Virus record (IMG/VR): IMGVR_UViG_3300023083_000001
Location: 124,001 to 188,000 of that record
Length of the DNA stretch: 64,000 nucleotides
Reading direction: 5' to 3' (one strand)
A program made the position numbers and the translations under genes. Within the stretch, counting starts at the first letter, position 1; every line of letters begins with the position of its first letter. Of this stretch, positions 1 to 64,000 are shown one piece after another. The notes below the pieces were generated by a model. That model was given only the letters and a program-made list of their open reading frames with translations. It was not told the origin of the DNA and made no database searches.

Positions 1-510
1 GTGGCTGGTAAAGTCTAGTTGGTTACCCGCATCGCGCATGTAAGAATAGTACAAACCTGCACTGTCGCCGTCGGTACCCGAACGCAACATCACCAACGTA
101 CCGTTGTCTTCCAACATCACCGCAACGTTACCGTAAGGAGACGCCGAGCTACCTGATTCAAACGAACCAGTGATGCCAGGCGGCAGATACTCACGGTCAC
201 CGTAGAACGAAAACGGCACGCCGCTGTTGTTATCCAGCAGTTGATCCAGTCTGCTGTCGAACTCAGGACCTGTATAGGTCCCGATAGAAGCCAGGCTCGC
301 TTGGTGGATGTTCTGCGCTAACTTCGACGTGTGTTTAGTGACTTCGCCACGCAGGATAGCGATGACTTGAGCTGGAGTTTGACCTTCTAGCTTATCGGAC
401 ACGTCGGCATGTTCGGCATTACCACCTGTCTTCGACAAGGCCTTTTCAAACTCGACCTTGAAGTCAGTCATTTTCTGCTTAATGTTAGCAATGGTACTTG
501 ATACCGACAT
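1..510 (-). CDS. Long tail-fibre/baseplate-periphery protein (phiKZ gp131-135-like family); 5' part only, runs off the window
   Basis: Not in the ORF track. ATG at 510 with GGGAG SD; translates MSVSSTIANIKQK...YLPPGITGSFESG...EDNGTLVMLRSGTDG...YYSYMRDA, a clear paralog of 2656..5535 (YLPPGVSGSFESG...EDDGTLVYLRNGTNG...YYAYMRDA). Confidence 0.8.
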   Translation of the reverse strand, partial: MSVSSTIANIKQKMTDFKVEFEKALSKTGGNAEHADVSDKLEGQTPAQVIAILRGEVTKHTSKLAQNIHQASLASIGTYTGPEFDSRLDQLLDNNSGVPFSFYGDREYLPPGITGSFESGSSASPYGNVAVMLEDNGTLVMLRSGTDGDSAGLYYSYMRDAGNQLDFTSH

Positions 511-533
511 TGCTCAAACTCCCGCTAAATCAA

Positions 534-1178
534 TTATTGAATTGCTGCCAGTTCTACTGCACCTGCTGCGAAACAATCGGCCAGGGATGTGCAGAACGAA
601 TCCATGGCAACAAAGCGCTTGTTGATCTGTTCCAACAGTAACGCTCTGGAAGCGGCGTCACCTTCACGGATAGCCGCGGCTACGTCGGCGTTGGATTCGA
701 CAACATACTTCATACCGTACAGATCGTAAGCATCATGCAAGTGAGGCGATGGAACGAACTGGGAAGGAACCCCAATCAGATCACCCCAAGCGACTGGACG
801 TTCGTCATTCTGCAAAGCTTCAAGCGCTTGGATGATGGCGTACTTGGAATACGAGAACTCACCACCGACCATCTGCGCACTGAAGAGCAGCGTTGTGCTG
901 ACGTCCAGGTTGCTGACTTGCACAGCGGTGTAAACAGCTTGACCTGTACGATCAGCCGCTTCCTTGTAATAGTGAACCAGTTTGTAGTCATCGATCGGTT
1001 TGAGAGTCTTACCGCTGACAACATCAACCAGTACAACACTACCACCAAAGAACGGACCGTAGTTGGCGCAGAAGATTCGGCCCTTACGAGTTCCGATCGT
1101 GTGTGCTTCGTTAATGACCTTGTTAGCCGCGCTGGTACCCAACAGGTCCAGCGGATACTTGAAAATTGTGTCTGCCAT
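534..1178 (-). CDS. Virion tail-associated protein, paralog of 5555..6304
   Basis: YPLDLLGTSAANKV...PFF...PSQFVPSPHLH motifs shared with 5555..6304; lies in the tail operon. Confidence 0.7.
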   Translation of the reverse strand: MADTIFKYPLDLLGTSAANKVINEAHTIGTRKGRIFCANYGPFFGGSVVLVDVVSGKTLKPIDDYKLVHYYKEAADRTGQAVYTAVQVSNLDVSTTLLFSAQMVGGEFSYSKYAIIQALEALQNDERPVAWGDLIGVPSQFVPSPHLHDAYDLYGMKYVVESNADVAAAIREGDAASRALLLEQINKRFVAMDSFCTSLADCFAAGAVELAAIQ

Positions 1179-1217
1179 TACAGATATCCCAAATTGGTGA
1201 ACTTGGCGTTCAGAAGA

Positions 1218-1934
1218 TTACGACACCCAGCCCGAAGGGAGTGTGTTAGCTGATGTCGGGTTGTTACCCACAGCCGGAATAGCTGAGCCTTTGGGAGTCA
1301 CCGAAATTCGGTAGTTATCCAGACGGCTAACCTTGCTGATATTCACAGCAGTAATAGCGCTAGCGCCCGTGACGACAGTACCCAAGAACATCCGTGAACT
1401 GGTCTCAACCAATTCAGTGGCCGAAACCAGATACGTGGCAACTGTACCGTTCCACTTCAAGTAGACGAAGAACGTCTTGTTGGAAGCAGGGGAGGAGATA
1501 GTTGCCAGATCAATATCAATGATCGGGGCCGTACGCACATACCCCGCCATGGCCACGGGAATCACACCCGTGAACTTGAGGACGAACGCCGCAGATGAGA
1601 TCGGCAATGCAGCTGTAGTGAAATCCCCGTATCGATAGAACGGCAATACACCTTCAGGGATACGTCGAACCAACGCGTCCACAACAGCCTCGCGTTCTAT
1701 GCTGCCAACATCAGCAGCAGTCGTCCCATGCGCGTTTACCTGGGCAATGTGAGCTGTTGTGGTATCGGTAGCAGCCTTAACCAAAGTCGTGGCTGTAACG
1801 GTGCCTATCAAGGATGCGTTCGCAGACGCTAGGGCTGTCGCAGGCTTCTTCTGCACAGCAGCGAGGAGTGTGGTCCTCAATCGGTTGAACTTACTTTCCA
1901 TCTGCGCGATGAGTTGATCAAACGCTGCACTCAT
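1218..1934 (-). CDS. Short tail-fibre family protein (gp131-135-like)
   Basis: Shares the N-domain and C-terminal domain (NKTFFVY...KVSRLDNYRIS.T..GSAIP) with neighbouring ORFs. Confidence 0.7.
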   Translation of the reverse strand: MSAAFDQLIAQMESKFNRLRTTLLAAVQKKPATALASANASLIGTVTATTLVKAATDTTTAHIAQVNAHGTTAADVGSIEREAVVDALVRRIPEGVLPFYRYGDFTTAALPISSAAFVLKFTGVIPVAMAGYVRTAPIIDIDLATISSPASNKTFFVYLKWNGTVATYLVSATELVETSSRMFLGTVVTGASAITAVNISKVSRLDNYRISVTPKGSAIPAVGNNPTSANTLPSGWVS

Positions 1935-1949
1935 GTGAAATACTCCTGA

Positions 1950-2651
1950 TCAACTTTTCCAGCTGGCGTCTAATGCCGCCGGTGCTGTAGGTAGACCAGT
2001 GGTGACTGGAATGGAACTACCGCGCCCAGTTGCGGACAGTCGATAATTGTCGAGTTTGGTTACTTTCTCAAGCAGTACCGATGAGATCGCACTGATTGAC
2101 GTCACCACCTGACCGATATAGATCTGAGTAGCGGATTCCACCAAGTACGTTTCACTGAACAGATAGCTGGCCACGTTATTGCTGACCACCGCGTACGCGT
2201 ACAGTCGCTTACTGGCGTTCAACACAATCGACTGCGCGGGCAGTAAGTAATAACTTCCCCAACACAGAAACGGAATGGCCTGAGTAAATGTCAATGTCAA
2301 GCCGCTGCTCGTCACTGGCAAAGCCGCAGCATCCAGTGTCCCGTATTGCGTCACTGGCAAACCACCCTGGAGAGCCTTAGGCGCTAAAAGCGCATTGACT
2401 TCAGCAGGGGTGGGTGCGTTGAGCAGTACTGGTGTTAACTTGTGTGGGTTGTTGACAGCATTGTTGTGGGGTGTCATCGGAGCATCAGCGTCCGTCTTCA
2501 TCTGAGCCGGTGTACGGTTGTTCAAAGCTGTACTGTTATCCGACGTCCCCACCCGAGGGGCAGGGCGTGTCAAGATGCGAGTGATCTGATTGGTGAAGGA
2601 TTTAATCTCCACCTTCAGATTCTCCAGCCTCACTTGGAGGTCTGTCGCCAT
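1950..2651 (-). CDS. Short tail-fibre family protein (gp131-135-like)
   Basis: NNPHKLTP repeat and C-terminal KVTKLDNYRLSATGRGSSIP shared with paralogs. Confidence 0.7.
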   Translation of the reverse strand: MATDLQVRLENLKVEIKSFTNQITRILTRPAPRVGTSDNSTALNNRTPAQMKTDADAPMTPHNNAVNNPHKLTPVLLNAPTPAEVNALLAPKALQGGLPVTQYGTLDAAALPVTSSGLTLTFTQAIPFLCWGSYYLLPAQSIVLNASKRLYAYAVVSNNVASYLFSETYLVESATQIYIGQVVTSISAISSVLLEKVTKLDNYRLSATGRGSSIPVTTGLPTAPAALDASWKS

Positions 2652-2655
2652 TACA

Positions 2656-5535
2656 TCAACTCCATTCTAGAGGTTTGGCGGAACTCGGATTACCTACCGA
2701 TACTGGAATAGCTGAGCCTACAGATGTTGCACTGAGGCGAGCGTTACCGAGGCGAGTTACCTTTTCCACATTAATCGACGTGATCCCTTGACTGTCTGTT
2801 GTCAGTTGACCGAGATACATGTTGATGTTGGACTCAGCGGACGCAGCCAACTCGACTTTGTACGACGCAACGTTACCAACCAGGCGGGCGTAGATGTAGA
2901 ACGTTTTGTTAGCAGGATCCGATGTAACCGTTTTAAGGTCCACACTGGTTACCGGCATTGCAAAATACTTCCCGTTCAACACTAACGGAGTCTCTTCGGA
3001 GAAATAAACCGAATAACCTTCCGGCACATCCTGCGCTGCCAATACAGTCCATGCCGATTGAGGAGCCACCGTCGCTCCAGTCAACGCATCAAACTCGCTG
3101 TCGGTAGTAGCCAACCGTTGATGGATTAGCTTAGCCGCATCATCGCCGTATCCAGCCGCCCCATATGTCGCGTAACACACACCAAACCCAAGTTGCGGGT
3201 GTGCGAAGAAGTTACGTGACTGACCGTAGTTGTTAAAACCACGATATTTATAAGCTGCATCCGTCACGAAATTACCGGTTGCTTTCTCTACCCGGAACAT
3301 GAATGACATCAGCGCATTCGTACCAGTGCCATTTGCGTTAGCGCATGACGTAATCCCGACCAACCAGGATGTTGCCGTTGCGTAGATCGCAACGTTACCA
3401 CCCAGACGTAGATTAGCAGCCTGAGGACCTACAGTAAGGCCAATCCCGATAGTGGTGTTGAGCATTGGACCAATGCCGTTGGCCAACGTTACCGCCGATA
3501 TGTTGCCACTTGCATCGTAGGTGACGTTTACTTTAGCAATCGAGAAATAAATGTTCCGGTCAGTACTGCAAAATGCATACACCACAAACGGAGGACAACC
3601 ATTCCTCGGAATAATCAACTCGATGTATTGGTTAAGCGAAGTCTTATTAAGTGCCGCCTCAGCCGCCGCCTGGTACGCGGAGCAGATCGATTGCATCACC
3701 GTTTCAGTTACGGTGACTGTTCCTGTTTGCGTCAGATCAAAGTTCAAACGCTCTGCGCCTGACAGCTTGATGCTTCTGCTGACAAACCGTAGACCAGTCA
3801 ATGAAACATTCGATCCATCAACTTCATTCACCGTACCTGTGAATGGAACTTCGGAGATACCATCGTCCATCAGATATCTACGGAATGTTGAAGGACGGTA
3901 ACCGACCAGATCTGACAGGTAGATTGATTTGTAAGTGTAGTTGGGACTACCTTCCAACAGGGTCTGTGCGAAGGCTTTTCTGAACGACGCGTCACCCTGA
4001 CCATCACTCATTAGAATCAGTTTGTTAGGACCCAGTAACATAGGCGTAACCAAGTTACTACCCAATGCTGACCCAAACTGAGGATTCTGCACAACACTAC
4101 GCACCATCGTCGTACGGGCAGACGTGGCTTTCAACGCATCGAACTTGTTGGTCCAGCCTGTAACTTTACCGTGCTCGGTTATAACCGTGTCGATGGTGTT
4201 TCTGATCATGATGCGGAACACGTTACCACTTTCATCGAAGACGTAGTTGGAACGTTGTTGACTTGCCGACATCAGTGCGTCTAAAGAACTTGCTGCGAAC
4301 ACAGGACCTGCGTACATGGTCGAAGTATCCACCACCGTACTTTGGGTGTCGTAACCAGAATCCAATGTAGCTGTTTTGGTCACAGGGTCGTAAGTCCAGC
4401 TCACCGCCCAGGTCGCAACAATTGCGTTATTCGCACTGGCGTAACGACAAGTGGCCCACATTTTGGTGCGGATAAGCCCTGCGGCGTTGGCAGCGGAGAC
4501 CAGAGTAGGGGGTTGGTAATAGAACAGGTTCAAAGATGTAAACGAACCTGACCACAACACCATGGGATTCAACGCAGCATTGTTACTTGAGCCGATATCA
4601 CACAGGTGGATAGCGTCTTTGGTGTATGTGATTCCATTAAAGCCTTTGGTTGTAATCCCTGTGACTTTAGTTAGGGTAACATTCCCGCCGTTCAAACCAG
4701 CCAGCGTTGCTACTGGCACGGTATAAACGTTGAACTCAATTGCAGTGTTGCCTGCGGCGGTGTAGGTCACGCCGAAGAAATAAACGGTATCCCCAATGAC
4801 GAAGGCCTCGCCAATGCCGTTACCCAACGCTGCGTACTGTGCGGCAGTCAAAATACCACCAGTGTGGTAACGGTCGTCGTATGTTCCGTTGGTGAGCGAC
4901 ATGAAGAAGTCGCCTGCCACACCGTTAGCATTTTGCAGACGACCTATCAACACGGTTGATGAGGTGGCGATGATGTCAGACGCAGTGTACCCTGCGGGGA
5001 AATATGACGGTTGGTATCGACGGTTGGTTTTGATACTTTGACGGTCGGAATACAACGCCGCATCACGCATGTAAGCGTAATAGACACCTTTAGTCGAACC
5101 ATTCGTACCGTTACGCAGATACACCAACGTACCGTCGTCTTCTACAAACCCGCCACTTGCCCGATAGGCCACGGCAGTAGTCCCTGATTCAAACGAACCC
5201 GAGACCCCAGGTGGTAGGTAACCGGAGCTGCCATACCGCGAGACAGGAACGACGCCTTCAGGCAGCAGCGTGTTCAACGAGGCATTGAATGCAGTGAGGC
5301 TTTGAACACCAATCTGAGCTGCGGTCTCACCATGAGCTGCGCCCGTCTTAGCGACGTGAGTGTCGGTGACGGCGCGGACGCTGGCTGTCAGTTGACTCAA
5401 ATTCAGATTACCCACTTTCAAGGCAACATCTGCCAAGGTCGAGGTCTTGCGCTTACTCTTGCAAACTTGAGTCGTCAGCGTGAACAATCTTGAGATTGCT
5501 GCTTTCTGCTCAGCAATACGTTCAGATAAACTCAT
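2656..5535 (-). CDS. Long tail-fibre/receptor-binding candidate (gp131-like, beta-rich)
   Basis: 959 aa, rich in G/S/T/Y; same N- and C-domains as the short paralogs plus about 730 aa of extra central sequence. Confidence 0.75.
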   Translation of the reverse strand: MSLSERIAEQKAAISRLFTLTTQVCKSKRKTSTLADVALKVGNLNLSQLTASVRAVTDTHVAKTGAAHGETAAQIGVQSLTAFNASLNTLLPEGVVPVSRYGSSGYLPPGVSGSFESGTTAVAYRASGGFVEDDGTLVYLRNGTNGSTKGVYYAYMRDAALYSDRQSIKTNRRYQPSYFPAGYTASDIIATSSTVLIGRLQNANGVAGDFFMSLTNGTYDDRYHTGGILTAAQYAALGNGIGEAFVIGDTVYFFGVTYTAAGNTAIEFNVYTVPVATLAGLNGGNVTLTKVTGITTKGFNGITYTKDAIHLCDIGSSNNAALNPMVLWSGSFTSLNLFYYQPPTLVSAANAAGLIRTKMWATCRYASANNAIVATWAVSWTYDPVTKTATLDSGYDTQSTVVDTSTMYAGPVFAASSLDALMSASQQRSNYVFDESGNVFRIMIRNTIDTVITEHGKVTGWTNKFDALKATSARTTMVRSVVQNPQFGSALGSNLVTPMLLGPNKLILMSDGQGDASFRKAFAQTLLEGSPNYTYKSIYLSDLVGYRPSTFRRYLMDDGISEVPFTGTVNEVDGSNVSLTGLRFVSRSIKLSGAERLNFDLTQTGTVTVTETVMQSICSAYQAAAEAALNKTSLNQYIELIIPRNGCPPFVVYAFCSTDRNIYFSIAKVNVTYDASGNISAVTLANGIGPMLNTTIGIGLTVGPQAANLRLGGNVAIYATATSWLVGITSCANANGTGTNALMSFMFRVEKATGNFVTDAAYKYRGFNNYGQSRNFFAHPQLGFGVCYATYGAAGYGDDAAKLIHQRLATTDSEFDALTGATVAPQSAWTVLAAQDVPEGYSVYFSEETPLVLNGKYFAMPVTSVDLKTVTSDPANKTFYIYARLVGNVASYKVELAASAESNINMYLGQLTTDSQGITSINVEKVTRLGNARLSATSVGSAIPVSVGNPSSAKPLEWS

Positions 5536-5554
5536 GGTTGAGATCCTTAGAAAC

Positions 5555-6304
5555 TTAAATGGCTTCCAGCTGATCGCCTGCCGCTGTGTAGGAATCGGTC
5601 ATGCTGGTGACCAAATGTTCGATATCGTCAGCCGATACGCCGAAGCCCAACGCTTCCAACTTCGCGTCTACTTCATCGGCGGTGTAGAACTCCGACAGCA
5701 GGATAGGTGGGTTATCCAGGAACGTCTGGGTCTTCTCACGAATCGCTGCCGCTACGTCGTACGTGGCGATGACGACTTCATTCATCCCGGTGACGTCAGT
5801 CGCAGGGTGGCCGTGAGGTAGAGGTGGGAACGTTTCAGGCTTGTCGCTGACCAGCTCGTAGCTGACCGAACGTGGGTCGACCAAACGATTCGACAGGATC
5901 TCGAGGATCGTGTTCTCGTCCAGTGTCCAGGTACCGCCAAGTGTTTGGTATTCGGTGAATTCGATCTGACCAGCGAGCGCTCGGTCGTAGAACAGAATAC
6001 TGGCGTAGATACCACCCTTCACGTTCTCGACTTCAAAGCTTGCCTGGATAAAACGGTGACCTGGCGCCCAGTCCGTACCACGCACCAACATACGCCCAGT
6101 CGTGGTATGTTTGATCTTCATCGAATCGCGGAAGAACGGTGTAGCAAATGGGATGACAAAATGGAAGTTGATCTCTCCATCGTTATCTTCAGGTGCAGGC
6201 GGTGGATTGAGTGTCTGTTTTTCACCTACGACTTTGTTAGTGGCCGCAGCCCCAGTCAGGTCAAGCGGATAAAGATAGGCTGTTACGTCTGTGGTGGCCA
6301 TCAT
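5555..6304 (-). CDS. Virion tail-associated protein, paralog of 534..1178
   Basis: YPLDLTGAAATNKV...PFF...PETFPPLPHGH; GGAG SD. Confidence 0.7.
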   Translation of the reverse strand: MMATTDVTAYLYPLDLTGAAATNKVVGEKQTLNPPPAPEDNDGEINFHFVIPFATPFFRDSMKIKHTTTGRMLVRGTDWAPGHRFIQASFEVENVKGGIYASILFYDRALAGQIEFTEYQTLGGTWTLDENTILEILSNRLVDPRSVSYELVSDKPETFPPLPHGHPATDVTGMNEVVIATYDVAAAIREKTQTFLDNPPILLSEFYTADEVDAKLEALGFGVSADDIEHLVTSMTDSYTAAGDQLEAI

Positions 6305-6319
6305 AGGTCTCCATTAAAA

Positions 6320-6366
6320 TATGGGACTCAGCGTGTATAACCTAAGACGCTGAGCATATCATTTTT
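6320..6366. promoter_or_regulatory. Putative face-to-face late promoters around a hairpin
   Basis: TATG on + at 6320-6323; inverted repeat CTCAGCGT/ACGCTGAG at 6327-6354; AAAAATGATATG on - (CATA at 6355-6358). TATG is the known phiKZ late-promoter motif. Confidence 0.45.
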
Positions 6367-6380
6367 CGATGAGGTGCAGT

Positions 6381-7637
6381 ATGTATACCTGCGTAAGAGC
6401 AATTGTTTGCCCACGTGGCGTAAACGCAAGATTCAGCGAGACGCAGGTGGGTGGCATCGCAGTACGTGACCTCCTCACTCAGAACATGTCCGTACAGTTG
6501 GTGTTGAAACATCCTGCAATTAATCACGAGGTAGGTTTGAACCTCACCACTGTCGCTGATTTGATCTACAGCATCAGACCCGACATTACGGTGAACGACT
6601 GGTTGTTTGCATTGGGGAATAAAACCCTCCCCACAACCGACACGGTCTTGAAGAAGACGGTCAGTCTGATTCGTTACAACGATGCGTTCATGGCAGGGTA
6701 TCACTTGAACCGTCAACATCCTTTGGCAGCAGCTGATTCGCAGCTACCTGATTCAGAATTGACTGACATCCTGATGACCAAGAATGGGATCACGTACAAA
6801 GAGCTTTATGAAAGCTGCCTGATCTCCGTCAACGGTCTTCTACACTTGACTGATTATTCCACACGTGGACTTCGGGTCAAGGACGCAGGGCAGTCAGTGC
6901 GGTATGCCAACAAGAACTCGATCGGCATGATCAGTTTCCGGGAAGTGGGCAAGTTGAGCTTCTTTCCTATTAAAGGAGATTCGCTCAAACCGTTCGCTAC
7001 CGATGCGCCCCTGAAGAATGGGTTCACCATTTCTCTTCCCAATGTCGATCTGTCAAACAAGATCGCAATGTTGTCAATTGGCGGTGTATTACATTTTGCC
7101 GATGACTGTTACCGCGTGACAGGCGATCATTCGATCCTGGTCGAATGGTGGAAGATTCCATTCGCTCATCGGTACTTTGACGCCGAACCTTTTATCGACA
7201 TGCGGACCTTCGAAGCCACGTTGGTGCGTAACCCACGTCACGGCAGCGCCTTGGACCTTGACCAAGCCATGACCGATGCATCTATCCGTGCCTACATGGA
7301 GCTGTCGCAAACATTCCTGATCCTGCTTGAGGCAGACCACTTCTATTACGAACGTCACGCCACAGAGATGACAGGGCTGCAAGGGCGGTACTACTCATAC
7401 GAGCGGCCTGACCTACCTCTGCAACTGGAGAATGGTTTCCTTCCACCGTACGTGGCTACACCTGAGAATGGCGTTTACGTGATTGCTCTGGACGACAACC
7501 TGATTCCCCGTTATGTCCATGACACCAAGCCAATTACTGACGATCATTACTTCAACAAAGCTAAACGTTCGTCTCGTCCCGGTTACTATTCAGCAGGGTA
7601 TCTGTTGGAGATGGGGCGTGAGTATTTGAGCGCCTAA
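6381..7637 (+). CDS. Conserved phiKZ-like virion structural protein (baseplate candidate)
   Basis: Long ORF; start moved to ATG 6381 behind GAGG SD; tail-gene context. Confidence 0.55.
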   Translation: MYTCVRAIVCPRGVNARFSETQVGGIAVRDLLTQNMSVQLVLKHPAINHEVGLNLTTVADLIYSIRPDITVNDWLFALGNKTLPTTDTVLKKTVSLIRYNDAFMAGYHLNRQHPLAAADSQLPDSELTDILMTKNGITYKELYESCLISVNGLLHLTDYSTRGLRVKDAGQSVRYANKNSIGMISFREVGKLSFFPIKGDSLKPFATDAPLKNGFTISLPNVDLSNKIAMLSIGGVLHFADDCYRVTGDHSILVEWWKIPFAHRYFDAEPFIDMRTFEATLVRNPRHGSALDLDQAMTDASIRAYMELSQTFLILLEADHFYYERHATEMTGLQGRYYSYERPDLPLQLENGFLPPYVATPENGVYVIALDDNLIPRYVHDTKPITDDHYFNKAKRSSRPGYYSAGYLLEMGREYLSA

Positions 7638-7642
7638 ACAAA

Positions 7643-7680
7643 ATAGAATGCCAGGAGGTCACCCTCCTGGCTCTATGCTG
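7643..7680. terminator. Bidirectional hairpin terminator
   Basis: GCCAGGAGG-TCAC-CCTCCTGGC then TCTATGCTG, between convergent genes. Confidence 0.7.
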
Positions 7681-7947
7681 TTAGAAAGGTAGATCAAACC
7701 ACGGATTACCGTTGGCTTCATGACTACACGTAGCCCGGTTACCCGTTCGGACCACAGGTATTCCGTTCCATGTCATCCAACCAGATCCTTCAGCCATCAC
7801 AGGCCCTGCGTGAGCGCCCGTACCGTGCCCAGCAACGCCGTCCCCTAACAAGGAGATAGGTTTGCCGAAGATGGTCCATGGGATAGCTCCAGGGCCTGTG
7901 ATGACACCACCAGCGATCGATTCGCTAACCAGTGAAATAGCAACCAT
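7681..7947 (-). CDS. PAAR-like tail spike tip protein
   Basis: 88 aa with GKPISLLGD..GH....H...M.EGS...NGIPVVRTG.RATCSH, the PAAR repeat pattern with His/Cys metal ligands; TAATG overlap with the spike gene. Confidence 0.85.
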   Translation of the reverse strand: MVAISLVSESIAGGVITGPGAIPWTIFGKPISLLGDGVAGHGTGAHAGPVMAEGSGWMTWNGIPVVRTGNRATCSHEANGNPWFDLPF

Positions 7948-8765
7948 TATGTCGACCCTTGGAAACGAGGTGTTTTAAGAGTAGTGAGTGCCGAAGTCCA
8001 CGTCTGCTTCGTACCACCCACCGTAATACTGGCCAGAGTACCAGCGTCCATCAACAGTTGTTTACCCGCAGAGATCTTGATGTCGCGCACAGCTTTAGCC
8101 ATGATGTCTTGCGGGGCGTACATGTTGATGTCTTTCTGATCCAGCTTGACGAACGTACCTTTACTGTTCTGCAAATGAATCAGGTTCAACTTACTGACCA
8201 GATTGATGAAGTTACCAATGTCGTCAGTCAGCGTGAACTCACCTACAGCGAAGTCAAAGAACATTTCGTACAGGTAAGGTTCACCGTTAGCCTTGCACGA
8301 CCGGAACGCCAACTTCTTGCTATGACTGGAGAATTCGAACCAGTACATGTTGTCAGTATTTAGAACGGTGGACTTCTCGTCCTTAGTAGCGCTGATACCG
8401 AAGACGATGGTTTCCAGCTTACGCAGGTTATCGTCAAGCCCCAACGTGGACCAGTAATACTTGTCATTGTCCGCCACTTGCCACAACTGGATACGCTCAC
8501 CACGACGCACATCGGGTGCTGTCAGGCGATTACTACCCATTGGTAGCCAAAAGGCTCTGAGGGTGTTATCACTGATGATCCCGCCCTGAACTTCAACGTC
8601 GTTGAGGTCCTTGGTCTTAAATTGCATCTGTTCCGGGTTACTGGTGACCTCACCATCGCGCATGGTCGACCATTCAGTGGGGAACCAAGCGATCTCTTTA
8701 GATTGAAGATCCTTGTTCTCCGCAACCATGCCCAGCGCTACAGGTCTGAAAACAGAAACATCCAT
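7947..8765 (-). CDS. Baseplate central spike (phiKZ gp164-like; OB-fold plus beta-helix)
   Basis: RLTAPDVRRGERIQLW OB-fold motif, beta-strand repeats at the C-terminus, directly upstream of PAAR. Confidence 0.8.
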   Translation of the reverse strand: MDVSVFRPVALGMVAENKDLQSKEIAWFPTEWSTMRDGEVTSNPEQMQFKTKDLNDVEVQGGIISDNTLRAFWLPMGSNRLTAPDVRRGERIQLWQVADNDKYYWSTLGLDDNLRKLETIVFGISATKDEKSTVLNTDNMYWFEFSSHSKKLAFRSCKANGEPYLYEMFFDFAVGEFTLTDDIGNFINLVSKLNLIHLQNSKGTFVKLDQKDINMYAPQDIMAKAVRDIKISAGKQLLMDAGTLASITVGGTKQTWTSALTTLKTPRFQGST

Positions 8766-8836
8766 GGGGACTCCTGGAGTGTAATTTAACGAAGTAGCCT
8801 AATGTTACAGCCGAATGACCAAGGAGTCATCCAGAG

Positions 8837-11266
8837 ATGTTTTTCGAATATATTAAGATGGTGGGATGTAACCGAACTTCCTTGAACGGGAAGAACGAGA
8901 TTGTCATCCGACCTACCAGTAAGACCCAGATGGTTCTTGGTACCAACTCAAGTGGTAAGTCCAGTCTCATCGAGATTGCATTCTCGCCTTTACCACCCGA
9001 TGAGAAGTGGTTTGACAAGCCTGGCTCCTTGGAGCAGACCATCAGTCATAAAGGCCGGGTTTACAAACTCGTCTCACGCTTTGGTGAGAAGAATTCTTAC
9101 TCTTTCATAGTAGATGGCGGGGAAAACCTGAACAAAGGTCGTAACGTCACGATGCAGTTGGAGTTGGTCAAAGAGTACTTCGGCTACACCAAAGACATCC
9201 ACGCATTCCTGACTGGCCGTGTGAAGTTCACCACCATGAACTCCAAGCAGCGTCAGGACTGGATCAGCCGTTTCTCAGCGGTAGACTTCAGCTTTGCGTT
9301 CTCGGTCTACAATCGTTTCAAACGTGAACTCACGGCAAACAACAACATCGCAACCTACCTCACCAAACAGTTGAATGATGCACGTCAGCGTCTGATGGAT
9401 CCGGTTGATATCACAGCCATGCGTATAAAGGCTGATGAGGCTCATGAAACACTTGAGCTGTTGATGCGTGAACCACGCCATGGGCAAAGTGCATTGAGCG
9501 ATGAAGACCTGGCTCAATTAGTTGAGACTTCGTTGGATCAACTCAGCCACTTTATCATGACCGAGTATCCGTACACCGAGAACGTCGGTGATCTGGAAGG
9601 TCTGGTCAATCTGCGTGCTAATGCCGAGATGTCACTACACCAACTGCAAGGTGAGTTGAAGGCACGCGGTGAACGTCTGTCCGATTGCGAGCATAAGAAG
9701 CAGCGGATGGAAGCATTGGGGCAATACAGTCCTGAAGAGCTACAAGCTTCCATGGACTCCATCAAGGCGATGTTAGACGCTATCCCACCACAAGTGAGCG
9801 AAGTACCTCCAAGTCTCTTGCGTGACCATCAGAAGGTCATCAACGAGCTACGTCCGATCATTGGTAAACTCGGTGCGGTACGTAAGACCAACAACGACGT
9901 CATGGAGGTTAACAACCGTCTCCTGGAGCGTAAGTTGATGTTGGGTCGCTACATGGGTGCGGTGGAAGACTTCACTCGACAGATCCATCAGATCCATCAA
10001 TGTGAAGTGGTGTCCTGCCCTTCCTGCAAGACTGAGTTCAAACCCGGTATCGAACCCGGTAAGCTTGAAGAACTGGAATCTCGCATGGGGAAAGGTCAAG
10101 CGCTGATCAATGAGCTGGAAGCTGAAGTCGATCACATCGACGAAGAGTTTCAAAGCACTGCGCACATTGCTTCGGTTTATGCCGAACTGGATCAAGTGCG
10201 TGAACGTTACCAGAACGTGTGTCCTGGGTTGTTTCAATACCTGGACACATTCGGCTGGACAAAGCTGGGTCGTGGCTTGAACGAGAAGATAGCCCTGTTC
10301 GCTAAGGACTGTGACCGTCAGGAAGACCGCGATCAGAAGCAGCGTCAATATGACACGTTGAAGTCACGGCTCGATCAGGTAAAAGCCGAAGCTGGCCAAA
10401 CCGTGCAAGTGATCGAAGACTACAAAGCAGCGCTTGAAGATTACAACGCCTTGTACCTGGTCCATCAGAAAGCCAGCGGCCGTAAACAAGGTCTGGATAA
10501 GGCATTGTTGAGTTGGCAGAAGTACATCGACCTGTTTGAACGCTCTGAGCAACTGTACGAGAACTTACGATGTGAGATGATCAACTACTGCAATCATCAA
10601 GGTGACTTGATGGTCGATGAAATGATCAAGAAGACCAAAGTTACCATGGGTGTTCTTGAATCAGCGTTGGCAGAGAATGATCAGAACCTTAATATCGTCC
10701 AGGACTTGGAAGCCCAGGTCAAGAGAGCACGGATTGAGGAAGAGTCACGTCGTGTTCTGGTAGAAGCTTTGTCTCCCAAGACTGGGTTGATTGCAGAGCA
10801 GATCACTGCGCAGATGTCATCGATTGTGGGTGCGGTTAACCAGATGATCAAACGCGTGTGGGGATATCCGTTGTTCATCAAGTCAGGTGATCCTGAAGAT
10901 ACCGAGATGGACTACAAACTTCCCGTAGTGGTCGACGGTAAAGAACGTGCAGACATTGCCGTGGGTAGCAGTTCAGTTAAGGACGTCGTTGATCAGGCGT
11001 TTCGTTGGACAGGTTACTACTGCATGAACCTGACCGACTATCCGTTGTTCCTGGATGAGTTCGGTTCAACCTTTGATGAAGCGCACCGTCACAACCTGAT
11101 TCCGTTGATCAAGGATCTGGTAGACGATGCTCGGTTCTCTCAGGTGTTGATGATCAGTCACTCGTTGGATGGACAGACGTCTTTCCCAATGTCACAGACC
11201 ATCATTCTCGATGATCGTAATATCAACTACCCGCATGCTTACAATCAACACGTGGAGTTCGCTTAG
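8837..11266 (+). CDS. sbcC: SbcC/Rad50-like SMC ATPase (phiKZ gp165-like)
   Basis: Walker A GTNSSGKS, coiled coils, zinc hook CPSC, Walker B LFLDE, H-loop ISH. Confidence 0.9.
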   Translation: MFFEYIKMVGCNRTSLNGKNEIVIRPTSKTQMVLGTNSSGKSSLIEIAFSPLPPDEKWFDKPGSLEQTISHKGRVYKLVSRFGEKNSYSFIVDGGENLNKGRNVTMQLELVKEYFGYTKDIHAFLTGRVKFTTMNSKQRQDWISRFSAVDFSFAFSVYNRFKRELTANNNIATYLTKQLNDARQRLMDPVDITAMRIKADEAHETLELLMREPRHGQSALSDEDLAQLVETSLDQLSHFIMTEYPYTENVGDLEGLVNLRANAEMSLHQLQGELKARGERLSDCEHKKQRMEALGQYSPEELQASMDSIKAMLDAIPPQVSEVPPSLLRDHQKVINELRPIIGKLGAVRKTNNDVMEVNNRLLERKLMLGRYMGAVEDFTRQIHQIHQCEVVSCPSCKTEFKPGIEPGKLEELESRMGKGQALINELEAEVDHIDEEFQSTAHIASVYAELDQVRERYQNVCPGLFQYLDTFGWTKLGRGLNEKIALFAKDCDRQEDRDQKQRQYDTLKSRLDQVKAEAGQTVQVIEDYKAALEDYNALYLVHQKASGRKQGLDKALLSWQKYIDLFERSEQLYENLRCEMINYCNHQGDLMVDEMIKKTKVTMGVLESALAENDQNLNIVQDLEAQVKRARIEEESRRVLVEALSPKTGLIAEQITAQMSSIVGAVNQMIKRVWGYPLFIKSGDPEDTEMDYKLPVVVDGKERADIAVGSSSVKDVVDQAFRWTGYYCMNLTDYPLFLDEFGSTFDEAHRHNLIPLIKDLVDDARFSQVLMISHSLDGQTSFPMSQTIILDDRNINYPHAYNQHVEFA

Positions 11267-11299
11267 CATACAGGGCGGGGAAACCCGCCCTGTATGCTA
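11264..11299. terminator. Perfect 16-bp hairpin with GAAA loop (CATA..TATG type)
   Basis: TAGCATACAGGGCGGG-GAAA-CCCGCCCTGTATGCTA, with no U-tract. Confidence 0.7.
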
Positions 11300-11310
11300 C
11301 CCAACTAACT

Positions 11311-11335
11311 TACAATCACACATTCTCTTATCGAA
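11311..11335 (+). promoter_or_regulatory. Putative early (vRNAP) promoter
   Basis: TACAATCACACATTC-TCTTAT-CGAA; the motif recurs six times ahead of accessory genes. Confidence 0.6.
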
Positions 11336-11365
11336 CCTCAATACCAAACCCGTGGAGGGTACGCT

Positions 11366-11779
11366 GTGAATAAGCATGAACTCAAAGTGATGTACTTGAA
11401 ATTCTTAAAGGATACAGGGCTACGTGTGGAAGAAGTTGCGTTGGGGTTCGGTGGCGCGTTAGTGATGATGGGTCTACGTGATGAGACCAGTGATCTGGAT
11501 CTGGATATTCCTGAATGGCGTTATCAGTTGTTCAAAGTTAATGAGTATCCGATCCACACCACGCCTATCGGTGAGTGCATGGATTACAACGGGTTCATCT
11601 CGGTGCATCGATCCACTTCGCAAGATTGCGTTTACATCGAAGGGGTGCGCGTGTACAGCCCCATGTTGCTGTTAGAATCTAAACGCTTCTTGTCGACGCA
11701 CCCTGATCGTAAGCAAACCAAGAAGGCACAAGACCTAATCGACATCGAACGCTTGAGAACTTACATCGTTAATCAGTGA
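11366..11779 (+). CDS. Minimal Pol-beta-family nucleotidyltransferase-like protein
   Basis: GFGGALVMMGLRDETSDLDLD (GG..D.D motif) and C-terminal K...D.; GGAGGG SD with GTG start. Confidence 0.7.
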   Translation: MNKHELKVMYLKFLKDTGLRVEEVALGFGGALVMMGLRDETSDLDLDIPEWRYQLFKVNEYPIHTTPIGECMDYNGFISVHRSTSQDCVYIEGVRVYSPMLLLESKRFLSTHPDRKQTKKAQDLIDIERLRTYIVNQ

Positions 11780-11780
11780 G

Positions 11781-11830
11781 CGGCATACAGGGAGAGGCTC
11801 ACGCCTCTCCCTGTACACTTCTTTTTTTGT
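11781..11830. terminator. Asymmetric bidirectional terminator
   Basis: TACAGGGAGAGGC-TCAC-GCCTCTCCCTGTA; + side ends TACACTTCTTTTTTTG, - side ends TGTATGCCG. Confidence 0.75.
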
Positions 11831-11834
11831 GCTG

Positions 11835-12479
11835 TTACGTCCCAGGTGCACTGCCTTCAAGTTCAGCGATGCGCGCTTGCAGTTGTTGAACCAGATCCAC
11901 CAACGCCTGGTTGGATTGGGTCAGGTTAGCAATGTCTGAGCGAGCCGTCTGTAAAAGCACGAAGTCGGTCGTACGGTTCTTGATCGCTGCGTTACGAGCA
12001 GCCAGGTTCTGTACGTACTGATCTTGAGTGATAGCATCGGTCGTAGGAGCGCGAGCGATGAACACTGTTGACCCAACGCCGATGTCTTCAGACACTGCAC
12101 GCTGAATCGCCTGAGTCAGGCGAGTCGTATCGTAAGTATCCGGTAAGATCCCACAATCCACTGTAGCCACCAACCAACTGTGCGGCACCACACCCATGTT
12201 AGGATAGGAGTCTACGTAGGTAGTTGGGACGTACAGAGGTTTGAGGGTATCGGACAGCAGCGTGAGGATCAACGCACCCGCAGCAGCGTCTTCAGCGTAA
12301 GACGCATCAGTCAGACCAGCGGGTGTATAAACAAGCTTGACCGGATCAATGCCACGAGAGATCAACTCTTCAAAAGAACGAATCGCTCCCACGTGGTAGA
12401 TGATGCTCGGATTGGCAACGAAAGGAATCCTTAATAGGAACAGACCCTTCGAGCCAATTGGAGGCACGATGTTAGCCAT
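11835..12479 (-). CDS. Conserved phiKZ-like hypothetical/virion protein with C-terminal coiled coil
   Basis: 214 aa ORF, co-oriented and 3 nt from the upstream gene. Confidence 0.6.
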   Translation of the reverse strand: MANIVPPIGSKGLFLLRIPFVANPSIIYHVGAIRSFEELISRGIDPVKLVYTPAGLTDASYAEDAAAGALILTLLSDTLKPLYVPTTYVDSYPNMGVVPHSWLVATVDCGILPDTYDTTRLTQAIQRAVSEDIGVGSTVFIARAPTTDAITQDQYVQNLAARNAAIKNRTTDFVLLQTARSDIANLTQSNQALVDLVQQLQARIAELEGSAPGT

Positions 12480-12482
12480 GGA

Positions 12483-13811
12483 TTACGCCCCTTGCGTAAG
12501 TGCATCAACGCTGTACTTGGTAGCGACCAAGTAGAGGAACTTGTTAAAGCTCCGGGCTACGTAGACAACACCGTCCCGCGTCAAGCGGTTGTAGTTCTTC
12601 GGCACGCCGGTGTTAGGCGTCATCTCTTCAGCAATCATCAGCATCTCAGCCAACATCATGATGAACTCACGCGTGTCATCGCTCATGCGCCAGAAGTCGA
12701 CCGAGGTGGTCGGCACGTTGAGGTAGTCCGGGAACTCCTCGTTAAACATGTCGATGCCGTCACGGTTTTCAGGACCACCCACAATCCCTAACATCAGGGA
12801 GCGGAACTGTGAAGGTACGATGCACAGCTTTGCGTTGACATGCGCTTGAGTGTACTTGACACCCTTTGCCGTCTTACCGCACAGATCCATTGCCTTCACA
12901 GTGGAGGTGATGCCAGAGAAGTAACCGGTGTCACGGATCTCGTTAGGAATGCCGAAGTCATCCCACATCGGTGTGATGATGTACTCCGTTGACGTAAAAA
13001 GGTCAGGGAAGATCTCCGCCCATTCATCACGGGTGTGTGTGGAGTTCTTCAGGATCTCGTTACGGATCGCTTCTTTGACCGAGTCGAGGTTATCGCCGGC
13101 AGCGCCGTAGATGATCGTGATCCAGTTGGTGTCAATGGTCAACGTCTTGTCGTTACGGTCCTGCCAGGTGAAAACGTCGTTACGCATGACGGTTTCTGGG
13201 AACACACCACGGGCACCGTTGATGCGTGAGAACACTTCAGTCTGGTCAACCGCTTTGATCAATGCATCGACATCATTGTAATCATCAACGAACTTGTCTA
13301 CCGGCAATACCGGGGACACCACCAGAATGGCAAACTCATCAAACTGGTTAGCGAACGAGTCATCGGCAAACCAGATCTTCCAGGTATCGGTACCCGACTT
13401 CTGATACGGGGAGATCTCGATGTACTCCGGCGCAAAGAACGCACCGAACTGAATCTGACGACCCGAATCAATGAAATCGTAACTGGTACCCCAGGCTGCA
13501 ATGAACGCTTGCTGCAAGGAATCTTTCTGATCGGTGAACTTACCAGCCTTGGCCTGAGTGTAAACCCAGTTGACGGCTTTGAGCACTTGATAGGCGGTTG
13601 CATCATCAAGCTGTGTCGCCACTTCATTCTTACGGTAAGAGAAGCTGATCAGCGTCTCACCTGGGAATTCGGAGTGTACGTGCTGGGTCTTTTCACGCGC
13701 AAACGACTTGGACCAATCAGACAATTCGCCGATCGGTGCAATGACGCCAAGGGTGTTGTCAACCAGCGGCCCGATCTGAGCAAACGCTTTTAAAATATTC
13801 ACTATGTACAC
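12483..13811 (-). CDS. Conserved phiKZ-like virion structural protein
   Basis: 442 aa, GAGG SD with GTG start, typical codon usage. Confidence 0.6.
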   Translation of the reverse strand: MYIVNILKAFAQIGPLVDNTLGVIAPIGELSDWSKSFAREKTQHVHSEFPGETLISFSYRKNEVATQLDDATAYQVLKAVNWVYTQAKAGKFTDQKDSLQQAFIAAWGTSYDFIDSGRQIQFGAFFAPEYIEISPYQKSGTDTWKIWFADDSFANQFDEFAILVVSPVLPVDKFVDDYNDVDALIKAVDQTEVFSRINGARGVFPETVMRNDVFTWQDRNDKTLTIDTNWITIIYGAAGDNLDSVKEAIRNEILKNSTHTRDEWAEIFPDLFTSTEYIITPMWDDFGIPNEIRDTGYFSGITSTVKAMDLCGKTAKGVKYTQAHVNAKLCIVPSQFRSLMLGIVGGPENRDGIDMFNEEFPDYLNVPTTSVDFWRMSDDTREFIMMLAEMLMIAEEMTPNTGVPKNYNRLTRDGVVYVARSFNKFLYLVATKYSVDALTQGA

Positions 13812-13896
13812 CTCAACGAACGAGCGGCAAAAGGTATGATGTTAACCAGAGTATAAATATACACCGGACAGTCCTAAACTATATTATTTTTCGAGA

Positions 13897-14418
13897 ATGA
13901 TCGAGGGATTCAAAGTGTCTTCTACCTTGATGCTCATAGTGAAATCTCTTTGGCCGTTCTTAAAAGAGATCTTGCTAAAGGACAAGGGGTTCCGGGATCT
14001 TATTGCTGAGAACGTAGTGGCCACGTTCCTCAGTGGCTGTCTGCTCGCTCTTTTTGCCTTGTTTGTGTACACGGCTAATCTGGCCGATAAGAACTTTGAT
14101 GAAGTTAACCGACTGACCCAGGATGCTGGACACACGGCTAAAATCGTCGAGGATCAAAAGCACACGATAGAGGTGCAAGCTGAAGAGTTAAAGAAGTTTC
14201 GTGAAAGGTACCCAACGCCATTGGCGGTGGAACCTCAGCCTGTGGTTAAGCCAACTGCACCTGAGCCTACCTCTCACACTCCCGAACCTATTCCTGTAAA
14301 ACCAGACAGACCACCCACCAGACCGACTAGGCCTAGTATCAAGCCTAAGGATCCGCAAGGGTCTTTAAAGTCCTACGTCGAACAGCGTTTAAATAAGCTT
14401 GAACAGGACGGTAAGTAA
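13897..14418 (+). CDS. Putative i-spanin (Rz-like inner-membrane protein)
   Basis: One transmembrane segment (VVATFLSGCLLALFALFVY), coiled coil, long Pro-rich linker, C-terminal helix. Confidence 0.55.
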   Translation: MIEGFKVSSTLMLIVKSLWPFLKEILLKDKGFRDLIAENVVATFLSGCLLALFALFVYTANLADKNFDEVNRLTQDAGHTAKIVEDQKHTIEVQAEELKKFRERYPTPLAVEPQPVVKPTAPEPTSHTPEPIPVKPDRPPTRPTRPSIKPKDPQGSLKSYVEQRLNKLEQDGK

Positions 14419-14421
14419 GTC

Positions 14422-14784
14422 ATGATCAATCCGCGCTTTTTAATTCAACTACCACTGATGCTCCTCGGGTCATGCCAACCACTCACTCCGAATACGACGA
14501 TCTTCGTCTATACGGGCAGTACGCGTGCACCCGAGGTCAGGACGAGCGACAACCCACCTAACATACCCACTCTTGCGCAGAAGCCTAAACAGACGACTGC
14601 TAAAGAGTGCAAGAAGTTGGAGGTAGCCGCGATGCGTGCATATCAGCAACCCGCTGGGCCTGATTTATCCAAGGTCAACCCAACAGATGACCATGCGGTA
14701 GTGGACGCAGTGTTGGACAATAACGCGTTACTTCGCGCTGAGCTAACACGATTGCAGGAACAGTTTCTGTGTACCCTTGAGTGA
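14422..14784 (+). CDS. Putative o-spanin (outer-membrane lipoprotein)
   Basis: Signal peptide with lipobox LLGS-C, Gln at +2, Pro-rich linker, two further Cys residues. Confidence 0.55.
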   Translation: MINPRFLIQLPLMLLGSCQPLTPNTTIFVYTGSTRAPEVRTSDNPPNIPTLAQKPKQTTAKECKKLEVAAMRAYQQPAGPDLSKVNPTDDHAVVDAVLDNNALLRAELTRLQEQFLCTLE

Positions 14785-14844
14785 CGTGTGTCAAAAAACA
14801 CCAGATCCACCAATGCTCTAAGCGCCATTATCAAGGGAATCGAG

Positions 14845-16323
14845 ATGTCTTCTGAAGTCGTAACCGCAACCAGCGCTATCCTCTATTGCGATGGAGGTTT
14901 TCAGCCGGACAGCAAGATCAGTGGATGGGGAGTCCACGGCTACACGTATCTGGACGATGAACCCAAAAAAGGTACCGGTAACCCTAAAGCCATTCCCACC
15001 GACAAAGGTTACATGTTCGGTGAACGGATTGGTAACAAGGTCACCGTGGTTGAATACGTCGACATTGTCGCCGGTAAGAAAGACGCTCGCAGCAGCAATG
15101 AAGTAGAGCTACATGCTTTGCTCGACGCTGTGACGTGGCTCAAGGACAATCCGCACATCAAGAAAGTCCTGATCCTCACGGATTCACGTTTTGTTGTACA
15201 AGGTACCAACGATCACTTACCCAAGTGGCCTGGGAACAACTGGCTCAACAAGAAAGGTGAGCCAGTCAAGTACCGTCCAACCTGGGAGAAGGTTGGTGAA
15301 GTAGTAGCTCATCTGAAGACATCGGTTGACTTCACTCTGGACTGGGTGAAGAGTCATGAAGGCGAGCCGGGCAACACCGCAGCTGATGCGCTGGCCTGGA
15401 AAGGTAAGGTGTTGGCACGCAACGACGATCCAACGGTTGTGACCAAAGTGAATGCGGCACAAGGCTACTGGGGTATCAAGAACACAGCGCCCCGCATTCT
15501 GCAATCACCGCGTTGGTATTTCTCGACAGTGGATGACCAGTTCCGTAGCGATACAGGTGCTCACATCTACTACGTCGGTGCTCACGGTACCAAAGACAAG
15601 GAAGACGATCTGTACGGCAAGCGCTATGCAGATAACTTCCTGGGTGTGGTCATGGTTAACGATCCAGATCCTGTCATGGAATGCCTGCGTTTGAATGCGA
15701 TGAGTAAAGATCCTCGCAAACGCGGCGCGATCGTGATTGCTCACTTGGACATGATCTTCTCCCCGAAGGTCTACAAGGAGTTGTCTGACTACAACACCAC
15801 CTTCATGTATTCGCAACACAAACAGATTGACCTGCTTGATGCTCGCGACAACGAGATCATGGTGGAGCTTCGACCTACAGGTCTTGGTTTCCGTGGGGTC
15901 GGTCAGTGGAAGAGTTTAACCCGCGTACTGACCGAAGTGCAGAAGGGTGATCCGTACTACAGTGTGACTGATATCACGGACTTACTGTATGAGGAGCAAG
16001 GGGGTAAGAAGCCCGTTCGCAAACTCAAAGCAACGATAAACCAGATTGTCAAGTACATGGATTTCGATGTGACATTCAATCTGGAAAAAGAAAGCGGTGA
16101 GCCTAAACCGTTCATCGACAAGGTCCGTTTGATCCTGGGTGGCGATATACTCTCACGCAATCAGTTGGCCGCGCTTTCCGAAGATATCAAATCGGTAAAG
16201 GTTGTTACGTGGCGTGAATCTGATAACGTGGGTCGTTACGCGACTTTGATAGAACTGACGTCGGGAGACGTGGGTCTGTGGGCTAGAACAGAAGCCAACA
16301 TCTTTTTCAGGACCAAGCAATAA
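14845..16323 (+). CDS. Ribonuclease HI with large C-terminal extension (phiKZ gp155-like)
   Basis: YCDGG...SSNEVELHA...TDSRFV...WVKSHEGEPGNTAADALA catalytic motifs; start probably 14845 (track gives 14788). Confidence 0.9.
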   Translation: MSSEVVTATSAILYCDGGFQPDSKISGWGVHGYTYLDDEPKKGTGNPKAIPTDKGYMFGERIGNKVTVVEYVDIVAGKKDARSSNEVELHALLDAVTWLKDNPHIKKVLILTDSRFVVQGTNDHLPKWPGNNWLNKKGEPVKYRPTWEKVGEVVAHLKTSVDFTLDWVKSHEGEPGNTAADALAWKGKVLARNDDPTVVTKVNAAQGYWGIKNTAPRILQSPRWYFSTVDDQFRSDTGAHIYYVGAHGTKDKEDDLYGKRYADNFLGVVMVNDPDPVMECLRLNAMSKDPRKRGAIVIAHLDMIFSPKVYKELSDYNTTFMYSQHKQIDLLDARDNEIMVELRPTGLGFRGVGQWKSLTRVLTEVQKGDPYYSVTDITDLLYEEQGGKKPVRKLKATINQIVKYMDFDVTFNLEKESGEPKPFIDKVRLILGGDILSRNQLAALSEDIKSVKVVTWRESDNVGRYATLIELTSGDVGLWARTEANIFFRTKQ

Positions 16324-16349
16324 CTTAAACCGATCGTAGAGGGTTCTCT

Positions 16350-16769
16350 ATGAGCGCCATCAAGATACAGACTGCCACTCAGATGTCCGGCAGTCAGAAC
16401 CAAGAAGCGCCCGTAAAGGTATTGCCCAGCAAGAGGTTAAGTATTAAACGAATGATCTTCGTTGCGTCTTTATACTTCAAGATGGTCGATATAAAAAATC
16501 CAACCCGAGACCACCTCACCGTGGTCAATCAAAAGTTCGGTCTCGCTTACGGTGGGAATGCGCTTCTTTTCCCAGCAGCCATCTCAGGAATGATTTGGGA
16601 TCATGTCACTCTGGCGGATATCTTTAAAAAGTATGCGTCGGGGCAGCAGTCGGCTGAAGCGTGCATTAACGAAGTGATCGAACAGGCACCAAGCTGGGTT
16701 AAATACGATGCAGGAGATGCAATTCGACAGGATGTGAAAGCAGTCTTCGATTGCGTGCTTGCAGGATAA
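16350..16769 (+). CDS. Hypothetical protein
   Basis: GAGG SD; followed by a terminator hairpin. Confidence 0.65.
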   Translation: MSAIKIQTATQMSGSQNQEAPVKVLPSKRLSIKRMIFVASLYFKMVDIKNPTRDHLTVVNQKFGLAYGGNALLFPAAISGMIWDHVTLADIFKKYASGQQSAEACINEVIEQAPSWVKYDAGDAIRQDVKAVFDCVLAG

Positions 16770-16774
16770 AACAA

Positions 16775-16812
16775 CATACATGGGAGGTGGACAAAGCCAC
16801 CTCCCATGTATG
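16775..16812. terminator. Bidirectional 16-bp hairpin (CATA..TATG type)
   Basis: CATACATGGGAGGTGG-ACAAAG-CCACCTCCCATGTATG between convergent genes, with no U-tract. Confidence 0.7.
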
Positions 16813-16820
16813 CCCTGTCG

Positions 16821-17678
16821 TCACTTAATCTGTTCAGCCAAGCTGTCGGCTGTCAGACTCATTGCTTCAGTTTGCTGCTGCACTGCATCGCGCAATACGG
16901 CACCTGCGGTCAGTGTCACGCCGAGCTTGTAGAACAGTTCGGAGAGCTGAGCGGTTACGGTACCGGACAGTTGACGGTTCTCTTCACTTTCCAACACCTC
17001 TTTGAGGTTGGCAGTGAGTTCAGTCAAGCGGTCCAGCTGCGACTGTACCTTCGTGAAGTCGATCGCACCCAGGCTGTTATTCAGCTTGTCGATCAGGGTG
17101 TACGCATCGATCAGGTCAGCGTTACGGTCGACCACACTGCCCAACGGCGCCTGAGCTTTGGTACCTTTGCCGAAGAAAGACTGCATGCCCTGATAGTCAT
17201 CCTGGCTGACCATGGACAAGCTTCTTTCCAGATCGCGGATACCTGATTGAGCTTGCAGCCGGTCAGGTTCATTGATGATGGTAGCCAGCTTGGTGATCGC
17301 CACTTTCAAGGTGGCGTCGATGGTTTCCACTTTCGGCAGGATGGTGTTCGCCAGATACTTCAGGTACGGCAACCACTTACCTTCAAAGCCAGGTTGGATG
17401 CTGACGTACAGGTTGCGGTTCTCTTGGTAAGAACGCGCAGTCACTGCCTTGAGCATGATCGTGGCTTTGATCTGACGGGGAGTGAAGTTACCCACCTTAA
17501 GACCATTGACGAAAAGACCCAGTCGAGCGACAAAGTCAGTGAACGAGGATTTGATGGAATCCACGAACGCAAGGCCCCTGGATTCGGTGGAGATCAGGCT
17601 GCCGCGAGCCACGAGGAACTCAAGGGTACTCGCCTCCTGTTCTGCGGCTTCATTGAGGATACTCGGACGTTGCGACAT
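16821..17678 (-). CDS. Virion (head) protein with short propeptide
   Basis: Start moved to ATG 17678 behind GGAG; acidic N-terminus ending in S-T-E, a prohead-protease-type site. Confidence 0.6.
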   Translation of the reverse strand: MSQRPSILNEAAEQEASTLEFLVARGSLISTESRGLAFVDSIKSSFTDFVARLGLFVNGLKVGNFTPRQIKATIMLKAVTARSYQENRNLYVSIQPGFEGKWLPYLKYLANTILPKVETIDATLKVAITKLATIINEPDRLQAQSGIRDLERSLSMVSQDDYQGMQSFFGKGTKAQAPLGSVVDRNADLIDAYTLIDKLNNSLGAIDFTKVQSQLDRLTELTANLKEVLESEENRQLSGTVTAQLSELFYKLGVTLTAGAVLRDAVQQQTEAMSLTADSLAEQIK

Positions 17679-17783
17679 ACTTAAGACTCCAACGATGTTA
17701 AGAATAGATAAACCCATAGCAGATGCTATTTAATTACCAGGTAGCTATATCCTGTGTAAACAATTTTCCCGGAGTACCGCCCA

Positions 17784-19259
17784 GTGAGTTACGCAGATCT
17801 TTTCAAGAAGAAAGCTGACCCGTTTTACCCAATGCCTAACACGGGCACGATTCTCGACATCTCTGCCGGTAACTGGGTAGATGGTCACAAAGGACAGAAG
17901 ATCCTGAACGGTGGCTTCGCACTCTTCTGGGCAATTGCTGCATTGCCAAACATGTTCAAGTCCACCATCGCTGCGTTCTGCTCTGGCGCGGTGTTGCGAG
18001 CGTTTCCTGATTCCACTCTGCATGTGCACGACACCGAAACCACGATGGTGATCGAGCGCGTCGAGCGTATGACTCGGATGGCCATGGGTGTACGCAGCGC
18101 GTACAACCGTGTACCTGAGAACCTGATGGATGCTGGCCGTATGTTCTTCACCCGTTCGGTGGATTATGACGGGACTGAGTTGATGGAGCTGATCAAAGGT
18201 TTCTCCAAGGAACGTAAGAAGTCCGAGAAGAAGATTGACCTGGAAATCCTCCACCCAGGCACCGGTGGGCTTTATGCCTATTACAATCCAGTGTTGGAAT
18301 TCTGGGATTCGTTCTCTGGCCTTAAAGCTGAAAACGCTGAGACCATGCTGACAGAAGGTAAGGTAGGCCACAAAGACCTGAACATGCTGGCCATGCGTGT
18401 CAACAGCGGCAAGAGCCAAATGGTTGAGCAAATCCCTGATCTGTGCGCTTCTTCTGCAATCTATCTGTTGGCCACCGCTCACGTCGGTCAGGCGTATCAG
18501 CTCGATCCGCACAAACCAAACGTCAAGACTTTGAAGTTCCTCAAAGGGGAAGTCAAACTCAAACGTGTACCTGAGAACTTCAGCTTCCAGACCGGCAACT
18601 GTTACGTCGTGACCGGTATGTCGACGATGATCAACGGCACCGGTAAGGACGCCAAACCGCAATACCCATACACCCCAGGTGATGAAGACGGTCAGAACGA
18701 CTTGATGGAAATCAAGCTGACCAATATGCGGGGTAAGTTCGGTATCTCTAACGTCGCACTGCCGCTGGTGATTTCGCAGAAAGACGGCTTGCTGCCTTAC
18801 ATGTCCAACTTCGAATACTTGAAAGCCGAAGCCGGTCGGTTTGGTATCGTGGGTAACGACCGTAACTATAGTTTGGCATTCACACCTGACGTCAAAATGC
18901 AGCGTACAGACATCCGTCAGAAGTTCCGCGAGAACGAGAAGTGCGTCACGGCTGCTTACCATCTTGTGAACATGCACTGGATGTTCACGTACTGGAACGA
19001 GTTCGATCAGGATCTGGTATGCGATCCCACCGAATTGTACGAAGAAATCAAACGGATGGGTTACGACTGGGATTTGCTCCTGGATACTCGTTATTGGTTC
19101 ATGCCGGTCATTGCCGGTGAAGGCATTCCATTTATCAGTACAATGGATCTGCTGCGTATGCGTACGGGTAAGTATCACCCGTATTGGTATCCAAAATCAC
19201 GCAAAGAAATGGGCCTACCCGAGATCGAGTCTCAAGGGAGTATCCCCGTTAAGAAATAA
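17784..19259 (+). CDS. uvsX: UvsX/RecA-like recombinase (phiKZ gp152-like)
   Basis: NTG..LDI..G, variant Walker A ALPNMFKST, DTE, Walker B FWDS, ATAH. Confidence 0.85.
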   Translation: MSYADLFKKKADPFYPMPNTGTILDISAGNWVDGHKGQKILNGGFALFWAIAALPNMFKSTIAAFCSGAVLRAFPDSTLHVHDTETTMVIERVERMTRMAMGVRSAYNRVPENLMDAGRMFFTRSVDYDGTELMELIKGFSKERKKSEKKIDLEILHPGTGGLYAYYNPVLEFWDSFSGLKAENAETMLTEGKVGHKDLNMLAMRVNSGKSQMVEQIPDLCASSAIYLLATAHVGQAYQLDPHKPNVKTLKFLKGEVKLKRVPENFSFQTGNCYVVTGMSTMINGTGKDAKPQYPYTPGDEDGQNDLMEIKLTNMRGKFGISNVALPLVISQKDGLLPYMSNFEYLKAEAGRFGIVGNDRNYSLAFTPDVKMQRTDIRQKFRENEKCVTAAYHLVNMHWMFTYWNEFDQDLVCDPTELYEEIKRMGYDWDLLLDTRYWFMPVIAGEGIPFISTMDLLRMRTGKYHPYWYPKSRKEMGLPEIESQGSIPVKK

Positions 19260-19270
19260 GGAAACTGTTC

Positions 19271-19558
19271 ATGTCTACCACCTCCCTGACCGGTAAGGTC
19301 TACAACCTGCTTGAAGAGCGAAAGCCTGAGTTGGCCGAGAACTTCAAGCATGGCTTCAATGGCACTTCCTCGACTGACGAAGAAGAAGTCAAACTCCTCA
19401 ACCGTTATTTTCGTGCAGTCCTCGCTACAGCGCCAGTTTCGACTGTCGATGAGCGTGGCTGCCTGATGGACAACTTGGCGCCTGATACTTGGCTCAAGTA
19501 TTTCAAGTCTCACGCCCTGCCGACCCTTCTGCGGTTCGATCTGCCTGCTCAGGAGTAA
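19271..19558 (+). CDS. Hypothetical protein
   Basis: AAGGA SD; in operon. Confidence 0.65.
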   Translation: MSTTSLTGKVYNLLEERKPELAENFKHGFNGTSSTDEEEVKLLNRYFRAVLATAPVSTVDERGCLMDNLAPDTWLKYFKSHALPTLLRFDLPAQE

Positions 19559-19564
19559 TCCAAG

Positions 19565-20299
19565 ATGAACGCTAAACGTAAGCAAGTCACGGCATTCATC
19601 TTGGAGAACATCGGCAAGATCGTACCGGAAGACAAAACTAACGTTGAGCTTCTGAAGAAGCAATTCGACGCAATGTCGGACGAAGAGTTTGAGGCACAAA
19701 TCAGGAAGTTCGCTCCGGCGAAGACTCCTGAGGAAATCGCTCAGCGTGAGTGTCTTCCTTTCTACATGCCAAACCTGGGTAAACACAGGGTTTCTATTGC
19801 ACGCAACTATGGCCTGGCTCGAGCTTTGGGGAGGAGTCTTGAGCACCGTCTAATCATGACGGACGGCGCCAGTGGTTTGCAGTACGTGACGCCTCACCCT
19901 TATCCGGTATACGACATGGCTGTACGTCGTCAAGCGCAGACGATCCCTAAGAAGCGCTCGATTCCTGAGCACAACCAACGGATCAACGATCTCACGGGTC
20001 AGCCTACCAATGATTCTAAAGGTAGCCGTATCTCTGCGCCTGAGCACGTGTCGCTTTCGTCTCGTCGGTTGGACAATACGTTGCTGGAGTTCCTTAAAGT
20101 ACGCGGTGGCGATAACGCAGCGTATCGGGAGTTCAAACGCTTGCTGACTGAACAAGGTGAAGTGAATATGTCCGACCTCTTGGGGTTGGGTATCGCCAAG
20201 TCTGTCGAGACAGCTGCGGTGTTCTTCAACTGCATCCACATCGGCAATAACCTCGATCCGAGCACACCGGTACCAGATGATGCCAGAGCCACTAAGTAA
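19565..20299 (+). CDS. Virion RNA polymerase beta subunit, C-terminal part (phiKZ gp149-like)
   Basis: RRQAQ..KK.SI...DLTGQPT..SKGSRIS.PE...L...TLLEFLKVRGGD matches the RNAP beta C-terminal region (TQQP..G.R..E...TL.E.L.VKSDD). Confidence 0.85.
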   Translation: MNAKRKQVTAFILENIGKIVPEDKTNVELLKKQFDAMSDEEFEAQIRKFAPAKTPEEIAQRECLPFYMPNLGKHRVSIARNYGLARALGRSLEHRLIMTDGASGLQYVTPHPYPVYDMAVRRQAQTIPKKRSIPEHNQRINDLTGQPTNDSKGSRISAPEHVSLSSRRLDNTLLEFLKVRGGDNAAYREFKRLLTEQGEVNMSDLLGLGIAKSVETAAVFFNCIHIGNNLDPSTPVPDDARATK

Positions 20300-20786
20300 C
20301 GTCGAGTTGATTCAACTCGCTGAAGATATCGCCATGCGTCAGGTGATCCACGCTGTACGTGGGGCGGCTATCTTGAAGCTTGGTATGGAAGCGCGGTTCT
20401 CCATTGTTTGGCGGACTACACTTCACTCCAATACTTCAGCTGCAAAAGTTTGGGCAAGACTTGAGTCCCAAGGGATTGAAATGGAAACACTGATGTCCAT
20501 GGTCGGTGAGTTCTGCTTACGTGCTGGACCGTTACCCGCCTCGTTCTACGAGAACATGGCAGCCAGTCTGTCGTGGGGTTCATCGTCAGCTTCATTACCT
20601 GACGAGATCAGAACGTTCTCAGCCAAGAATACGGATTACAAGGAAGTGTTGACACTCAATCCATGGTTGGTCTTTCTCTACCTGTTGTCAATGTCTGACA
20701 TTGTGCAACGGTTGGATACGGTCCTACCAAAGAACATGCGTTCCGGCGCAAACCTTACGACTCCTCCTAAGGGTGAAGAAGCATGA
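20277..20786 (+). CDS. Conserved hypothetical protein
   Basis: Overlapping member of the operon. Confidence 0.6.
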   Translation: MMPEPLSNVELIQLAEDIAMRQVIHAVRGAAILKLGMEARFSIVWRTTLHSNTSAAKVWARLESQGIEMETLMSMVGEFCLRAGPLPASFYENMAASLSWGSSSASLPDEIRTFSAKNTDYKEVLTLNPWLVFLYLLSMSDIVQRLDTVLPKNMRSGANLTTPPKGEEA

Positions 20787-21526
20787 GGCAACGAGCATTA
20801 GTCGATGTGGACTTACTGCTCGATACCAGATACGGCACAATCAAGCGTATCGACGAGACAATCGCCGATACGCTGGTTGGGTCTAATTTGTATCGACAAC
20901 GACATCACGATAATTTTGACCTCCTCACCAACGGTCTAATTGACCGTGCGGTGTACAAAGACCTGTATGCCAAACGTGACGAAGAAACGCTGTATCACTC
21001 ACGTATGACAGACTTCGTCTACCACCTGCGTCAGGACGTCTTACACGGCCTGGAGAACAAGGATCGAGGTGTATTGATCGAAGACCTTGAAGTCGACATC
21101 AACCTCTACCCCTACGATCTCGCCGATGAATCTGCTGAAACGATTCGCCGAGCGGTTGCGCATTATTTACCGGCTCCGGTTAATGTCAACGTCGTCAGAC
21201 TTTCACCTGAAGCGCTGAACCCGACGTACGTCGATAACTCCTACGAGATGTTGGCTTACTACAATCACGAGGATTGGTTGATCCCTCATCAAGAGGCGTT
21301 GATCAAACATCCTTTACCGACCACTGTCATGATCACACCCATGATCTCAACCAGCGGTGTAGTACCTGCACCTACCCAGGAAATCCGAGATCCGTTTTTA
21401 TGCCGCTCGGCTATCCTGGTAAAGTTTCTGGCACTGCAATATGTAGAAGCTGAGAAAGCCTGCTACAACCCGCTGGTGCGTGAGGAGATCATCCGGGCTC
21501 GTACTCAATCGTCTGAAGGGACGTAG
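20783..21526 (+). CDS. Conserved phiKZ-like protein with HAD-like N-terminal DxD motif
   Basis: ALVDVDLLLDTR; ATGA overlap with the previous gene. Confidence 0.55.
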   Translation: MRQRALVDVDLLLDTRYGTIKRIDETIADTLVGSNLYRQRHHDNFDLLTNGLIDRAVYKDLYAKRDEETLYHSRMTDFVYHLRQDVLHGLENKDRGVLIEDLEVDINLYPYDLADESAETIRRAVAHYLPAPVNVNVVRLSPEALNPTYVDNSYEMLAYYNHEDWLIPHQEALIKHPLPTTVMITPMISTSGVVPAPTQEIRDPFLCRSAILVKFLALQYVEAEKACYNPLVREEIIRARTQSSEGT

Positions 21527-21951
21527 TGATGGATAGACAGAGGTTGCTCACCCTGAGCATCTTCGCCTTGCAGCAGGTCTACATGAGGCAGTCGGAAGTT
21601 ATCGGGTTCGATGCGGTCTACCCGCTCAGCGATAGGTAGTGGTGCATCGTCGCTGACCATGAACGGATCACGGTTACCCAACATGTTCTGAATGGATTTA
21701 AATGCTTGCAACGCCAGTTTACCGTTGTTCGCATCCTTCTCTTCGATGTTGAGCTTACGGGTGGTCAATGCCGCGTTGTCCATGTCGCAGATCAGTTGAC
21801 GGACTTCAGCAAACTTGGCGGTCAGGTTAACGCCATTATCTGTGAGTTCGTCAAACATGCGAAAGCGCATGTGTTGGGTAAAGTTGACAACGTCACCCGG
21901 TTCTGTGGAATTAGGTTGTACAGTTCTGATATCTTCTCGATTACTTTCCAT
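21505..21951 (-). CDS. Hypothetical protein
   Basis: AGGAG SD; 3' end overlaps the convergent gene. Confidence 0.65.
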   Translation of the reverse strand: MESNREDIRTVQPNSTEPGDVVNFTQHMRFRMFDELTDNGVNLTAKFAEVRQLICDMDNAALTTRKLNIEEKDANNGKLALQAFKSIQNMLGNRDPFMVSDDAPLPIAERVDRIEPDNFRLPHVDLLQGEDAQGEQPLSIHHYVPSDD

Positions 21952-21974
21952 TGCTATTCTCCTAAGGAGTGGGT

Positions 21975-22487
21975 ATGTTTCTCAAACGATTGTTTCGGCG
22001 CTGGTTTCCAGAGGAAGTTACCGTCCCCTCTGAACCGGTCTGGCCGGAAGAAATCTGGGCACGAATGTACGCCATGGCAGACTATGCGCGCGGTTTACAA
22101 ATAGGTGAGTTGGGCATTCGTTACATGGACGTTGAAGTGGAAGTCACAACGTCAAGTATGCATCAGTTATTCAGACGCATTGAAACCATGCTCAGTTGCA
22201 TAGATATTCAGGGCGATCCTCCCGAATGGTGGGGTGCGCGTAATCGTGACAAGAAGTTACTAAGTCTGGCTGAGTTCTACTTCGACAGGCGTAATGGCTA
22301 TCGCTCGCCACAACAGGTGCACGATAAGTTAGTCGAAAAGGTCTCAGTCATACATCACCTAATTGAGTCTCAGGATATCAATGACCGTCACCTCTACTAT
22401 CACTACATGAAGCGTGAATTCTTTCAGGTGGTGAGTGATATTGTAGAAGTGTTAACGGCATCGATCGCTCTGAGTAAACCCGAGTAA
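21975..22487 (+). CDS. Hypothetical protein
   Basis: AAGGAG SD before ATG 21975. Confidence 0.65.
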   Translation: MFLKRLFRRWFPEEVTVPSEPVWPEEIWARMYAMADYARGLQIGELGIRYMDVEVEVTTSSMHQLFRRIETMLSCIDIQGDPPEWWGARNRDKKLLSLAEFYFDRRNGYRSPQQVHDKLVEKVSVIHHLIESQDINDRHLYYHYMKREFFQVVSDIVEVLTASIALSKPE

Positions 22488-22557
22488 TAAACCCGTTTGT
22501 CCTAATTGCCGAACCGTCACCTATGTGTGTAAGTTCGGACACGCTAAAGGATACGTA

Positions 22558-23031
22558 ATGAACAACAAGTCGACCTTCCGAGAGTTATTGCTCGATCCTG
22601 AGAAGAAAAGGAGTGAAGCTGAAAATGAGTTAGCCTATCTGTTCCGAGATATCATGCTCGCCCATGGCGTGAATCCCAGTGAATGGGACCGTAGGCTCGA
22701 TATGTACTATCGAAGGCTATACACCAACTCCAGAGGTGAGGTTGATCTGATCAAGGTCAATCAGGAAAAGAGTAACTTGGTTCGAGCTTTGGCCAAGGAC
22801 ACGTTACCTTGGAAACGTTTCAACACATCCCTCCAGCTGATGGGTCCTGAGAGTTACACGATCATCATCGAGCTGACGTACAGGGATGGGCGAACACATA
22901 CGCACAAGGTTAAGATTCGTAATCGTCTCGCCGAGATGTTGGCTTTACAACAAGCTATCGAAGCGCACGATGAGGATGAAGAACTGGACCCAAATCAGCT
23001 GACATTGAACTTGGACGATGATGATGAGTGA
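22558..23031 (+). CDS. Conserved phiKZ-like hypothetical protein with acidic tail
   Basis: AAGGA SD before ATG 22558; D/E-rich C-terminus. Confidence 0.65.
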   Translation: MNNKSTFRELLLDPEKKRSEAENELAYLFRDIMLAHGVNPSEWDRRLDMYYRRLYTNSRGEVDLIKVNQEKSNLVRALAKDTLPWKRFNTSLQLMGPESYTIIIELTYRDGRTHTHKVKIRNRLAEMLALQQAIEAHDEDEELDPNQLTLNLDDDDE

Positions 23032-23506
23032 ACCTGTCAAAGTACTCAACCCGGAAGAAGATGGGATTACCCACATTAACACATACACCAAGGGTAAGAC
23101 TCGCCTAGGTCGCCTGCTGACTAACCTGGCAGATATCCCTGTAACGCATCCCAAGTACGGCATGTTCCGCTGCGCTGAAGGTTTGTGGTATTACATGCGA
23201 ACCGGTTGCAAGTATGAGAACCTGCGTGCGTTGACTGGCTTTGATGCGAAGAAGCTCGGTGTAACATTGGAAGTCGTTTGGATGGATGACTTCGAAGAGC
23301 AATTCAAGATCGCGCTGCGTAACAAGATCCAATCACATCCAGAGTTACATGAGTTGTTCATCAACTCGACTTTGCCGTTTGAACATTACTACTTCTACGG
23401 CAGTAACAAACCCGGTATTGCGCCCAAAGTGATTGAACCAAAGAACGTGAAATGGCTGACTGAGTTCTTCACAGAGTTGCGTGGAGAATGGCGGACTAAA
23501 GAGTAA
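23024..23506 (+). CDS. NADAR (YbiA)-like protein
   Basis: LTNL...P......F.CAEGLWY...AKKLG...W...FKIALRNKIQSHPEL..L..ST resembles the NADAR pattern. Confidence 0.55.
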   Translation: MSEPVKVLNPEEDGITHINTYTKGKTRLGRLLTNLADIPVTHPKYGMFRCAEGLWYYMRTGCKYENLRALTGFDAKKLGVTLEVVWMDDFEEQFKIALRNKIQSHPELHELFINSTLPFEHYYFYGSNKPGIAPKVIEPKNVKWLTEFFTELRGEWRTKE

Positions 23507-23513
23507 TGTTCAA

Positions 23514-23555
23514 TCCGACGGGGAAACCCGTCGGAGCTACACTTCTTTTTTTTGT
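23514..23555 (+). terminator. Terminator with TACACTTCTTTTTTTT tail
   Basis: TCCGACGGG-GAAA-CCCGTCGGA then GCTACACTTCTTTTTTTTG. Confidence 0.8.
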
Positions 23556-23592
23556 TTATGATGTGTCTTAACAATCGAATTCTGAGGTAATC

Positions 23593-24588
23593 ATGGCAAG
23601 TCGTCTGGCTTCTACAGTGTTTCAAGGCAGCGCGAAAGATGCCATGGTGGTGGAGGACGCCTACAAAGTCTCCACAGCCGAAACTCGCAACAGTTTGTTT
23701 GACAGTGCCAAAGGTATCTACGGTGATGCAGTCAGTGGGTTGTACGCTAACAAAGGTTCTATCCGTGAACTGGCCGCCGTAGTCTTAGCAGCCAAAGCCG
23801 GGACCATCAGTAAGGCAGACATGCTGGAACGCTCCCTGAGCGCGTTAGGTTCGTCCCTGCCTAGTCTCTTAGGTCAACTGGGCGGAACGCTTAAGAACAC
23901 CATTGCAGGCTTTCTGCCGGACGGTGTTGGCGACACGATGGGTGTCGTCTACAATAACGCTCAGCTGATCCTCAGCGTGGCTAACATTTCCAACGCTCAG
24001 GACTCTGCGGAGTTCTTGGCTGAGTTAACCGGTAACAGCGATCTACTGAAGGTCGTGAACATCGGTGCCGAGAGTGCGATCTTTGGGGGTATCCTTAAAG
24101 AGTTGATGTCGTTTGGTATTCCTGAACTGATGGATGATGTTATCGATCAGATCCAGAATGAGACGGTCAAGGCTAACGCACTCGCTTACTTGTCGACCTC
24201 AGCTGTCAATGGTTCTGACTTGGTCATGACCAACAAGATCATTGATGTGATTGGTCTGACCGCTTTCCTTGAACAGAACCCGGACGCAATCAACCGTACA
24301 CTGTCAAGCTTCTTCTTTGGTACGCTGGATACCGTTGATACCTATCCTGCCAAACGCATCGAACTGCTTGCGTTACTGACTCGCATTGATGCTCATTGGT
24401 CTGAGTCCTTGCGCAATGGTGCTTACATCAAGAACCTGGAACCGTTTACAGTCTGTAGTCCTGATGCAAAGACCTTGATGCTGATGGCAGCGCCTGAACG
24501 CACGTTAACGTTGGCCGCTGCAAAGTATCCACGTAACAACATCAATTCAATCATCAAAGGTTTGTACCCAGACGCTTACATTCCCTGA
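23593..24588 (+). CDS. Putative virion structural protein
   Basis: 331 aa, GAGG SD, TATG about 35 nt upstream. Confidence 0.55.
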   Translation: MASRLASTVFQGSAKDAMVVEDAYKVSTAETRNSLFDSAKGIYGDAVSGLYANKGSIRELAAVVLAAKAGTISKADMLERSLSALGSSLPSLLGQLGGTLKNTIAGFLPDGVGDTMGVVYNNAQLILSVANISNAQDSAEFLAELTGNSDLLKVVNIGAESAIFGGILKELMSFGIPELMDDVIDQIQNETVKANALAYLSTSAVNGSDLVMTNKIIDVIGLTAFLEQNPDAINRTLSSFFFGTLDTVDTYPAKRIELLALLTRIDAHWSESLRNGAYIKNLEPFTVCSPDAKTLMLMAAPERTLTLAAAKYPRNNINSIIKGLYPDAYIP

Positions 24589-24630
24589 CAGCATACAGCC
24601 CCGGCCTTGGCCGGGGCTGTATGTCGTTTA
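24586..24630. terminator. Bidirectional CATA..TATG hairpin; near-copy of 59715-59761
   Basis: TGACAGCATACAGCCCCGGCC-TTG-GCCGGGGCTGTATGTCG. Confidence 0.75.
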
Positions 24631-26592
24631 TGGCCGATCGGTAGGTAGGGACAACGCTTTAATCAAGTCCCCTGTCATACCGCTCATCAAACCAGACGCA
24701 ACACGCGCTGCCGATTTCCATTGATTGAACTCAGCACGGCTACGCGCCATGTTAAGCTGCCATTTACGGGTGACGTTGATCTGAGTCTCCAAAGGAATAC
24801 TCGCCAAGGTCGCCAGGTAGTCCGTATACTTGTTGTCCTCACTGTACGTCGAGGCTGCAAGTGCACTCACCACACTGTTGTTACCCAAGTTACCACCACG
24901 CAGCGCTTGTTCTGCTAACGTGAACGCACCCTGTACGTTACTGAAGCCAGGGTTGATTGGCATGGACATGATGGTAGACAGATCCACAATCGTCACTGTC
25001 ACATCGATACCCAAGCACTTACCACCCTTAGCCCAACCTACATCGCCCACCCCCCGTTCGATGGAAATGGATTCAACCATCCCTTCACGGATTTGAGTAC
25101 GACCTTGGTTGAACACTTCCAGCAAGAACGGACCATCGTAACTAGCCCGGCCTGTCGCACGAGGTAGACCCAGTGCCAAGATAGCGGACAATGGCAAGAA
25201 GATGTTTTTCATCCTCACCCAGTCATCAGCTGCCCACGCTCTGAGTGGAATCGTAAAGCTGGTCCGGTTAAGGTCAGCTGAAGAGGATTCGTACAGTTTC
25301 TGGATGTCAGCAAATGCACCACCTGCCACCGCCATGAAGCCTTCGACCTGAGCAGCTTGTAGAACGCCGTTCATGATGTCTGTGGCTGCACCTACGATGG
25401 CTTGTACCGGTCCACCGATGTTACCATCGGCAAAGTTGAAACGTGCCATACGCGCCTTTGCAGACGCCCCGTTGATGGTGGACTGAATACTGGATTCAGT
25501 AGCGCTGTTATTGAAGCTTTCACTTTGCGTCCCCGTGTGGTTTACACGGAAGGTTACAAAGTCAGCACCCATCCTGGCTTCAGCTTTACCTTGCTGAACC
25601 ATCTCACTGACCCAGCTTTCTTCAGTGGTGTCTTCATCGGGTGTGCTTGGTTTCTTCGTGTCGTATTTACCTGAAAGTGCCAGGTAGGCTTTCTCGTATT
25701 CCTTGAGACTTGCCCCTGGATCTTTCAAGTCCTGGATACCGGCATCAATACCGTCGTACATGATCTTGGCAAACTCTTCAGCGCGCTTGGCTGGATCGTT
25801 TGTCAACCCTGCAAGTTTAGCGTCGAGCATCTCACGATACTTGTTAGCCAGACGTTGCGGTTTAGTGCTGATGCGGAACACATCGATACCACCGTCTTCC
25901 ATCACGATGTTACCGAGGATTCGGTGCATCTGCGCACCGTCGGCTTTATCAGGTACAGCCAATGGATCGAAGTAACGCTTCTGCTCATCGTTGACGTAGT
26001 GAGGACTCATCCCCATGTTAACGAACAGTGCATTGACCATGTTACTGACCGCGTACCAATAGAGGTACATGGTGGGTTTGAGGTAGTAGTACTTGGAGCG
26101 AGGCATACCGGTGAAGAAGTTGATCATCGATCCTGCCAGAATAAACGGCTGGAACGGAAGAGTTCCGATAACACCTGCTACTTGACCGACTTCAAACCAG
26201 ATACTCGGTGCACGACCAGTCCTTGCTACAGAGCCTGCATAGACGTTGTAGAAGTTCCCGAAGAAGGTTGTCATCGAGTTGAATTTAGGGACACCCGCAC
26301 GAATGTGGATCAGTTGCGAGTTATCGTCCAGTACTTCACTCCACCAACGGCCGACTCCATCGGAGCCACTGTAGATGGATTTGTGTTTCAGGTCACAGTT
26401 AGCTGTAAACTGTGAAAGGGGGTTCATTGCAAAATGGCCACCCATGGAGGTGTCGGTAAACTTCCGCGTGGCTGTCGTGTGGTAGCGTCGACGATTGTTC
26501 ACCGCATCGGACAATGCACTTGGAGGTGCAAGGAATGCATGTCCCGCCCATGTGCGGTCTAGCAAATACTTACGTGCCATATGGACGTCCAT
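24628..26592 (-). CDS. Tail/baseplate structural protein (phiKZ gp182-like)
   Basis: Directly downstream of the gp181-like gene; tube-initiator-like motifs (G.VESISIERG...IDVTVTIVDL). Confidence 0.7.
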   Translation of the reverse strand: MDVHMARKYLLDRTWAGHAFLAPPSALSDAVNNRRRYHTTATRKFTDTSMGGHFAMNPLSQFTANCDLKHKSIYSGSDGVGRWWSEVLDDNSQLIHIRAGVPKFNSMTTFFGNFYNVYAGSVARTGRAPSIWFEVGQVAGVIGTLPFQPFILAGSMINFFTGMPRSKYYYLKPTMYLYWYAVSNMVNALFVNMGMSPHYVNDEQKRYFDPLAVPDKADGAQMHRILGNIVMEDGGIDVFRISTKPQRLANKYREMLDAKLAGLTNDPAKRAEEFAKIMYDGIDAGIQDLKDPGASLKEYEKAYLALSGKYDTKKPSTPDEDTTEESWVSEMVQQGKAEARMGADFVTFRVNHTGTQSESFNNSATESSIQSTINGASAKARMARFNFADGNIGGPVQAIVGAATDIMNGVLQAAQVEGFMAVAGGAFADIQKLYESSSADLNRTSFTIPLRAWAADDWVRMKNIFLPLSAILALGLPRATGRASYDGPFLLEVFNQGRTQIREGMVESISIERGVGDVGWAKGGKCLGIDVTVTIVDLSTIMSMPINPGFSNVQGAFTLAEQALRGGNLGNNSVVSALAASTYSEDNKYTDYLATLASIPLETQINVTRKWQLNMARSRAEFNQWKSAARVASGLMSGMTGDLIKALSLPTDRP

Positions 26593-26595
26593 CCC

Positions 26596-26630
26596 AAAGA
26601 GAAAGAAACGGGTGGGAGTTACCCCACCCG
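26596..26630 (-). terminator. Intrinsic terminator/attenuator between the gp181-like and gp182-like genes
   Basis: CGGGTGGG..CCCACCCG followed on - by TTTCTTTCTCTTT. Confidence 0.6.
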
Positions 26631-26639
26631 ATCTGTGGT

Positions 26640-29600
26640 TTACGTTACAGCATTTGTCCGACGAGTATCCATCGGTTGACGTTGCATTGGCTCTGGAGTA
26701 TTAGCAGCCACCAACGGTTTAGCCGCTGGACTGTTCTGCAACGCTTGCAGCTGGTTACGGAGCATCTGACGCAATGTTTCATCCATGGACATTGAGACTT
26801 CCAGATGTTTCTGCAAGATCGGCGTGATGGTGTCAAAGGTGTTAGCCTGTTGAGCCACTTGCGTGTTCTGTGCAACCGTTGCCATGTTTCGGGTAGGACT
26901 AGGCGCTGGTACAGCGGCGCCTGCGATGCTGGTAGGGATGACAGGTTCATTGCCAGTTGTCGTTGTTTCACTGACTGGCATTGTAGCACCCACTGAAGGC
27001 GGCGCTCCTGTTGGCGTACCCGATGCACCGCCGTTAGCTGCCGCGGCAACTTCCATTGGTGTAGGTGGTGTCTGAGCAACGGCTTGACTCACGGTAACTG
27101 GACCGCTGCCGTCGTCGACAACTTGCGCACCACCTTCAGGTGTTTCCAGAGCGCCTCCCGGCGTAGGGTTAGCTGGAGCCGTATCGGTAGGCGTTGGACC
27201 TGCTGGCACATCGGTAGCAGCAACGGTAGCAGCAACTGGGGACAGAGGACCGCCTACAGTTTTGCGCACGTCGTTCATCCGACGATCCATTTCACCCAAC
27301 ACTTCACCAACGCTACGAGGTCCAGTTTTACCAATGAACACCGAGGCGTTATTCTTCACCACATCGTTAGCCATCCCGGCTTGACCGTTACCTACCACAG
27401 TGTGAGCTGGAACATTCTTCGGCGCTGACAAGAATCGTTTCGCACCACCCAGTCCCAAGAAGTGAGCCATGTACAAGTCAAGGTCGGAAACGCTGCCACC
27501 TAGAGTTTTGGACAGACCCTCGTAGTTCTCCTTCAGGTAGCACGCACCGAGAATGGCGTTAGCACGTGGATCTGTAGGAGGTGTATTTGGGTCGATGCCG
27601 TAGGTCGCTCCATATTTCTTTATCATCGACCTCCAAGTACTGCCGATGAATTGGAACAAACCGTTAGCAATACCACTCGAGGCTTTAGGGTCCCAGCGTG
27701 ATTCAATACCAGCCACGTTACCAGCGATCACCGGATCGAAACCGACCATCTTCGCTGCCGCCTGAATCAACGGACCCATGGCACCCCAACCCTTACCGCT
27801 CGCATCCGGTAACGAGTTAATGTCACCACCCGTACCGCCGCCAGGATGTTCCACCTTGGTGCCTTTAGGACCTACCATCAGCAGGGACCCATCAGCTACA
27901 CCTTTGGAGGTTTCACCTGGAGCACCGCCTGCTACTTGCTTACCACTGTAGATCTTCCCGTAGTTTGCAAGCGTAGGACCTGTCTGACCCACACCTGGAC
28001 TGACCGACGATGAACGCTGGTTACCCAGCGCCGTGTTGGTCAACGTAGTGCCGTAACTGGCTTCAGCCCCGGCGATACGTTTAGCAGTTGCCAACCCTTG
28101 GACATTCATGACCTTGTTTTCGTCTTGCTGATCCAATACGTCTAGATAAGCTTTGACCGATCCTGGAAGTGTCTCCAGTTCGAAACCAGGCCAAGGGGAG
28201 TTGGTGATCGTCCACACGCTGGTTTGACCCATCATGGTGTCAGCCATTGTCCGTGTTACTTCATCGAGCACTTCATGCATCAAAGTACCGGTGAGGTTAC
28301 GCGCACCGTCCCGTGCATCGCCATTGTAACGGCGGCGTACCGAGATAGCGTATTGCAACATGACTGGAATGAAACGATAGTTCAACCAACGCAGCATGTC
28401 AGCTTTCTGATTCTCATCGGCCGGCCGGAAGATGTCGGATACTTTCTGTTCCAGAGCAACCGAGTCACCACCCATGACGGCTTTAGAAGTACCGCTGTAC
28501 TGGATAGTACCCCAATACACTTCTTCAACCTTCTGGAGCTGTTGACATTTGCTCAGGTTCATTTCCTTCAAACCGTACGTCTTGTAACGTACCGCTGTCG
28601 GGATATCCAAAGACTTCAGCTGAGACACCGCTGGAGCCACACCACCGTACACTGCTCCTGGAATCGAACTCGCTGCTGCCGCGGCAACTTCCAGACCTTT
28701 AGCAATTTCAGCTGCGCTACCTGTTCCATCTCGTGAAACACCTACAGTAGCGTTACGTGCAGCAACTTCGACACTACCTGCTGCTACCGCACCTGCAACG
28801 TTGGCAATCTCATCTGTCTGTTTGTCTTCACGGCGACTACGAACCATCTTGACCGCATCAGCTACATCGTCAGCATCTGTGTCCAGTGAGGAGTCGAATG
28901 GCGACGTGCTGGTGTCGTTGTAGATGTCCTGCATGTTACCCAGGTCAACCACGTTCAAGAATGAATCCAGATCCCCGTTACCAATCCCTTGGTCAGCAGA
29001 TGATAGTTCGGCCGTCTGACGGATACGTTGCATCGCGGTACAGTGAGCCAGGAACACAGGACGGAATCGGCTAGACATCCACCGGAACATACTTTCCTGC
29101 TGATCAGGGTCACTGATACTGAACACTTTCAATACTGCTTGGATGTCGATCTTCGAAGGATCCAACTGAGCCGTCCCGTCTCGGCCAATATCAACACCAG
29201 AGCGACAGAGGGATTCCAGTTGAATAATCTTCTCGACGCGTTCCTGATTGGTAGGTGCTACACCGTACTGCGTCATCCGCAGATAGAGCAGAGGGAATTT
29301 CTTCGCTTGAGAGGACTTGTAATACCGATAACCGAGGTAACCGATACCCGCCACCGCCGCTGCACCCAAGATCAATGGAAGACCCAGCGCACTGACGACC
29401 GCTGTACCAGCAGTTGCCAAGCCCGAACCAATCGCCGCAGCACCTGACCATAGTGCACCACCTACAAGAGGCGCTGCATAACCGATACCACGACCTATCG
29501 CACCCACACCTGGAATCTTACCGAGCTTCTTACCAATCCAGCTACCCGCACGTGCCAAGCGGCCTTTTGGTTTGATACCTGGCTTACGACCTTTACGACC

Positions 29601-32600
29601 ACGCTTCTCACCACGAATCTCCGAGAGGTCAGCTGCATCTTCCAGCAGGCTAGATTCCCCAGCTTCTTCAGTGGCTTCGACTAAGTCGTCCAGTTTGTGA
29701 TCGAGATTCTTGTTCAGTTTCTCGATGGCTTCGATGATGTCGGCATTGTCACTGGCTGCTGCGCTGTCTTTACCCTCAGCCGCTTCTTTACGACGTTTGA
29801 GGATATCTTGCCATGACCAATCGCGAGAACCATCCCCGTCCACGTCACCATGGACCCCTTCCTTATCCCACTTGTTTCTCAGGAAGCTCAGGATCGATTG
29901 CTGGGTTTTCAACTGCTCGCCTTGAATCTCTACGGCAGCGATTGCCAGTTCATCATCCAGCATTCCAACAGCTGCACCTCGGCCACGACCTTTATTGAAG
30001 AGGCTGCCGATACCACTGCCGATTGCTTTCGCACCTTTCCACAGCCCTTTATAGAAACCGAGAGCAAGCTTCCCGTAAGCCTTAGCACCTTTGAGGGCAA
30101 GCTTACCAATACCAACACCAAGGTTGATGCCAGCACGGCCCACCGTGAAGAGCACAGAACCGTTACGGGTGTAGAAGGACTTGTACTTATCAATCTCTTC
30201 CTGACTGACAATCTCACGAAGCTCTTTGTCACCCGGTTCCATCATGTAGACTGGACCTTTGATGTCTTTGAGGGACATGATCGGCGCGCCGTCTTTATCC
30301 CGGTACACGCCTTTCTTCATCAAGACAGAACGGATACGTGGTTCTTCATCACCAGGTAGATACGCATCGAACTGAGCAAATTGGTCAACGAGTGTTTGTG
30401 CGCCCCATTTAGCAGCTTTCCACATCAACCCGTAAGTACCACCAACGTAAGCCTTTACACCACGAGCAGCCAGGCCGGTCAGCGCAGCACCTTTACGCAG
30501 ACCCCATCCAGCCAGAGATTCACCCTTGCCGTTATAGAGACCTTTGTCGAAGTCTTCCTGCGTCAGTACGAGTTCGTCAGAATCGACGTTCTGCACCGGA
30601 CCGGTAATATCCTTGATCGATTCGATGACCTTCTTGCTGTTGACGTCAAAGTACTTACCCTTGCGGATATCTCTGGCTGTCATGACAGGTTCTGGATCAC
30701 CCAACAGATGGACATCTGAAACGCCCAAGCCGTTGATGCTACCGAATGGAAGCTTGGCTGCACCTAATGCTGCACGTGTTCCCAGACCCAGGCCTTTGCC
30801 GATCATGCCGTAAGTAAAGCCGAAGTATTTACCCAGCCCGCGAGCAGTGCCAGTGATTGCCCCACCGATAACCTTCCTTGCAGAAGGACGACGTTGCCAC
30901 CAGCGCTTACCACCGGCTTCAGCAGGCGCTTCGTCAGGTGTGGATGGACTCGCATCAGGTGTAGCTGCCGCGGCAGCCTCAGGACCATCCAGAGACGCTT
31001 CGAGGATGTACTCAAGCCACTGATTGGATTGCTGACTGAGCGACAGCATGTTATCCAACCGAAGATGTGTCTCAACATCAGACGTCATCAGCAGATCAGG
31101 CCATTCCACAGAGGCTTGTACTTGCACCGACTGAGGGACGACTGGCGCTGTGCCGATTGGGCTCGGTCTAGGTTTTATTGGACGGTTGTCAACAACTGGA
31201 ACACCCTGCTGTGGTTTGCCGGTGGCTTGTTGTTCACGTTCTTTCTGTAAACGTTTGCGCTCGTACTCAGCTTTCTGCTTGACGCGTTCCTGAATGCTGC
31301 CTGTGTAAACAGGTTTGTCTTCAGGTTTGTTGGTGAGGTCTTTCTCTTCACCTTCATTAACGATCAAGTCGTTAAGCGCGTCCATGTCGATGACGTCGTT
31401 GTAATCGCCGTTGTGTCTGGACAAGCCCAGTTCACGCCAGCTGCGACGACCCACCACGTTTTGCAGAACATCCATCCGACCACCAAAGTCAGGCAGACGT
31501 TCGGACAACTCAAGAAACTTACTGCGTGTCGATGCGGTAAGGTCTTGGGTCTTCTGAGAATTGTCGATCTGATTACCACCTGGATCCAGACCAAACGTAT
31601 CGGCGAAGAAGTCAATCAACTCCTCAGCAATTTCCTCAGGTACGGTGTTCCAGGTGTTGACCTTGACGTAACGCTCCGGTTTGAAGTCGTTAGCCGCAGT
31701 CATGTCTTTCATCAACTGACGACGCAAAGCACGTTTAGCTTCAACCGACAGATCGTTAGCGTTCATCTCACGCAGGATGCTATCGACCTCGGAACGAATC
31801 CCTTGACCGTTGTTATCCTTGAGCGCTAGGCGCACGTGTGACTTGTTCAGCTCGCTACGATTGACCAAGCTGTTACTGTAGTGGCTGTAGGCTTGTTCTT
31901 CTTGGTCCTCACCCGTTGCCAGGATACCCAGCTTCCTGTCCATGCTTGCCAAGAAGCTTGGAATGACATCCGTAACGGCACGGTGAAACATGTTGTCAAA
32001 GATAGCTGGCTGATCCAGCGAGTCAAGTTTCGCACCCTGGACGCTGGACGTAGGGGAGTGGCGGTCGAGCAATGCCTTGATCGCTTCTTCGCCAAGACCC
32101 AACAGACCTTCACGAGTAGTGTCGCTTTTGGCGTACTCGTTCAGACGTTGTGGGATACCGGTGAGGTTCTTACGCAGCCAGTTGCCCCCGGCCTGCACAC
32201 CTGGGATCTGTTCGATGTACGGAGCCGCTTTATCAGCCAACGTACCGCCAAGCAGTTCAAGACCACTGGAAGCTGCATCACCAATTAGCCCACCTGCCAT
32301 GGTACCAAACATCTGGGCACGGGTTTGGCCGAACTGTTCACCTTGACCCAGTTGTTGATGGACTTCTATTGCGCCGCTGAGCAGATCCCCTGCATTCTTC
32401 TTGATGCCGTTGAAGTAGTTGGAGGTGAAGTTACCCGCCGAACGCATCGCACCCGCAGCCAGTCGCTGTTGCAACTGTTGCTTGAGCACTTCAGTGGAGC
32501 GCATCTTGACGAAGTCAGGAAGCCCGGTGTTCTTCTGAATACCATCCAGATACGTCTTGGACAGGGAGAAGAACTCCTGCTGCGCTTTGAGCGTACGGAT

Positions 32601-33272
32601 CGAGACGTCGAGGTGACGGTACTTCAGCTCCAGCGATTTACGCTGGTAGTTGATAGTGACAGAATCCTGATACCCGACCAGACGGCCAATACCACGACCC
32701 ATGGTGGTGAGTACATCCATCTCGCTGGCGAAACGTTTGTTTTCACGGGTATCTTTGACGGCGTCACGGAATTCGCTTTTGACTTTGTCGTTAGCTTGTT
32801 GGGCAAACAACTTGTCCAAGCCAGCAATGTTGCTGGTCAGTTCGTCAGGCTGGCTATCACCTGACCCGGTGCTGTGATCATTCTCAGCCGCTTCTAATGC
32901 ATCGCGTACACTTTTAGGAAGAGCACGCTTTACCGCTGGACTCATCTGCGCGAACTTGACGTTCATGGAACGCAGGTATGGCTGAAGATCGGTAGCCTTA
33001 TCTTTCAGGATATCGCCAGCGGCATTGTCCAGCGCATCGTATGCGTTGAAAGCCTGGCTGTAGCCTTTAGGCAATGCCATTGCAAGCATACGGCGCAATA
33101 GGCCCTTATCCAGCATACGGTCTTTAACCGTACTGATCGCACTTTTCGCAGCCGCTTCTATCGGCGACCGATTGTCGCTACTGGGTGCAAAGGGATCACT
33201 AAAGTCGAGATCGTCGAAGTTCAGATCGTCAAGATCATCCGTCCCAAGATCGACATTATCCTTATTAGCCAT
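26640..33272 (-). CDS. Tail-associated lytic transglycosylase / tape-measure-like protein (phiKZ gp181-like)
   Basis: About 2210 aa; SLT motifs IESRWDPKA..GLFQFIGSTW..YMAHFLG near the C-terminus; Gly/Ala transmembrane stretch; start probably 33272. Confidence 0.9.
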   Translation of the reverse strand: MANKDNVDLGTDDLDDLNFDDLDFSDPFAPSSDNRSPIEAAAKSAISTVKDRMLDKGLLRRMLAMALPKGYSQAFNAYDALDNAAGDILKDKATDLQPYLRSMNVKFAQMSPAVKRALPKSVRDALEAAENDHSTGSGDSQPDELTSNIAGLDKLFAQQANDKVKSEFRDAVKDTRENKRFASEMDVLTTMGRGIGRLVGYQDSVTINYQRKSLELKYRHLDVSIRTLKAQQEFFSLSKTYLDGIQKNTGLPDFVKMRSTEVLKQQLQQRLAAGAMRSAGNFTSNYFNGIKKNAGDLLSGAIEVHQQLGQGEQFGQTRAQMFGTMAGGLIGDAASSGLELLGGTLADKAAPYIEQIPGVQAGGNWLRKNLTGIPQRLNEYAKSDTTREGLLGLGEEAIKALLDRHSPTSSVQGAKLDSLDQPAIFDNMFHRAVTDVIPSFLASMDRKLGILATGEDQEEQAYSHYSNSLVNRSELNKSHVRLALKDNNGQGIRSEVDSILREMNANDLSVEAKRALRRQLMKDMTAANDFKPERYVKVNTWNTVPEEIAEELIDFFADTFGLDPGGNQIDNSQKTQDLTASTRSKFLELSERLPDFGGRMDVLQNVVGRRSWRELGLSRHNGDYNDVIDMDALNDLIVNEGEEKDLTNKPEDKPVYTGSIQERVKQKAEYERKRLQKEREQQATGKPQQGVPVVDNRPIKPRPSPIGTAPVVPQSVQVQASVEWPDLLMTSDVETHLRLDNMLSLSQQSNQWLEYILEASLDGPEAAAAATPDASPSTPDEAPAEAGGKRWWQRRPSARKVIGGAITGTARGLGKYFGFTYGMIGKGLGLGTRAALGAAKLPFGSINGLGVSDVHLLGDPEPVMTARDIRKGKYFDVNSKKVIESIKDITGPVQNVDSDELVLTQEDFDKGLYNGKGESLAGWGLRKGAALTGLAARGVKAYVGGTYGLMWKAAKWGAQTLVDQFAQFDAYLPGDEEPRIRSVLMKKGVYRDKDGAPIMSLKDIKGPVYMMEPGDKELREIVSQEEIDKYKSFYTRNGSVLFTVGRAGINLGVGIGKLALKGAKAYGKLALGFYKGLWKGAKAIGSGIGSLFNKGRGRGAAVGMLDDELAIAAVEIQGEQLKTQQSILSFLRNKWDKEGVHGDVDGDGSRDWSWQDILKRRKEAAEGKDSAAASDNADIIEAIEKLNKNLDHKLDDLVEATEEAGESSLLEDAADLSEIRGEKRGRKGRKPGIKPKGRLARAGSWIGKKLGKIPGVGAIGRGIGYAAPLVGGALWSGAAAIGSGLATAGTAVVSALGLPLILGAAAVAGIGYLGYRYYKSSQAKKFPLLYLRMTQYGVAPTNQERVEKIIQLESLCRSGVDIGRDGTAQLDPSKIDIQAVLKVFSISDPDQQESMFRWMSSRFRPVFLAHCTAMQRIRQTAELSSADQGIGNGDLDSFLNVVDLGNMQDIYNDTSTSPFDSSLDTDADDVADAVKMVRSRREDKQTDEIANVAGAVAAGSVEVAARNATVGVSRDGTGSAAEIAKGLEVAAAAASSIPGAVYGGVAPAVSQLKSLDIPTAVRYKTYGLKEMNLSKCQQLQKVEEVYWGTIQYSGTSKAVMGGDSVALEQKVSDIFRPADENQKADMLRWLNYRFIPVMLQYAISVRRRYNGDARDGARNLTGTLMHEVLDEVTRTMADTMMGQTSVWTITNSPWPGFELETLPGSVKAYLDVLDQQDENKVMNVQGLATAKRIAGAEASYGTTLTNTALGNQRSSSVSPGVGQTGPTLANYGKIYSGKQVAGGAPGETSKGVADGSLLMVGPKGTKVEHPGGGTGGDINSLPDASGKGWGAMGPLIQAAAKMVGFDPVIAGNVAGIESRWDPKASSGIANGLFQFIGSTWRSMIKKYGATYGIDPNTPPTDPRANAILGACYLKENYEGLSKTLGGSVSDLDLYMAHFLGLGGAKRFLSAPKNVPAHTVVGNGQAGMANDVVKNNASVFIGKTGPRSVGEVLGEMDRRMNDVRKTVGGPLSPVAATVAATDVPAGPTPTDTAPANPTPGGALETPEGGAQVVDDGSGPVTVSQAVAQTPPTPMEVAAAANGGASGTPTGAPPSVGATMPVSETTTTGNEPVIPTSIAGAAVPAPSPTRNMATVAQNTQVAQQANTFDTITPILQKHLEVSMSMDETLRQMLRNQLQALQNSPAAKPLVAANTPEPMQRQPMDTRRTNAVT

Positions 33273-33326
33273 AATGCGTCTCTCTTTATGGGGTGACACT
33301 GTTCATACAACTTGGAGGGAAGCGTC

Positions 33327-35006
33327 TTGAAAACTGACATGCTGCCTGCTATACTTTGGATTCTGCATGCGAGTGACGATGACCTTAAACACATCGCAAC
33401 CATTACTCGCCTCGATATCTTCGAAGGTGCGACGACTGACTTTCACGATGACGGTTTGTTCTCGACTCGAATCTTTGGCGTCATTGGCTCTGATAGCCGT
33501 GATCAGGTATACGGTAAGATCAATCTGGGTGTCGAGATTCTCCATCCAAAGATCTACCGCGACCTGACGTCTTTGCGTGAGCTGTACAAACACATTCTCG
33601 ACGGTACCGCCATGGCCAAGTTTGATTCGGCCATTGGTGACTTCTACCCTAGTACCGATGAAGATGCGCAGACTGGTTATTCGTTCTTCATGACCAACCT
33701 GCCAAAGCTTGTGCTTAAACGCAACAAGTCTCCAGCACGTAATGAACGTATCAACTTCATCGAGCGGTGGCGTCACCGCATGACCATGAAGAATGCGATC
33801 GTGATGCCAGCCGGTTTGCGTGACATCGAAGTCGATGATACTGGACGTCCTACGAAGAACGAGATCAACGATCTCTACTTCAAGCTGTTGGCTATCAGTA
33901 AGAACGTTGTTGTGTCCAAAGACATGAACTCACCGGCTTACGATCAGATCCGTCGTTCTCTGACGGCGACGATGTACGAGATCTACAAGTACATCGAACG
34001 GATCATTGGCGGTAAGGACGGCTTCCTGAAAGACAACTGGGCTAGCCGCCGGGTGCGTGAAGGTACACGTAACGTACTGACCTCGATGAACACCTCCGGT
34101 AGTAACCTGGATGCGCCTAACGTACCTGGTTTTGATTGCACCACCTTGGGTGTGTATCAGGCAGCGACGTCATTGGCGCCATTGGTTATCCACTGGCTGC
34201 GGCGCGGCTTCCTTGAGAAGATCATGACAGCGGGTGAAGGTGACATCCCTCTGGTCAACACCAAGACCTTGAAACCTCACTGGGTTAGCCTAACACCTTA
34301 CGAGCGAGATCGCTGGTCGACTGAGGATGGTCTGCGAGATGTGATCAATACCTTGGTGGATGTGGAAGCACGTCATCGACCTGTGATCATCGGCGGTTGC
34401 TACCTGGCGTTGGTGTATAACGGTAAAGGTACATTCCGGGTCTTTGATGACATCGAGGATCTGCCAAGCAACCTGAGCGCTACCGACGTTCATCCGTTGA
34501 CGCTGATGGAGCTGATCTACCTGTGTGGCTACTCGAAGTGGAGCAAGTACTTCACTGACGTTGTGCGGTATCCGATCACGGGCGATGACTCCACCTACCC
34601 TTCTCGCATTTACGTCAAGTCGACTTCGGTCGGTGAGATCCGGCGTGAGTTGGACAGCAACTGGCTGGAACTGCCTGGCGATGAGTTCCTCGTTACCGAA
34701 TACCCGAAACAAGGTCTGACCACCTACCATGAGTCCGAGTCTCCTCACCCGTCTCGCTTGAACGGTCTGGGTGCTGACTTTGACGGTGACACCGGTAGTG
34801 CTACATCGATCATGGTCAATGATTCTCTGCGTGAAACTGAAGCGTACCTGAAGACTCGTGTGGCCTGGATCACTCCTTCTGGCCGGATGCGCGCAAGCGT
34901 TGTCTACGATACTTCTGAATTAGTTGTTCGTAACTTGACTGGGCGATTCAATCACGTCGTCCAGGCGAAGGACATCATGAAACAAGTTGGCGTTACTCAG
35001 GCGTAA
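33327..35006 (+). CDS. Virion RNA polymerase beta' subunit (phiKZ gp180-like)
   Basis: DGLFS.RIFG, catalytic GADFDGD, RYP; TTG start at 33327 behind GGAGGG. Confidence 0.92.
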   Translation: MKTDMLPAILWILHASDDDLKHIATITRLDIFEGATTDFHDDGLFSTRIFGVIGSDSRDQVYGKINLGVEILHPKIYRDLTSLRELYKHILDGTAMAKFDSAIGDFYPSTDEDAQTGYSFFMTNLPKLVLKRNKSPARNERINFIERWRHRMTMKNAIVMPAGLRDIEVDDTGRPTKNEINDLYFKLLAISKNVVVSKDMNSPAYDQIRRSLTATMYEIYKYIERIIGGKDGFLKDNWASRRVREGTRNVLTSMNTSGSNLDAPNVPGFDCTTLGVYQAATSLAPLVIHWLRRGFLEKIMTAGEGDIPLVNTKTLKPHWVSLTPYERDRWSTEDGLRDVINTLVDVEARHRPVIIGGCYLALVYNGKGTFRVFDDIEDLPSNLSATDVHPLTLMELIYLCGYSKWSKYFTDVVRYPITGDDSTYPSRIYVKSTSVGEIRRELDSNWLELPGDEFLVTEYPKQGLTTYHESESPHPSRLNGLGADFDGDTGSATSIMVNDSLRETEAYLKTRVAWITPSGRMRASVVYDTSELVVRNLTGRFNHVVQAKDIMKQVGVTQA

Positions 35007-35033
35007 GTCTGAGTAGACGTCAGGAGCAAGCAC

Positions 35034-38000
35034 ATGGCCGAATTGTTACCCATTGAGAGTTATAATCGGCGCTTCAGTCTGTTTAAAACCAGCCAACTGG
35101 ATGCGCCGGTGGTTTATCCGATTGCACGGATCAGCCTGCCCAAACTCTCTGCTCTGCATTTCGTGACATTGGATGGCGTGACTGTAGGTCCTCAGTCCTC
35201 TGATCCTCTGATGCGATCGATCCCTGGTGTGGTGTACGTCGACCACTTGACAACGTACCACTCACCGATCGGTAACCCGATCAAAGCTTTCACCAGTCCA
35301 GATGCATTGATCAACAACTATCGTCGTGTCAACCGTGCCTTCAGACCTCTGCGTAACTTGGATCGTCTGGAAACTGACACACGGTCGTTGGTGATCTTCA
35401 ACTACTCGATCCTGGCGCATGTTGTTAAATACGCCTTGAGCTTTCGGGCCAGTTACTTTGCCTGGTACAACGTTTATAAGGAAGTGGTCACCAACGTCAA
35501 TCGGATTGCTGAAATCAGCAACCGTAATCAGTTTATCGAGATCAACCTGCCTGACCGCATTCCTTCGCTCAGTGATCTGCGCGAATACGCGGTGCGGCAA
35601 ACCAGCGACACGTTGGGCAAGTTCCGTTCTCCTGAGTTGAAGACGTTTGCTGATCTGTTCATGTGGGCAGGTAAAACACGCAACGCCAGTCTGCTGGGTA
35701 AGATCGATCCTAAACACTACAGCAAGGTCAACTTGCTGGTTCGTCGTTTGAATGGTTGGGTCGTGATCAATCTGGGTTGGCTGGATCAGTTCCGCAAAGG
35801 TGATGAAGTCAGTCTGGAGTCCAAGCTTGAGTCTGCGGTCGATATCACTAAGTCCCTGGAAACCCTGGGTTTTGAATCGGTCGACTATTCGGTTGAAGCG
35901 GTTAACATGGCGCCACAGTTGTTTCAGCTGCGTATGCTGAAAATGCTGACGGTCATTCATCAGGCCACCAGTCCAATTGCGACACAGACTGCGGCTAACG
36001 TCATTGACGAACCTCTGGTTGAGAACAACCTGGATGATGACGAGAAGATCGACGCACTAGATCTCTCATTCCAAGATGAACCTTACGTTCCTGAAAGTGA
36101 TGAGTTGGGGGATGATGAACTCAGCTTGGCGGCTCTTGAGAAAGAGTTGGAAGAACTGGACCACATCAAGGAACTGAGTCAGGGCGTTGAATCAATTGAC
36201 GATGACGATAACGTAGTCGATGCCAAGTCTGTCGACGTGGACATGTTCAGCCAGAATGGTGGGATTGTTGCGAAGGAAGGCGAAGCACTGATCCGTAAGG
36301 CTGATGAGCTGGCTGCCCAAGGATTGTTGACGCCGGCTGAATGGCGGCGTCTGATGCGTGTGTCGGAAGTCTTTGAGAACCTCCCTAACCCTTACGGCGG
36401 TGGTGAGACAATCAAGGAAGGCATGGTTACCAGTCAAGAGGATATCCTGATCAAACCTGAGGTCTTAACGACCGATGCGGTGGTGACGGACAAGTCTCTG
36501 GCCAGTAGCCGTGTTGACATCATGGAACGTCAGTACATCGACAAGGTCCTCAAGAAAGACATCCTGCGCTGCGTGACGTCCATGCAGAAAGCGGCGGTGG
36601 CGATCACGGGTTACTCGATTGACCGTTTCACGGATTTGACCAACGACAAAGAAACCCACACTGTCCGGTTCACTCCGGTGGTCGGTGTCCCATCTACCAT
36701 CAAGTTCGACATTCCGGTTCTAAAGCCTGACGGTACGTTCCTGTACAACGGCACCAACTACCGCATGCGTAAGCAACGGTCGGACTTGCCAATCCGTAAG
36801 GTCTCTCCAACACGGGTTGCTTTGTCAAGCTACTACTCGAAGGTCTTTGTCGAAAGGTCTGAGCGTAAGACATTCAACTATGGCAAATGGCTGATCGATC
36901 GTTTGATCATCAAATGCCAGGACCGTGAAGATCCGTACGTCTCTGACGCTGTGGTTCGTCGCGCGGTCGATCGCAAGGCCGATGTCCCGTTGATGTACTC
37001 GACCATCGCTGAGCGGATTGCATCCTTTAAGGTTGGTGGTTTGCAGCTGTGGTTTGATTACCGTCAGCGTGTCGAGAAGTTTGATTACACCAAAGAAGAA
37101 CGTGCGTTCGAGAAGAAGGGTTGGGTACTGTGTGGTCGTGAGACTTCAGGTCAAGCGCTGATCATGGACCCAAGCGGTATGATCTATCGGATCATCCCTG
37201 ACGCTCAAGGTGGTACGGCTCACGAACTCGATACGATTGAATCGCTGACCGGCTTGGATACAGCGGACACACCAACCTACATGGCGGAGATGAAGATCTA
37301 CTCCAAAGCTATTCCGGTGGGTGTGGGTCTGGCTTACCTGTTGGGCTTGAGCGGCTTGATAGAATTGGTGGGTGTGCAGCCACGTCGTGTTCCTGTGGGT
37401 GAACGTCTGAACACTCAGGCGGATGAGTTTGCAATACGCTTTAAGAACGAATCGTTGTTGTTCAAACGCAGTGACATGAAAGCCATGATGTTGTTCAGTG
37501 GCTTTAACCTGTACCACGCTCTGGTCCGTACCTACGACGTCGATCTGTTTGATCAGAAAGATGTTTACAGTGCAATCTTTGACCGGGCAGGTGTGGGTAG
37601 TCGTTACCTGCGTGAGATCGACTCGCTCAACACGTTGTTCGTCGACCCTATCACGGAAGATCTATTGAAGTGGATGAAGGAACCTACCACTTACGTCGGC
37701 CTGTTGGTTCGTTCTGTGGAAATGCTGGTCAACGATACGGTCAAGGCCCGTCGGGTAGATCGTGATGGTCTGGTAGAAAGTCTGGAACGTGTACGTGGTT
37801 ACGAACGTGTTGCTGGTGTGGTGTATGAAACGTTGTCTAAGGCTGTGCGTTTGTATAACGCTCGGGCCAGTACCGGTAAGTCTTCGGTGCAGGTCAATCC
37901 AAACGACACGATGAACACCATCATCCAGGATCCAACCACTTCACCTGTCAACAACATCAACCCTATCCACGCCTTGCGTGAACGGGAAGTGATCACCTTC

Positions 38001-39377
38001 GGTGGTCGTGGTGGTCGTAGTCGTCGGGCGATGGTTGCATCGACGCGTTTGTTTACCGATGAAGACATGGGCTTTATCTCCGAAGGTACGGTTGACTCTG
38101 GTGACGTGGCTATTATCACTTACCTGTCTCCGAACTCGAACGTGACGTCAGTACGCGGTACGGTGCGGATGTATGACGCCAAACGTGACGGTGCTTCGTC
38201 GATCATGTCCACTGCGGCTCTGCTGAGTTTTGGTGCAGACGGCGATGATCCGAAACGTGTGAACTTTATCACAGTGCAACACGGCCACGGGATTCAATCG
38301 GCTGGTGGTGAAGTGCAGGGCGCTCGGACGGGTATGGAGCGAGTCATTGCTTCCAGGATGACGCCTGAGTTTGCCACGACTGCTAAAGGTCCTGGTGAAA
38401 TCACAGAGCTGTCAGAGAACCACTTGGTAGTAACGTACAAGGACGGTGTCATCGATCGTTTCCCATTGGGTCTGCTACACACGAGCGCTGAGGGTTCTAC
38501 TTACCCGAACACGATCAAGACCGGTTTGAAGTTGGGTGACAAGGTTGAGCAGTATGACGTCATGACTTACAACGCCGGGTTCTTCAAACCAAGTTCTATC
38601 GATAAACGTCGTGTGGACTACATGAACGGTTGCGTAGGTCGGGTAGCACTTCGTGAAGCAACGTACACCGTAGAAGACAGTAGTTCTTTGGCGGTAGCGT
38701 TCGCTCAACGGATGACTACGTTGGTGTCCAAGCCTAAAACGATCATCGTTGATTTCCGTGAAGGTGTGGAAGGGTTGGTTAAAGTCGGCGATAAGGTTGA
38801 CCTTGATACAATTCTATGCACCATCCAGGGCGCTGTTTCGTCTGATGCTGGCCTCTATGACGATGCGACTCGCGAGACTCTGGCACGTTGGGCTGCGATG
38901 GCTCCAAGAGCCAAAGCTGTCGGGGTGGTTGCCAAGATCGATGTCATGTACAACGGTGACATTGACGACATGTCGGAAACCTTGCAGGTCATCGCATCGG
39001 AATCTGAACGTGAACGCAAACGTTCCGCCAGGCGCTTGGGTGAGGAATATCGCACCGGTCAAGTACCACGTCAAGTCAGGATCGATGGGCATAATCTGGA
39101 ACGTGACCAGGCTATCATCATGGTTTACATCACCACTCCTGTTGCCATGGGTATCGGCGATAAGCTGGTGATTGCTAATCAGATGAAGAGTACCGTCGGT
39201 GAGATCCTCTTTGGAGACAACCGAACAGTAGAAGGTGAGACGATCGATCTGATCTTCGGAGCCAAGTCTTGCGTCGACCGGATTGTTACCAGTCCTTTCA
39301 CGATCGGTACAACCAACACTGTCCTGCGGTTCATCGGGGAAGAAGCCTTCAAGATGTATTTTGAAGGTAAAGAGTAA
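35034..39377 (+). CDS. Virion RNA polymerase beta subunit, N-terminal part (phiKZ gp178-like)
   Basis: DGTFLYNG, EGTVDSGDV, DDPKR, TGME, EDS, GDKL...QMKSTVG, IDLIF; uninterrupted. Confidence 0.92.
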   Translation: MAELLPIESYNRRFSLFKTSQLDAPVVYPIARISLPKLSALHFVTLDGVTVGPQSSDPLMRSIPGVVYVDHLTTYHSPIGNPIKAFTSPDALINNYRRVNRAFRPLRNLDRLETDTRSLVIFNYSILAHVVKYALSFRASYFAWYNVYKEVVTNVNRIAEISNRNQFIEINLPDRIPSLSDLREYAVRQTSDTLGKFRSPELKTFADLFMWAGKTRNASLLGKIDPKHYSKVNLLVRRLNGWVVINLGWLDQFRKGDEVSLESKLESAVDITKSLETLGFESVDYSVEAVNMAPQLFQLRMLKMLTVIHQATSPIATQTAANVIDEPLVENNLDDDEKIDALDLSFQDEPYVPESDELGDDELSLAALEKELEELDHIKELSQGVESIDDDDNVVDAKSVDVDMFSQNGGIVAKEGEALIRKADELAAQGLLTPAEWRRLMRVSEVFENLPNPYGGGETIKEGMVTSQEDILIKPEVLTTDAVVTDKSLASSRVDIMERQYIDKVLKKDILRCVTSMQKAAVAITGYSIDRFTDLTNDKETHTVRFTPVVGVPSTIKFDIPVLKPDGTFLYNGTNYRMRKQRSDLPIRKVSPTRVALSSYYSKVFVERSERKTFNYGKWLIDRLIIKCQDREDPYVSDAVVRRAVDRKADVPLMYSTIAERIASFKVGGLQLWFDYRQRVEKFDYTKEERAFEKKGWVLCGRETSGQALIMDPSGMIYRIIPDAQGGTAHELDTIESLTGLDTADTPTYMAEMKIYSKAIPVGVGLAYLLGLSGLIELVGVQPRRVPVGERLNTQADEFAIRFKNESLLFKRSDMKAMMLFSGFNLYHALVRTYDVDLFDQKDVYSAIFDRAGVGSRYLREIDSLNTLFVDPITEDLLKWMKEPTTYVGLLVRSVEMLVNDTVKARRVDRDGLVESLERVRGYERVAGVVYETLSKAVRLYNARASTGKSSVQVNPNDTMNTIIQDPTTSPVNNINPIHALREREVITFGGRGGRSRRAMVASTRLFTDEDMGFISEGTVDSGDVAIITYLSPNSNVTSVRGTVRMYDAKRDGASSIMSTAALLSFGADGDDPKRVNFITVQHGHGIQSAGGEVQGARTGMERVIASRMTPEFATTAKGPGEITELSENHLVVTYKDGVIDRFPLGLLHTSAEGSTYPNTIKTGLKLGDKVEQYDVMTYNAGFFKPSSIDKRRVDYMNGCVGRVALREATYTVEDSSSLAVAFAQRMTTLVSKPKTIIVDFREGVEGLVKVGDKVDLDTILCTIQGAVSSDAGLYDDATRETLARWAAMAPRAKAVGVVAKIDVMYNGDIDDMSETLQVIASESERERKRSARRLGEEYRTGQVPRQVRIDGHNLERDQAIIMVYITTPVAMGIGDKLVIANQMKSTVGEILFGDNRTVEGETIDLIFGAKSCVDRIVTSPFTIGTTNTVLRFIGEEAFKMYFEGKE

Positions 39378-39382
39378 TCGCA

Positions 39383-39417
39383 CCACTCCCGGCTCGAAAG
39401 CCGGGAGTGGCTGTATG
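39383..39417 (+). terminator. Hairpin followed by CTGTATG
   Basis: CCACTCCCGGCT-CGAA-AGCCGGGAGTGG, with no U-tract. Confidence 0.65.
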
Positions 39418-39438
39418 TACACACATGAGGTAACAGTA

Positions 39439-39630
39439 ATGTCTCCAACGGAATTGAATAACCTGCCTATCGTTGGCACCGCTATCCAGCTTATCAGCGA
39501 GATCGCTCTGGAGGTCGTTGGTAACGACGTGGCGTCTGAAGTAGGCGGTCAGAAGATCACTCAATCGTCTGTCAAGATCCTGGCAGCCGCTTCCCTGAAC
39601 AAAGTACTGAGCGAGAAACTTTATGCTTGA
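39439..39630 (+). CDS. Small hypothetical protein (63 aa)
   Basis: GAGGT SD before ATG 39439; the longer track ORF overlaps the RNAP gene and the hairpin. Confidence 0.6.
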   Translation: MSPTELNNLPIVGTAIQLISEIALEVVGNDVASEVGGQKITQSSVKILAAASLNKVLSEKLYA

Positions 39631-41017
39631 TCCAAACGCTCTCAGCGCCGCGATCGCCGTGGTGCAGGACCAAGGTAGCCGTGGAGTGATGCTTGGTACT
39701 GTCGCTGACACTCCACTCTCTCTTCTGGTACGCGATACACCAATCATCGGTATCGATGCGCAAGCCTCGAACTACGATTCGGTTATCGCGACCATGGTCG
39801 ACATCAGCCGCGATCCGGCTCACGCCGCTACCATGCAAGACGTCGTACAGCTGGCCGCAGGCGGCGTACGTCGTTCGTTGGACTTCACCCGTAATACGGT
39901 CATGCCGCATTTGCGCAACTTGATCGAACAATACGGCGTCAGCATCCAAGCCATGGGCGCTGCTCCCCTGCCGTACGACATGGACATCGTTTACCAGCCT
40001 GAGGTTTACAAGACCTCCGTCGCTGCTGCATTCCTGGAACGTTGGGAAGCTGTCCCTGCCATGAGTGCACCTGCACCCGTGTCGTTGGGTCTGTACACGC
40101 CTGAAGAAATCTTTGCACTGGCCAAGCTGACTGATGATGGTGGTTTCAACACCTCTCTCGAGAAGCTGCTCAACGCCAATGAAGGTCGTGGTGTCCAGGC
40201 TATCATCAATGTCATTAAAGGCATTGATTCGGTCACCTCGATCGATGACAACTACGCCTTACCTTTGGCGTTGGTGCTTGCCAACATGGACACGCCGAAA
40301 GAAGGCGTGCAGATGACGTACAGCAACTACAACAGCACACGTGCCTTACTGGCCATGTTGGCTGGTAAGAAAGCGCTGAATGTGATTGCACGTCTGAATC
40401 ACGCACTCAATGTAAACGGTATCTACATGCCGGGTATGTTGGTAGCGGGTAAGATCAACCTGTGTGGTGAAGTCTACAAAACCATGCTGGACAAAGGTCT
40501 GACCGCTGAAGCGTTGATCGGTAACGAACTGCTCAATCGCAAGTATCGTTCGCTGCAACTGACTGACCCTGCGGTGATTGCTGAACTGACCGAAGTCTAC
40601 AACCGTGATCGCGGTGTGCGTGAGCAGGCTTATCTGCTGACCAAGCGTCAACGTGCTCGTACTGTTCTGATGAACGTGCTGCGTGAAGACCAGAAGCGCA
40701 TTGCTGCATCTGGCGAGTTCACCGTTGAAGGCGACACTGCTGAGAAGTCCTGGGGGCGTTTGAAAGATTTCCTCGACAAGCTCATGACTACGCTGTGGGC
40801 AGATTCCGAGCCTACCACGTTGATCGCTGCGGCAACCTGCGCTGTCTGGTACGCACACACCGATGCTTCGAAGATCATCGACATCATGTTCGACATCGAG
40901 AAGTCCAATCCTGGTCTGCCTTCCAAAGAAGTCGCGACCCTGGCTACCTTGCGTTACATCAGCGAATGGGTTGCCAGTCAGATCGTAGTTGGTGGTAATC
41001 CTGCTGAAGGCGTCTGA
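39623..41017 (+). CDS. Conserved phiKZ-like protein (gp177-like position)
   Basis: 464 aa; synteny between vRNAP and protease genes. Confidence 0.6.
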   Translation: MLDPNALSAAIAVVQDQGSRGVMLGTVADTPLSLLVRDTPIIGIDAQASNYDSVIATMVDISRDPAHAATMQDVVQLAAGGVRRSLDFTRNTVMPHLRNLIEQYGVSIQAMGAAPLPYDMDIVYQPEVYKTSVAAAFLERWEAVPAMSAPAPVSLGLYTPEEIFALAKLTDDGGFNTSLEKLLNANEGRGVQAIINVIKGIDSVTSIDDNYALPLALVLANMDTPKEGVQMTYSNYNSTRALLAMLAGKKALNVIARLNHALNVNGIYMPGMLVAGKINLCGEVYKTMLDKGLTAEALIGNELLNRKYRSLQLTDPAVIAELTEVYNRDRGVREQAYLLTKRQRARTVLMNVLREDQKRIAASGEFTVEGDTAEKSWGRLKDFLDKLMTTLWADSEPTTLIAAATCAVWYAHTDASKIIDIMFDIEKSNPGLPSKEVATLATLRYISEWVASQIVVGGNPAEGV

Positions 41018-41027
41018 GGGCTGAGTC

Positions 41028-41750
41028 ATGCGAGCATCTGACTACAAGCGCTCGAAGACCCGTGTGGATGCCTGCTTGAAACGAGTAGGCGATTCCCTCA
41101 TTGCTCTGGAACCTTTGCGGATTCACATCCCTGAACGTTTTGCTGAGCGTGATCTAGCTGTGATTGAGGACGTCTCATGCGTCCTCGGTTTCCTGGCGAT
41201 CATCACTGAGGACAACTATTACGCAGCGTCCACGGTTACGGGGATGTTCTACACTGACCCAGATCGGGTTGGACGCTGCGTGGTGGATGACAAGGGTTAC
41301 ATCGAGCTAAGTTACGATAAAGGTTCACGGGTTATCTCCAACACCAACATCGTAATGATCGACAACATGATCCATCGGGTTTATACCGAGATGTACGGTA
41401 AGGGTAACATTCCGTGGTATTACAGCTACGAAGACCTACCGCGCATGTTTTACGAGACAGGTAAGTACAACGGCGTGAAGCTGGGTGCCGATCTGTCGAT
41501 CCTGGAGTACGCCGCAGCGCAGTTGTGCCGTGATCCAGACGATCCTACCAAATACTACCGTCAACGTCCTAACGCCAAGGCTGAGAGCGTCACAAACCCA
41601 CCTTACTTCGTAGGGTTGCGGAACGTGGCCTTTGGTGCAACTAACCTTGCATCCAAACTTCCTGGTTCTTATTTCGATGATGGCATGACTAGCGTGTTGA
41701 CGCGTCCATCCGATCGCAGTGAGCGACTGGAGACGATGCTTCGGCAATAA
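41028..41750 (+). CDS. Conserved phiKZ-like protein (gp176-like position)
   Basis: Synteny, directly before the protease; GNIPWY..YRQ..GSYF motifs. Confidence 0.6.
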   Translation: MRASDYKRSKTRVDACLKRVGDSLIALEPLRIHIPERFAERDLAVIEDVSCVLGFLAIITEDNYYAASTVTGMFYTDPDRVGRCVVDDKGYIELSYDKGSRVISNTNIVMIDNMIHRVYTEMYGKGNIPWYYSYEDLPRMFYETGKYNGVKLGADLSILEYAAAQLCRDPDDPTKYYRQRPNAKAESVTNPPYFVGLRNVAFGATNLASKLPGSYFDDGMTSVLTRPSDRSERLETMLRQ

Positions 41751-41761
41751 AGGAATTCATC

Positions 41762-42556
41762 ATGGCCAACGTTGCAATGCTTCAACAGAGTGGCCCGGTT
41801 ACGTCTTACAGCAACATTGCTTTGGCAGGCAGTTGTAAGCAGGGCATCCTCAAAAAACTCGACAATGGTTACTGCGAAATTATCCTCGGTGCGTTTGCAG
41901 CGTTTGGTAATGGTGGCTGGTTGTACGATGCGCGCACCGCCATGCGCTACATCGAGCAGGATCGAGACTTCCTGGCGTTGCTTCAGTCAGGTCGTCTGCG
42001 CAGTGAGTGGGGTCACCCGCGCCGTCTACCGGGTATGACTGACCAAGACTGGTTCATCCGTATCTGCGAGATCATGGAGAACAACGTTTCTTCTCACATC
42101 CGCAAGATCAGTGTTTCGATGAACACTGTGCGTGATGAGCGTGGTCGTATGGTTGTGGCTGTGATCGGTGAGGTTCGTCCATCGGGTCCTCATGAAGGCA
42201 GCTTCCAGCGCATGCTGGATAACCCGGATGAAGATGTCAACTATTCCATCCGCTGTTTTGCCAACAAAAACTTCAAGATGATGACCAAGCACATCAACCG
42301 GATCATCACTTGGGACAGCGTGTTCGACCCTGGTATCAAGGTCGCCACCAAGTACAAAACGCCAAGCCTGGAATCGCGTGCGGTTACTCAGGTGTTGGAC
42401 GATGTCGAGTTCAACCTCGACCAGTTGCGCCAAGGTCTTCTTGATCCTGCCAACGCAGCCAGCTTTGAGAACATGTCACCGTTCGTCAAGGTACTCGATG
42501 GTCTTTACGAAGACACTCGCGTCAGTATCGCAATGCCAACCACTTTGAAATGGTAA
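41762..42556 (+). CDS. Prohead protease (phiKZ gp175-like)
   Basis: EWGHP (catalytic His), NVSSHI, YSIR (catalytic Ser), TWD.V..PGI; C-terminal SLE/SFE autocleavage-type sites. Confidence 0.9.
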   Translation: MANVAMLQQSGPVTSYSNIALAGSCKQGILKKLDNGYCEIILGAFAAFGNGGWLYDARTAMRYIEQDRDFLALLQSGRLRSEWGHPRRLPGMTDQDWFIRICEIMENNVSSHIRKISVSMNTVRDERGRMVVAVIGEVRPSGPHEGSFQRMLDNPDEDVNYSIRCFANKNFKMMTKHINRIITWDSVFDPGIKVATKYKTPSLESRAVTQVLDDVEFNLDQLRQGLLDPANAASFENMSPFVKVLDGLYEDTRVSIAMPTTLKW

Positions 42557-42586
42557 GCTACTTTACCCACAACTGGAATTAAGTTA

Positions 42587-43996
42587 ATGGACCTGAGCCA
42601 ACTGATGCGAGACTACGCCGTTGAAAGCGGCGAGATGATCGTAGAACAAGTACCTGAGAATACTCAGGAGATGTTGAACGATCTGTTGATTCAAGAAACC
42701 ATCGCCGCTGGCGAGCCGACTGTTACTGCTCAGCTGGATCAGGCTGAAACCAGCGAAGACATCGCTGATCAGTTGGACGACCTGGCTGATCGCGCTGACG
42801 CAGTCATCGCTACCCAGGCTGATCCTGAAACCGCAGTATCCGCCGATGTGCTCAACGTCTCGATCGAATCGCTGCACCGCGAGTTCAACGTCGTCATGCG
42901 TGCTCACAAACTGCAAGAGGTCTTCAAGGCTTCCAGCTTTGAATCCGCTGGCAGCGACAGTGATCGCCTGACCGGTTTGGCAGCTGATGCTCGCCGCACC
43001 GCTGTGGTTACCCGCGGTCACGCTAAAGCACTGAAGGATCTCAGTGCTGAAGCAGGCGACATCCTGCGCTTCCTGCGTCAGGACAAAGCACGTTTGCAGA
43101 AAGCCAACGCGACTTTGGGCGCAGCCGTGGGTAAGTTGAACGGTCAATTGGCTGATCTGAAAGATGATCCGAAGATCATCAACCACGAAGGCATTGGTCG
43201 TTGGTTGACCGTGGAAGGCAAGCCGATCAAGAGCTTGAAAGACGCGGTTGAAGACGAAGCCAAATGGCTGGGTAAAGCGCACGACGCGGTTGATAAACTG
43301 GTGACCGAGTTGAAAGTCGCCGCGACCAAGCTCAAGGGCGACCCAACCCTCAGCGTCGATACGTTGCTGCCTGCCTCGATGTTCACGGCTGTCAACGGCC
43401 TGAGCACTGGTACCGGTGCGCTGATGGGTAACATCACCATCACGGGCGTAAGCACTGGCGAGAAAGTTTTCAAATACAAACGCGAGAACGAGTTCGTCGT
43501 CAGCAAAGGTAAAATTGCCAAAGCTGTCGGCTGGGGCATATTGGCAACTATCGGTTGGGGATTGGTCGGTGGTCTCGGCATCGCTATCGGTGGCGTCTTG
43601 ACTGGCGGTCTTATTTCAGGATTGGCTGGGACCTCGGTTGGGGTGGCGGCCACTAACCTGGCTGTTCGGACGGCTGGTGCGGTTTCTGCCGCCAAGTCTT
43701 ACGATGAAGATGTCAATAAATCTGAAGCTCAATCGGTGGCTAACCCTTCCGATCTGAAATCGGCATTGACCACGATCTTGGGTTACACCAAGTTCACCAA
43801 CTTCCACATGGATGTGGATGGTACTGGCGAACTTGTACAGATGTTGGATGCTATTGACGAGTTCAAAGGGGCTCGCGTCGCCTCTGGCGCCATCTTCGAT
43901 GCACTGAGTCGCTGCATGGAGATCTCTGAGATCATCTACGATCAAGCTATCTACACTACCACCAGCGCCGCTACACTGGCTTCTAAAGCAGTCTAA
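42587..43996 (+). CDS. Internal head (ejection) protein with acidic propeptide and Gly-rich hydrophobic segment
   Basis: Acidic N-terminus with AVE/SIE/SFE/SAE sites; GWGILATIGWGLVGGLGIAIGGVLTGGLISGLAG segment. Confidence 0.7.
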   Translation: MDLSQLMRDYAVESGEMIVEQVPENTQEMLNDLLIQETIAAGEPTVTAQLDQAETSEDIADQLDDLADRADAVIATQADPETAVSADVLNVSIESLHREFNVVMRAHKLQEVFKASSFESAGSDSDRLTGLAADARRTAVVTRGHAKALKDLSAEAGDILRFLRQDKARLQKANATLGAAVGKLNGQLADLKDDPKIINHEGIGRWLTVEGKPIKSLKDAVEDEAKWLGKAHDAVDKLVTELKVAATKLKGDPTLSVDTLLPASMFTAVNGLSTGTGALMGNITITGVSTGEKVFKYKRENEFVVSKGKIAKAVGWGILATIGWGLVGGLGIAIGGVLTGGLISGLAGTSVGVAATNLAVRTAGAVSAAKSYDEDVNKSEAQSVANPSDLKSALTTILGYTKFTNFHMDVDGTGELVQMLDAIDEFKGARVASGAIFDALSRCMEISEIIYDQAIYTTTSAATLASKAV

Positions 43997-43997
43997 G

Positions 43998-44048
43998 CGA
44001 CATAGTCCCCTCCTACTGGCGTGAACCAGTAGGAGGGGCTTTATGCTG
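43998..44048. terminator. CATA..TATG-type hairpin
   Basis: CCCCTCCTACTGG-CGTGAA-CCAGTAGGAGGGG then CTTTATGCTG. Confidence 0.7.
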
Positions 44049-44072
44049 CATTATAATCGTAGTTAAAAAATC

Positions 44073-44098
44073 TATGGTCACACATTGTAGTATTAGAC
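44073..44098 (+). promoter_or_regulatory. Putative early promoter
   Basis: TATGGTCACACATTG-TAGTAT-TAGA. Confidence 0.5.
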
Positions 44099-44124
44099 AC
44101 AGGCAACAATCAGAGGAAATTGGC

Positions 44125-44661
44125 ATGTTCCCCAGAGAGCCAGCAACTTACATCATGACACATCGCCCATCTGGCGTGTATTACATTGGTTCTACAGGTA
44201 ATCTTAATTTAAGAGTAGCTCAACACAAATACAAAATCATTAACGGGGAACATAACTCAACGCAGTTCAAAGCACTCTCATCGCGTTGGGAAGATATTTC
44301 TATCGAGTATGAACTTGCGGTTGATTACCACAACGCTGAGAGTCTAGAAATAGCTCTACTGAAAACAAACATCAAAGACCCATTGTGTTCTAACGCAATG
44401 ACCACTGTCCAAGAATGGGCTAAGGCTACCACGCACTTTGACGAAGCTCGTCGTAAATCAGCTGACACGCGGAGGGGTAAACCCAGAGATGAGTTGACTC
44501 GTTCTAAAATAAGCGCGGCTAAGAGTCGCCGTATAGTTGGCGACGGAGTCGAATACGCATCAGCGTTGGAAGCTTCTCAGAAATTAGGAATACCGTACAG
44601 AACTGTTCGATCTAGATTGGGCAGTAATAATGGCTTAGGTAAGCTCTGGTACTACTTGTAA
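44125..44661 (+). CDS. Free-standing GIY-YIG homing endonuclease with NUMOD3 and HTH tail
   Basis: ATYIMTHRPSGVYYIGSTGNL..R...H, conserved Glu, RSKISAAK, EYASALEASQKLGI; more AT-rich than flanking genes; GAGGA SD before ATG 44125. Confidence 0.88.
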   Translation: MFPREPATYIMTHRPSGVYYIGSTGNLNLRVAQHKYKIINGEHNSTQFKALSSRWEDISIEYELAVDYHNAESLEIALLKTNIKDPLCSNAMTTVQEWAKATTHFDEARRKSADTRRGKPRDELTRSKISAAKSRRIVGDGVEYASALEASQKLGIPYRTVRSRLGSNNGLGKLWYYL

Positions 44662-44724
44662 CCCAACCCCAAATAGAAACAATAATGTCTCTATCAACTC
44701 GAAATTCCCGTGGAGGGAACTATC

Positions 44725-45150
44725 ATGAAAACTACACACGAACTGTTCATCGAAACTTTCAACAACATCACCGTCAAAGTTCCATTCAATCCTGAGTGGA
44801 ACAATGGCACTGGTTACTTCAACGGTCTGGCAGAAGCGAACCTGGGTCTGCCCGTCGGTACTCGTTTCACCACCGTCACCGAAGGTGAGAACGATCGCAA
44901 GATCGTCGGCATCGTTACAGGTGCGGGTAACGTGGTCTTCTTCGAACGTTACACTGCTGGCAAGAACGGCGTTATCACGCTGAACCTGCCACGCGCATTG
45001 ACCGGTCTGTACGACACTGGCGTACAGTCTCCGATGATCTTCGAACTGGCTGTCGGTGGTACTGGCGGTTGGAACGCTAACATCGGTAAGGTGCTGGACC
45101 GCTACGTTGAGGCTGGTTTGAAAGAAGCCAAACTGGTTGAGGTTGAATAA
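44725..45150 (+). CDS. Early hypothetical protein (WNNGTGYFNG motif)
   Basis: GGAGGG SD before ATG 44725; strongly biased codons. Confidence 0.7.
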   Translation: MKTTHELFIETFNNITVKVPFNPEWNNGTGYFNGLAEANLGLPVGTRFTTVTEGENDRKIVGIVTGAGNVVFFERYTAGKNGVITLNLPRALTGLYDTGVQSPMIFELAVGGTGGWNANIGKVLDRYVEAGLKEAKLVEVE

Positions 45151-45166
45151 TCTCAATCTAAAGAAA

Positions 45167-45191
45167 TACAGTAACACATCACCACCTTGAA
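45167..45191 (+). promoter_or_regulatory. Putative early promoter
   Basis: TACAGTAACACATCA-CCACCT-TGAA. Confidence 0.55.
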
Positions 45192-45237
45192 TCAAATCCC
45201 TAATTGTTCGCAATACCACCATTTGGAGTAATACCGC

Positions 45238-45501
45238 ATGTCCACTGAAATCATGAACGTTACCGCTGAAGTTGTTCGCAATGCAAACTTCGTTACCAAG
45301 CTCAAAGGCCTGGCTACCGCTCACCCGATCGGCGCTCTGGTTGTTGGTACCGGCACCGTTGCTCTCGCCAGCTACGGCGCGTACAAGATCACCCGTTCCA
45401 TCTTCGGCCGTAAGTCTGCACCTGTGCAGATCAAAGCTCAAGTCGCACCAGCACCTGCCCCAGTCGTCACCCCAGCGCCGGCTGCAACTGAAGCTGCGTA
45501 A
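45238..45501 (+). CDS. Small early membrane protein with Pro/Ala tail
   Basis: GGAG SD; transmembrane segment IGALVVGTGTVALASYGAY. Confidence 0.7.
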   Translation: MSTEIMNVTAEVVRNANFVTKLKGLATAHPIGALVVGTGTVALASYGAYKITRSIFGRKSAPVQIKAQVAPAPAPVVTPAPAATEAA

Positions 45502-45508
45502 ACCAGAG

Positions 45509-45554
45509 ACACTCAGGAGCCGAAAGGTTCCTGAGTGTTCTTTCTTTTTTTTTG
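45509..45554 (+). terminator. Intrinsic terminator
   Basis: ACACTCAGGAGCC-GAAA-GGTTCCTGAGTGT then TCTTTCTTTTTTTTT. Confidence 0.85.
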
Positions 45555-45567
45555 TAAGTAAACCAAA

Positions 45568-45593
45568 CATAATCACACATTACCAGATTAGAC
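45568..45593 (+). promoter_or_regulatory. Putative early promoter
   Basis: CATAATCACACATTA-CCAGAT-TAGA. Confidence 0.6.
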
Positions 45594-45618
45594 AATACTC
45601 ATCGATGGAGCAGTACGC

Positions 45619-46068
45619 ATGACACAGCCTCGCCGTAGTACAATAAACAAGTCGATTGATCTTCAAGCTTCTCTGGCTATTGTCAGTCTGCTTGAGTTAC
45701 ATCTCGCCAAAGAAGAAAGCTACGGCTATCATATTGAAGTCGAGATCTACAACCACACAATCACGTTGGCTCAAGGAAACCCTGATAGTAAGGACTCACC
45801 AGGCACTGAACGTGTGGCTGCGATCACATTCCCTTACCGGGTGTCCAGTGAGATTATTATCGAGTTCGGTTTGGCTACCAGTTTCGAAACGATGGAAGAG
45901 CTGGACACCGATCCAAGACCTATGGCGTTGTATGACACCAAACGTCTTTGCGAATCATCCATCGATTCCATGGAAGTCAAGTCGGTGAGTTTCAATCACA
46001 ACGACTTCGACGGCGCTGTTAACTTTCTGTACAAATGGCTGTTCCCAGAAATCCCTGCATCTGCGTAA
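45619..46068 (+). CDS. Early hypothetical protein
   Basis: GGAG SD; follows the promoter motif. Confidence 0.65.
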   Translation: MTQPRRSTINKSIDLQASLAIVSLLELHLAKEESYGYHIEVEIYNHTITLAQGNPDSKDSPGTERVAAITFPYRVSSEIIIEFGLATSFETMEELDTDPRPMALYDTKRLCESSIDSMEVKSVSFNHNDFDGAVNFLYKWLFPEIPASA

Positions 46069-46163
46069 TAAGTTACAAACGTTGTAAGTCCTGTGTTCAG
46101 AGGTAACCCGCCTCGACACGAATACCTAACCCGTGTAAACCCGTAAAGTAAGGAAGTGTTCCA

Positions 46164-46625
46164 ATGACTGCTAAACTCCCAGCTGATAACATCCGCGCCA
46201 TTGCTGATGCCCTGAAGCCTGCAATCGAAATCGATCCAACCACCGGCGTCGCCAAAGCCGACACCGCTGAAGATATCTTTGCTCAGTTCCTGCCGGCCAC
46301 CATCACCCTCGACACCGTCAAAGACGTCCAGGGCGCGATGCTCGACTTCTCCGCTGCCCAGACCCTGGCGCACGGCGAGTTGCAGATCAACCACATGCAC
46401 AAACACCCTGAGCTGAAATCCGGTTCGCTGTCGACCAAGATCGGCTACAGCAGCTTCGAATCCAGCATCAAGCGCGAAACCTCCGGCGTCGCCATGGGCA
46501 AAGCCTGGAAGAAACAAGGCGTTGCTGTTACTGACGTCGTGCTCGGCACCGGCCGCAAGAAGTCTGACTACAACACCGCTGTCGCCTATCTGGGCGAGCA
46601 CGCAGAATCGGTCTTCGCTAACTAA
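46164..46625 (+). CDS. Hypothetical protein, predicted highly expressed
   Basis: AAGGA SD; strong C-ending codon bias like the sheath gene. Confidence 0.75.
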   Translation: MTAKLPADNIRAIADALKPAIEIDPTTGVAKADTAEDIFAQFLPATITLDTVKDVQGAMLDFSAAQTLAHGELQINHMHKHPELKSGSLSTKIGYSSFESSIKRETSGVAMGKAWKKQGVAVTDVVLGTGRKKSDYNTAVAYLGEHAESVFAN

Positions 46626-46682
46626 GCGAAACTGGTATGTTAGCAACCCTGGAAGGGCCAACCTCTGGGGAAGCTGACACGT

Positions 46683-46732
46683 CATACATCGGGGGAGCAA
46701 TCCCCCGATGTATGCTCCATCTTTATTTTTTG
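46683..46732 (+). terminator. 14-bp CATA..TATG hairpin plus delayed U-tract
   Basis: CATACATCGGGGGA-GCAA-TCCCCCGATGTATG...CTTTATTTTTT. Confidence 0.75.
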
Positions 46733-46760
46733 TTGATGATCGTTTATTTAGGAGAATGTC

Positions 46761-47033
46761 GTGAGTCGTAATATCGCCGCCGCCAAGAACTACTTCCAAT
46801 CCCCTGCGTTGTTCTACGTGTTCGTTCTGCAATACACGGACGGCACTGTAAGACAACGGCTGTTGGGGATTACTGAACGCCATTACCAATCCCTACAGCT
46901 CGCTCAGGTGTGGAACAATAACATCAGTCAAGAGCTTACCGCAGTGGAACGCATTGTCGGTACGGACTCAGCGACAGATGCACGTGAAGTGTTGTTGCGT
47001 CTATATGAAGGAATGACCAAAAACGGGAAGTGA
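46761..47033 (+). CDS. Hypothetical protein
   Basis: AGGAG SD, GTG start. Confidence 0.6.
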   Translation: MSRNIAAAKNYFQSPALFYVFVLQYTDGTVRQRLLGITERHYQSLQLAQVWNNNISQELTAVERIVGTDSATDAREVLLRLYEGMTKNGK

Positions 47034-47311
47034 TCATGTTCAAGTTTTCTCAATACAACTTTGGCTTGTCCCGCAATGACTTGATTGAGTTTGAGTTCAA
47101 GGACAAGGAAGAGTTATTTGCTCATTACCTGTTTGCCAATTACGCCAAGCGTACCATCTTCCACCGCTTCTCTCTTAAGGACACACCTAACTACGGTGTG
47201 GTTATCCTGGGGGAGTATTACGGTGGTACTGAGTGGCACAAGCTTGGCCGTATCGAAGGTGACGTGAGTCAGCTCGATATTCCTTTTAACGAAACCAGTT
47301 GGATGGTCTGA
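47030..47311 (+). CDS. Hypothetical protein
   Basis: GTGA overlap, tight operon. Confidence 0.6.
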   Translation: MIMFKFSQYNFGLSRNDLIEFEFKDKEELFAHYLFANYAKRTIFHRFSLKDTPNYGVVILGEYYGGTEWHKLGRIEGDVSQLDIPFNETSWMV

Positions 47312-47803
47312 ATGAAACCTCGTTACGTAGAACTCGCACAATTGCTCGAAGCGATATCCCAAGCTGAAGCAAAAGCCCAGGGTGCCTTTACTCCGGTGCA
47401 TGAAATTCAATACCTGCCCATGGGCGGCGAAGATCAGCGCACCACCAACAGCCACTGGGTTGGTTATCATTTCTTCAAAGAAATCCCTGAGGAGAAAGCT
47501 CGGGTTGTCACAGTTGGTTATGTCACTGGACCGAGGACCTGGGAAGTCTGTGTCGGTCGAGCAGGGGCGTTTAAGGCAGCAGATGGGAGAGCGTCATGGC
47601 CTCGCACCATCCGTAAGGATTCGGTAAGCGATCAGGAACAGATCAGTCAGCCAGACGGCGTTACTAAATCGCTCACCAACTCTGACGGCGAAGATACCAG
47701 CTTGCGGTTCATATTCAGCCTGAAGGAAACAGAGTCAGTTGCCAAACTGGTGACGGCCTTTCTGATCCACTTGGAAATCCCATCAACTCTAAACTACCTG
47801 TAA
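47312..47803 (+). CDS. Hypothetical protein
   Basis: Abuts the previous stop codon. Confidence 0.6.
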   Translation: MKPRYVELAQLLEAISQAEAKAQGAFTPVHEIQYLPMGGEDQRTTNSHWVGYHFFKEIPEEKARVVTVGYVTGPRTWEVCVGRAGAFKAADGRASWPRTIRKDSVSDQEQISQPDGVTKSLTNSDGEDTSLRFIFSLKETESVAKLVTAFLIHLEIPSTLNYL

Positions 47804-47813
47804 GGGTTAGCCA

Positions 47814-48137
47814 ATGAAATTGGTATTTGAAGATCTTCGTAGTTACAGTGAGATTGAAAAAGCAATCTTCCGTCAGGAGAAACTTCGTATTGTCTTTCGT
47901 ACAGATCAAAACGACAAACCTCGCATGGACGGTGTGACCGAACTCGATATTGAGATCACTGACACGATGACTGTGGCAGAAGCAATCTTCGCCATCCGAG
48001 GGGCATTTGTTCGCCGCCCGCCTTTCGCTACACTTATTGGACGTACCGGGATTGTTCCCCATGGGCAAGCGCTGATTAAAGATCTGCGTTTCCGTGAACC
48101 CTTAATGACCCGACTGAAGGAGCAAGGAGATGTTTGA
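47814..48137 (+). CDS. Hypothetical protein, possible beta-grasp fold; paralog of 48558..48863
   Basis: E.A..RQ...R..FR.D.N...TV...G..P.G..LIK shared with the paralog. Confidence 0.6.
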   Translation: MKLVFEDLRSYSEIEKAIFRQEKLRIVFRTDQNDKPRMDGVTELDIEITDTMTVAEAIFAIRGAFVRRPPFATLIGRTGIVPHGQALIKDLRFREPLMTRLKEQGDV

Positions 48138-48540
48138 GCTAAAACAACATTGCGCATTGATTCTTTCAGATAGTCCTGAGACGGATGAACTGATTATCAA
48201 GTCGTATGGGTTTACCGGTACGAAGCGGATCGAAGTTCCTGTGGGTTTTCAATGGCAGAAAGCTTTCCGTAATGAAGAAAGTCACGACATTTACATCGTC
48301 CGGCTTGATGAACAGGACCTGGATTGGCTGAGTCGTTTTGGCTTCTCTGGTACTAGAGAAGGTATCTGGACGGCCACCGGTGAAATCTACAAACGTTACT
48401 TCATTCCAGAGGATGGTAGACGACCTGAGACAATGGATGTCTGGTTCGACATCGTAGCCGTCGGCACTCCTAACGTACTGGTCCTCAAGAAGCGGCGTGG
48501 CACGGACGTTACTCCAGATTGGTTTATCACCCGTCCCTGA
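48130..48540 (+). CDS. Hypothetical protein
   Basis: Overlapping member of the operon. Confidence 0.6.
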   Translation: MFELKQHCALILSDSPETDELIIKSYGFTGTKRIEVPVGFQWQKAFRNEESHDIYIVRLDEQDLDWLSRFGFSGTREGIWTATGEIYKRYFIPEDGRRPETMDVWFDIVAVGTPNVLVLKKRRGTDVTPDWFITRP

Positions 48541-48557
48541 TTCAGAGGAGAATGAAA

Positions 48558-48863
48558 ATGTCTGACCTCAATCTCACCGTTGAGAACTGCATGACGCTGG
48601 ATGCACTTGAATCTGCCTTGATCCGTCAAGTAGGCATTCGTGTGATCTTCCGCTCTGATCGCAACACAATTATCCACGATCCTAAGTACGCTTCGGAATG
48701 TCTGAACTACGAGTTAGACCTTGAAGGGGCGACAGTAGGAAGCTGGCGTGAATGGATTACTCGAGCTACGGGTAGTACACCGGTGTTCGTTTCTCCACGG
48801 GGTGTGATTCCCGCTGGACACACTCTGATCAAGAGTATCCAGTTCCCACCGATCGGTGACTGA
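48558..48863 (+). CDS. Hypothetical protein, paralog of 47814..48137
   Basis: GAGGAG SD before ATG 48558; shared motifs. Confidence 0.6.
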   Translation: MSDLNLTVENCMTLDALESALIRQVGIRVIFRSDRNTIIHDPKYASECLNYELDLEGATVGSWREWITRATGSTPVFVSPRGVIPAGHTLIKSIQFPPIGD

Positions 48864-48869
48864 TGCAAA

Positions 48870-48909
48870 CACCAGGGCTTCGGCCCTGGTGATACACTTC
48901 TTTTTTTGT
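48870..48909 (+). terminator. Terminator with TACACTTCTTTTTTT tail
   Basis: CACCAGGGC-TTCG-GCCCTGGTG then ATACACTTCTTTTTTTG. Confidence 0.85.
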
Positions 48910-49017
48910 TTTGTTATGACCTACTGAGAGCTTCTCTAAGCCTCTTCTTTACATTACAGCCATACTGATCGGTTGTTTAGTTTATAATGCCTTAGGATTG
49001 ATTGCAGAAGGCCATAG

Positions 49018-49053
49018 GGCATAAAGCCCGGCACTAGGCCGGGCAGTATGTTG
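49018..49053 (-). terminator. CATA..TATG-type hairpin after the tube gene
   Basis: GGCATAAA-GCCCGGC-ACTAG-GCCGGGC-AGTATG. Confidence 0.65.
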
Positions 49054-49060
49054 AGTCGTG

Positions 49061-49927
49061 TTACGGTGTAACCAGTTGACGCTTGAGGTTGACGATCTGC
49101 TCGCTGTAACCAACGTTGCTGATCGCCGTGACATTGCTGTCCACCGCAGAGATGAAGTTCGGCTGGTACTGAGGATCGATACCGGTAACACGAACAGCGT
49201 CCATGAACGATTGAGCCAGCTTGTCCACCGCGTAACCCACTTTCTGCCAGCCAGTCCAGGTCAGGTTGTAGGTGACGGTTTCGCCGTCTGCCTGCATTTG
49301 ACGCGAACCAGTGTTCTCACCGATGTCGCCAGTGATCCAGAAGTTGGTGATCAGCCAAGCGCGCTGAACTTTACGGAAGGTCTTGTCTGGCTCGTAAGCC
49401 AAGATAGTACCGCCGTACATGTCGGCCAGCTGGTCGGTGAATGCGTCGGTTACGCCAGAAAGCAGCGCATGGCCAACGTCAGGGTCACCAATCAGGTAAC
49501 GCGTCATGTCTTCCAGGAAGCGGATGACCGGCATGTTGTCTTTCTCAACAACGGTGCTGGTGATCTGCGAACGTGCACGGGATACACGGGACGGAGTCTG
49601 GAAGACCTCGCCTGCTTGACCCAGCTGCGTTTCCTGGTTAGCAACGTTCAACGTCTTGTTGAAGCCAGTCCAAGACTGCATCATGTTTTCGATGAGGTTC
49701 TTGTACGCCGCGATGTACTCGGTGGCGTTTGGCATCAACGTCAGGCCAACCGGCGCCTGCAAGACCTTGATGATCATCGGCTTACGGATGTAGTCCGTGG
49801 CCGACGGGTAATACGCCAGGTCCGTGATGTAACCATTCTGACCCTGGACACCCAGGTTAGTGATCGGCATCTGGGCGTTTTTGGCGTACGCTTTGTTCGC
49901 GATCTGCGTATCCTTATAGCGTGCCAT
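49061..49927 (-). CDS. Tail tube protein (phiKZ gp30-like)
   Basis: 288 aa directly after the sheath gene (TAATG overlap, GAGGAGG SD); EPD...V.RAWLITN motif. Confidence 0.85.
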   Translation of the reverse strand: MARYKDTQIANKAYAKNAQMPITNLGVQGQNGYITDLAYYPSATDYIRKPMIIKVLQAPVGLTLMPNATEYIAAYKNLIENMMQSWTGFNKTLNVANQETQLGQAGEVFQTPSRVSRARSQITSTVVEKDNMPVIRFLEDMTRYLIGDPDVGHALLSGVTDAFTDQLADMYGGTILAYEPDKTFRKVQRAWLITNFWITGDIGENTGSRQMQADGETVTYNLTWTGWQKVGYAVDKLAQSFMDAVRVTGIDPQYQPNFISAVDSNVTAISNVGYSEQIVNLKRQLVTP

Positions 49928-52005
49928 TATGCAGCCTCCTCAGTCCGGCGACGTTGAGCAATGATCGCCAGATTTTCAACTGTGCGGATGTTCTCGCCAG
50001 CCATTGCGATATCCAGGTGCCATGGGAAGCCCAACGCTTCGTCCAACGCGGTGTAGTAGGCATTCGGGGTAACATCAACCCGATTGTCATACTTACCGGT
50101 GGTCTTGACGGTGACCTTGTCGTTGACCATGTCCAGGAACTGGTCATCGGTCAGTTGCGAATCGCCTGACATTTCACGCCACACGATGTTGCCGATGCGG
50201 GTGAGGTTGCACGCGATCTGCACGTTGAGGTACGAATGCAACACCGAAGTGTGGTCTTCGTAGATCGACTGCATGCCAGCCCAGAACAGACGGGACATGT
50301 CGTAGAACTCAGCGTAGTTCAGGCCGTTAGCCCAATCGGTGTTACGCACGCTGTCGTCGCGAGTGGTCGCGTTGTGGTTGCGATAACGCGTGACGATGTT
50401 TTGCTCACCACGACCGAAGGCGTAGGTGTTGTTCATCTCGCCGTTCTCAGCGCCCATGTAACGAGCACCCAGGATGAGAATGAATTCCAGGAACGGAACC
50501 AGGCCATCGTAGTTGTCGTTGATCAGGTAGCCGGCGTTCGAGAACATCGCAACGCGGCACGCCTTGGTGCCGAACTCAGCCGATTCCGAGATTGCACGGA
50601 AGTGCGAGCGCAGCGTAACGGCGATCGACGCATCTTGCGATGGCGTGTTGATCGCTTTGCTCACGTCCTGTGTGCAAACGTGTGGATACACGTCTGGACG
50701 CAGCGCCAGGAAGTTCGCAAACTTCTTCTTGGTGTCCACAGGGAAACCCGAGTCCCAGATCGAATCGTACGGCATGCGCGCGATGTTCTTGAACGGGATT
50801 TCAGACGTAGCAACGCCGTCGAGCATTTCGTCGAACACGGTGTTGAAGTTAGCTGCGGAGACGTCACCGTCAGCACCGCCCACCATGTAGTGGTTGCTCA
50901 TCTCGCCGAACAACAGACCGCCTTGCGCAGGACCTTCAACAACGAAGGTAGCGTAAGGGTTGCCGTTGATGTCAACGCCGGTCAGGAAGTTGAACAGGTT
51001 GACGTCAGCAAACTCTTCACCGGTGTGCGCAGCTTCGAGAGCAGCGAACTTGGTGAGCATTTCTGCGATTTCGTCGTTGTAGACGTGGATCTTTTCGAAC
51101 GGACCGAAACCGGTGAAGTTAGCTTCATCAGTCGATTCGTACGAAGGGATGATCTTCTTGTCCACGTAGAACTCGACTTCGGTATCGAGGTCGATAGTCC
51201 CTTTCTTGAACGAGAAGTCCACGAAGCCATCGCCACCCAGGGTACGAGTAACCTGTGCAGTCGATTTGGCCGAAGCGCGGCTAACCACTTGCATGCGATA
51301 CAAGAACGCACCCAGGGTTTCTTGCAGCTCTTCGTCAGCAGCATCGACGCTGTTGATGGTCGGTGCGATCAGACGGAAACCGAGGTTGTCGCCCTTACCG
51401 CCAACGAAGCGAGCCAGCACGTCGGACACCGGCGTCTGTACAGACAGGCTACCGTCTGCGGCAACCATCGTGCCTTCAGTGGTGTTAGCCGAACCAAAGC
51501 TCGAGGTTGGGTCTTCAGCAGAAACCGGACCGATGGCCACTTTACGCCACTGAGCACGGATACCCGGAATGGTTTCGCCGGTAGGGATCTTCTCACCCTG
51601 TGCGTTCAGCTTCAGGCTGTTATCGCCGTTACGCTCGTACAGTGGAACCACGTCTTCAACGTAGTCCAACACAAGACGAGCACCCGACTGCTTAGCACCC
51701 GGTGCGCGCAGACCCACGAACAGACATTTGCCGCCGGCAGTAAAGTGCGAGCGGATGAACTGCGATTGGTGGGTGAAGAAGGGAGACTTCGGATTGAGGA
51801 TCTCGCCACCGTACAGCAGAGTGAGCGAAGAAGCATCCACGTAGCGAGCACGGTTGGTTTCACCCCAAGGAGCGAAACTTGCAAACAAAGGAAGACGAAT
51901 CGGTAGAGACTCGGACGGCATGGCGATGTTAACCGCCCCCTCGTCCTTAATGCCTCGGAACTCAGTCCTTGGCAAAGAGCTGTAAGCACTTACATTGGTG
52001 GACAT
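49927..52005 (-). CDS. Tail sheath protein (phiKZ gp29-like)
   Basis: 692 aa; GIKDEG...LP.F, GG.DG, WDSGFP..TK; strong codon bias; synteny. Confidence 0.9.
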   Translation of the reverse strand: MSTNVSAYSSLPRTEFRGIKDEGAVNIAMPSESLPIRLPLFASFAPWGETNRARYVDASSLTLLYGGEILNPKSPFFTHQSQFIRSHFTAGGKCLFVGLRAPGAKQSGARLVLDYVEDVVPLYERNGDNSLKLNAQGEKIPTGETIPGIRAQWRKVAIGPVSAEDPTSSFGSANTTEGTMVAADGSLSVQTPVSDVLARFVGGKGDNLGFRLIAPTINSVDAADEELQETLGAFLYRMQVVSRASAKSTAQVTRTLGGDGFVDFSFKKGTIDLDTEVEFYVDKKIIPSYESTDEANFTGFGPFEKIHVYNDEIAEMLTKFAALEAAHTGEEFADVNLFNFLTGVDINGNPYATFVVEGPAQGGLLFGEMSNHYMVGGADGDVSAANFNTVFDEMLDGVATSEIPFKNIARMPYDSIWDSGFPVDTKKKFANFLALRPDVYPHVCTQDVSKAINTPSQDASIAVTLRSHFRAISESAEFGTKACRVAMFSNAGYLINDNYDGLVPFLEFILILGARYMGAENGEMNNTYAFGRGEQNIVTRYRNHNATTRDDSVRNTDWANGLNYAEFYDMSRLFWAGMQSIYEDHTSVLHSYLNVQIACNLTRIGNIVWREMSGDSQLTDDQFLDMVNDKVTVKTTGKYDNRVDVTPNAYYTALDEALGFPWHLDIAMAGENIRTVENLAIIAQRRRTEEAA

Positions 52006-52024
52006 CAGGAGTTACTCCCAAACA

Positions 52025-52119
52025 TGTTCTGCGCAGAACAGTGAAATCGAGGAATGTTATGGCCAGCAAACTCCAGCCAGGCGTATAGCCTAACATGTGG
52101 AGTCAGCATAGTATTTTTT
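52025..52119. promoter_or_regulatory. Divergent control region: 16-bp palindrome and face-to-face TATG motifs
   Basis: TGTTCTGCGCAGAACA at 52025-52040; GAATGTTATG on + (TATG 52058); AAAAAATACTATG on - (CATA 52107-52110). Confidence 0.45.
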
Positions 52120-52178
52120 GTTTCTGTTTACAGCAGCAATTGTAACTTTTTAACTTACATAGGTAGGAGACAAGAACA

Positions 52179-53081
52179 ATGTTCGAGACCCCATATCAGA
52201 CCACACCTTGCAAGCGTTTTTCTTTGGAGAAAGCTGCCACTGGGGTCCGTAAACTGGAAATCAACGATGAGCTGTTGCAACCGCCTGGTGCACATACCGG
52301 TGTGAAGATCATTCCACCTGGTCTGGGTGACTTCCCGCCGTTTCAGCAACCCATCACAAAATCTGAAATCCCAACCCTTGAAGCATCCGTGGTTCTCGAT
52401 GGCCGTCAGCTATTAAGAGCCGATGGTCGGGCAGTAAAAGAAGACGTACTCAACCACGCTGTCCTTTCTGCCAACCTGACCTCCATGTGGATCGATGGCG
52501 GCGCAGCCATGCGTAAGGACATGCTCAACCTCGGTGAGTTTCCAGCCAAGGTGTTTGGTTCATGGTTGGGTCAGGCGTTGGCATTGCGTTTGAGTCTCGA
52601 CCTTGGTCAGTCCGCAATGTTGCGTGCCGTGACTTCTATTTATTACATCCAGCTGTTTGATCCGCTGCCGGAGAATGCCACTGACGATGACCGCGACAAG
52701 ATCTTGATCCGCGCTGTCAGGTCAACGCCTGGTGTGGATTATGACACCTTGCTGGGTATCCTCGGAACAATCCCGGTGTTGAGCGATATCAACGATTACG
52801 TCGCGTATGTGAAGAAAGTCATCGACTCTCCACGCACCGAACAATTGAACATTTCGCTCATCTACACAGCACTGGGACACAGCTGGGGTCCACAGTATCG
52901 GGAAGCCGTCGCTGTGGCATTGGAATACCCACCTATTTTTCTGTCTCTGGTCTACACCACCTGCAAGCAACGCAGCTACACCAAGACAGGTCTGGGTAAG
53001 ATTATTGAACGCGTGGTCTATCGCGACAATGACCGTGAGTTCGTCAAGAACGTCAATCACCTAACGGGTACTGTGGGGTAA
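52179..53081 (+). CDS. Virion structural protein (phiKZ gp28-like)
   Basis: MF.TPY.TT start and ALEYPP.F; divergent from the sheath gene, as in phiKZ. Confidence 0.7.
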   Translation: MFETPYQTTPCKRFSLEKAATGVRKLEINDELLQPPGAHTGVKIIPPGLGDFPPFQQPITKSEIPTLEASVVLDGRQLLRADGRAVKEDVLNHAVLSANLTSMWIDGGAAMRKDMLNLGEFPAKVFGSWLGQALALRLSLDLGQSAMLRAVTSIYYIQLFDPLPENATDDDRDKILIRAVRSTPGVDYDTLLGILGTIPVLSDINDYVAYVKKVIDSPRTEQLNISLIYTALGHSWGPQYREAVAVALEYPPIFLSLVYTTCKQRSYTKTGLGKIIERVVYRDNDREFVKNVNHLTGTVG

Positions 53082-53084
53082 CAC

Positions 53085-55712
53085 ATGGTCAGTTCAACCG
53101 ACTTTCTGGTCGATCATGCGTACCGAAATGTCTGGTGTTCGCCCAGTCAGGATCGGCAGCATATCGTGGCTCCGAAACGAGTCACCAAGCGTAATGGTGC
53201 GATAGCAAACGTTTCGATCGGGATGCGGGTGTGGAACTTACCTTCTCCTACCGACTGGTACCACGTCTTTGCCATCGGAGACCTCCCACCTGAATTGGTG
53301 GGGATGGAACAGATCAAGGATAAGTGGGTATCGGCACGGGGTCATTCGATTGCAACTTCGTTGTTGATTGACACGTACCTGAATAACGGCTTGCGCATTC
53401 CTACGATGCACGTCTACTTCCTGTACACCTACGGCGGCTCAATGATGGTGGCTATTAAAGACACCAAGCAAGTAGCTGACCTGGGTATCGTGCAGCCGTT
53501 CATTCGCTGGCGCAGTAGTTCGTACTTTGATGACCCTACCAGCTCCATCCCGAAGAACAGTGGGATTGAGATCGAAGGGATTACGCCGGCTACACAAGCG
53601 GCGTTCAGCCTCTTTCAAGCGAAGTGGCGTGCTGCCAAGTTAAAACCCGGTTATGCCATGGCGTACGTCAATGGTCGTCGGGTCAAGGACCTGAACGCTA
53701 CCACTGTCAAGTTGGGCGACCACATCGAGTATGTCCGTGACGCTTCTGTGAAAGAAGTCATGGAGATCAAACTCAAGGCGCTGAAATCATTCGACAGTAT
53801 CCGGGACAACAAAGGGAAGTACCTGATCCCTCGTCCTGGTCTGGGTGTCGAGATCGACTACGCTGATGATGTCGATGTGTTCCTGTTAAACTACAAGTTG
53901 GCTGCGGCGTATAACGGCCTGTACTACAACCAGAACCAAGTCGACGCAGTACGGATGGTGACTCACCGCGATTATTCGCTGCCGAGCACGTACGTAAACA
54001 GTCTGGTCAACATGACGGCTGACTGGATCTGGAATGACGACCTGCGCGCTGAAGTGATCGTTCGCCACAGCGGATGGAAACGTAAGTTGGTGGATGAGGC
54101 TCACCGGATCAAGGAGTTGTTCAAACTCCCCGAAGCTAAACGTCTGGATGCAATGATCGGTACACAATCGGTCAGCGTCTGGAAAGCTGCGGAACTGGAA
54201 AACAGCCCTTATGTCAAACTCATGGGCGCTGCTGACGGTACGATCACTCGCGGTATGGTCGAACAGGCGTATGGTTACAATGCCATCTCTCGCCTGATTG
54301 GCGACACTCCGTTTAAGATCCCTGCTCCAAATAACGGTTGGGTACAACTACCTCGTGGTCTGTGGGAACTGTCCACGGTCTTCGAATACGACACTGCGGG
54401 TAAGTTGATCAACTGGTACGTCCACGACAACTCGTTGCAGTACCCGATCCGTAACCCATTGACCTGCCGTTACATCGAAGCTTACTCAGGTCGGGGCGGG
54501 ATTGGTTTGACCACGGTCTACGACAAGAAGGTCGTGCCACTGACTACGGGTGTTGACTACCGCTATTACCAGGCGGACATCAACAACGGTGTACCCAAGA
54601 ACAACTGGAAAGATGTCACAGGCGATACCAAGTACGTCACAGTTGCTAATGGCGTAGCTACGTGGAATGTGGACCTGACTAAGAACAACGTGGCTGTGAA
54701 GAACTCGCAGAACTTCCTGGCGTACACGGTTGATCTGAACTACCAAGACGACCTGTTGGCGTTTAGCGTCAATGCAACGGAAATCAAGGTAGGGTTGGTT
54801 CCTGGTGGTGGTGTCTTGGACATTCCTCCAGGGCAGATGGATATCTTCCTCAATGGACATGGTCTGGTCTACAATGTGGACTACTACATCGAGTGGCCGA
54901 TGGTCTGCATCGTTAACAAATCGTACCTGATCGACGGTCCGGTGCAGAAGGTTACCGTTCGTGGTCGTGGGTTCTGTAACACGGACTTGACGTTGGAACA
55001 TGTCAAGGATTCAGGTTGGGTCAAATACGGTCAGATCAGTCACAACGCAGCCTTCAACGTGCGTGATGACAAAGTCACCGTGGTTGAGATCGCCGGCGCG
55101 ATCTACGACCGCTCGGAAGTGAAGTTCAGTGAAGACGGTTTGCAAGTGATGACGACAGTCCTCAATGGATCGCCGTATCAGATCAAGCAGCCGATCATTC
55201 CGATGATGGGTTACACGGATACCGACACGTACACATTGCGTGCTCAAGCTGAAGCGATTGATGCTGAAGTGGAAGGGTATCTGTCCATCGGTTTGCCTGA
55301 ACCTAAACCTACCGGTCCTAATCCGATCCCGGCCTGGTACGCAGTCTTCAGTCCATTCACCACGAAGTTGATCTGGGACATGCTCAACGGCATCTTGCCG
55401 ATGGATGAGTTCAAGGGCGAGTACAGTCTGGACTTCCTCAAGGAAAGGCTGATTGGGTATGAGTGGATCTTGCAGTTTGATCCCGCTCTTAAAGGTGTCG
55501 ATGAGAATTACATCGTCATCGATCCACACCCTGAATCTGTTCCGATTGAGCTGAACATCTACCAGTACCGGCTGCTGGATCGTGCTCTCCAGGTTTTCCT
55601 CAACAATAACGTGACTCTGAACCGCCATACCGTCATCGTTGAAGAAGGCTTTGAACACGAGACTGATGACCACCCACATCCGCACCGCACGTGGGAAGAA
55701 GTCGGAGCATAA
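53085..55712 (+). CDS. Virion structural/baseplate protein (phiKZ gp27-like)
   Basis: 875 aa; NVWCSP.QD.Q, MVTHRDYS, YGYNA; synteny. Confidence 0.72.
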   Translation: MVSSTDFLVDHAYRNVWCSPSQDRQHIVAPKRVTKRNGAIANVSIGMRVWNLPSPTDWYHVFAIGDLPPELVGMEQIKDKWVSARGHSIATSLLIDTYLNNGLRIPTMHVYFLYTYGGSMMVAIKDTKQVADLGIVQPFIRWRSSSYFDDPTSSIPKNSGIEIEGITPATQAAFSLFQAKWRAAKLKPGYAMAYVNGRRVKDLNATTVKLGDHIEYVRDASVKEVMEIKLKALKSFDSIRDNKGKYLIPRPGLGVEIDYADDVDVFLLNYKLAAAYNGLYYNQNQVDAVRMVTHRDYSLPSTYVNSLVNMTADWIWNDDLRAEVIVRHSGWKRKLVDEAHRIKELFKLPEAKRLDAMIGTQSVSVWKAAELENSPYVKLMGAADGTITRGMVEQAYGYNAISRLIGDTPFKIPAPNNGWVQLPRGLWELSTVFEYDTAGKLINWYVHDNSLQYPIRNPLTCRYIEAYSGRGGIGLTTVYDKKVVPLTTGVDYRYYQADINNGVPKNNWKDVTGDTKYVTVANGVATWNVDLTKNNVAVKNSQNFLAYTVDLNYQDDLLAFSVNATEIKVGLVPGGGVLDIPPGQMDIFLNGHGLVYNVDYYIEWPMVCIVNKSYLIDGPVQKVTVRGRGFCNTDLTLEHVKDSGWVKYGQISHNAAFNVRDDKVTVVEIAGAIYDRSEVKFSEDGLQVMTTVLNGSPYQIKQPIIPMMGYTDTDTYTLRAQAEAIDAEVEGYLSIGLPEPKPTGPNPIPAWYAVFSPFTTKLIWDMLNGILPMDEFKGEYSLDFLKERLIGYEWILQFDPALKGVDENYIVIDPHPESVPIELNIYQYRLLDRALQVFLNNNVTLNRHTVIVEEGFEHETDDHPHPHRTWEEVGA

Positions 55713-55757
55713 ACCCAAGGAGCAGGTAATCCTGCTCCTCACATCGAGTTAGAGATT

Positions 55758-57479
55758 ATGGCCGAGGTTGAGAAAAAGTTATCGAACGGTGACACCGTCA
55801 TCTACTTTGAAGGTAAGCGCCGTAAGATCGAATTCAATTTGGACGACATCTACAAATACCGTCTGGTTGATGACGGTAGCGCCATTGTTCGTGGTAAAGG
55901 CACTTACGTCCCCATGGAAGGTGATCGGGTCTGGGATTGGCAACTGGGTTTCTTCCGCGTTGCGCGGGTAGACCTGACTGACTATCACGTCGACTTGACT
56001 TTCTGGGAAGCACCGCAGGCCGGTAGCGATATCGACCTGGAAGACAAGCTGTTGGGTGTTGGTCCTGGTTACACGTCTGAGTCGTACCGTGTTTACATCG
56101 ACAGCACGGTGTTCCCACACCGTCTGGACATGAACAGTCGCCTGCGCGCGTACGGCAGTGGCGCCAAGGAAGTACGGATCTTCATGGGTGTGAACGTTAC
56201 CGACACCGGTGAAGTCATCTCCCAGTACTACAATGCCAACACCATGGATTACGTCGGTGATGCAATCCCGTTGGAAGTGGTTCGTACCGATGATCCAAAC
56301 AACCTGGCGATCAAGTCTCCACGGTCAGCTTGGACTACCAAGGATGTAGCCGACGGTGAGTTGGTCACGGCTGTGGTTTACAATGACCAAGGCAGTGTGA
56401 CTGACATGTTCAAACTGTTGGTGCAAAACACCAACGTTGTTCGTCACCCGGAAGACGCGGATAAACGTGTCCGTGCTATCGAGTTGATCAGTCCATACTT
56501 GTCGAGCAGCGAGCCTAACACGTTGCTGGTACCTCTAAACGTCACTGTCGCTACATTGGCAATGCGGGCGAAGGTCACCTACATTGATGGCAGCACCGCC
56601 ACCCTGGACGTCACTGATGAAACCGCTAATGGAAAGTTCATTCTCGGCGGTTTGAAGTACTGGTCACCATCGGTGTCTGGCCAGGAACAGGAATTGACCT
56701 TGTTCTATCAGCTGTCGGATGGGGAAGAGTACTCCTATCTGCAAGGTGAGACTGCCAATGGCAAAGTCAAGCAGACGTACAAGATCCGCGCCAAAGATGT
56801 GGACTACGCATACAGCCTCAAGCTTTATGCATTCCCGGCTTGGATCAGCGGCGTTCAAGGCTACGGTCTGGAATACTGGCTGTACGATCTGACTCGCAAG
56901 GTGGCCCGTAAAGTGCCGAAAGCGGCTATCAGCCTGGGTACCGATGGTGCTCCATTCGACGGTCTGGATTACACCTCGACTCAACACGTGAAGTTTGGCG
57001 TGGACTTGTCGGTAGTCGATGTCGCTTACGGCGACGCTACACACGCACAGTCGATGCAGATTGCATTGCTGCGTGATGGTGGTGTGAACCTGAGCAACTG
57101 GAAAGTGAAGTTTGCTGGCAACCAAACCGACTGGTTCGGCGATGGCCTCGTGGCTAAAGTCAAAGCAGGCAGCAATGGTTTGAGCACCGTCAACTTCGGC
57201 CTGGGTCTTACTGACCAAGCCGCGTGGCTTGAGAAAGTGTATTACAGCGCTTCGCCGTTGTACGACATCCAGACCGAACCCCGTGCACCTGCTCCAACGC
57301 ACTTCATCGTAGTTACGAAAACGCGTACTGTCGAAGTGCTGATCAGTCAGTGGAAAAACGACATCACGTTCATCAACGATCTGACCGAAGGCCAGACGAT
57401 TTACCTGAAGTGGATCAAACGCCTCGCAGGCGGCGATCTACAGCTAGGTGTCTCGGGCTTCCCGGTTCATCAGGTGTAA
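55758..57479 (+). CDS. Virion structural/baseplate protein (phiKZ gp26-like)
   Basis: 573 aa, beta-rich, located before the terminase; synteny. Confidence 0.7.
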   Translation: MAEVEKKLSNGDTVIYFEGKRRKIEFNLDDIYKYRLVDDGSAIVRGKGTYVPMEGDRVWDWQLGFFRVARVDLTDYHVDLTFWEAPQAGSDIDLEDKLLGVGPGYTSESYRVYIDSTVFPHRLDMNSRLRAYGSGAKEVRIFMGVNVTDTGEVISQYYNANTMDYVGDAIPLEVVRTDDPNNLAIKSPRSAWTTKDVADGELVTAVVYNDQGSVTDMFKLLVQNTNVVRHPEDADKRVRAIELISPYLSSSEPNTLLVPLNVTVATLAMRAKVTYIDGSTATLDVTDETANGKFILGGLKYWSPSVSGQEQELTLFYQLSDGEEYSYLQGETANGKVKQTYKIRAKDVDYAYSLKLYAFPAWISGVQGYGLEYWLYDLTRKVARKVPKAAISLGTDGAPFDGLDYTSTQHVKFGVDLSVVDVAYGDATHAQSMQIALLRDGGVNLSNWKVKFAGNQTDWFGDGLVAKVKAGSNGLSTVNFGLGLTDQAAWLEKVYYSASPLYDIQTEPRAPAPTHFIVVTKTRTVEVLISQWKNDITFINDLTEGQTIYLKWIKRLAGGDLQLGVSGFPVHQV

Positions 57480-57488
57480 GTCGATACT

Positions 57489-57522
57489 CTGGGGGAGGGA
57501 ACTCCCCCAGGTGTCTATGCCG
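57489..57522 (+). terminator. Hairpin followed by TCTATGCCG
   Basis: CTGGGGGAG-GGAA-CTCCCCCAG; TATG at 57516 could also be the terminase promoter. Confidence 0.55.
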
Positions 57523-57536
57523 CTAGGAAAATAACC

Positions 57537-59717
57537 ATGGCGATCCTTTACGAATCGGATTGGGCAAAGTACCCCACCGCGATTGTTGACCTTGACAGTA
57601 CCAATGAAAGTTGGGTCAAACAGTGCGCCAAATACAAACAAATGGGAGTGAAACATTGGTACTTCCCTTTGGCTCTTTATACGCCTTCGCTGGCAGGGAT
57701 CGATCCTCATCGTAAGGATCTGACTGAAGCGCAGATGGTTGCCATTCTGAACGAATGCGCCTGGAACCCGTGGTACGTGATCCGTGAAGTCATCCGGGTC
57801 CCTGCAACGTCCGGTGGTGGTTCCAACCCACTGGGTGCTAACCGCGGTAACATCGCCATGTTCTGGTGCGTGCTGAACTCCTTCATTACTTACGTTCAGC
57901 AAATCCGTCAGACCGGTAAGTCTTTGAACACTCGTGTACTGGTGTTGTTGTTCCACCTCTTCATGGCGAGAGGTTCTCAGCACATTCTCTTTACCAAGGG
58001 TGACTTGCGTAAGGATGAGATCAAGTACTACAAGTTGATGCGGACGTTGATCCCAAACTGGATGTGGGAACTCACCAAGGAAGACACCGATAACCAACAC
58101 GAGTTCACCACCGCCGCTAACGGGAACAAGACCAAGTCCTACGTTCCACAAGGTGACCCTGAAACAGCGAACAGTGTTGGTCGTGGTACCACGCCTACAT
58201 TTGTTAACGTCGACGAACCACCGTTCTTGCCGTACGCTGAGATTTCGATCCCATCCCTGATCGCAGCCACCACGGCCTCTTTCGACGAAGCACGTCGTAA
58301 AGGTAAGATGCACGCCATTCTTTACACCACAACTGCTGGTGACTTGTCCACTGACTCAGGTCGTTATGTTTACGACATGATCAAGAAGAAAGCGATGTTC
58401 TTCACCGAACTGTTGTTTGACTGCAAGAACCGTGCTGATGCCGTGAAGATGATTCTGGCTAACAGTCGCTCTGATGTACCACACGTGGACATTTCGTTTA
58501 ACCACTTGCAGTTGGGTTACAGTGACCAATGGTTGCGTGAAAAGATTGCGGCTGTACCTGCTAAACGCGATCAGATCAAACGAGACTACTTGGGACAATG
58601 GACATTCGGTAGTACCTCGAACCCGATCCCTGAAAAGATCATGAACAAGATTCGGGACAATACCAACGAATGGCCCATCGTTACCAAGGATGAAACGCAA
58701 GGTTACACGATGCGTTTTCACGTACCGATTGACGAATGTAAACGTCGCCGTTCAGTGATGGGTATGGATACCTCGAACGCGGTAGGTCGAGATGCCATTA
58801 CCGGTGTCTTTGTGGATGTGGAGACCGGTGAGACGTTGTGTGCGTTCATGGTGAGTGAAGCAACCCTTCACAGATTCACTGAGTGGCTCGCACAGATGTT
58901 TGTCGACTTCCCTTACATGACGATGATCCCTGAAGCCAAGTCCTCCTGGCACGGCATCATGGACCACCTGCTGGCACTGTTGCCAATGAAGGGTATTGAC
59001 CCAGGTCGTCGTATCTACAGTCGGATTGTGCACAACGCAAACGGCAGTGAATCGGAACGTCGTGATTACCGTGACTTCTCAACTGGCGTACCTACTGAGC
59101 GTAAGTACTTCCCTTTCCGTAATGACTTCGGTTTCCCAACCAACGGTCCATTGCGCGAAACGTTGTACGTAACGATCCTTCGGGAAGCCACTCGTGATAG
59201 CGCCACGTTAATTCGTGACTCGATCATTATCGATGAGCTGTCCAGTCTGGTAGAACGTAACAACCGTATCGACCACAAAGCCTCAGGACACGATGACCAC
59301 GTCATTTCCTGGCTCATGGCTAACTGGTTACTGCGCAACAGCTACAACCTCAGCCACTACGGTATCGATCCTGCGAAAGTGTTGTCCAGGGTTAAAGTCA
59401 CCGCAGCGGGAGATAATCCAAAAGAGCAGGCGAAGTTGATCAAGGAAGAACGACTGAAACTTGAGATCATGGCGTTGGAGGAAAGGTACGAGAACGCTCA
59501 AGGGATCATGGAGCAGAAGTACCTGGCCGCCAAGATTGCATCCTTGAAGACAGACCAACGGACTGTGGACGATGATGCCGGCGGCGGTAGTATCGATAAG
59601 ACGTCGCATAACGCCAAGGTCACCAAGCAGAACGAACGAGCGCTCAATGCTCCTCGTAACCGTGAAGGTGTCTTTAGCGGCAGTGGTGGTCTTCGGTTTA
59701 ACATGAGACCACGTTGA
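57537..59717 (+). CDS. terL: Terminase large subunit (phiKZ gp25-like)
   Basis: Walker A RQTGKS, Walker B VNVDE, motif III TTTA, nuclease GMDTS...HDDHVISW; uninterrupted. Confidence 0.92.
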   Translation: MAILYESDWAKYPTAIVDLDSTNESWVKQCAKYKQMGVKHWYFPLALYTPSLAGIDPHRKDLTEAQMVAILNECAWNPWYVIREVIRVPATSGGGSNPLGANRGNIAMFWCVLNSFITYVQQIRQTGKSLNTRVLVLLFHLFMARGSQHILFTKGDLRKDEIKYYKLMRTLIPNWMWELTKEDTDNQHEFTTAANGNKTKSYVPQGDPETANSVGRGTTPTFVNVDEPPFLPYAEISIPSLIAATTASFDEARRKGKMHAILYTTTAGDLSTDSGRYVYDMIKKKAMFFTELLFDCKNRADAVKMILANSRSDVPHVDISFNHLQLGYSDQWLREKIAAVPAKRDQIKRDYLGQWTFGSTSNPIPEKIMNKIRDNTNEWPIVTKDETQGYTMRFHVPIDECKRRRSVMGMDTSNAVGRDAITGVFVDVETGETLCAFMVSEATLHRFTEWLAQMFVDFPYMTMIPEAKSSWHGIMDHLLALLPMKGIDPGRRIYSRIVHNANGSESERRDYRDFSTGVPTERKYFPFRNDFGFPTNGPLRETLYVTILREATRDSATLIRDSIIIDELSSLVERNNRIDHKASGHDDHVISWLMANWLLRNSYNLSHYGIDPAKVLSRVKVTAAGDNPKEQAKLIKEERLKLEIMALEERYENAQGIMEQKYLAAKIASLKTDQRTVDDDAGGGSIDKTSHNAKVTKQNERALNAPRNREGVFSGSGGLRFNMRPR

Positions 59718-59761
59718 CAGCATACAGCCCCGGCCGTGAAGCCGGGGCTGTATGTCGCTTA
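59715..59761. terminator. Bidirectional CATA..TATG hairpin; near-copy of 24586-24630
   Basis: TGACAGCATACAGCCCCGGCC-GTGAA-GCCGGGGCTGTATGTCG. Confidence 0.75.
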
Positions 59762-60979
59762 TCGACGCTGCGAGTTCATCGTGAATGTGCGCAACAGAAT
59801 GTATAATAACACTGCGTTACGTACTGATGCGATCAAGACCTTGTTCTTCGACTTGGTGGCAACCACCGAAATCTGTTCCGTCAGGTCACGTAACTCCAGG
59901 ATCATCGGGTTAGTTGTGCGACTGGCCTGGTAGAGTGAGCGCATCTTCTTGAGCAGGCCTGGAATGTCACTGCTCGATGCCATGGTACCTGGATTCTTGG
60001 TCAGGTAGTCAAAGGCGTGTTGTAGTGTCAATTCACAGATCCGCTGAACGCGTGGGTCGGCTTTGGGTGATGCGTTGTTTGCCATGTAGGTCAACACTTG
60101 CACCAAGTTGGACTTAGGCATTGTGGGGACTGTCTTGACAATGACACCGACCAGTTCAGGGATGATGAAGTTGTTCTTGTCGTGGATCAACTCCAACAGG
60201 TACCGCATGTACTGACTGATCAACCTGGTCTTATCCCTGACCTTGAGTTCCCCATCCAGTTCCAGCGTACTGCTGGTGTTTCGGATCTGGAGTTCAGGGG
60301 AGTTCTTCACAGCCGTGAACACGTCCATGATGTTCTTGATGATGTCTTTGATACGACCCTGGATATCGTTGACGATCTTGTCGATGTCTTGATCAAAGGT
60401 CACCAACTTGCTGTACCAGAGGCCGCCTTTACGCACGATATCGTCAGAACGGTTCTTCAGCAGTTCGTACCAACTCCCGTAGACCTTGATGCCAAATCGT
60501 TTGGTCAGTTGGGAATACGTGGCCTGCGCCACGATTGGATCTGCATCGAAACGGAAGAAGTGCGCAAGGATCGAGGTAATGAACTTGTATTGCAAAATCA
60601 ATGCGGTCGCCAGCGCACCTTCGTACTTGTCATCGTCGTTCAGCTTGTCTGAGGTCAGGAACTTGTGGATTACCCAGAGACAGGAGAGGTTCATGACATC
60701 GGAAGATACATGTCTATGAGTGACCACTTCCGGTAATGCGTAGAGATCATCTTCCAACGCTTGTTCATCAACGTCGAGGATCTCATCAAACCAACGGTTG
60801 CGGTCTTCATCTTTGAAACGAACCGGGTTTACGCCGAGCAGGTTACCGCCGAAGAATGCAATGTGGGTATCGTTTTTGGTAACGAAACGCCGTTCATAAT
60901 TCTGGATTTTATACAGCAGCTTCTGATCGAAGACCAGATGGGAGCAGTGATGCTCGAATACTTCTTTAATATTCTTCAT
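59759..60979 (-). CDS. Conserved phiKZ-like virion protein (gp32-like)
   Basis: H..FFGGNLLGV..VRF...D, VSSD..NL, F.IK.YGSW motifs; start 60979 or 60997. Confidence 0.65.
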   Translation of the reverse strand: MKNIKEVFEHHCSHLVFDQKLLYKIQNYERRFVTKNDTHIAFFGGNLLGVNPVRFKDEDRNRWFDEILDVDEQALEDDLYALPEVVTHRHVSSDVMNLSCLWVIHKFLTSDKLNDDDKYEGALATALILQYKFITSILAHFFRFDADPIVAQATYSQLTKRFGIKVYGSWYELLKNRSDDIVRKGGLWYSKLVTFDQDIDKIVNDIQGRIKDIIKNIMDVFTAVKNSPELQIRNTSSTLELDGELKVRDKTRLISQYMRYLLELIHDKNNFIIPELVGVIVKTVPTMPKSNLVQVLTYMANNASPKADPRVQRICELTLQHAFDYLTKNPGTMASSSDIPGLLKKMRSLYQASRTTNPMILELRDLTEQISVVATKSKNKVLIASVRNAVLLYILLRTFTMNSQRR

Positions 60980-61034
60980 GTAAAAGGTCTCGCCCATCTG
61001 GGGATGTTAATCACAGGATTAGAGTTAAAATAGT

Positions 61035-61059
61035 TACAGTCATACATTCTCTACTTGAA
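61035..61059 (+). promoter_or_regulatory. Putative early promoter
   Basis: TACAGTCATACATTC-TCTACT-TGAA. Confidence 0.6.
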
Positions 61060-61088
61060 TTCCAACACAATCGTCCCTGGAGGCGTAT

Positions 61089-61268
61089 ATGAAAAGCAAT
61101 GAAGTAGGTCATGTGCAACCCCTCACTCGCAGTGACGATTGTGATTGCGACGAATGTAACGCATCGGCAACGCTGCGTCTGACTGTAGCTGTTCCGAATG
61201 GGGTGTCTTATAAAGACTTCTGCTCGAGCTGTTACCGTGACCACACTTACGAACAAAAATCCGCTTAA
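61089..61268 (+). CDS. 59-aa zinc-finger protein (not in the ORF track)
   Basis: GGAGG SD; MKSNEVGHVQPLTRSDDCDCDECNASATLRLTVAVPNGVSYKDFCSSCYRDHTYEQKSA. Confidence 0.75.
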   Translation: MKSNEVGHVQPLTRSDDCDCDECNASATLRLTVAVPNGVSYKDFCSSCYRDHTYEQKSA

Positions 61269-61288
61269 ACACTAAGTAGTAGAGGAAG

Positions 61289-62179
61289 ATGAAAATGCTG
61301 TTAGCAGATAACACTTCAAACCAACCTTACGTGGCAACCGCTTTCCAGATCGTGCAACAACAGTACCTGAGTGAAAAGCCCATGAACAGTAAAGCGGTCA
61401 CGGACTTTAACGAGGATGAACTCGAACGCCTGCTGGCGGAACTACATCTCGAAGATCAAGGTATCTCCACTATGATCAGTGAACACGAAGTCACGGTGCG
61501 TCACAACCAACTGGCTGTTCAACGCAATGTCGAACAGAACTCGATTTCCGATACAGGTCAATCTCGTCATCAGGTCATTCGAGCGCAGGTTGAAGCTGAC
61601 CTGGATCGGATCTACGGTAAGGATGTGGTTGAAGTACAGGAAGTCGTTACCGGTCTGCCTGAGACAAACAACTGCGTCTCTGAAGTGCGCGTGCTGCGCA
61701 ATGGTGATGTCGGCCACACCAACATGGCTGTGATCGTCAACGACTGGTCAGAAGGCGTCTGGGAAGCTCCTAAGCGCATGATTGGCGTTGAGGTCTATCG
61801 TCAATTACCGGAAGACCTGAAAGATGCGTTGATCGCGAACTCAAGCTACATCCACGAGTTCACTCAACACCAGGCCGATGCTGGTATCAGTCGTCCCGCG
61901 ATCAAAATCGTCGACAAGTCGTTGATCGAATGGCTGGCTATCGTTGATCGCGAAACGCCTGACTTCGCCAAGCTGGAAATCGAATCGCGTAACGGTCGTG
62001 AATCGATGGAAGCGGTACGACGTTATCTGTTCGAAGACGAACGTCACACCCCTGGTGGCCTGAACACCGTCGTGGCCGAAGAATTTGAAAGCCTGGGATA
62101 CACAGTAGCATACAACCGTCTCGACGGCGTGCTGCTCTTTGCAATGAAATCAGGGTCTGTTCGCTGGACCGCAGTCTGA
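61289..62179 (+). CDS. Early hypothetical acidic protein
   Basis: 296 aa, GAGGA SD. Confidence 0.65.
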   Translation: MKMLLADNTSNQPYVATAFQIVQQQYLSEKPMNSKAVTDFNEDELERLLAELHLEDQGISTMISEHEVTVRHNQLAVQRNVEQNSISDTGQSRHQVIRAQVEADLDRIYGKDVVEVQEVVTGLPETNNCVSEVRVLRNGDVGHTNMAVIVNDWSEGVWEAPKRMIGVEVYRQLPEDLKDALIANSSYIHEFTQHQADAGISRPAIKIVDKSLIEWLAIVDRETPDFAKLEIESRNGRESMEAVRRYLFEDERHTPGGLNTVVAEEFESLGYTVAYNRLDGVLLFAMKSGSVRWTAV

Positions 62180-62185
62180 TCAATC

Positions 62186-62226
62186 AGCCCGGTGGAAACA
62201 CCGGGCTTTATGTTCCTTTTTTATTG
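62186..62226 (+). terminator. Terminator
   Basis: AGCCCGGTG-GAAA-CACCGGGCT then TTATGTTCCTTTTTT. Confidence 0.8.
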
Positions 62227-62234
62227 TAAAGGGT

Positions 62235-62259
62235 TGTAGTCACACATTACCCAACTGAA
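62235..62259 (+). promoter_or_regulatory. Putative early promoter
   Basis: TGTAGTCACACATTA-CCCAAC-TGAA. Confidence 0.6.
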
Positions 62260-62290
62260 CACAAACCCACATCCCTGAAAGGATATTGCA

Positions 62291-62593
62291 ATGCCTCGTC
62301 AAATTGTCTTCACTGATTCTATCGAACTGCTCGCACACGTGGACCGTATCGAGCATCGTTTCATCCCTCTGGATAATGATGAACTGGCGGTCAAGACTAC
62401 CTTGGTCTTTGCCGAGCACGAGTTCCACGTCACCACCAAGTCCCACGCACCACACACCAAGAACCATACGGCCATGGCCAGCAACATCAACGAAGCTCTC
62501 GACCAGGTCGAGATTGCTGTCCGTGAAGGGAAGATCGTCAACCTCGGTCGTACAGACATCTCCTTCGCTGAGAAAGAAGTCGAAGAAGACTAA
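62291..62593 (+). CDS. Early hypothetical protein
   Basis: AAGGA SD; has its own promoter motif and terminator. Confidence 0.7.
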   Translation: MPRQIVFTDSIELLAHVDRIEHRFIPLDNDELAVKTTLVFAEHEFHVTTKSHAPHTKNHTAMASNINEALDQVEIAVREGKIVNLGRTDISFAEKEVEED

Positions 62594-62606
62594 TCGCATC
62601 TGACTA

Positions 62607-62649
62607 CTCAGCGCACAGTTTTCTGTGCGTTGGGCTCTCTTTCTTTTTG
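62607..62649 (+). terminator. Terminator
   Basis: CTCAGCGCACAG-TTTT-CTGTGCGTTGGG then CTCTCTTTCTTTTTT. Confidence 0.75.
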
Positions 62650-62668
62650 TTAACAGGAGTTCTTTATA

Positions 62669-62941
62669 ATGCGCAAGTCCAAGGTTTACTTCGGTCGTAA
62701 CAAACGTGTCACTCAGTTTGGTAAAGTAGCCAACACTCAGGTCTGGGGTGTTCCAGTGATGCTTCGGCATTACTTCACCGTTCAGATGAAGCGCTACTTC
62801 GACATACAGCAAATGAAGCTGAACATCAACGGCAGTTACGGCTCGACGGTGCAACGTCCTGCGGTCGATCCGGGGAAGATGGAGCAGCTCCTGAATGAAC
62901 GCCGTCAACTTAAACAGAAATTCATGTCAGGTAACTTCTAA
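62669..62941 (+). CDS. Small basic hypothetical protein
   Basis: AGGAG SD; contains KLNINGSYG. Confidence 0.65.
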   Translation: MRKSKVYFGRNKRVTQFGKVANTQVWGVPVMLRHYFTVQMKRYFDIQQMKLNINGSYGSTVQRPAVDPGKMEQLLNERRQLKQKFMSGNF

Positions 62942-63537
62942 TGAGTTCTAACATTGCAGACTTCGGTAAGGCCCGGCGCACCAGGACCGCCAACAGCATT
63001 GACGAAACGCTGAAGAGATTCAGCCCGTTACTACCTGTGTTGGTAGAGAAGGGTGATGAAGTGGCTGAATATTTCAATTTGTTCGTCGTGAACGGAATGG
63101 AACTCGGCGGGGCGGAACTACGTCGCTGGTGTAATTTTGGCTGGGAACTTCCTGCCGGCGGTCCGGTGTTTGTGCAGTTCTCAGTCACCTGTAAAGTCCA
63201 AGGTAAGGAAGGTGCCTTCTTCAAAGTAGATCTGGTTCATAAACCAACTGACGTACCAGATCTCGATGCGCAGGGGAGTCATGCGGTAGCTTTTGGGAAG
63301 GCAGTCTTGGCACGGCTGAAAGATACCCACGACCGATGGAGTGCGCTCACATTTCACGTGTTGGGTGAGATTGTGAACAAGGTAATGTTGTCAGCCAGAC
63401 AAGGACGTATCGTCAAGTTTGAAGACAACGAAGGATACCACTTGCTGATACGTGACTTAACCAACAAAGATCTTTACCTGAAGATCTACCTGGGTGGTTG
63501 TTTCATCCACGGCGGCGTTGTTGAGGAGACTAAATAA
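62941..63537 (+). CDS. Hypothetical protein
   Basis: TAATG overlaps at both ends. Confidence 0.65.
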   Translation: MSSNIADFGKARRTRTANSIDETLKRFSPLLPVLVEKGDEVAEYFNLFVVNGMELGGAELRRWCNFGWELPAGGPVFVQFSVTCKVQGKEGAFFKVDLVHKPTDVPDLDAQGSHAVAFGKAVLARLKDTHDRWSALTFHVLGEIVNKVMLSARQGRIVKFEDNEGYHLLIRDLTNKDLYLKIYLGGCFIHGGVVEETK

Positions 63538-64000
63538 TGAGCCGTGAAGTACGTCGCGTTAAAGCAGATTGGAAACATCCGTCCACGGGATTCTACCACA
63601 ACGGCGAAATCAACTACGTTCCTCTTTACGATGGATCCAAGTACCAACGTGAAGTTGATCGGTGGGATGAGGAAAACGCCAAATGGGAAAATAAGGAATA
63701 TCCCAGCTGGGCGGACGAAGACGACAAAAAACTGACCTTCACTGAGTGGGATGGTGAACGTCCTGACGCTAAGGACTACATGCCGGTTTGGACAGATGAA
63801 GAGAAAACTCACTTCATGCTCTACGAGACTACCACTGAAGGTTCTCCGAAAAGCCCGGCGTTCGAAACGATTGAAGAACTGGCGCGTTGGTTGACTGATA
63901 ACCAAGCAACTACGTTTGGGCGGATGACCACCACGTACGACAGGTGGTTGGAGTTCTGCAAAGCGGGATGTGAGTCGGGCGGTTTCACGATGAGTTCACG
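63537..64000 (+). CDS. Hypothetical phage protein, 3'-truncated by the window (not in the ORF track)
   Basis: GAGGAG SD, TAATG overlap; MSREVRRVKADWKHP...MLYETTTEGSPKSPAFETIEELARWL, open to the window end. Confidence 0.75.
   Translation, partial: MSREVRRVKADWKHPSTGFYHNGEINYVPLYDGSKYQREVDRWDEENAKWENKEYPSWADEDDKKLTFTEWDGERPDAKDYMPVWTDEEKTHFMLYETTTEGSPKSPAFETIEELARWLTDNQATTFGRMTTTYDRWLEFCKAGCESGGFTMSS

What the first reader, a model, noticed from the sequence alone, without database searches (positions are those of the whole stretch)
42587..43996. Internal head protein carrying a glycine-zipper membrane hairpin
Seen: a propeptide with (S/A)-X-E sites typical of ejected head proteins, plus about 50 uncharged residues with repeated GxxxG (about 43520-43690). 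Known: nucleus-forming phages enclose injected DNA in an early membrane vesicle, and its protein builders are poorly defined. Inference: an ejected membrane-inserting protein acting as vesicle former, pore or exclusion factor, encoded next to the protease.
Basis: partly seen in the sequence, partly recalled or inferred. Interest (0 to 1): 0.6.

Follow-up and report, generated by a model that had tools for sequence, protein, structure and literature searches.

The report
Protease-cut phage head protein, hydrophobic hairpin
This gene of an uncultivated phiKZ-like giant phage encodes a head protein that the neighbouring capsid protease probably trims, and its unusual greasy glycine/alanine-rich loop makes it a reasonable but untested candidate for acting on host membranes after injection.

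Summary
ORF 42587-43996 (+) encodes 469 aa directly after a Peptidase_S80 (phiKZ gp175-type) prohead protease. Residues 313-360 form a 48-residue uncharged Gly/Ala-rich stretch.

The raw motif counts are not above chance ([SAG]-x-E: 7 seen, 8.3 expected; GxxxG: 5 seen, 3.6 expected). Conservation is what makes them real:
- In a 78-member family, four sites are kept: E13 66/78, E94 61/78, E119 74/78, E155 64/78. All lie in the N-terminal third.
- 60/78 members keep a strong hydrophobic stretch around a conserved G-G-x3-G.

The family has no Pfam or PHROG match for this protein. Profiles link it to 201phi2-1 gp193 (a virion protein found by mass spectrometry), Phabio gp182/183 and pPa_SNUABM_DT01 gp098/099. 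Its propeptide resembles that of PF12699 internal head proteins. The AlphaFold model (pLDDT 83) best matches phiKZ gp86 (Z 10.2) and a PF12699 cluster (TM 0.5).

"Processed head-internal protein" is therefore well supported. Ejection, membrane insertion and any role in the early infection vesicle are inference only. Predicted membrane propensity is marginal, and a capsid-bound role like gp86 is a serious rival. SPN3US gp47 is a published precedent. I call it a new variant of a known kind, of moderate interest, testable in DT01 or Phabio.

The parts
42587..43996 (+). CDS of the 469-aa protein (P0001); stop codon included
   Evidence: 93 family representatives at E<=1e-3 in 1.84 billion proteins
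42587..43051 (+). Predicted N-terminal propeptide region (aa 1-155). It is the best conserved part of the family and holds all four conserved cleavage motifs.
   Evidence: mean column identity 0.46 for aa 46-160 against 0.32-0.35 elsewhere; hhalign to PF12699-type paralogues, 91% probability, over aa 40-113
42617..42625 (+). A-V-E13 candidate protease site, followed by S-G-E. It lies in an N-terminal motif shared with two other head proteins of the same genome.
   Evidence: 66/78 conserved; shared N-terminus with P0106 (BLASTP E 3e-4) and similar in a PF12699 paralogue
42860..42868 (+). S-I-E94 candidate protease site (Val at P4, Ser at P1')
   Evidence: 61/78 conserved; V91, E94, S95 invariant among the 9 closest sequences
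42935..42943 (+). S-F-E119 candidate maturation site, the best conserved one
   Evidence: 74/78 conserved; comparable in position to phiKZ gp86 SQE-122 and 201phi2-1 gp148 SQE-113 (PMC5694885)
43043..43051 (+). S-A-E155 candidate protease site
   Evidence: 64/78 conserved; sits in a low-confidence loop (aa 151-157) between helices of the model
43523..43666 (+). 48-residue uncharged Gly/Ala-rich hydrophobic stretch (aa 313-360), modelled as helix-loop-helix at low confidence
   Evidence: pLDDT <50 for aa 322-358 while the rest of the model is confident
43589..43606 (+). Conserved G-G-x3-G core (aa 335-340) of the hydrophobic stretch; likely a hairpin turn or a helix-packing motif
   Evidence: G336 in 66/78 and G340 in 53/78; position 335 is G in 39 and A in 14
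43745..43990 (+). C-terminal helices (aa 387-468) that pack back on the central helices
   Evidence: AlphaFold2 with the 78-sequence alignment, pLDDT 83-96 in this part
41762..42556 (+). Prohead protease (Peptidase_S80, phiKZ gp175 type), 30 nt upstream
41028..41750 (+). phiKZ gp176 / SPN3US gp244-like virion protein
   Evidence: phrog_2926 E 3.8e-66; same order as in phiKZ and SPN3US
39623..41017 (+). phiKZ gp177 / SPN3US gp243-position protein
   Evidence: phrog_3841 E 1e-27; synteny
35034..39377 (+). Large virion RNA polymerase beta-type subunit (phiKZ gp178 position); first gene of the block
   Evidence: synteny with annotated phages; no Pfam hit
44007..44038 (+). 13-bp G+C-rich stem-loop right after the stop codon; likely the end of the transcription unit

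Best explanation
P0001 is a capsid-internal protein of a phiKZ-like (Chimalliviridae-type) jumbo phage, made late as the last gene of the vRNAP-beta / protease block.

Proposed steps:
1. Its conserved N-terminal third acts as a capsid-targeting propeptide.
2. The neighbouring S80 prohead protease cuts it after Glu at A-V-E13, S-I-E94, S-F-E119 and probably S-A-E155.
3. This leaves a mature protein of about 34-37 kDa: a helical bundle with a small beta-sheet, and a protruding Gly/Ala-rich hydrophobic helix-loop-helix of about 50 residues.
4. That loop is hydrophobic enough to partition into a bilayer but too weak to behave as a classical Sec-type membrane anchor. This suits a protein that must stay soluble in the cytoplasm and in the capsid.
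5. Most likely the mature protein leaves the head with the DNA, like PF12699 proteins and as proposed for SPN3US gp47, and then uses the hairpin to associate with or insert into host-derived membrane at the entry site or early infection vesicle.

Shown here: gene context, family, conserved motifs, fold, and homology to a virion protein.
Inferred: the actual cleavage, packaging of this particular protein, ejection, and membrane insertion. My rough estimates are about 0.8 for a processed head protein, about 0.5 for ejection and about 0.35 for membrane action. The single confidence value given for this explanation (0.45) is for the chain as a whole.
For: - Adjacent to and co-directional with the Peptidase_S80 protease, followed by a terminator-like hairpin.
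- The same placement is seen in all 8 loci examined from this clade.
- Four S/A-x-E sites are conserved in 61-74 of 78 homologues and confined to the N-terminal third. They fit the published A-x-E|S logo and the rule that cleavages give N-terminal propeptides (PMC10052503).
- The propeptide is profile-similar to PF12699 proteins. Its N-terminal motif is shared with two other head proteins of this genome.
- Homologous to 201phi2-1 gp193, a virion protein by mass spectrometry (E 2.7e-11), to Phabio gp182 (hhalign 98.5%, 317 columns) and to DT01 gp098/gp099.
- Confident model (pLDDT 83, pTM 0.78). Its best matches are phiKZ head proteins: gp86 at Z 10.2 and a PF12699 cluster at TM 0.50/0.53; BFVD hits are phiKZ-like virion or internal head proteins.
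- The hydrophobic stretch is kept in 60/78 members, although the surrounding region (aa 301-385) has a mean column identity of only 0.33.
- In the four loci with tandem paralogues, one copy is always strongly hydrophobic.
Against: - There are no experimental data for any member that carries the long hairpin.
- The one relative with virion mass-spectrometry evidence (201phi2-1 gp193) lacks the hydrophobic stretch.
- Seven of 78 members, and two protease-adjacent loci (L037, L038), have little or none of it.
- Membrane propensity is marginal, and the second half of the stretch is not predicted to span a bilayer.
- GxxxG frequency is explained by composition.
- The best structural match, gp86, is capsid-bound in the mature phiKZ virion (PMC11297242).
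- Z 10.2 is within the range that helical bundles reach by chance according to the tool's own note.
- There is no fold support for known pore formers.
Confidence: 0.45

Rival explanations
1. It is a capsid-bound minor capsid protein like phiKZ gp86. After propeptide removal it stays attached to the inner face of the shell (vertex-binding complex or inner network). The Gly/Ala-rich stretch is then a protein-protein or flexible packing element, not a membrane element, and the protein is never ejected.
For: - The top structural match among 48,161 PDB representatives is phiKZ gp86: Z 10.2, rmsd 3.4, 200 residues, covering the whole predicted mature part.
- gp86 is also cut near residue 122 and sits on the inner capsid surface (PMC11297242, PMC5694885).
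- The transmembrane propensity of the stretch is marginal, and some members lack it.
Against: - No sequence or profile similarity to gp86.
- The genome already has a gene at the gp86 position (P0107) beside gp84- and gp85-position genes.
- Z 10.2 is not decisive for a helical bundle.
- An exposed uncharged hairpin of about 50 residues is unexplained by a shell-binding role, and the gp86 sequence has no comparable hydrophobic stretch (max KD 1.04).
Confidence: 0.25
2. It acts during assembly as a membrane tether or nucleator. The hairpin would anchor the nascent prohead core to the inner membrane, and protease cuts in the N-terminal third would then release the particle.
For: - All conserved cut sites lie between the conserved N-terminal module and the hydrophobic hairpin.
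- The gene sits next to the protease.
- T4 proheads are released from the membrane after maturation (background in PMC5694885).
Against: - The protease works inside a closed shell, so a tether would have to cross the shell.
- The mature part has a compact fold like retained head proteins.
- The hairpin's predicted insertion propensity is weak for a co-translational anchor.
- A recent preprint describes chimallivirus capsids as assembled in the host cytoplasm (10.64898/2026.04.21.720040).
Confidence: 0.08
3. It is a scaffold or core protein, the missing T4 gp22 counterpart, that is degraded and expelled during maturation.
For: - It sits directly after the protease, as T4 gene 22 follows gene 21.
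- It is helix-rich with several conserved cut sites, and its most conserved region is the cleaved part.
- No scaffold has been confirmed in giant phages (PMC5694885).
Against: - Cut sites are confined to the first 155 residues. About 315 residues stay free of conserved sites and form a compact domain.
- The homologue 201phi2-1 gp193 is present in mature virions.
- The gene is absent from phiKZ, SPN3US, Goslar and others that have the same protease, which is odd for an essential scaffold.
Confidence: 0.07
4. The Gly/Ala-rich stretch is only a low-complexity flexible linker with no membrane or binding role. The protein is an ordinary member of the diverse internal head protein pool.
For: - pLDDT below 50 in aa 322-358.
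- The sequence of the stretch is poorly conserved and varies from 12 to 67 residues.
- The GxxxG count is as expected from composition.
- Some members lack the stretch.
Against: - Charge is strictly excluded over a median of 37 residues in most members, with V/L/I at 30% of the stretch, which is not linker-like.
- G336 and G340 are conserved.
- In the whole 258-kb genome only this protein and the 2210-aa SLT-domain tail protein have such a stretch.
- One strongly hydrophobic copy is kept in each of the four tandem pairs.
Confidence: 0.1

Closest known systems
201phi2-1 gp193, Phabio gp182/gp183 and pPa_SNUABM_DT01 gp098/gp099 (unnamed family; some members hit phrog_24630 'virion structural protein')
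   Same: True homologues by profile (E 2.7e-11, 5.5e-17, 3.4e-6, 6.4e-17; hhalign 98.5% for gp182 and 96.4% for gp099). They share the S/A-x-E sites. gp193 is a virion protein by mass spectrometry. In DT01 the genes sit directly after the protease.
   Different: gp193 has no hydrophobic stretch. Phabio gp182 has one helix of about 22 residues, against 48 residues in P0001. In 201phi2-1 and Phabio the genes lie near the DnaB-like helicase and major capsid genes, not beside the protease.
PF12699 phiKZ_IP internal head / inner body proteins (phiKZ gp92-97, Goslar gp53-58)
   Same: Cut by the same protease type. The propeptide is profile-similar (91%, aa 40-113). Overall fold is similar (TM 0.50/0.53 over 313 residues), and the BFVD hits are of this kind. 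[quoted passage not shown]
   Different: P0001 does not match the Pfam model at all. The PF12699 paralogues of the same genome that were checked (six over the cut-off and three weaker matches) all lack a hydrophobic stretch.
phiKZ gp86 (PDB 8y6v chain G), minor capsid protein of the inner vertex-binding complex
   Same: Best structural match to the predicted mature part (Z 10.2, rmsd 3.4, 200 residues). It is also cut after an S-x-E near residue 120 (PMC5694885, PMC11297242).
   Different: No sequence similarity. No hydrophobic stretch in the gp86 sequence. The genome has a separate gene at the gp86 position. gp86 is capsid-bound in the virion.
SPN3US gp47, an essential head protein proposed to be ejected and to touch the host membrane
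   Same: Same logic: a long N-terminal propeptide cut by the prohead protease, a predicted membrane segment in the mature protein, and a fast-evolving gene (PMC5694885).
   Different: Not homologous. gp47 has one strongly hydrophobic helix at the very start of the mature chain (simple scale -1.2 against +1.4 here). It sits at the gp86 locus, not beside the protease.
Soluble-to-membrane alpha-helical pore formers with a buried hydrophobic hairpin (colicin pore domains, ClyA/Hbl/AhlB family)
   Same: Only by analogy: a helical bundle carrying an uncharged Ala/Gly-rich hairpin of about 40-50 residues, and possible activation by proteolysis. This rests on established knowledge of those families, not on a test here.
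   Different: No fold support: AhlB Z 5.8 (on the N-terminal bundle only), SmhB 5.4, HblL1 4.6, colicin Ia 3.4. Language-model look-alikes are at chance level.

Membership tests
Substrates of phiKZ-type prohead protease (Peptidase_S80) | Cleavage C-terminal to S/A/G-x-E (A-x-E|S logo in SPN3US) that gives an N-terminal propeptide | tested here: met
   Motif level only. Four sites are conserved in 61-74 of 78 homologues, all within aa 1-155; three have Ser at P1' and one has Val at P4 (logo from PMC10052503).
Substrates of phiKZ-type prohead protease (Peptidase_S80) | Cleaved termini seen by semi-tryptic peptides in virions | not testable with these tools
   Needs virion mass spectrometry.
gp193 / gp182 family of phiKZ-like virion proteins (unnamed) | Significant full-length profile homology | tested here: met
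   Profile E 2.7e-11 (201phi2-1 gp193) and 5.5e-17 (Phabio gp182); hhalign 98.5% over 317 columns.
PF12699 phiKZ_IP | Match to the Pfam model above the gathering score (27 bits) | tested here: not met
   No hit even at E<=1. P0001 is not among the 9 matches of the model in its own genome.
PF12699 phiKZ_IP | Shared helix-rich fold | tested here: inconclusive
   TM 0.50/0.53 over 313 residues to a cluster in which 56% of members carry PF12699. hhalign similarity is limited to the propeptide.
phiKZ gp86-type vertex-binding minor capsid protein | Sequence homology, or the gene at the gp84-85-86 locus | tested here: not met
   hhalign probability 0.2%. Another gene (P0107) holds that position.
phiKZ gp86-type vertex-binding minor capsid protein | Same fold | tested here: inconclusive
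   Z 10.2, rmsd 3.4, 200 residues, rank 1 of 48,161 chains, but below the level the tool calls safe for helical bundles.
SPN3US gp47-type ejection protein | Homology to gp47 | tested here: not met
   hhalign probability 0.1%.
Glycine-zipper membrane segment ((G/A/S)xxxGxxxG ladder in a transmembrane helix) | An ordered small-xxx-small ladder beyond what composition gives, in a segment hydrophobic enough to span a bilayer | tested here: inconclusive
   A ladder G336-G340-S344-G348-G352 exists, but the GxxxG count equals the shuffled expectation. Only G336 and G340 are conserved, and insertion propensity is marginal.
ClyA/Hbl/AhlB and colicin-type alpha pore formers | Shared fold | tested here: not met
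   Z 3.4-5.8 on partial alignments; Foldseek E>1.
T4 gp22-type scaffold | Cut into small fragments along its whole length and absent from mature heads | tested here: not met
   Conserved sites lie only in aa 1-155. The homologue gp193 is present in mature 201phi2-1 virions.
Tape measure proteins (phrog_167) | Profile match outside the Gly-rich hydrophobic part | tested here: not met
   P0001 has no hit. Six other members hit weakly (best 1.1e-7); I take these as probably driven by the Gly-rich hydrophobic composition, which was not tested.

The most novel reading that the evidence does not exclude
The mature protein is injected with the genome and, once freed from its propeptide, inserts its hairpin into host-derived lipid. 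[quoted passage not shown] Paralogues with a weak hairpin would act as soluble partners.
Probability: 0.12. Interest if true: 0.85.

Novelty: new variant of a known kind. Interest (0 to 1): 0.45.

Why it matters
Recent reviews name two open questions for nucleus-forming phages: how the early infection vesicle forms, and which proteins give it channels (PMC12908238; 10.64898/2026.04.21.720040).

A virion-packaged, protease-primed protein with a conserved lipid-compatible hairpin is the kind of candidate needed to answer them. This family has cultured representatives in which it can be tested: pPa_SNUABM_DT01 gp099 on P. aeruginosa and Phabio gp182 on P. fluorescens SBW25.

Even if the membrane idea fails, the work has three uses:
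- It defines an unannotated family of about 90 sequence clusters of giant-phage head proteins.
- It shows that the propeptide, not the mature part, is the most conserved region.
- It shows an N-terminal targeting-type motif shared between different head proteins of one phage.

Tried and rejected
- Megablast of the locus and tblastn of P0001, P0077 and P0092 against 50,697 phage records found nothing. tblastn of DT01 gp098 found only itself.
- Pfam and PHROGs gave no credible hit for P0001.
- The first AlphaFold model, from 9 sequences, was poor (pLDDT 64), and its PDB Foldseek search was empty. The model from 78 sequences was good, but Foldseek against PDB was again empty.
- The alpha pore-former idea was tested and dropped as a fold claim.
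- Homology to phiKZ gp86, to the genome's own gene at the gp86 position, and to SPN3US gp47 was tested by hhalign and rejected.
- The family profile found no member in phiKZ, SPN3US, RTH11, LucasX, RP12, Totoro, Noxifer or Goslar. It gave only weak partial matches in PhiEaH1 and Eowyn.
- In several cultured phages (SPN3US, PhiEaH1, Eowyn, RP12, Totoro) the genes after the protease are unrelated proteins of 200-260 aa.
- No virion proteomics exists for DT01 in its description paper. The 201phi2-1 proteolysis paper could not be found in the library.
- The Goslar 'gp193' in the literature is a RecA homologue and is irrelevant.
- Complex prediction, the reads tools and the RNA tools were not used, because no claim here rests on them.
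Full report
**1. What is there**

The window is positions 124001-188000 of a complete 258,357-bp virus record with direct terminal repeats. ORF 42587..43996 (+) encodes 469 aa.

It is the last gene of a co-directional block:
- 35034-39377: a 1447-aa virion RNA polymerase beta-type subunit
- 39623-41017: a gp177-like protein (phrog_3841)
- 41028-41750: a gp176-like virion protein (phrog_2926, E 3.8e-66)
- 41762-42556: a Peptidase_S80 prohead protease (Pfam E 9.4e-57)
- P0001, which starts 30 nt after the protease gene

A 13-bp G+C-rich hairpin follows its stop codon.

phiKZ, SPN3US, RTH11, DT01 and others have the same order up to the protease. The genome also has a chimallin homologue (phmmer E 1.6e-10), homologues of phiKZ gp89, gp90, gp99, gp84 and gp81, and at least six PF12699 internal head protein genes. 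It is therefore a distant phiKZ-like, probably nucleus-forming, jumbo phage. Its protease is at most 43% identical to that of any sequenced phage.

**2. The observation**

Residues 313-360 (nt 43523-43666) carry no D, E, K or R. They are 29% Gly and hold five GxxxG. Seven [SAG]-x-E motifs are present.

Taken alone, neither count exceeds chance:
- [SAG]-x-E: 7 seen against 8.3 +/- 2.4 in shuffles
- GxxxG: 5 seen against 3.6 +/- 1.4, and 25% of shuffles reach 5

Comparison with relatives changes the picture. The word search found 8 metagenomic homologues. The exhaustive profile search found 93 representatives at E<=1e-3 among 1.84 billion proteins. In a 78-sequence alignment:
- The only nearly invariant residues are E13, A70, E94, S117 and E119.
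- S/A/G-x-E motifs ending at E13, E94, E119 and E155 are kept in 66, 61, 74 and 64 of 78 sequences.
- Three of the four sites have Ser at P1', and S-I-E94 has Val at P4. This matches the published logo of the SPN3US protease, whose known cuts all give N-terminal propeptides (PMC10052503).
- Motif density is 4.9 per 100 aa in residues 1-160 and 1.2 per 100 aa afterwards.
- The region with the sites (aa 46-160) is the best conserved part of the family.

The hydrophobic stretch is also a family trait:
- 60 of 78 members have at least 25 uncharged residues with KD of at least 1.6 at the same place; 11 are intermediate and 7 weak.
- The median length is 37 residues.
- Composition is A 23%, G 22%, V 13%, L 10%, I 7%.
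- G336 (66/78) and G340 (53/78) form a conserved G-G-x3-G core.

In the whole genome, only this protein and the 2210-aa SLT-domain tail protein have such a stretch.

**3. What it is related to**

P0001 has no Pfam or PHROG match. Fifteen family members hit phrog_24630 'virion structural protein', and six weakly hit a tape-measure PHROG. I take the tape-measure hits as probably compositional.

The family profile finds these relatives in cultured phages:

| Phage protein | Profile E-value | Note |
|---|---|---|
| pPa_SNUABM_DT01 gp098 | 6.4e-17 | directly after the protease; weak hydrophobic stretch |
| pPa_SNUABM_DT01 gp099 | hhalign 96.4% | 32 uncharged residues, KD 2.13 |
| Phabio gp182 | 5.5e-17; hhalign 98.5%, 317 columns | one hydrophobic helix of about 22 residues |
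| Phabio gp183 | 3.4e-6 | weaker hydrophobic element |
| 201phi2-1 gp193 | 2.7e-11 | no hydrophobic stretch |

The GenBank record of 201phi2-1 gp193 says it was identified as a virion protein by mass spectrometry and is similar to phiKZ gp97.

No member was found in phiKZ, SPN3US, Goslar, Noxifer, RTH11, LucasX, RP12 or Totoro.

A profile-profile comparison with PF12699 paralogues of this genome and phiKZ gp92-96 gives 91% probability, but only over the propeptide (aa 40-113). The first 17 or so residues, ending in A-[VI]-E-S-G-E, recur in a second head-type protein of the genome (P0106, E 3e-4) and in similar form in a true PF12699 paralogue. This behaves like a shared capsid-targeting and cleavage module, comparable in role to the T4 capsid targeting sequence discussed in PMC5694885.

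**4. Structure**

With 78 sequences, AlphaFold2 gives pLDDT 83 and pTM 0.78. The model has:
- long helices at 46-78, 86-106, 124-150, 158-193 and 217-251
- a small beta-sheet at 283-301
- helix 307-321, an unmodelled part (322-358, pLDDT below 50) and helix 354-376
- C-terminal helices to residue 468

An exhaustive structural search puts phiKZ gp86 (8y6v_G) first: Z 10.2, rmsd 3.4, 200 residues, model 147-469 against chain 135-383. gp86 is cut at SQE-122 and lies on the inner capsid surface in the vertex-binding complex (PMC5694885, PMC11297242).

The ESM Atlas search gives TM 0.50/0.53 over 313 residues to a PF12699-rich cluster. BFVD hits are phiKZ-like virion and internal head proteins.

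The aligned model range is about 74 residues longer than the aligned gp86 range (323 against 249 residues). That is close to the length of the hydrophobic part, so the stretch may be an insertion in a head-protein fold, but I could not check where the extra residues fall. The Z value is not decisive for a helical protein (tool note), and there is no sequence similarity to gp86.

Known pore formers score poorly: Z 3.4-5.8.

**5. Paralogues**

In the clade that places the gene after the protease, loci carry one or two copies:
- The window phage and L008 have a single copy, and it is strongly hydrophobic.
- L005, L006, L036 and DT01 each have one strongly hydrophobic copy plus one weak copy.
- L037 and L038 have a single copy with little or no hydrophobic stretch. 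The stretch is therefore frequent but not universal.
- The PF12699 paralogues and weaker PF12699-like matches of this genome that were checked all lack it.

**6. Mechanism**

- Best supported: it is a late, capsid-internal substrate of the prohead protease.
- Inferred: the propeptide targets it to the prohead core, and cleavage at E94 / E119 / E155 leaves a mature protein of about 315-350 residues.
- The stretch has a simple insertion-scale minimum of about +1.4 kcal/mol, and about +4 in its second half, against -1.2 for the SPN3US gp47 helix (scale values from memory). It is thus only marginally hydrophobic. That fits a protein that must stay soluble before use, but it also weakens the claim of a true membrane hairpin.
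- Ejection and membrane action rest on analogy. PF12699 proteins are injected into the early infection vesicle (10.64898/2026.04.21.720040), and SPN3US gp47 was proposed as an ejected, membrane-interacting protein (PMC5694885).
- The main rival is a gp86-like protein that stays bound to the capsid. Lesser rivals are an assembly-time membrane tether, a degraded scaffold and a mere linker.

**7. Novelty and verdict**

The kind is known: a processed head or ejection protein of giant phages, and even one with a membrane segment. The family itself is unannotated. The expanded, conserved Gly/Ala hairpin placed next to the protease is a new variant.

How the early vesicle forms, and what its channels are, remain open questions (PMC12908238). 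That gives the candidate some value, and DT01 gp099 and Phabio gp182 make it testable.

Noticed in passing
window 44074-44661 (+): A GIY-YIG homing-endonuclease-type gene (Pfam PF01541, E 6.2e-7) sits directly after P0001 and its terminator-like hairpin. Related contigs have other genes at this place, so it may be a mobile insertion.
   Followed up: partly
window 26640-33272 (-): A 2210-aa protein with an SLT lytic transglycosylase domain (aa 1835-1921), apparently the counterpart of phiKZ gp181 by size and annotation. It carries the genome's only other long Gly-rich uncharged stretch (aa 1262-1315, 54 residues).
   Followed up: partly
G000:C1:67083-68261 (-) (outside the window; L015 676-1851): A 392-aa protein (P0106) shares the first 17 or so residues with P0001 (motif ending A-I-E-S-G-E). 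It has further S-x-E motifs and a Lys/Ala/Pro-rich middle, and matches PF12699 only weakly (E 7e-5). It is a candidate for another processed core or scaffold-like protein.
   Followed up: partly
G000:C1:233035-236175 (-) (L035): A syntenic set at the phiKZ gp84 / gp85 / gp86 positions. The 443-aa protein at the gp86 position (P0107) starts with a motif ending S-F-E-S-G-E, but has no detectable similarity to gp86 or to P0001.
   Followed up: partly
alignment A2, P0001 residues 46-160: The predicted propeptide is the most conserved part of the family (mean column identity 0.46 against about 0.33 elsewhere). This suggests it has a function in assembly beyond being removed.
   Followed up: no
L005 8001-10844; L006 6650-9392; L036 2131-4895; L001 8772-11332: Tandem paralogue pairs after the protease always combine one strongly hydrophobic copy with one weakly hydrophobic copy, in either order. 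The two copies may work as a pair.
   Followed up: partly
G000:C1:202127-204106 (+): A distant chimallin (phiKZ gp54) homologue (phmmer E 1.6e-10; tblastn 24% identity over 270 aa). This supports a nucleus-forming lifestyle for this uncultivated phage.
   Followed up: partly
L023 1372-2748 (-) (Erwinia phage PhiEaH1, record 199.5-200.9 kb): A 458-aa protein with several S-V-E motifs and a short Ala/Gly-rich segment matches the family profile only weakly (E 2e-4). It may be a very distant relative.
   Followed up: no
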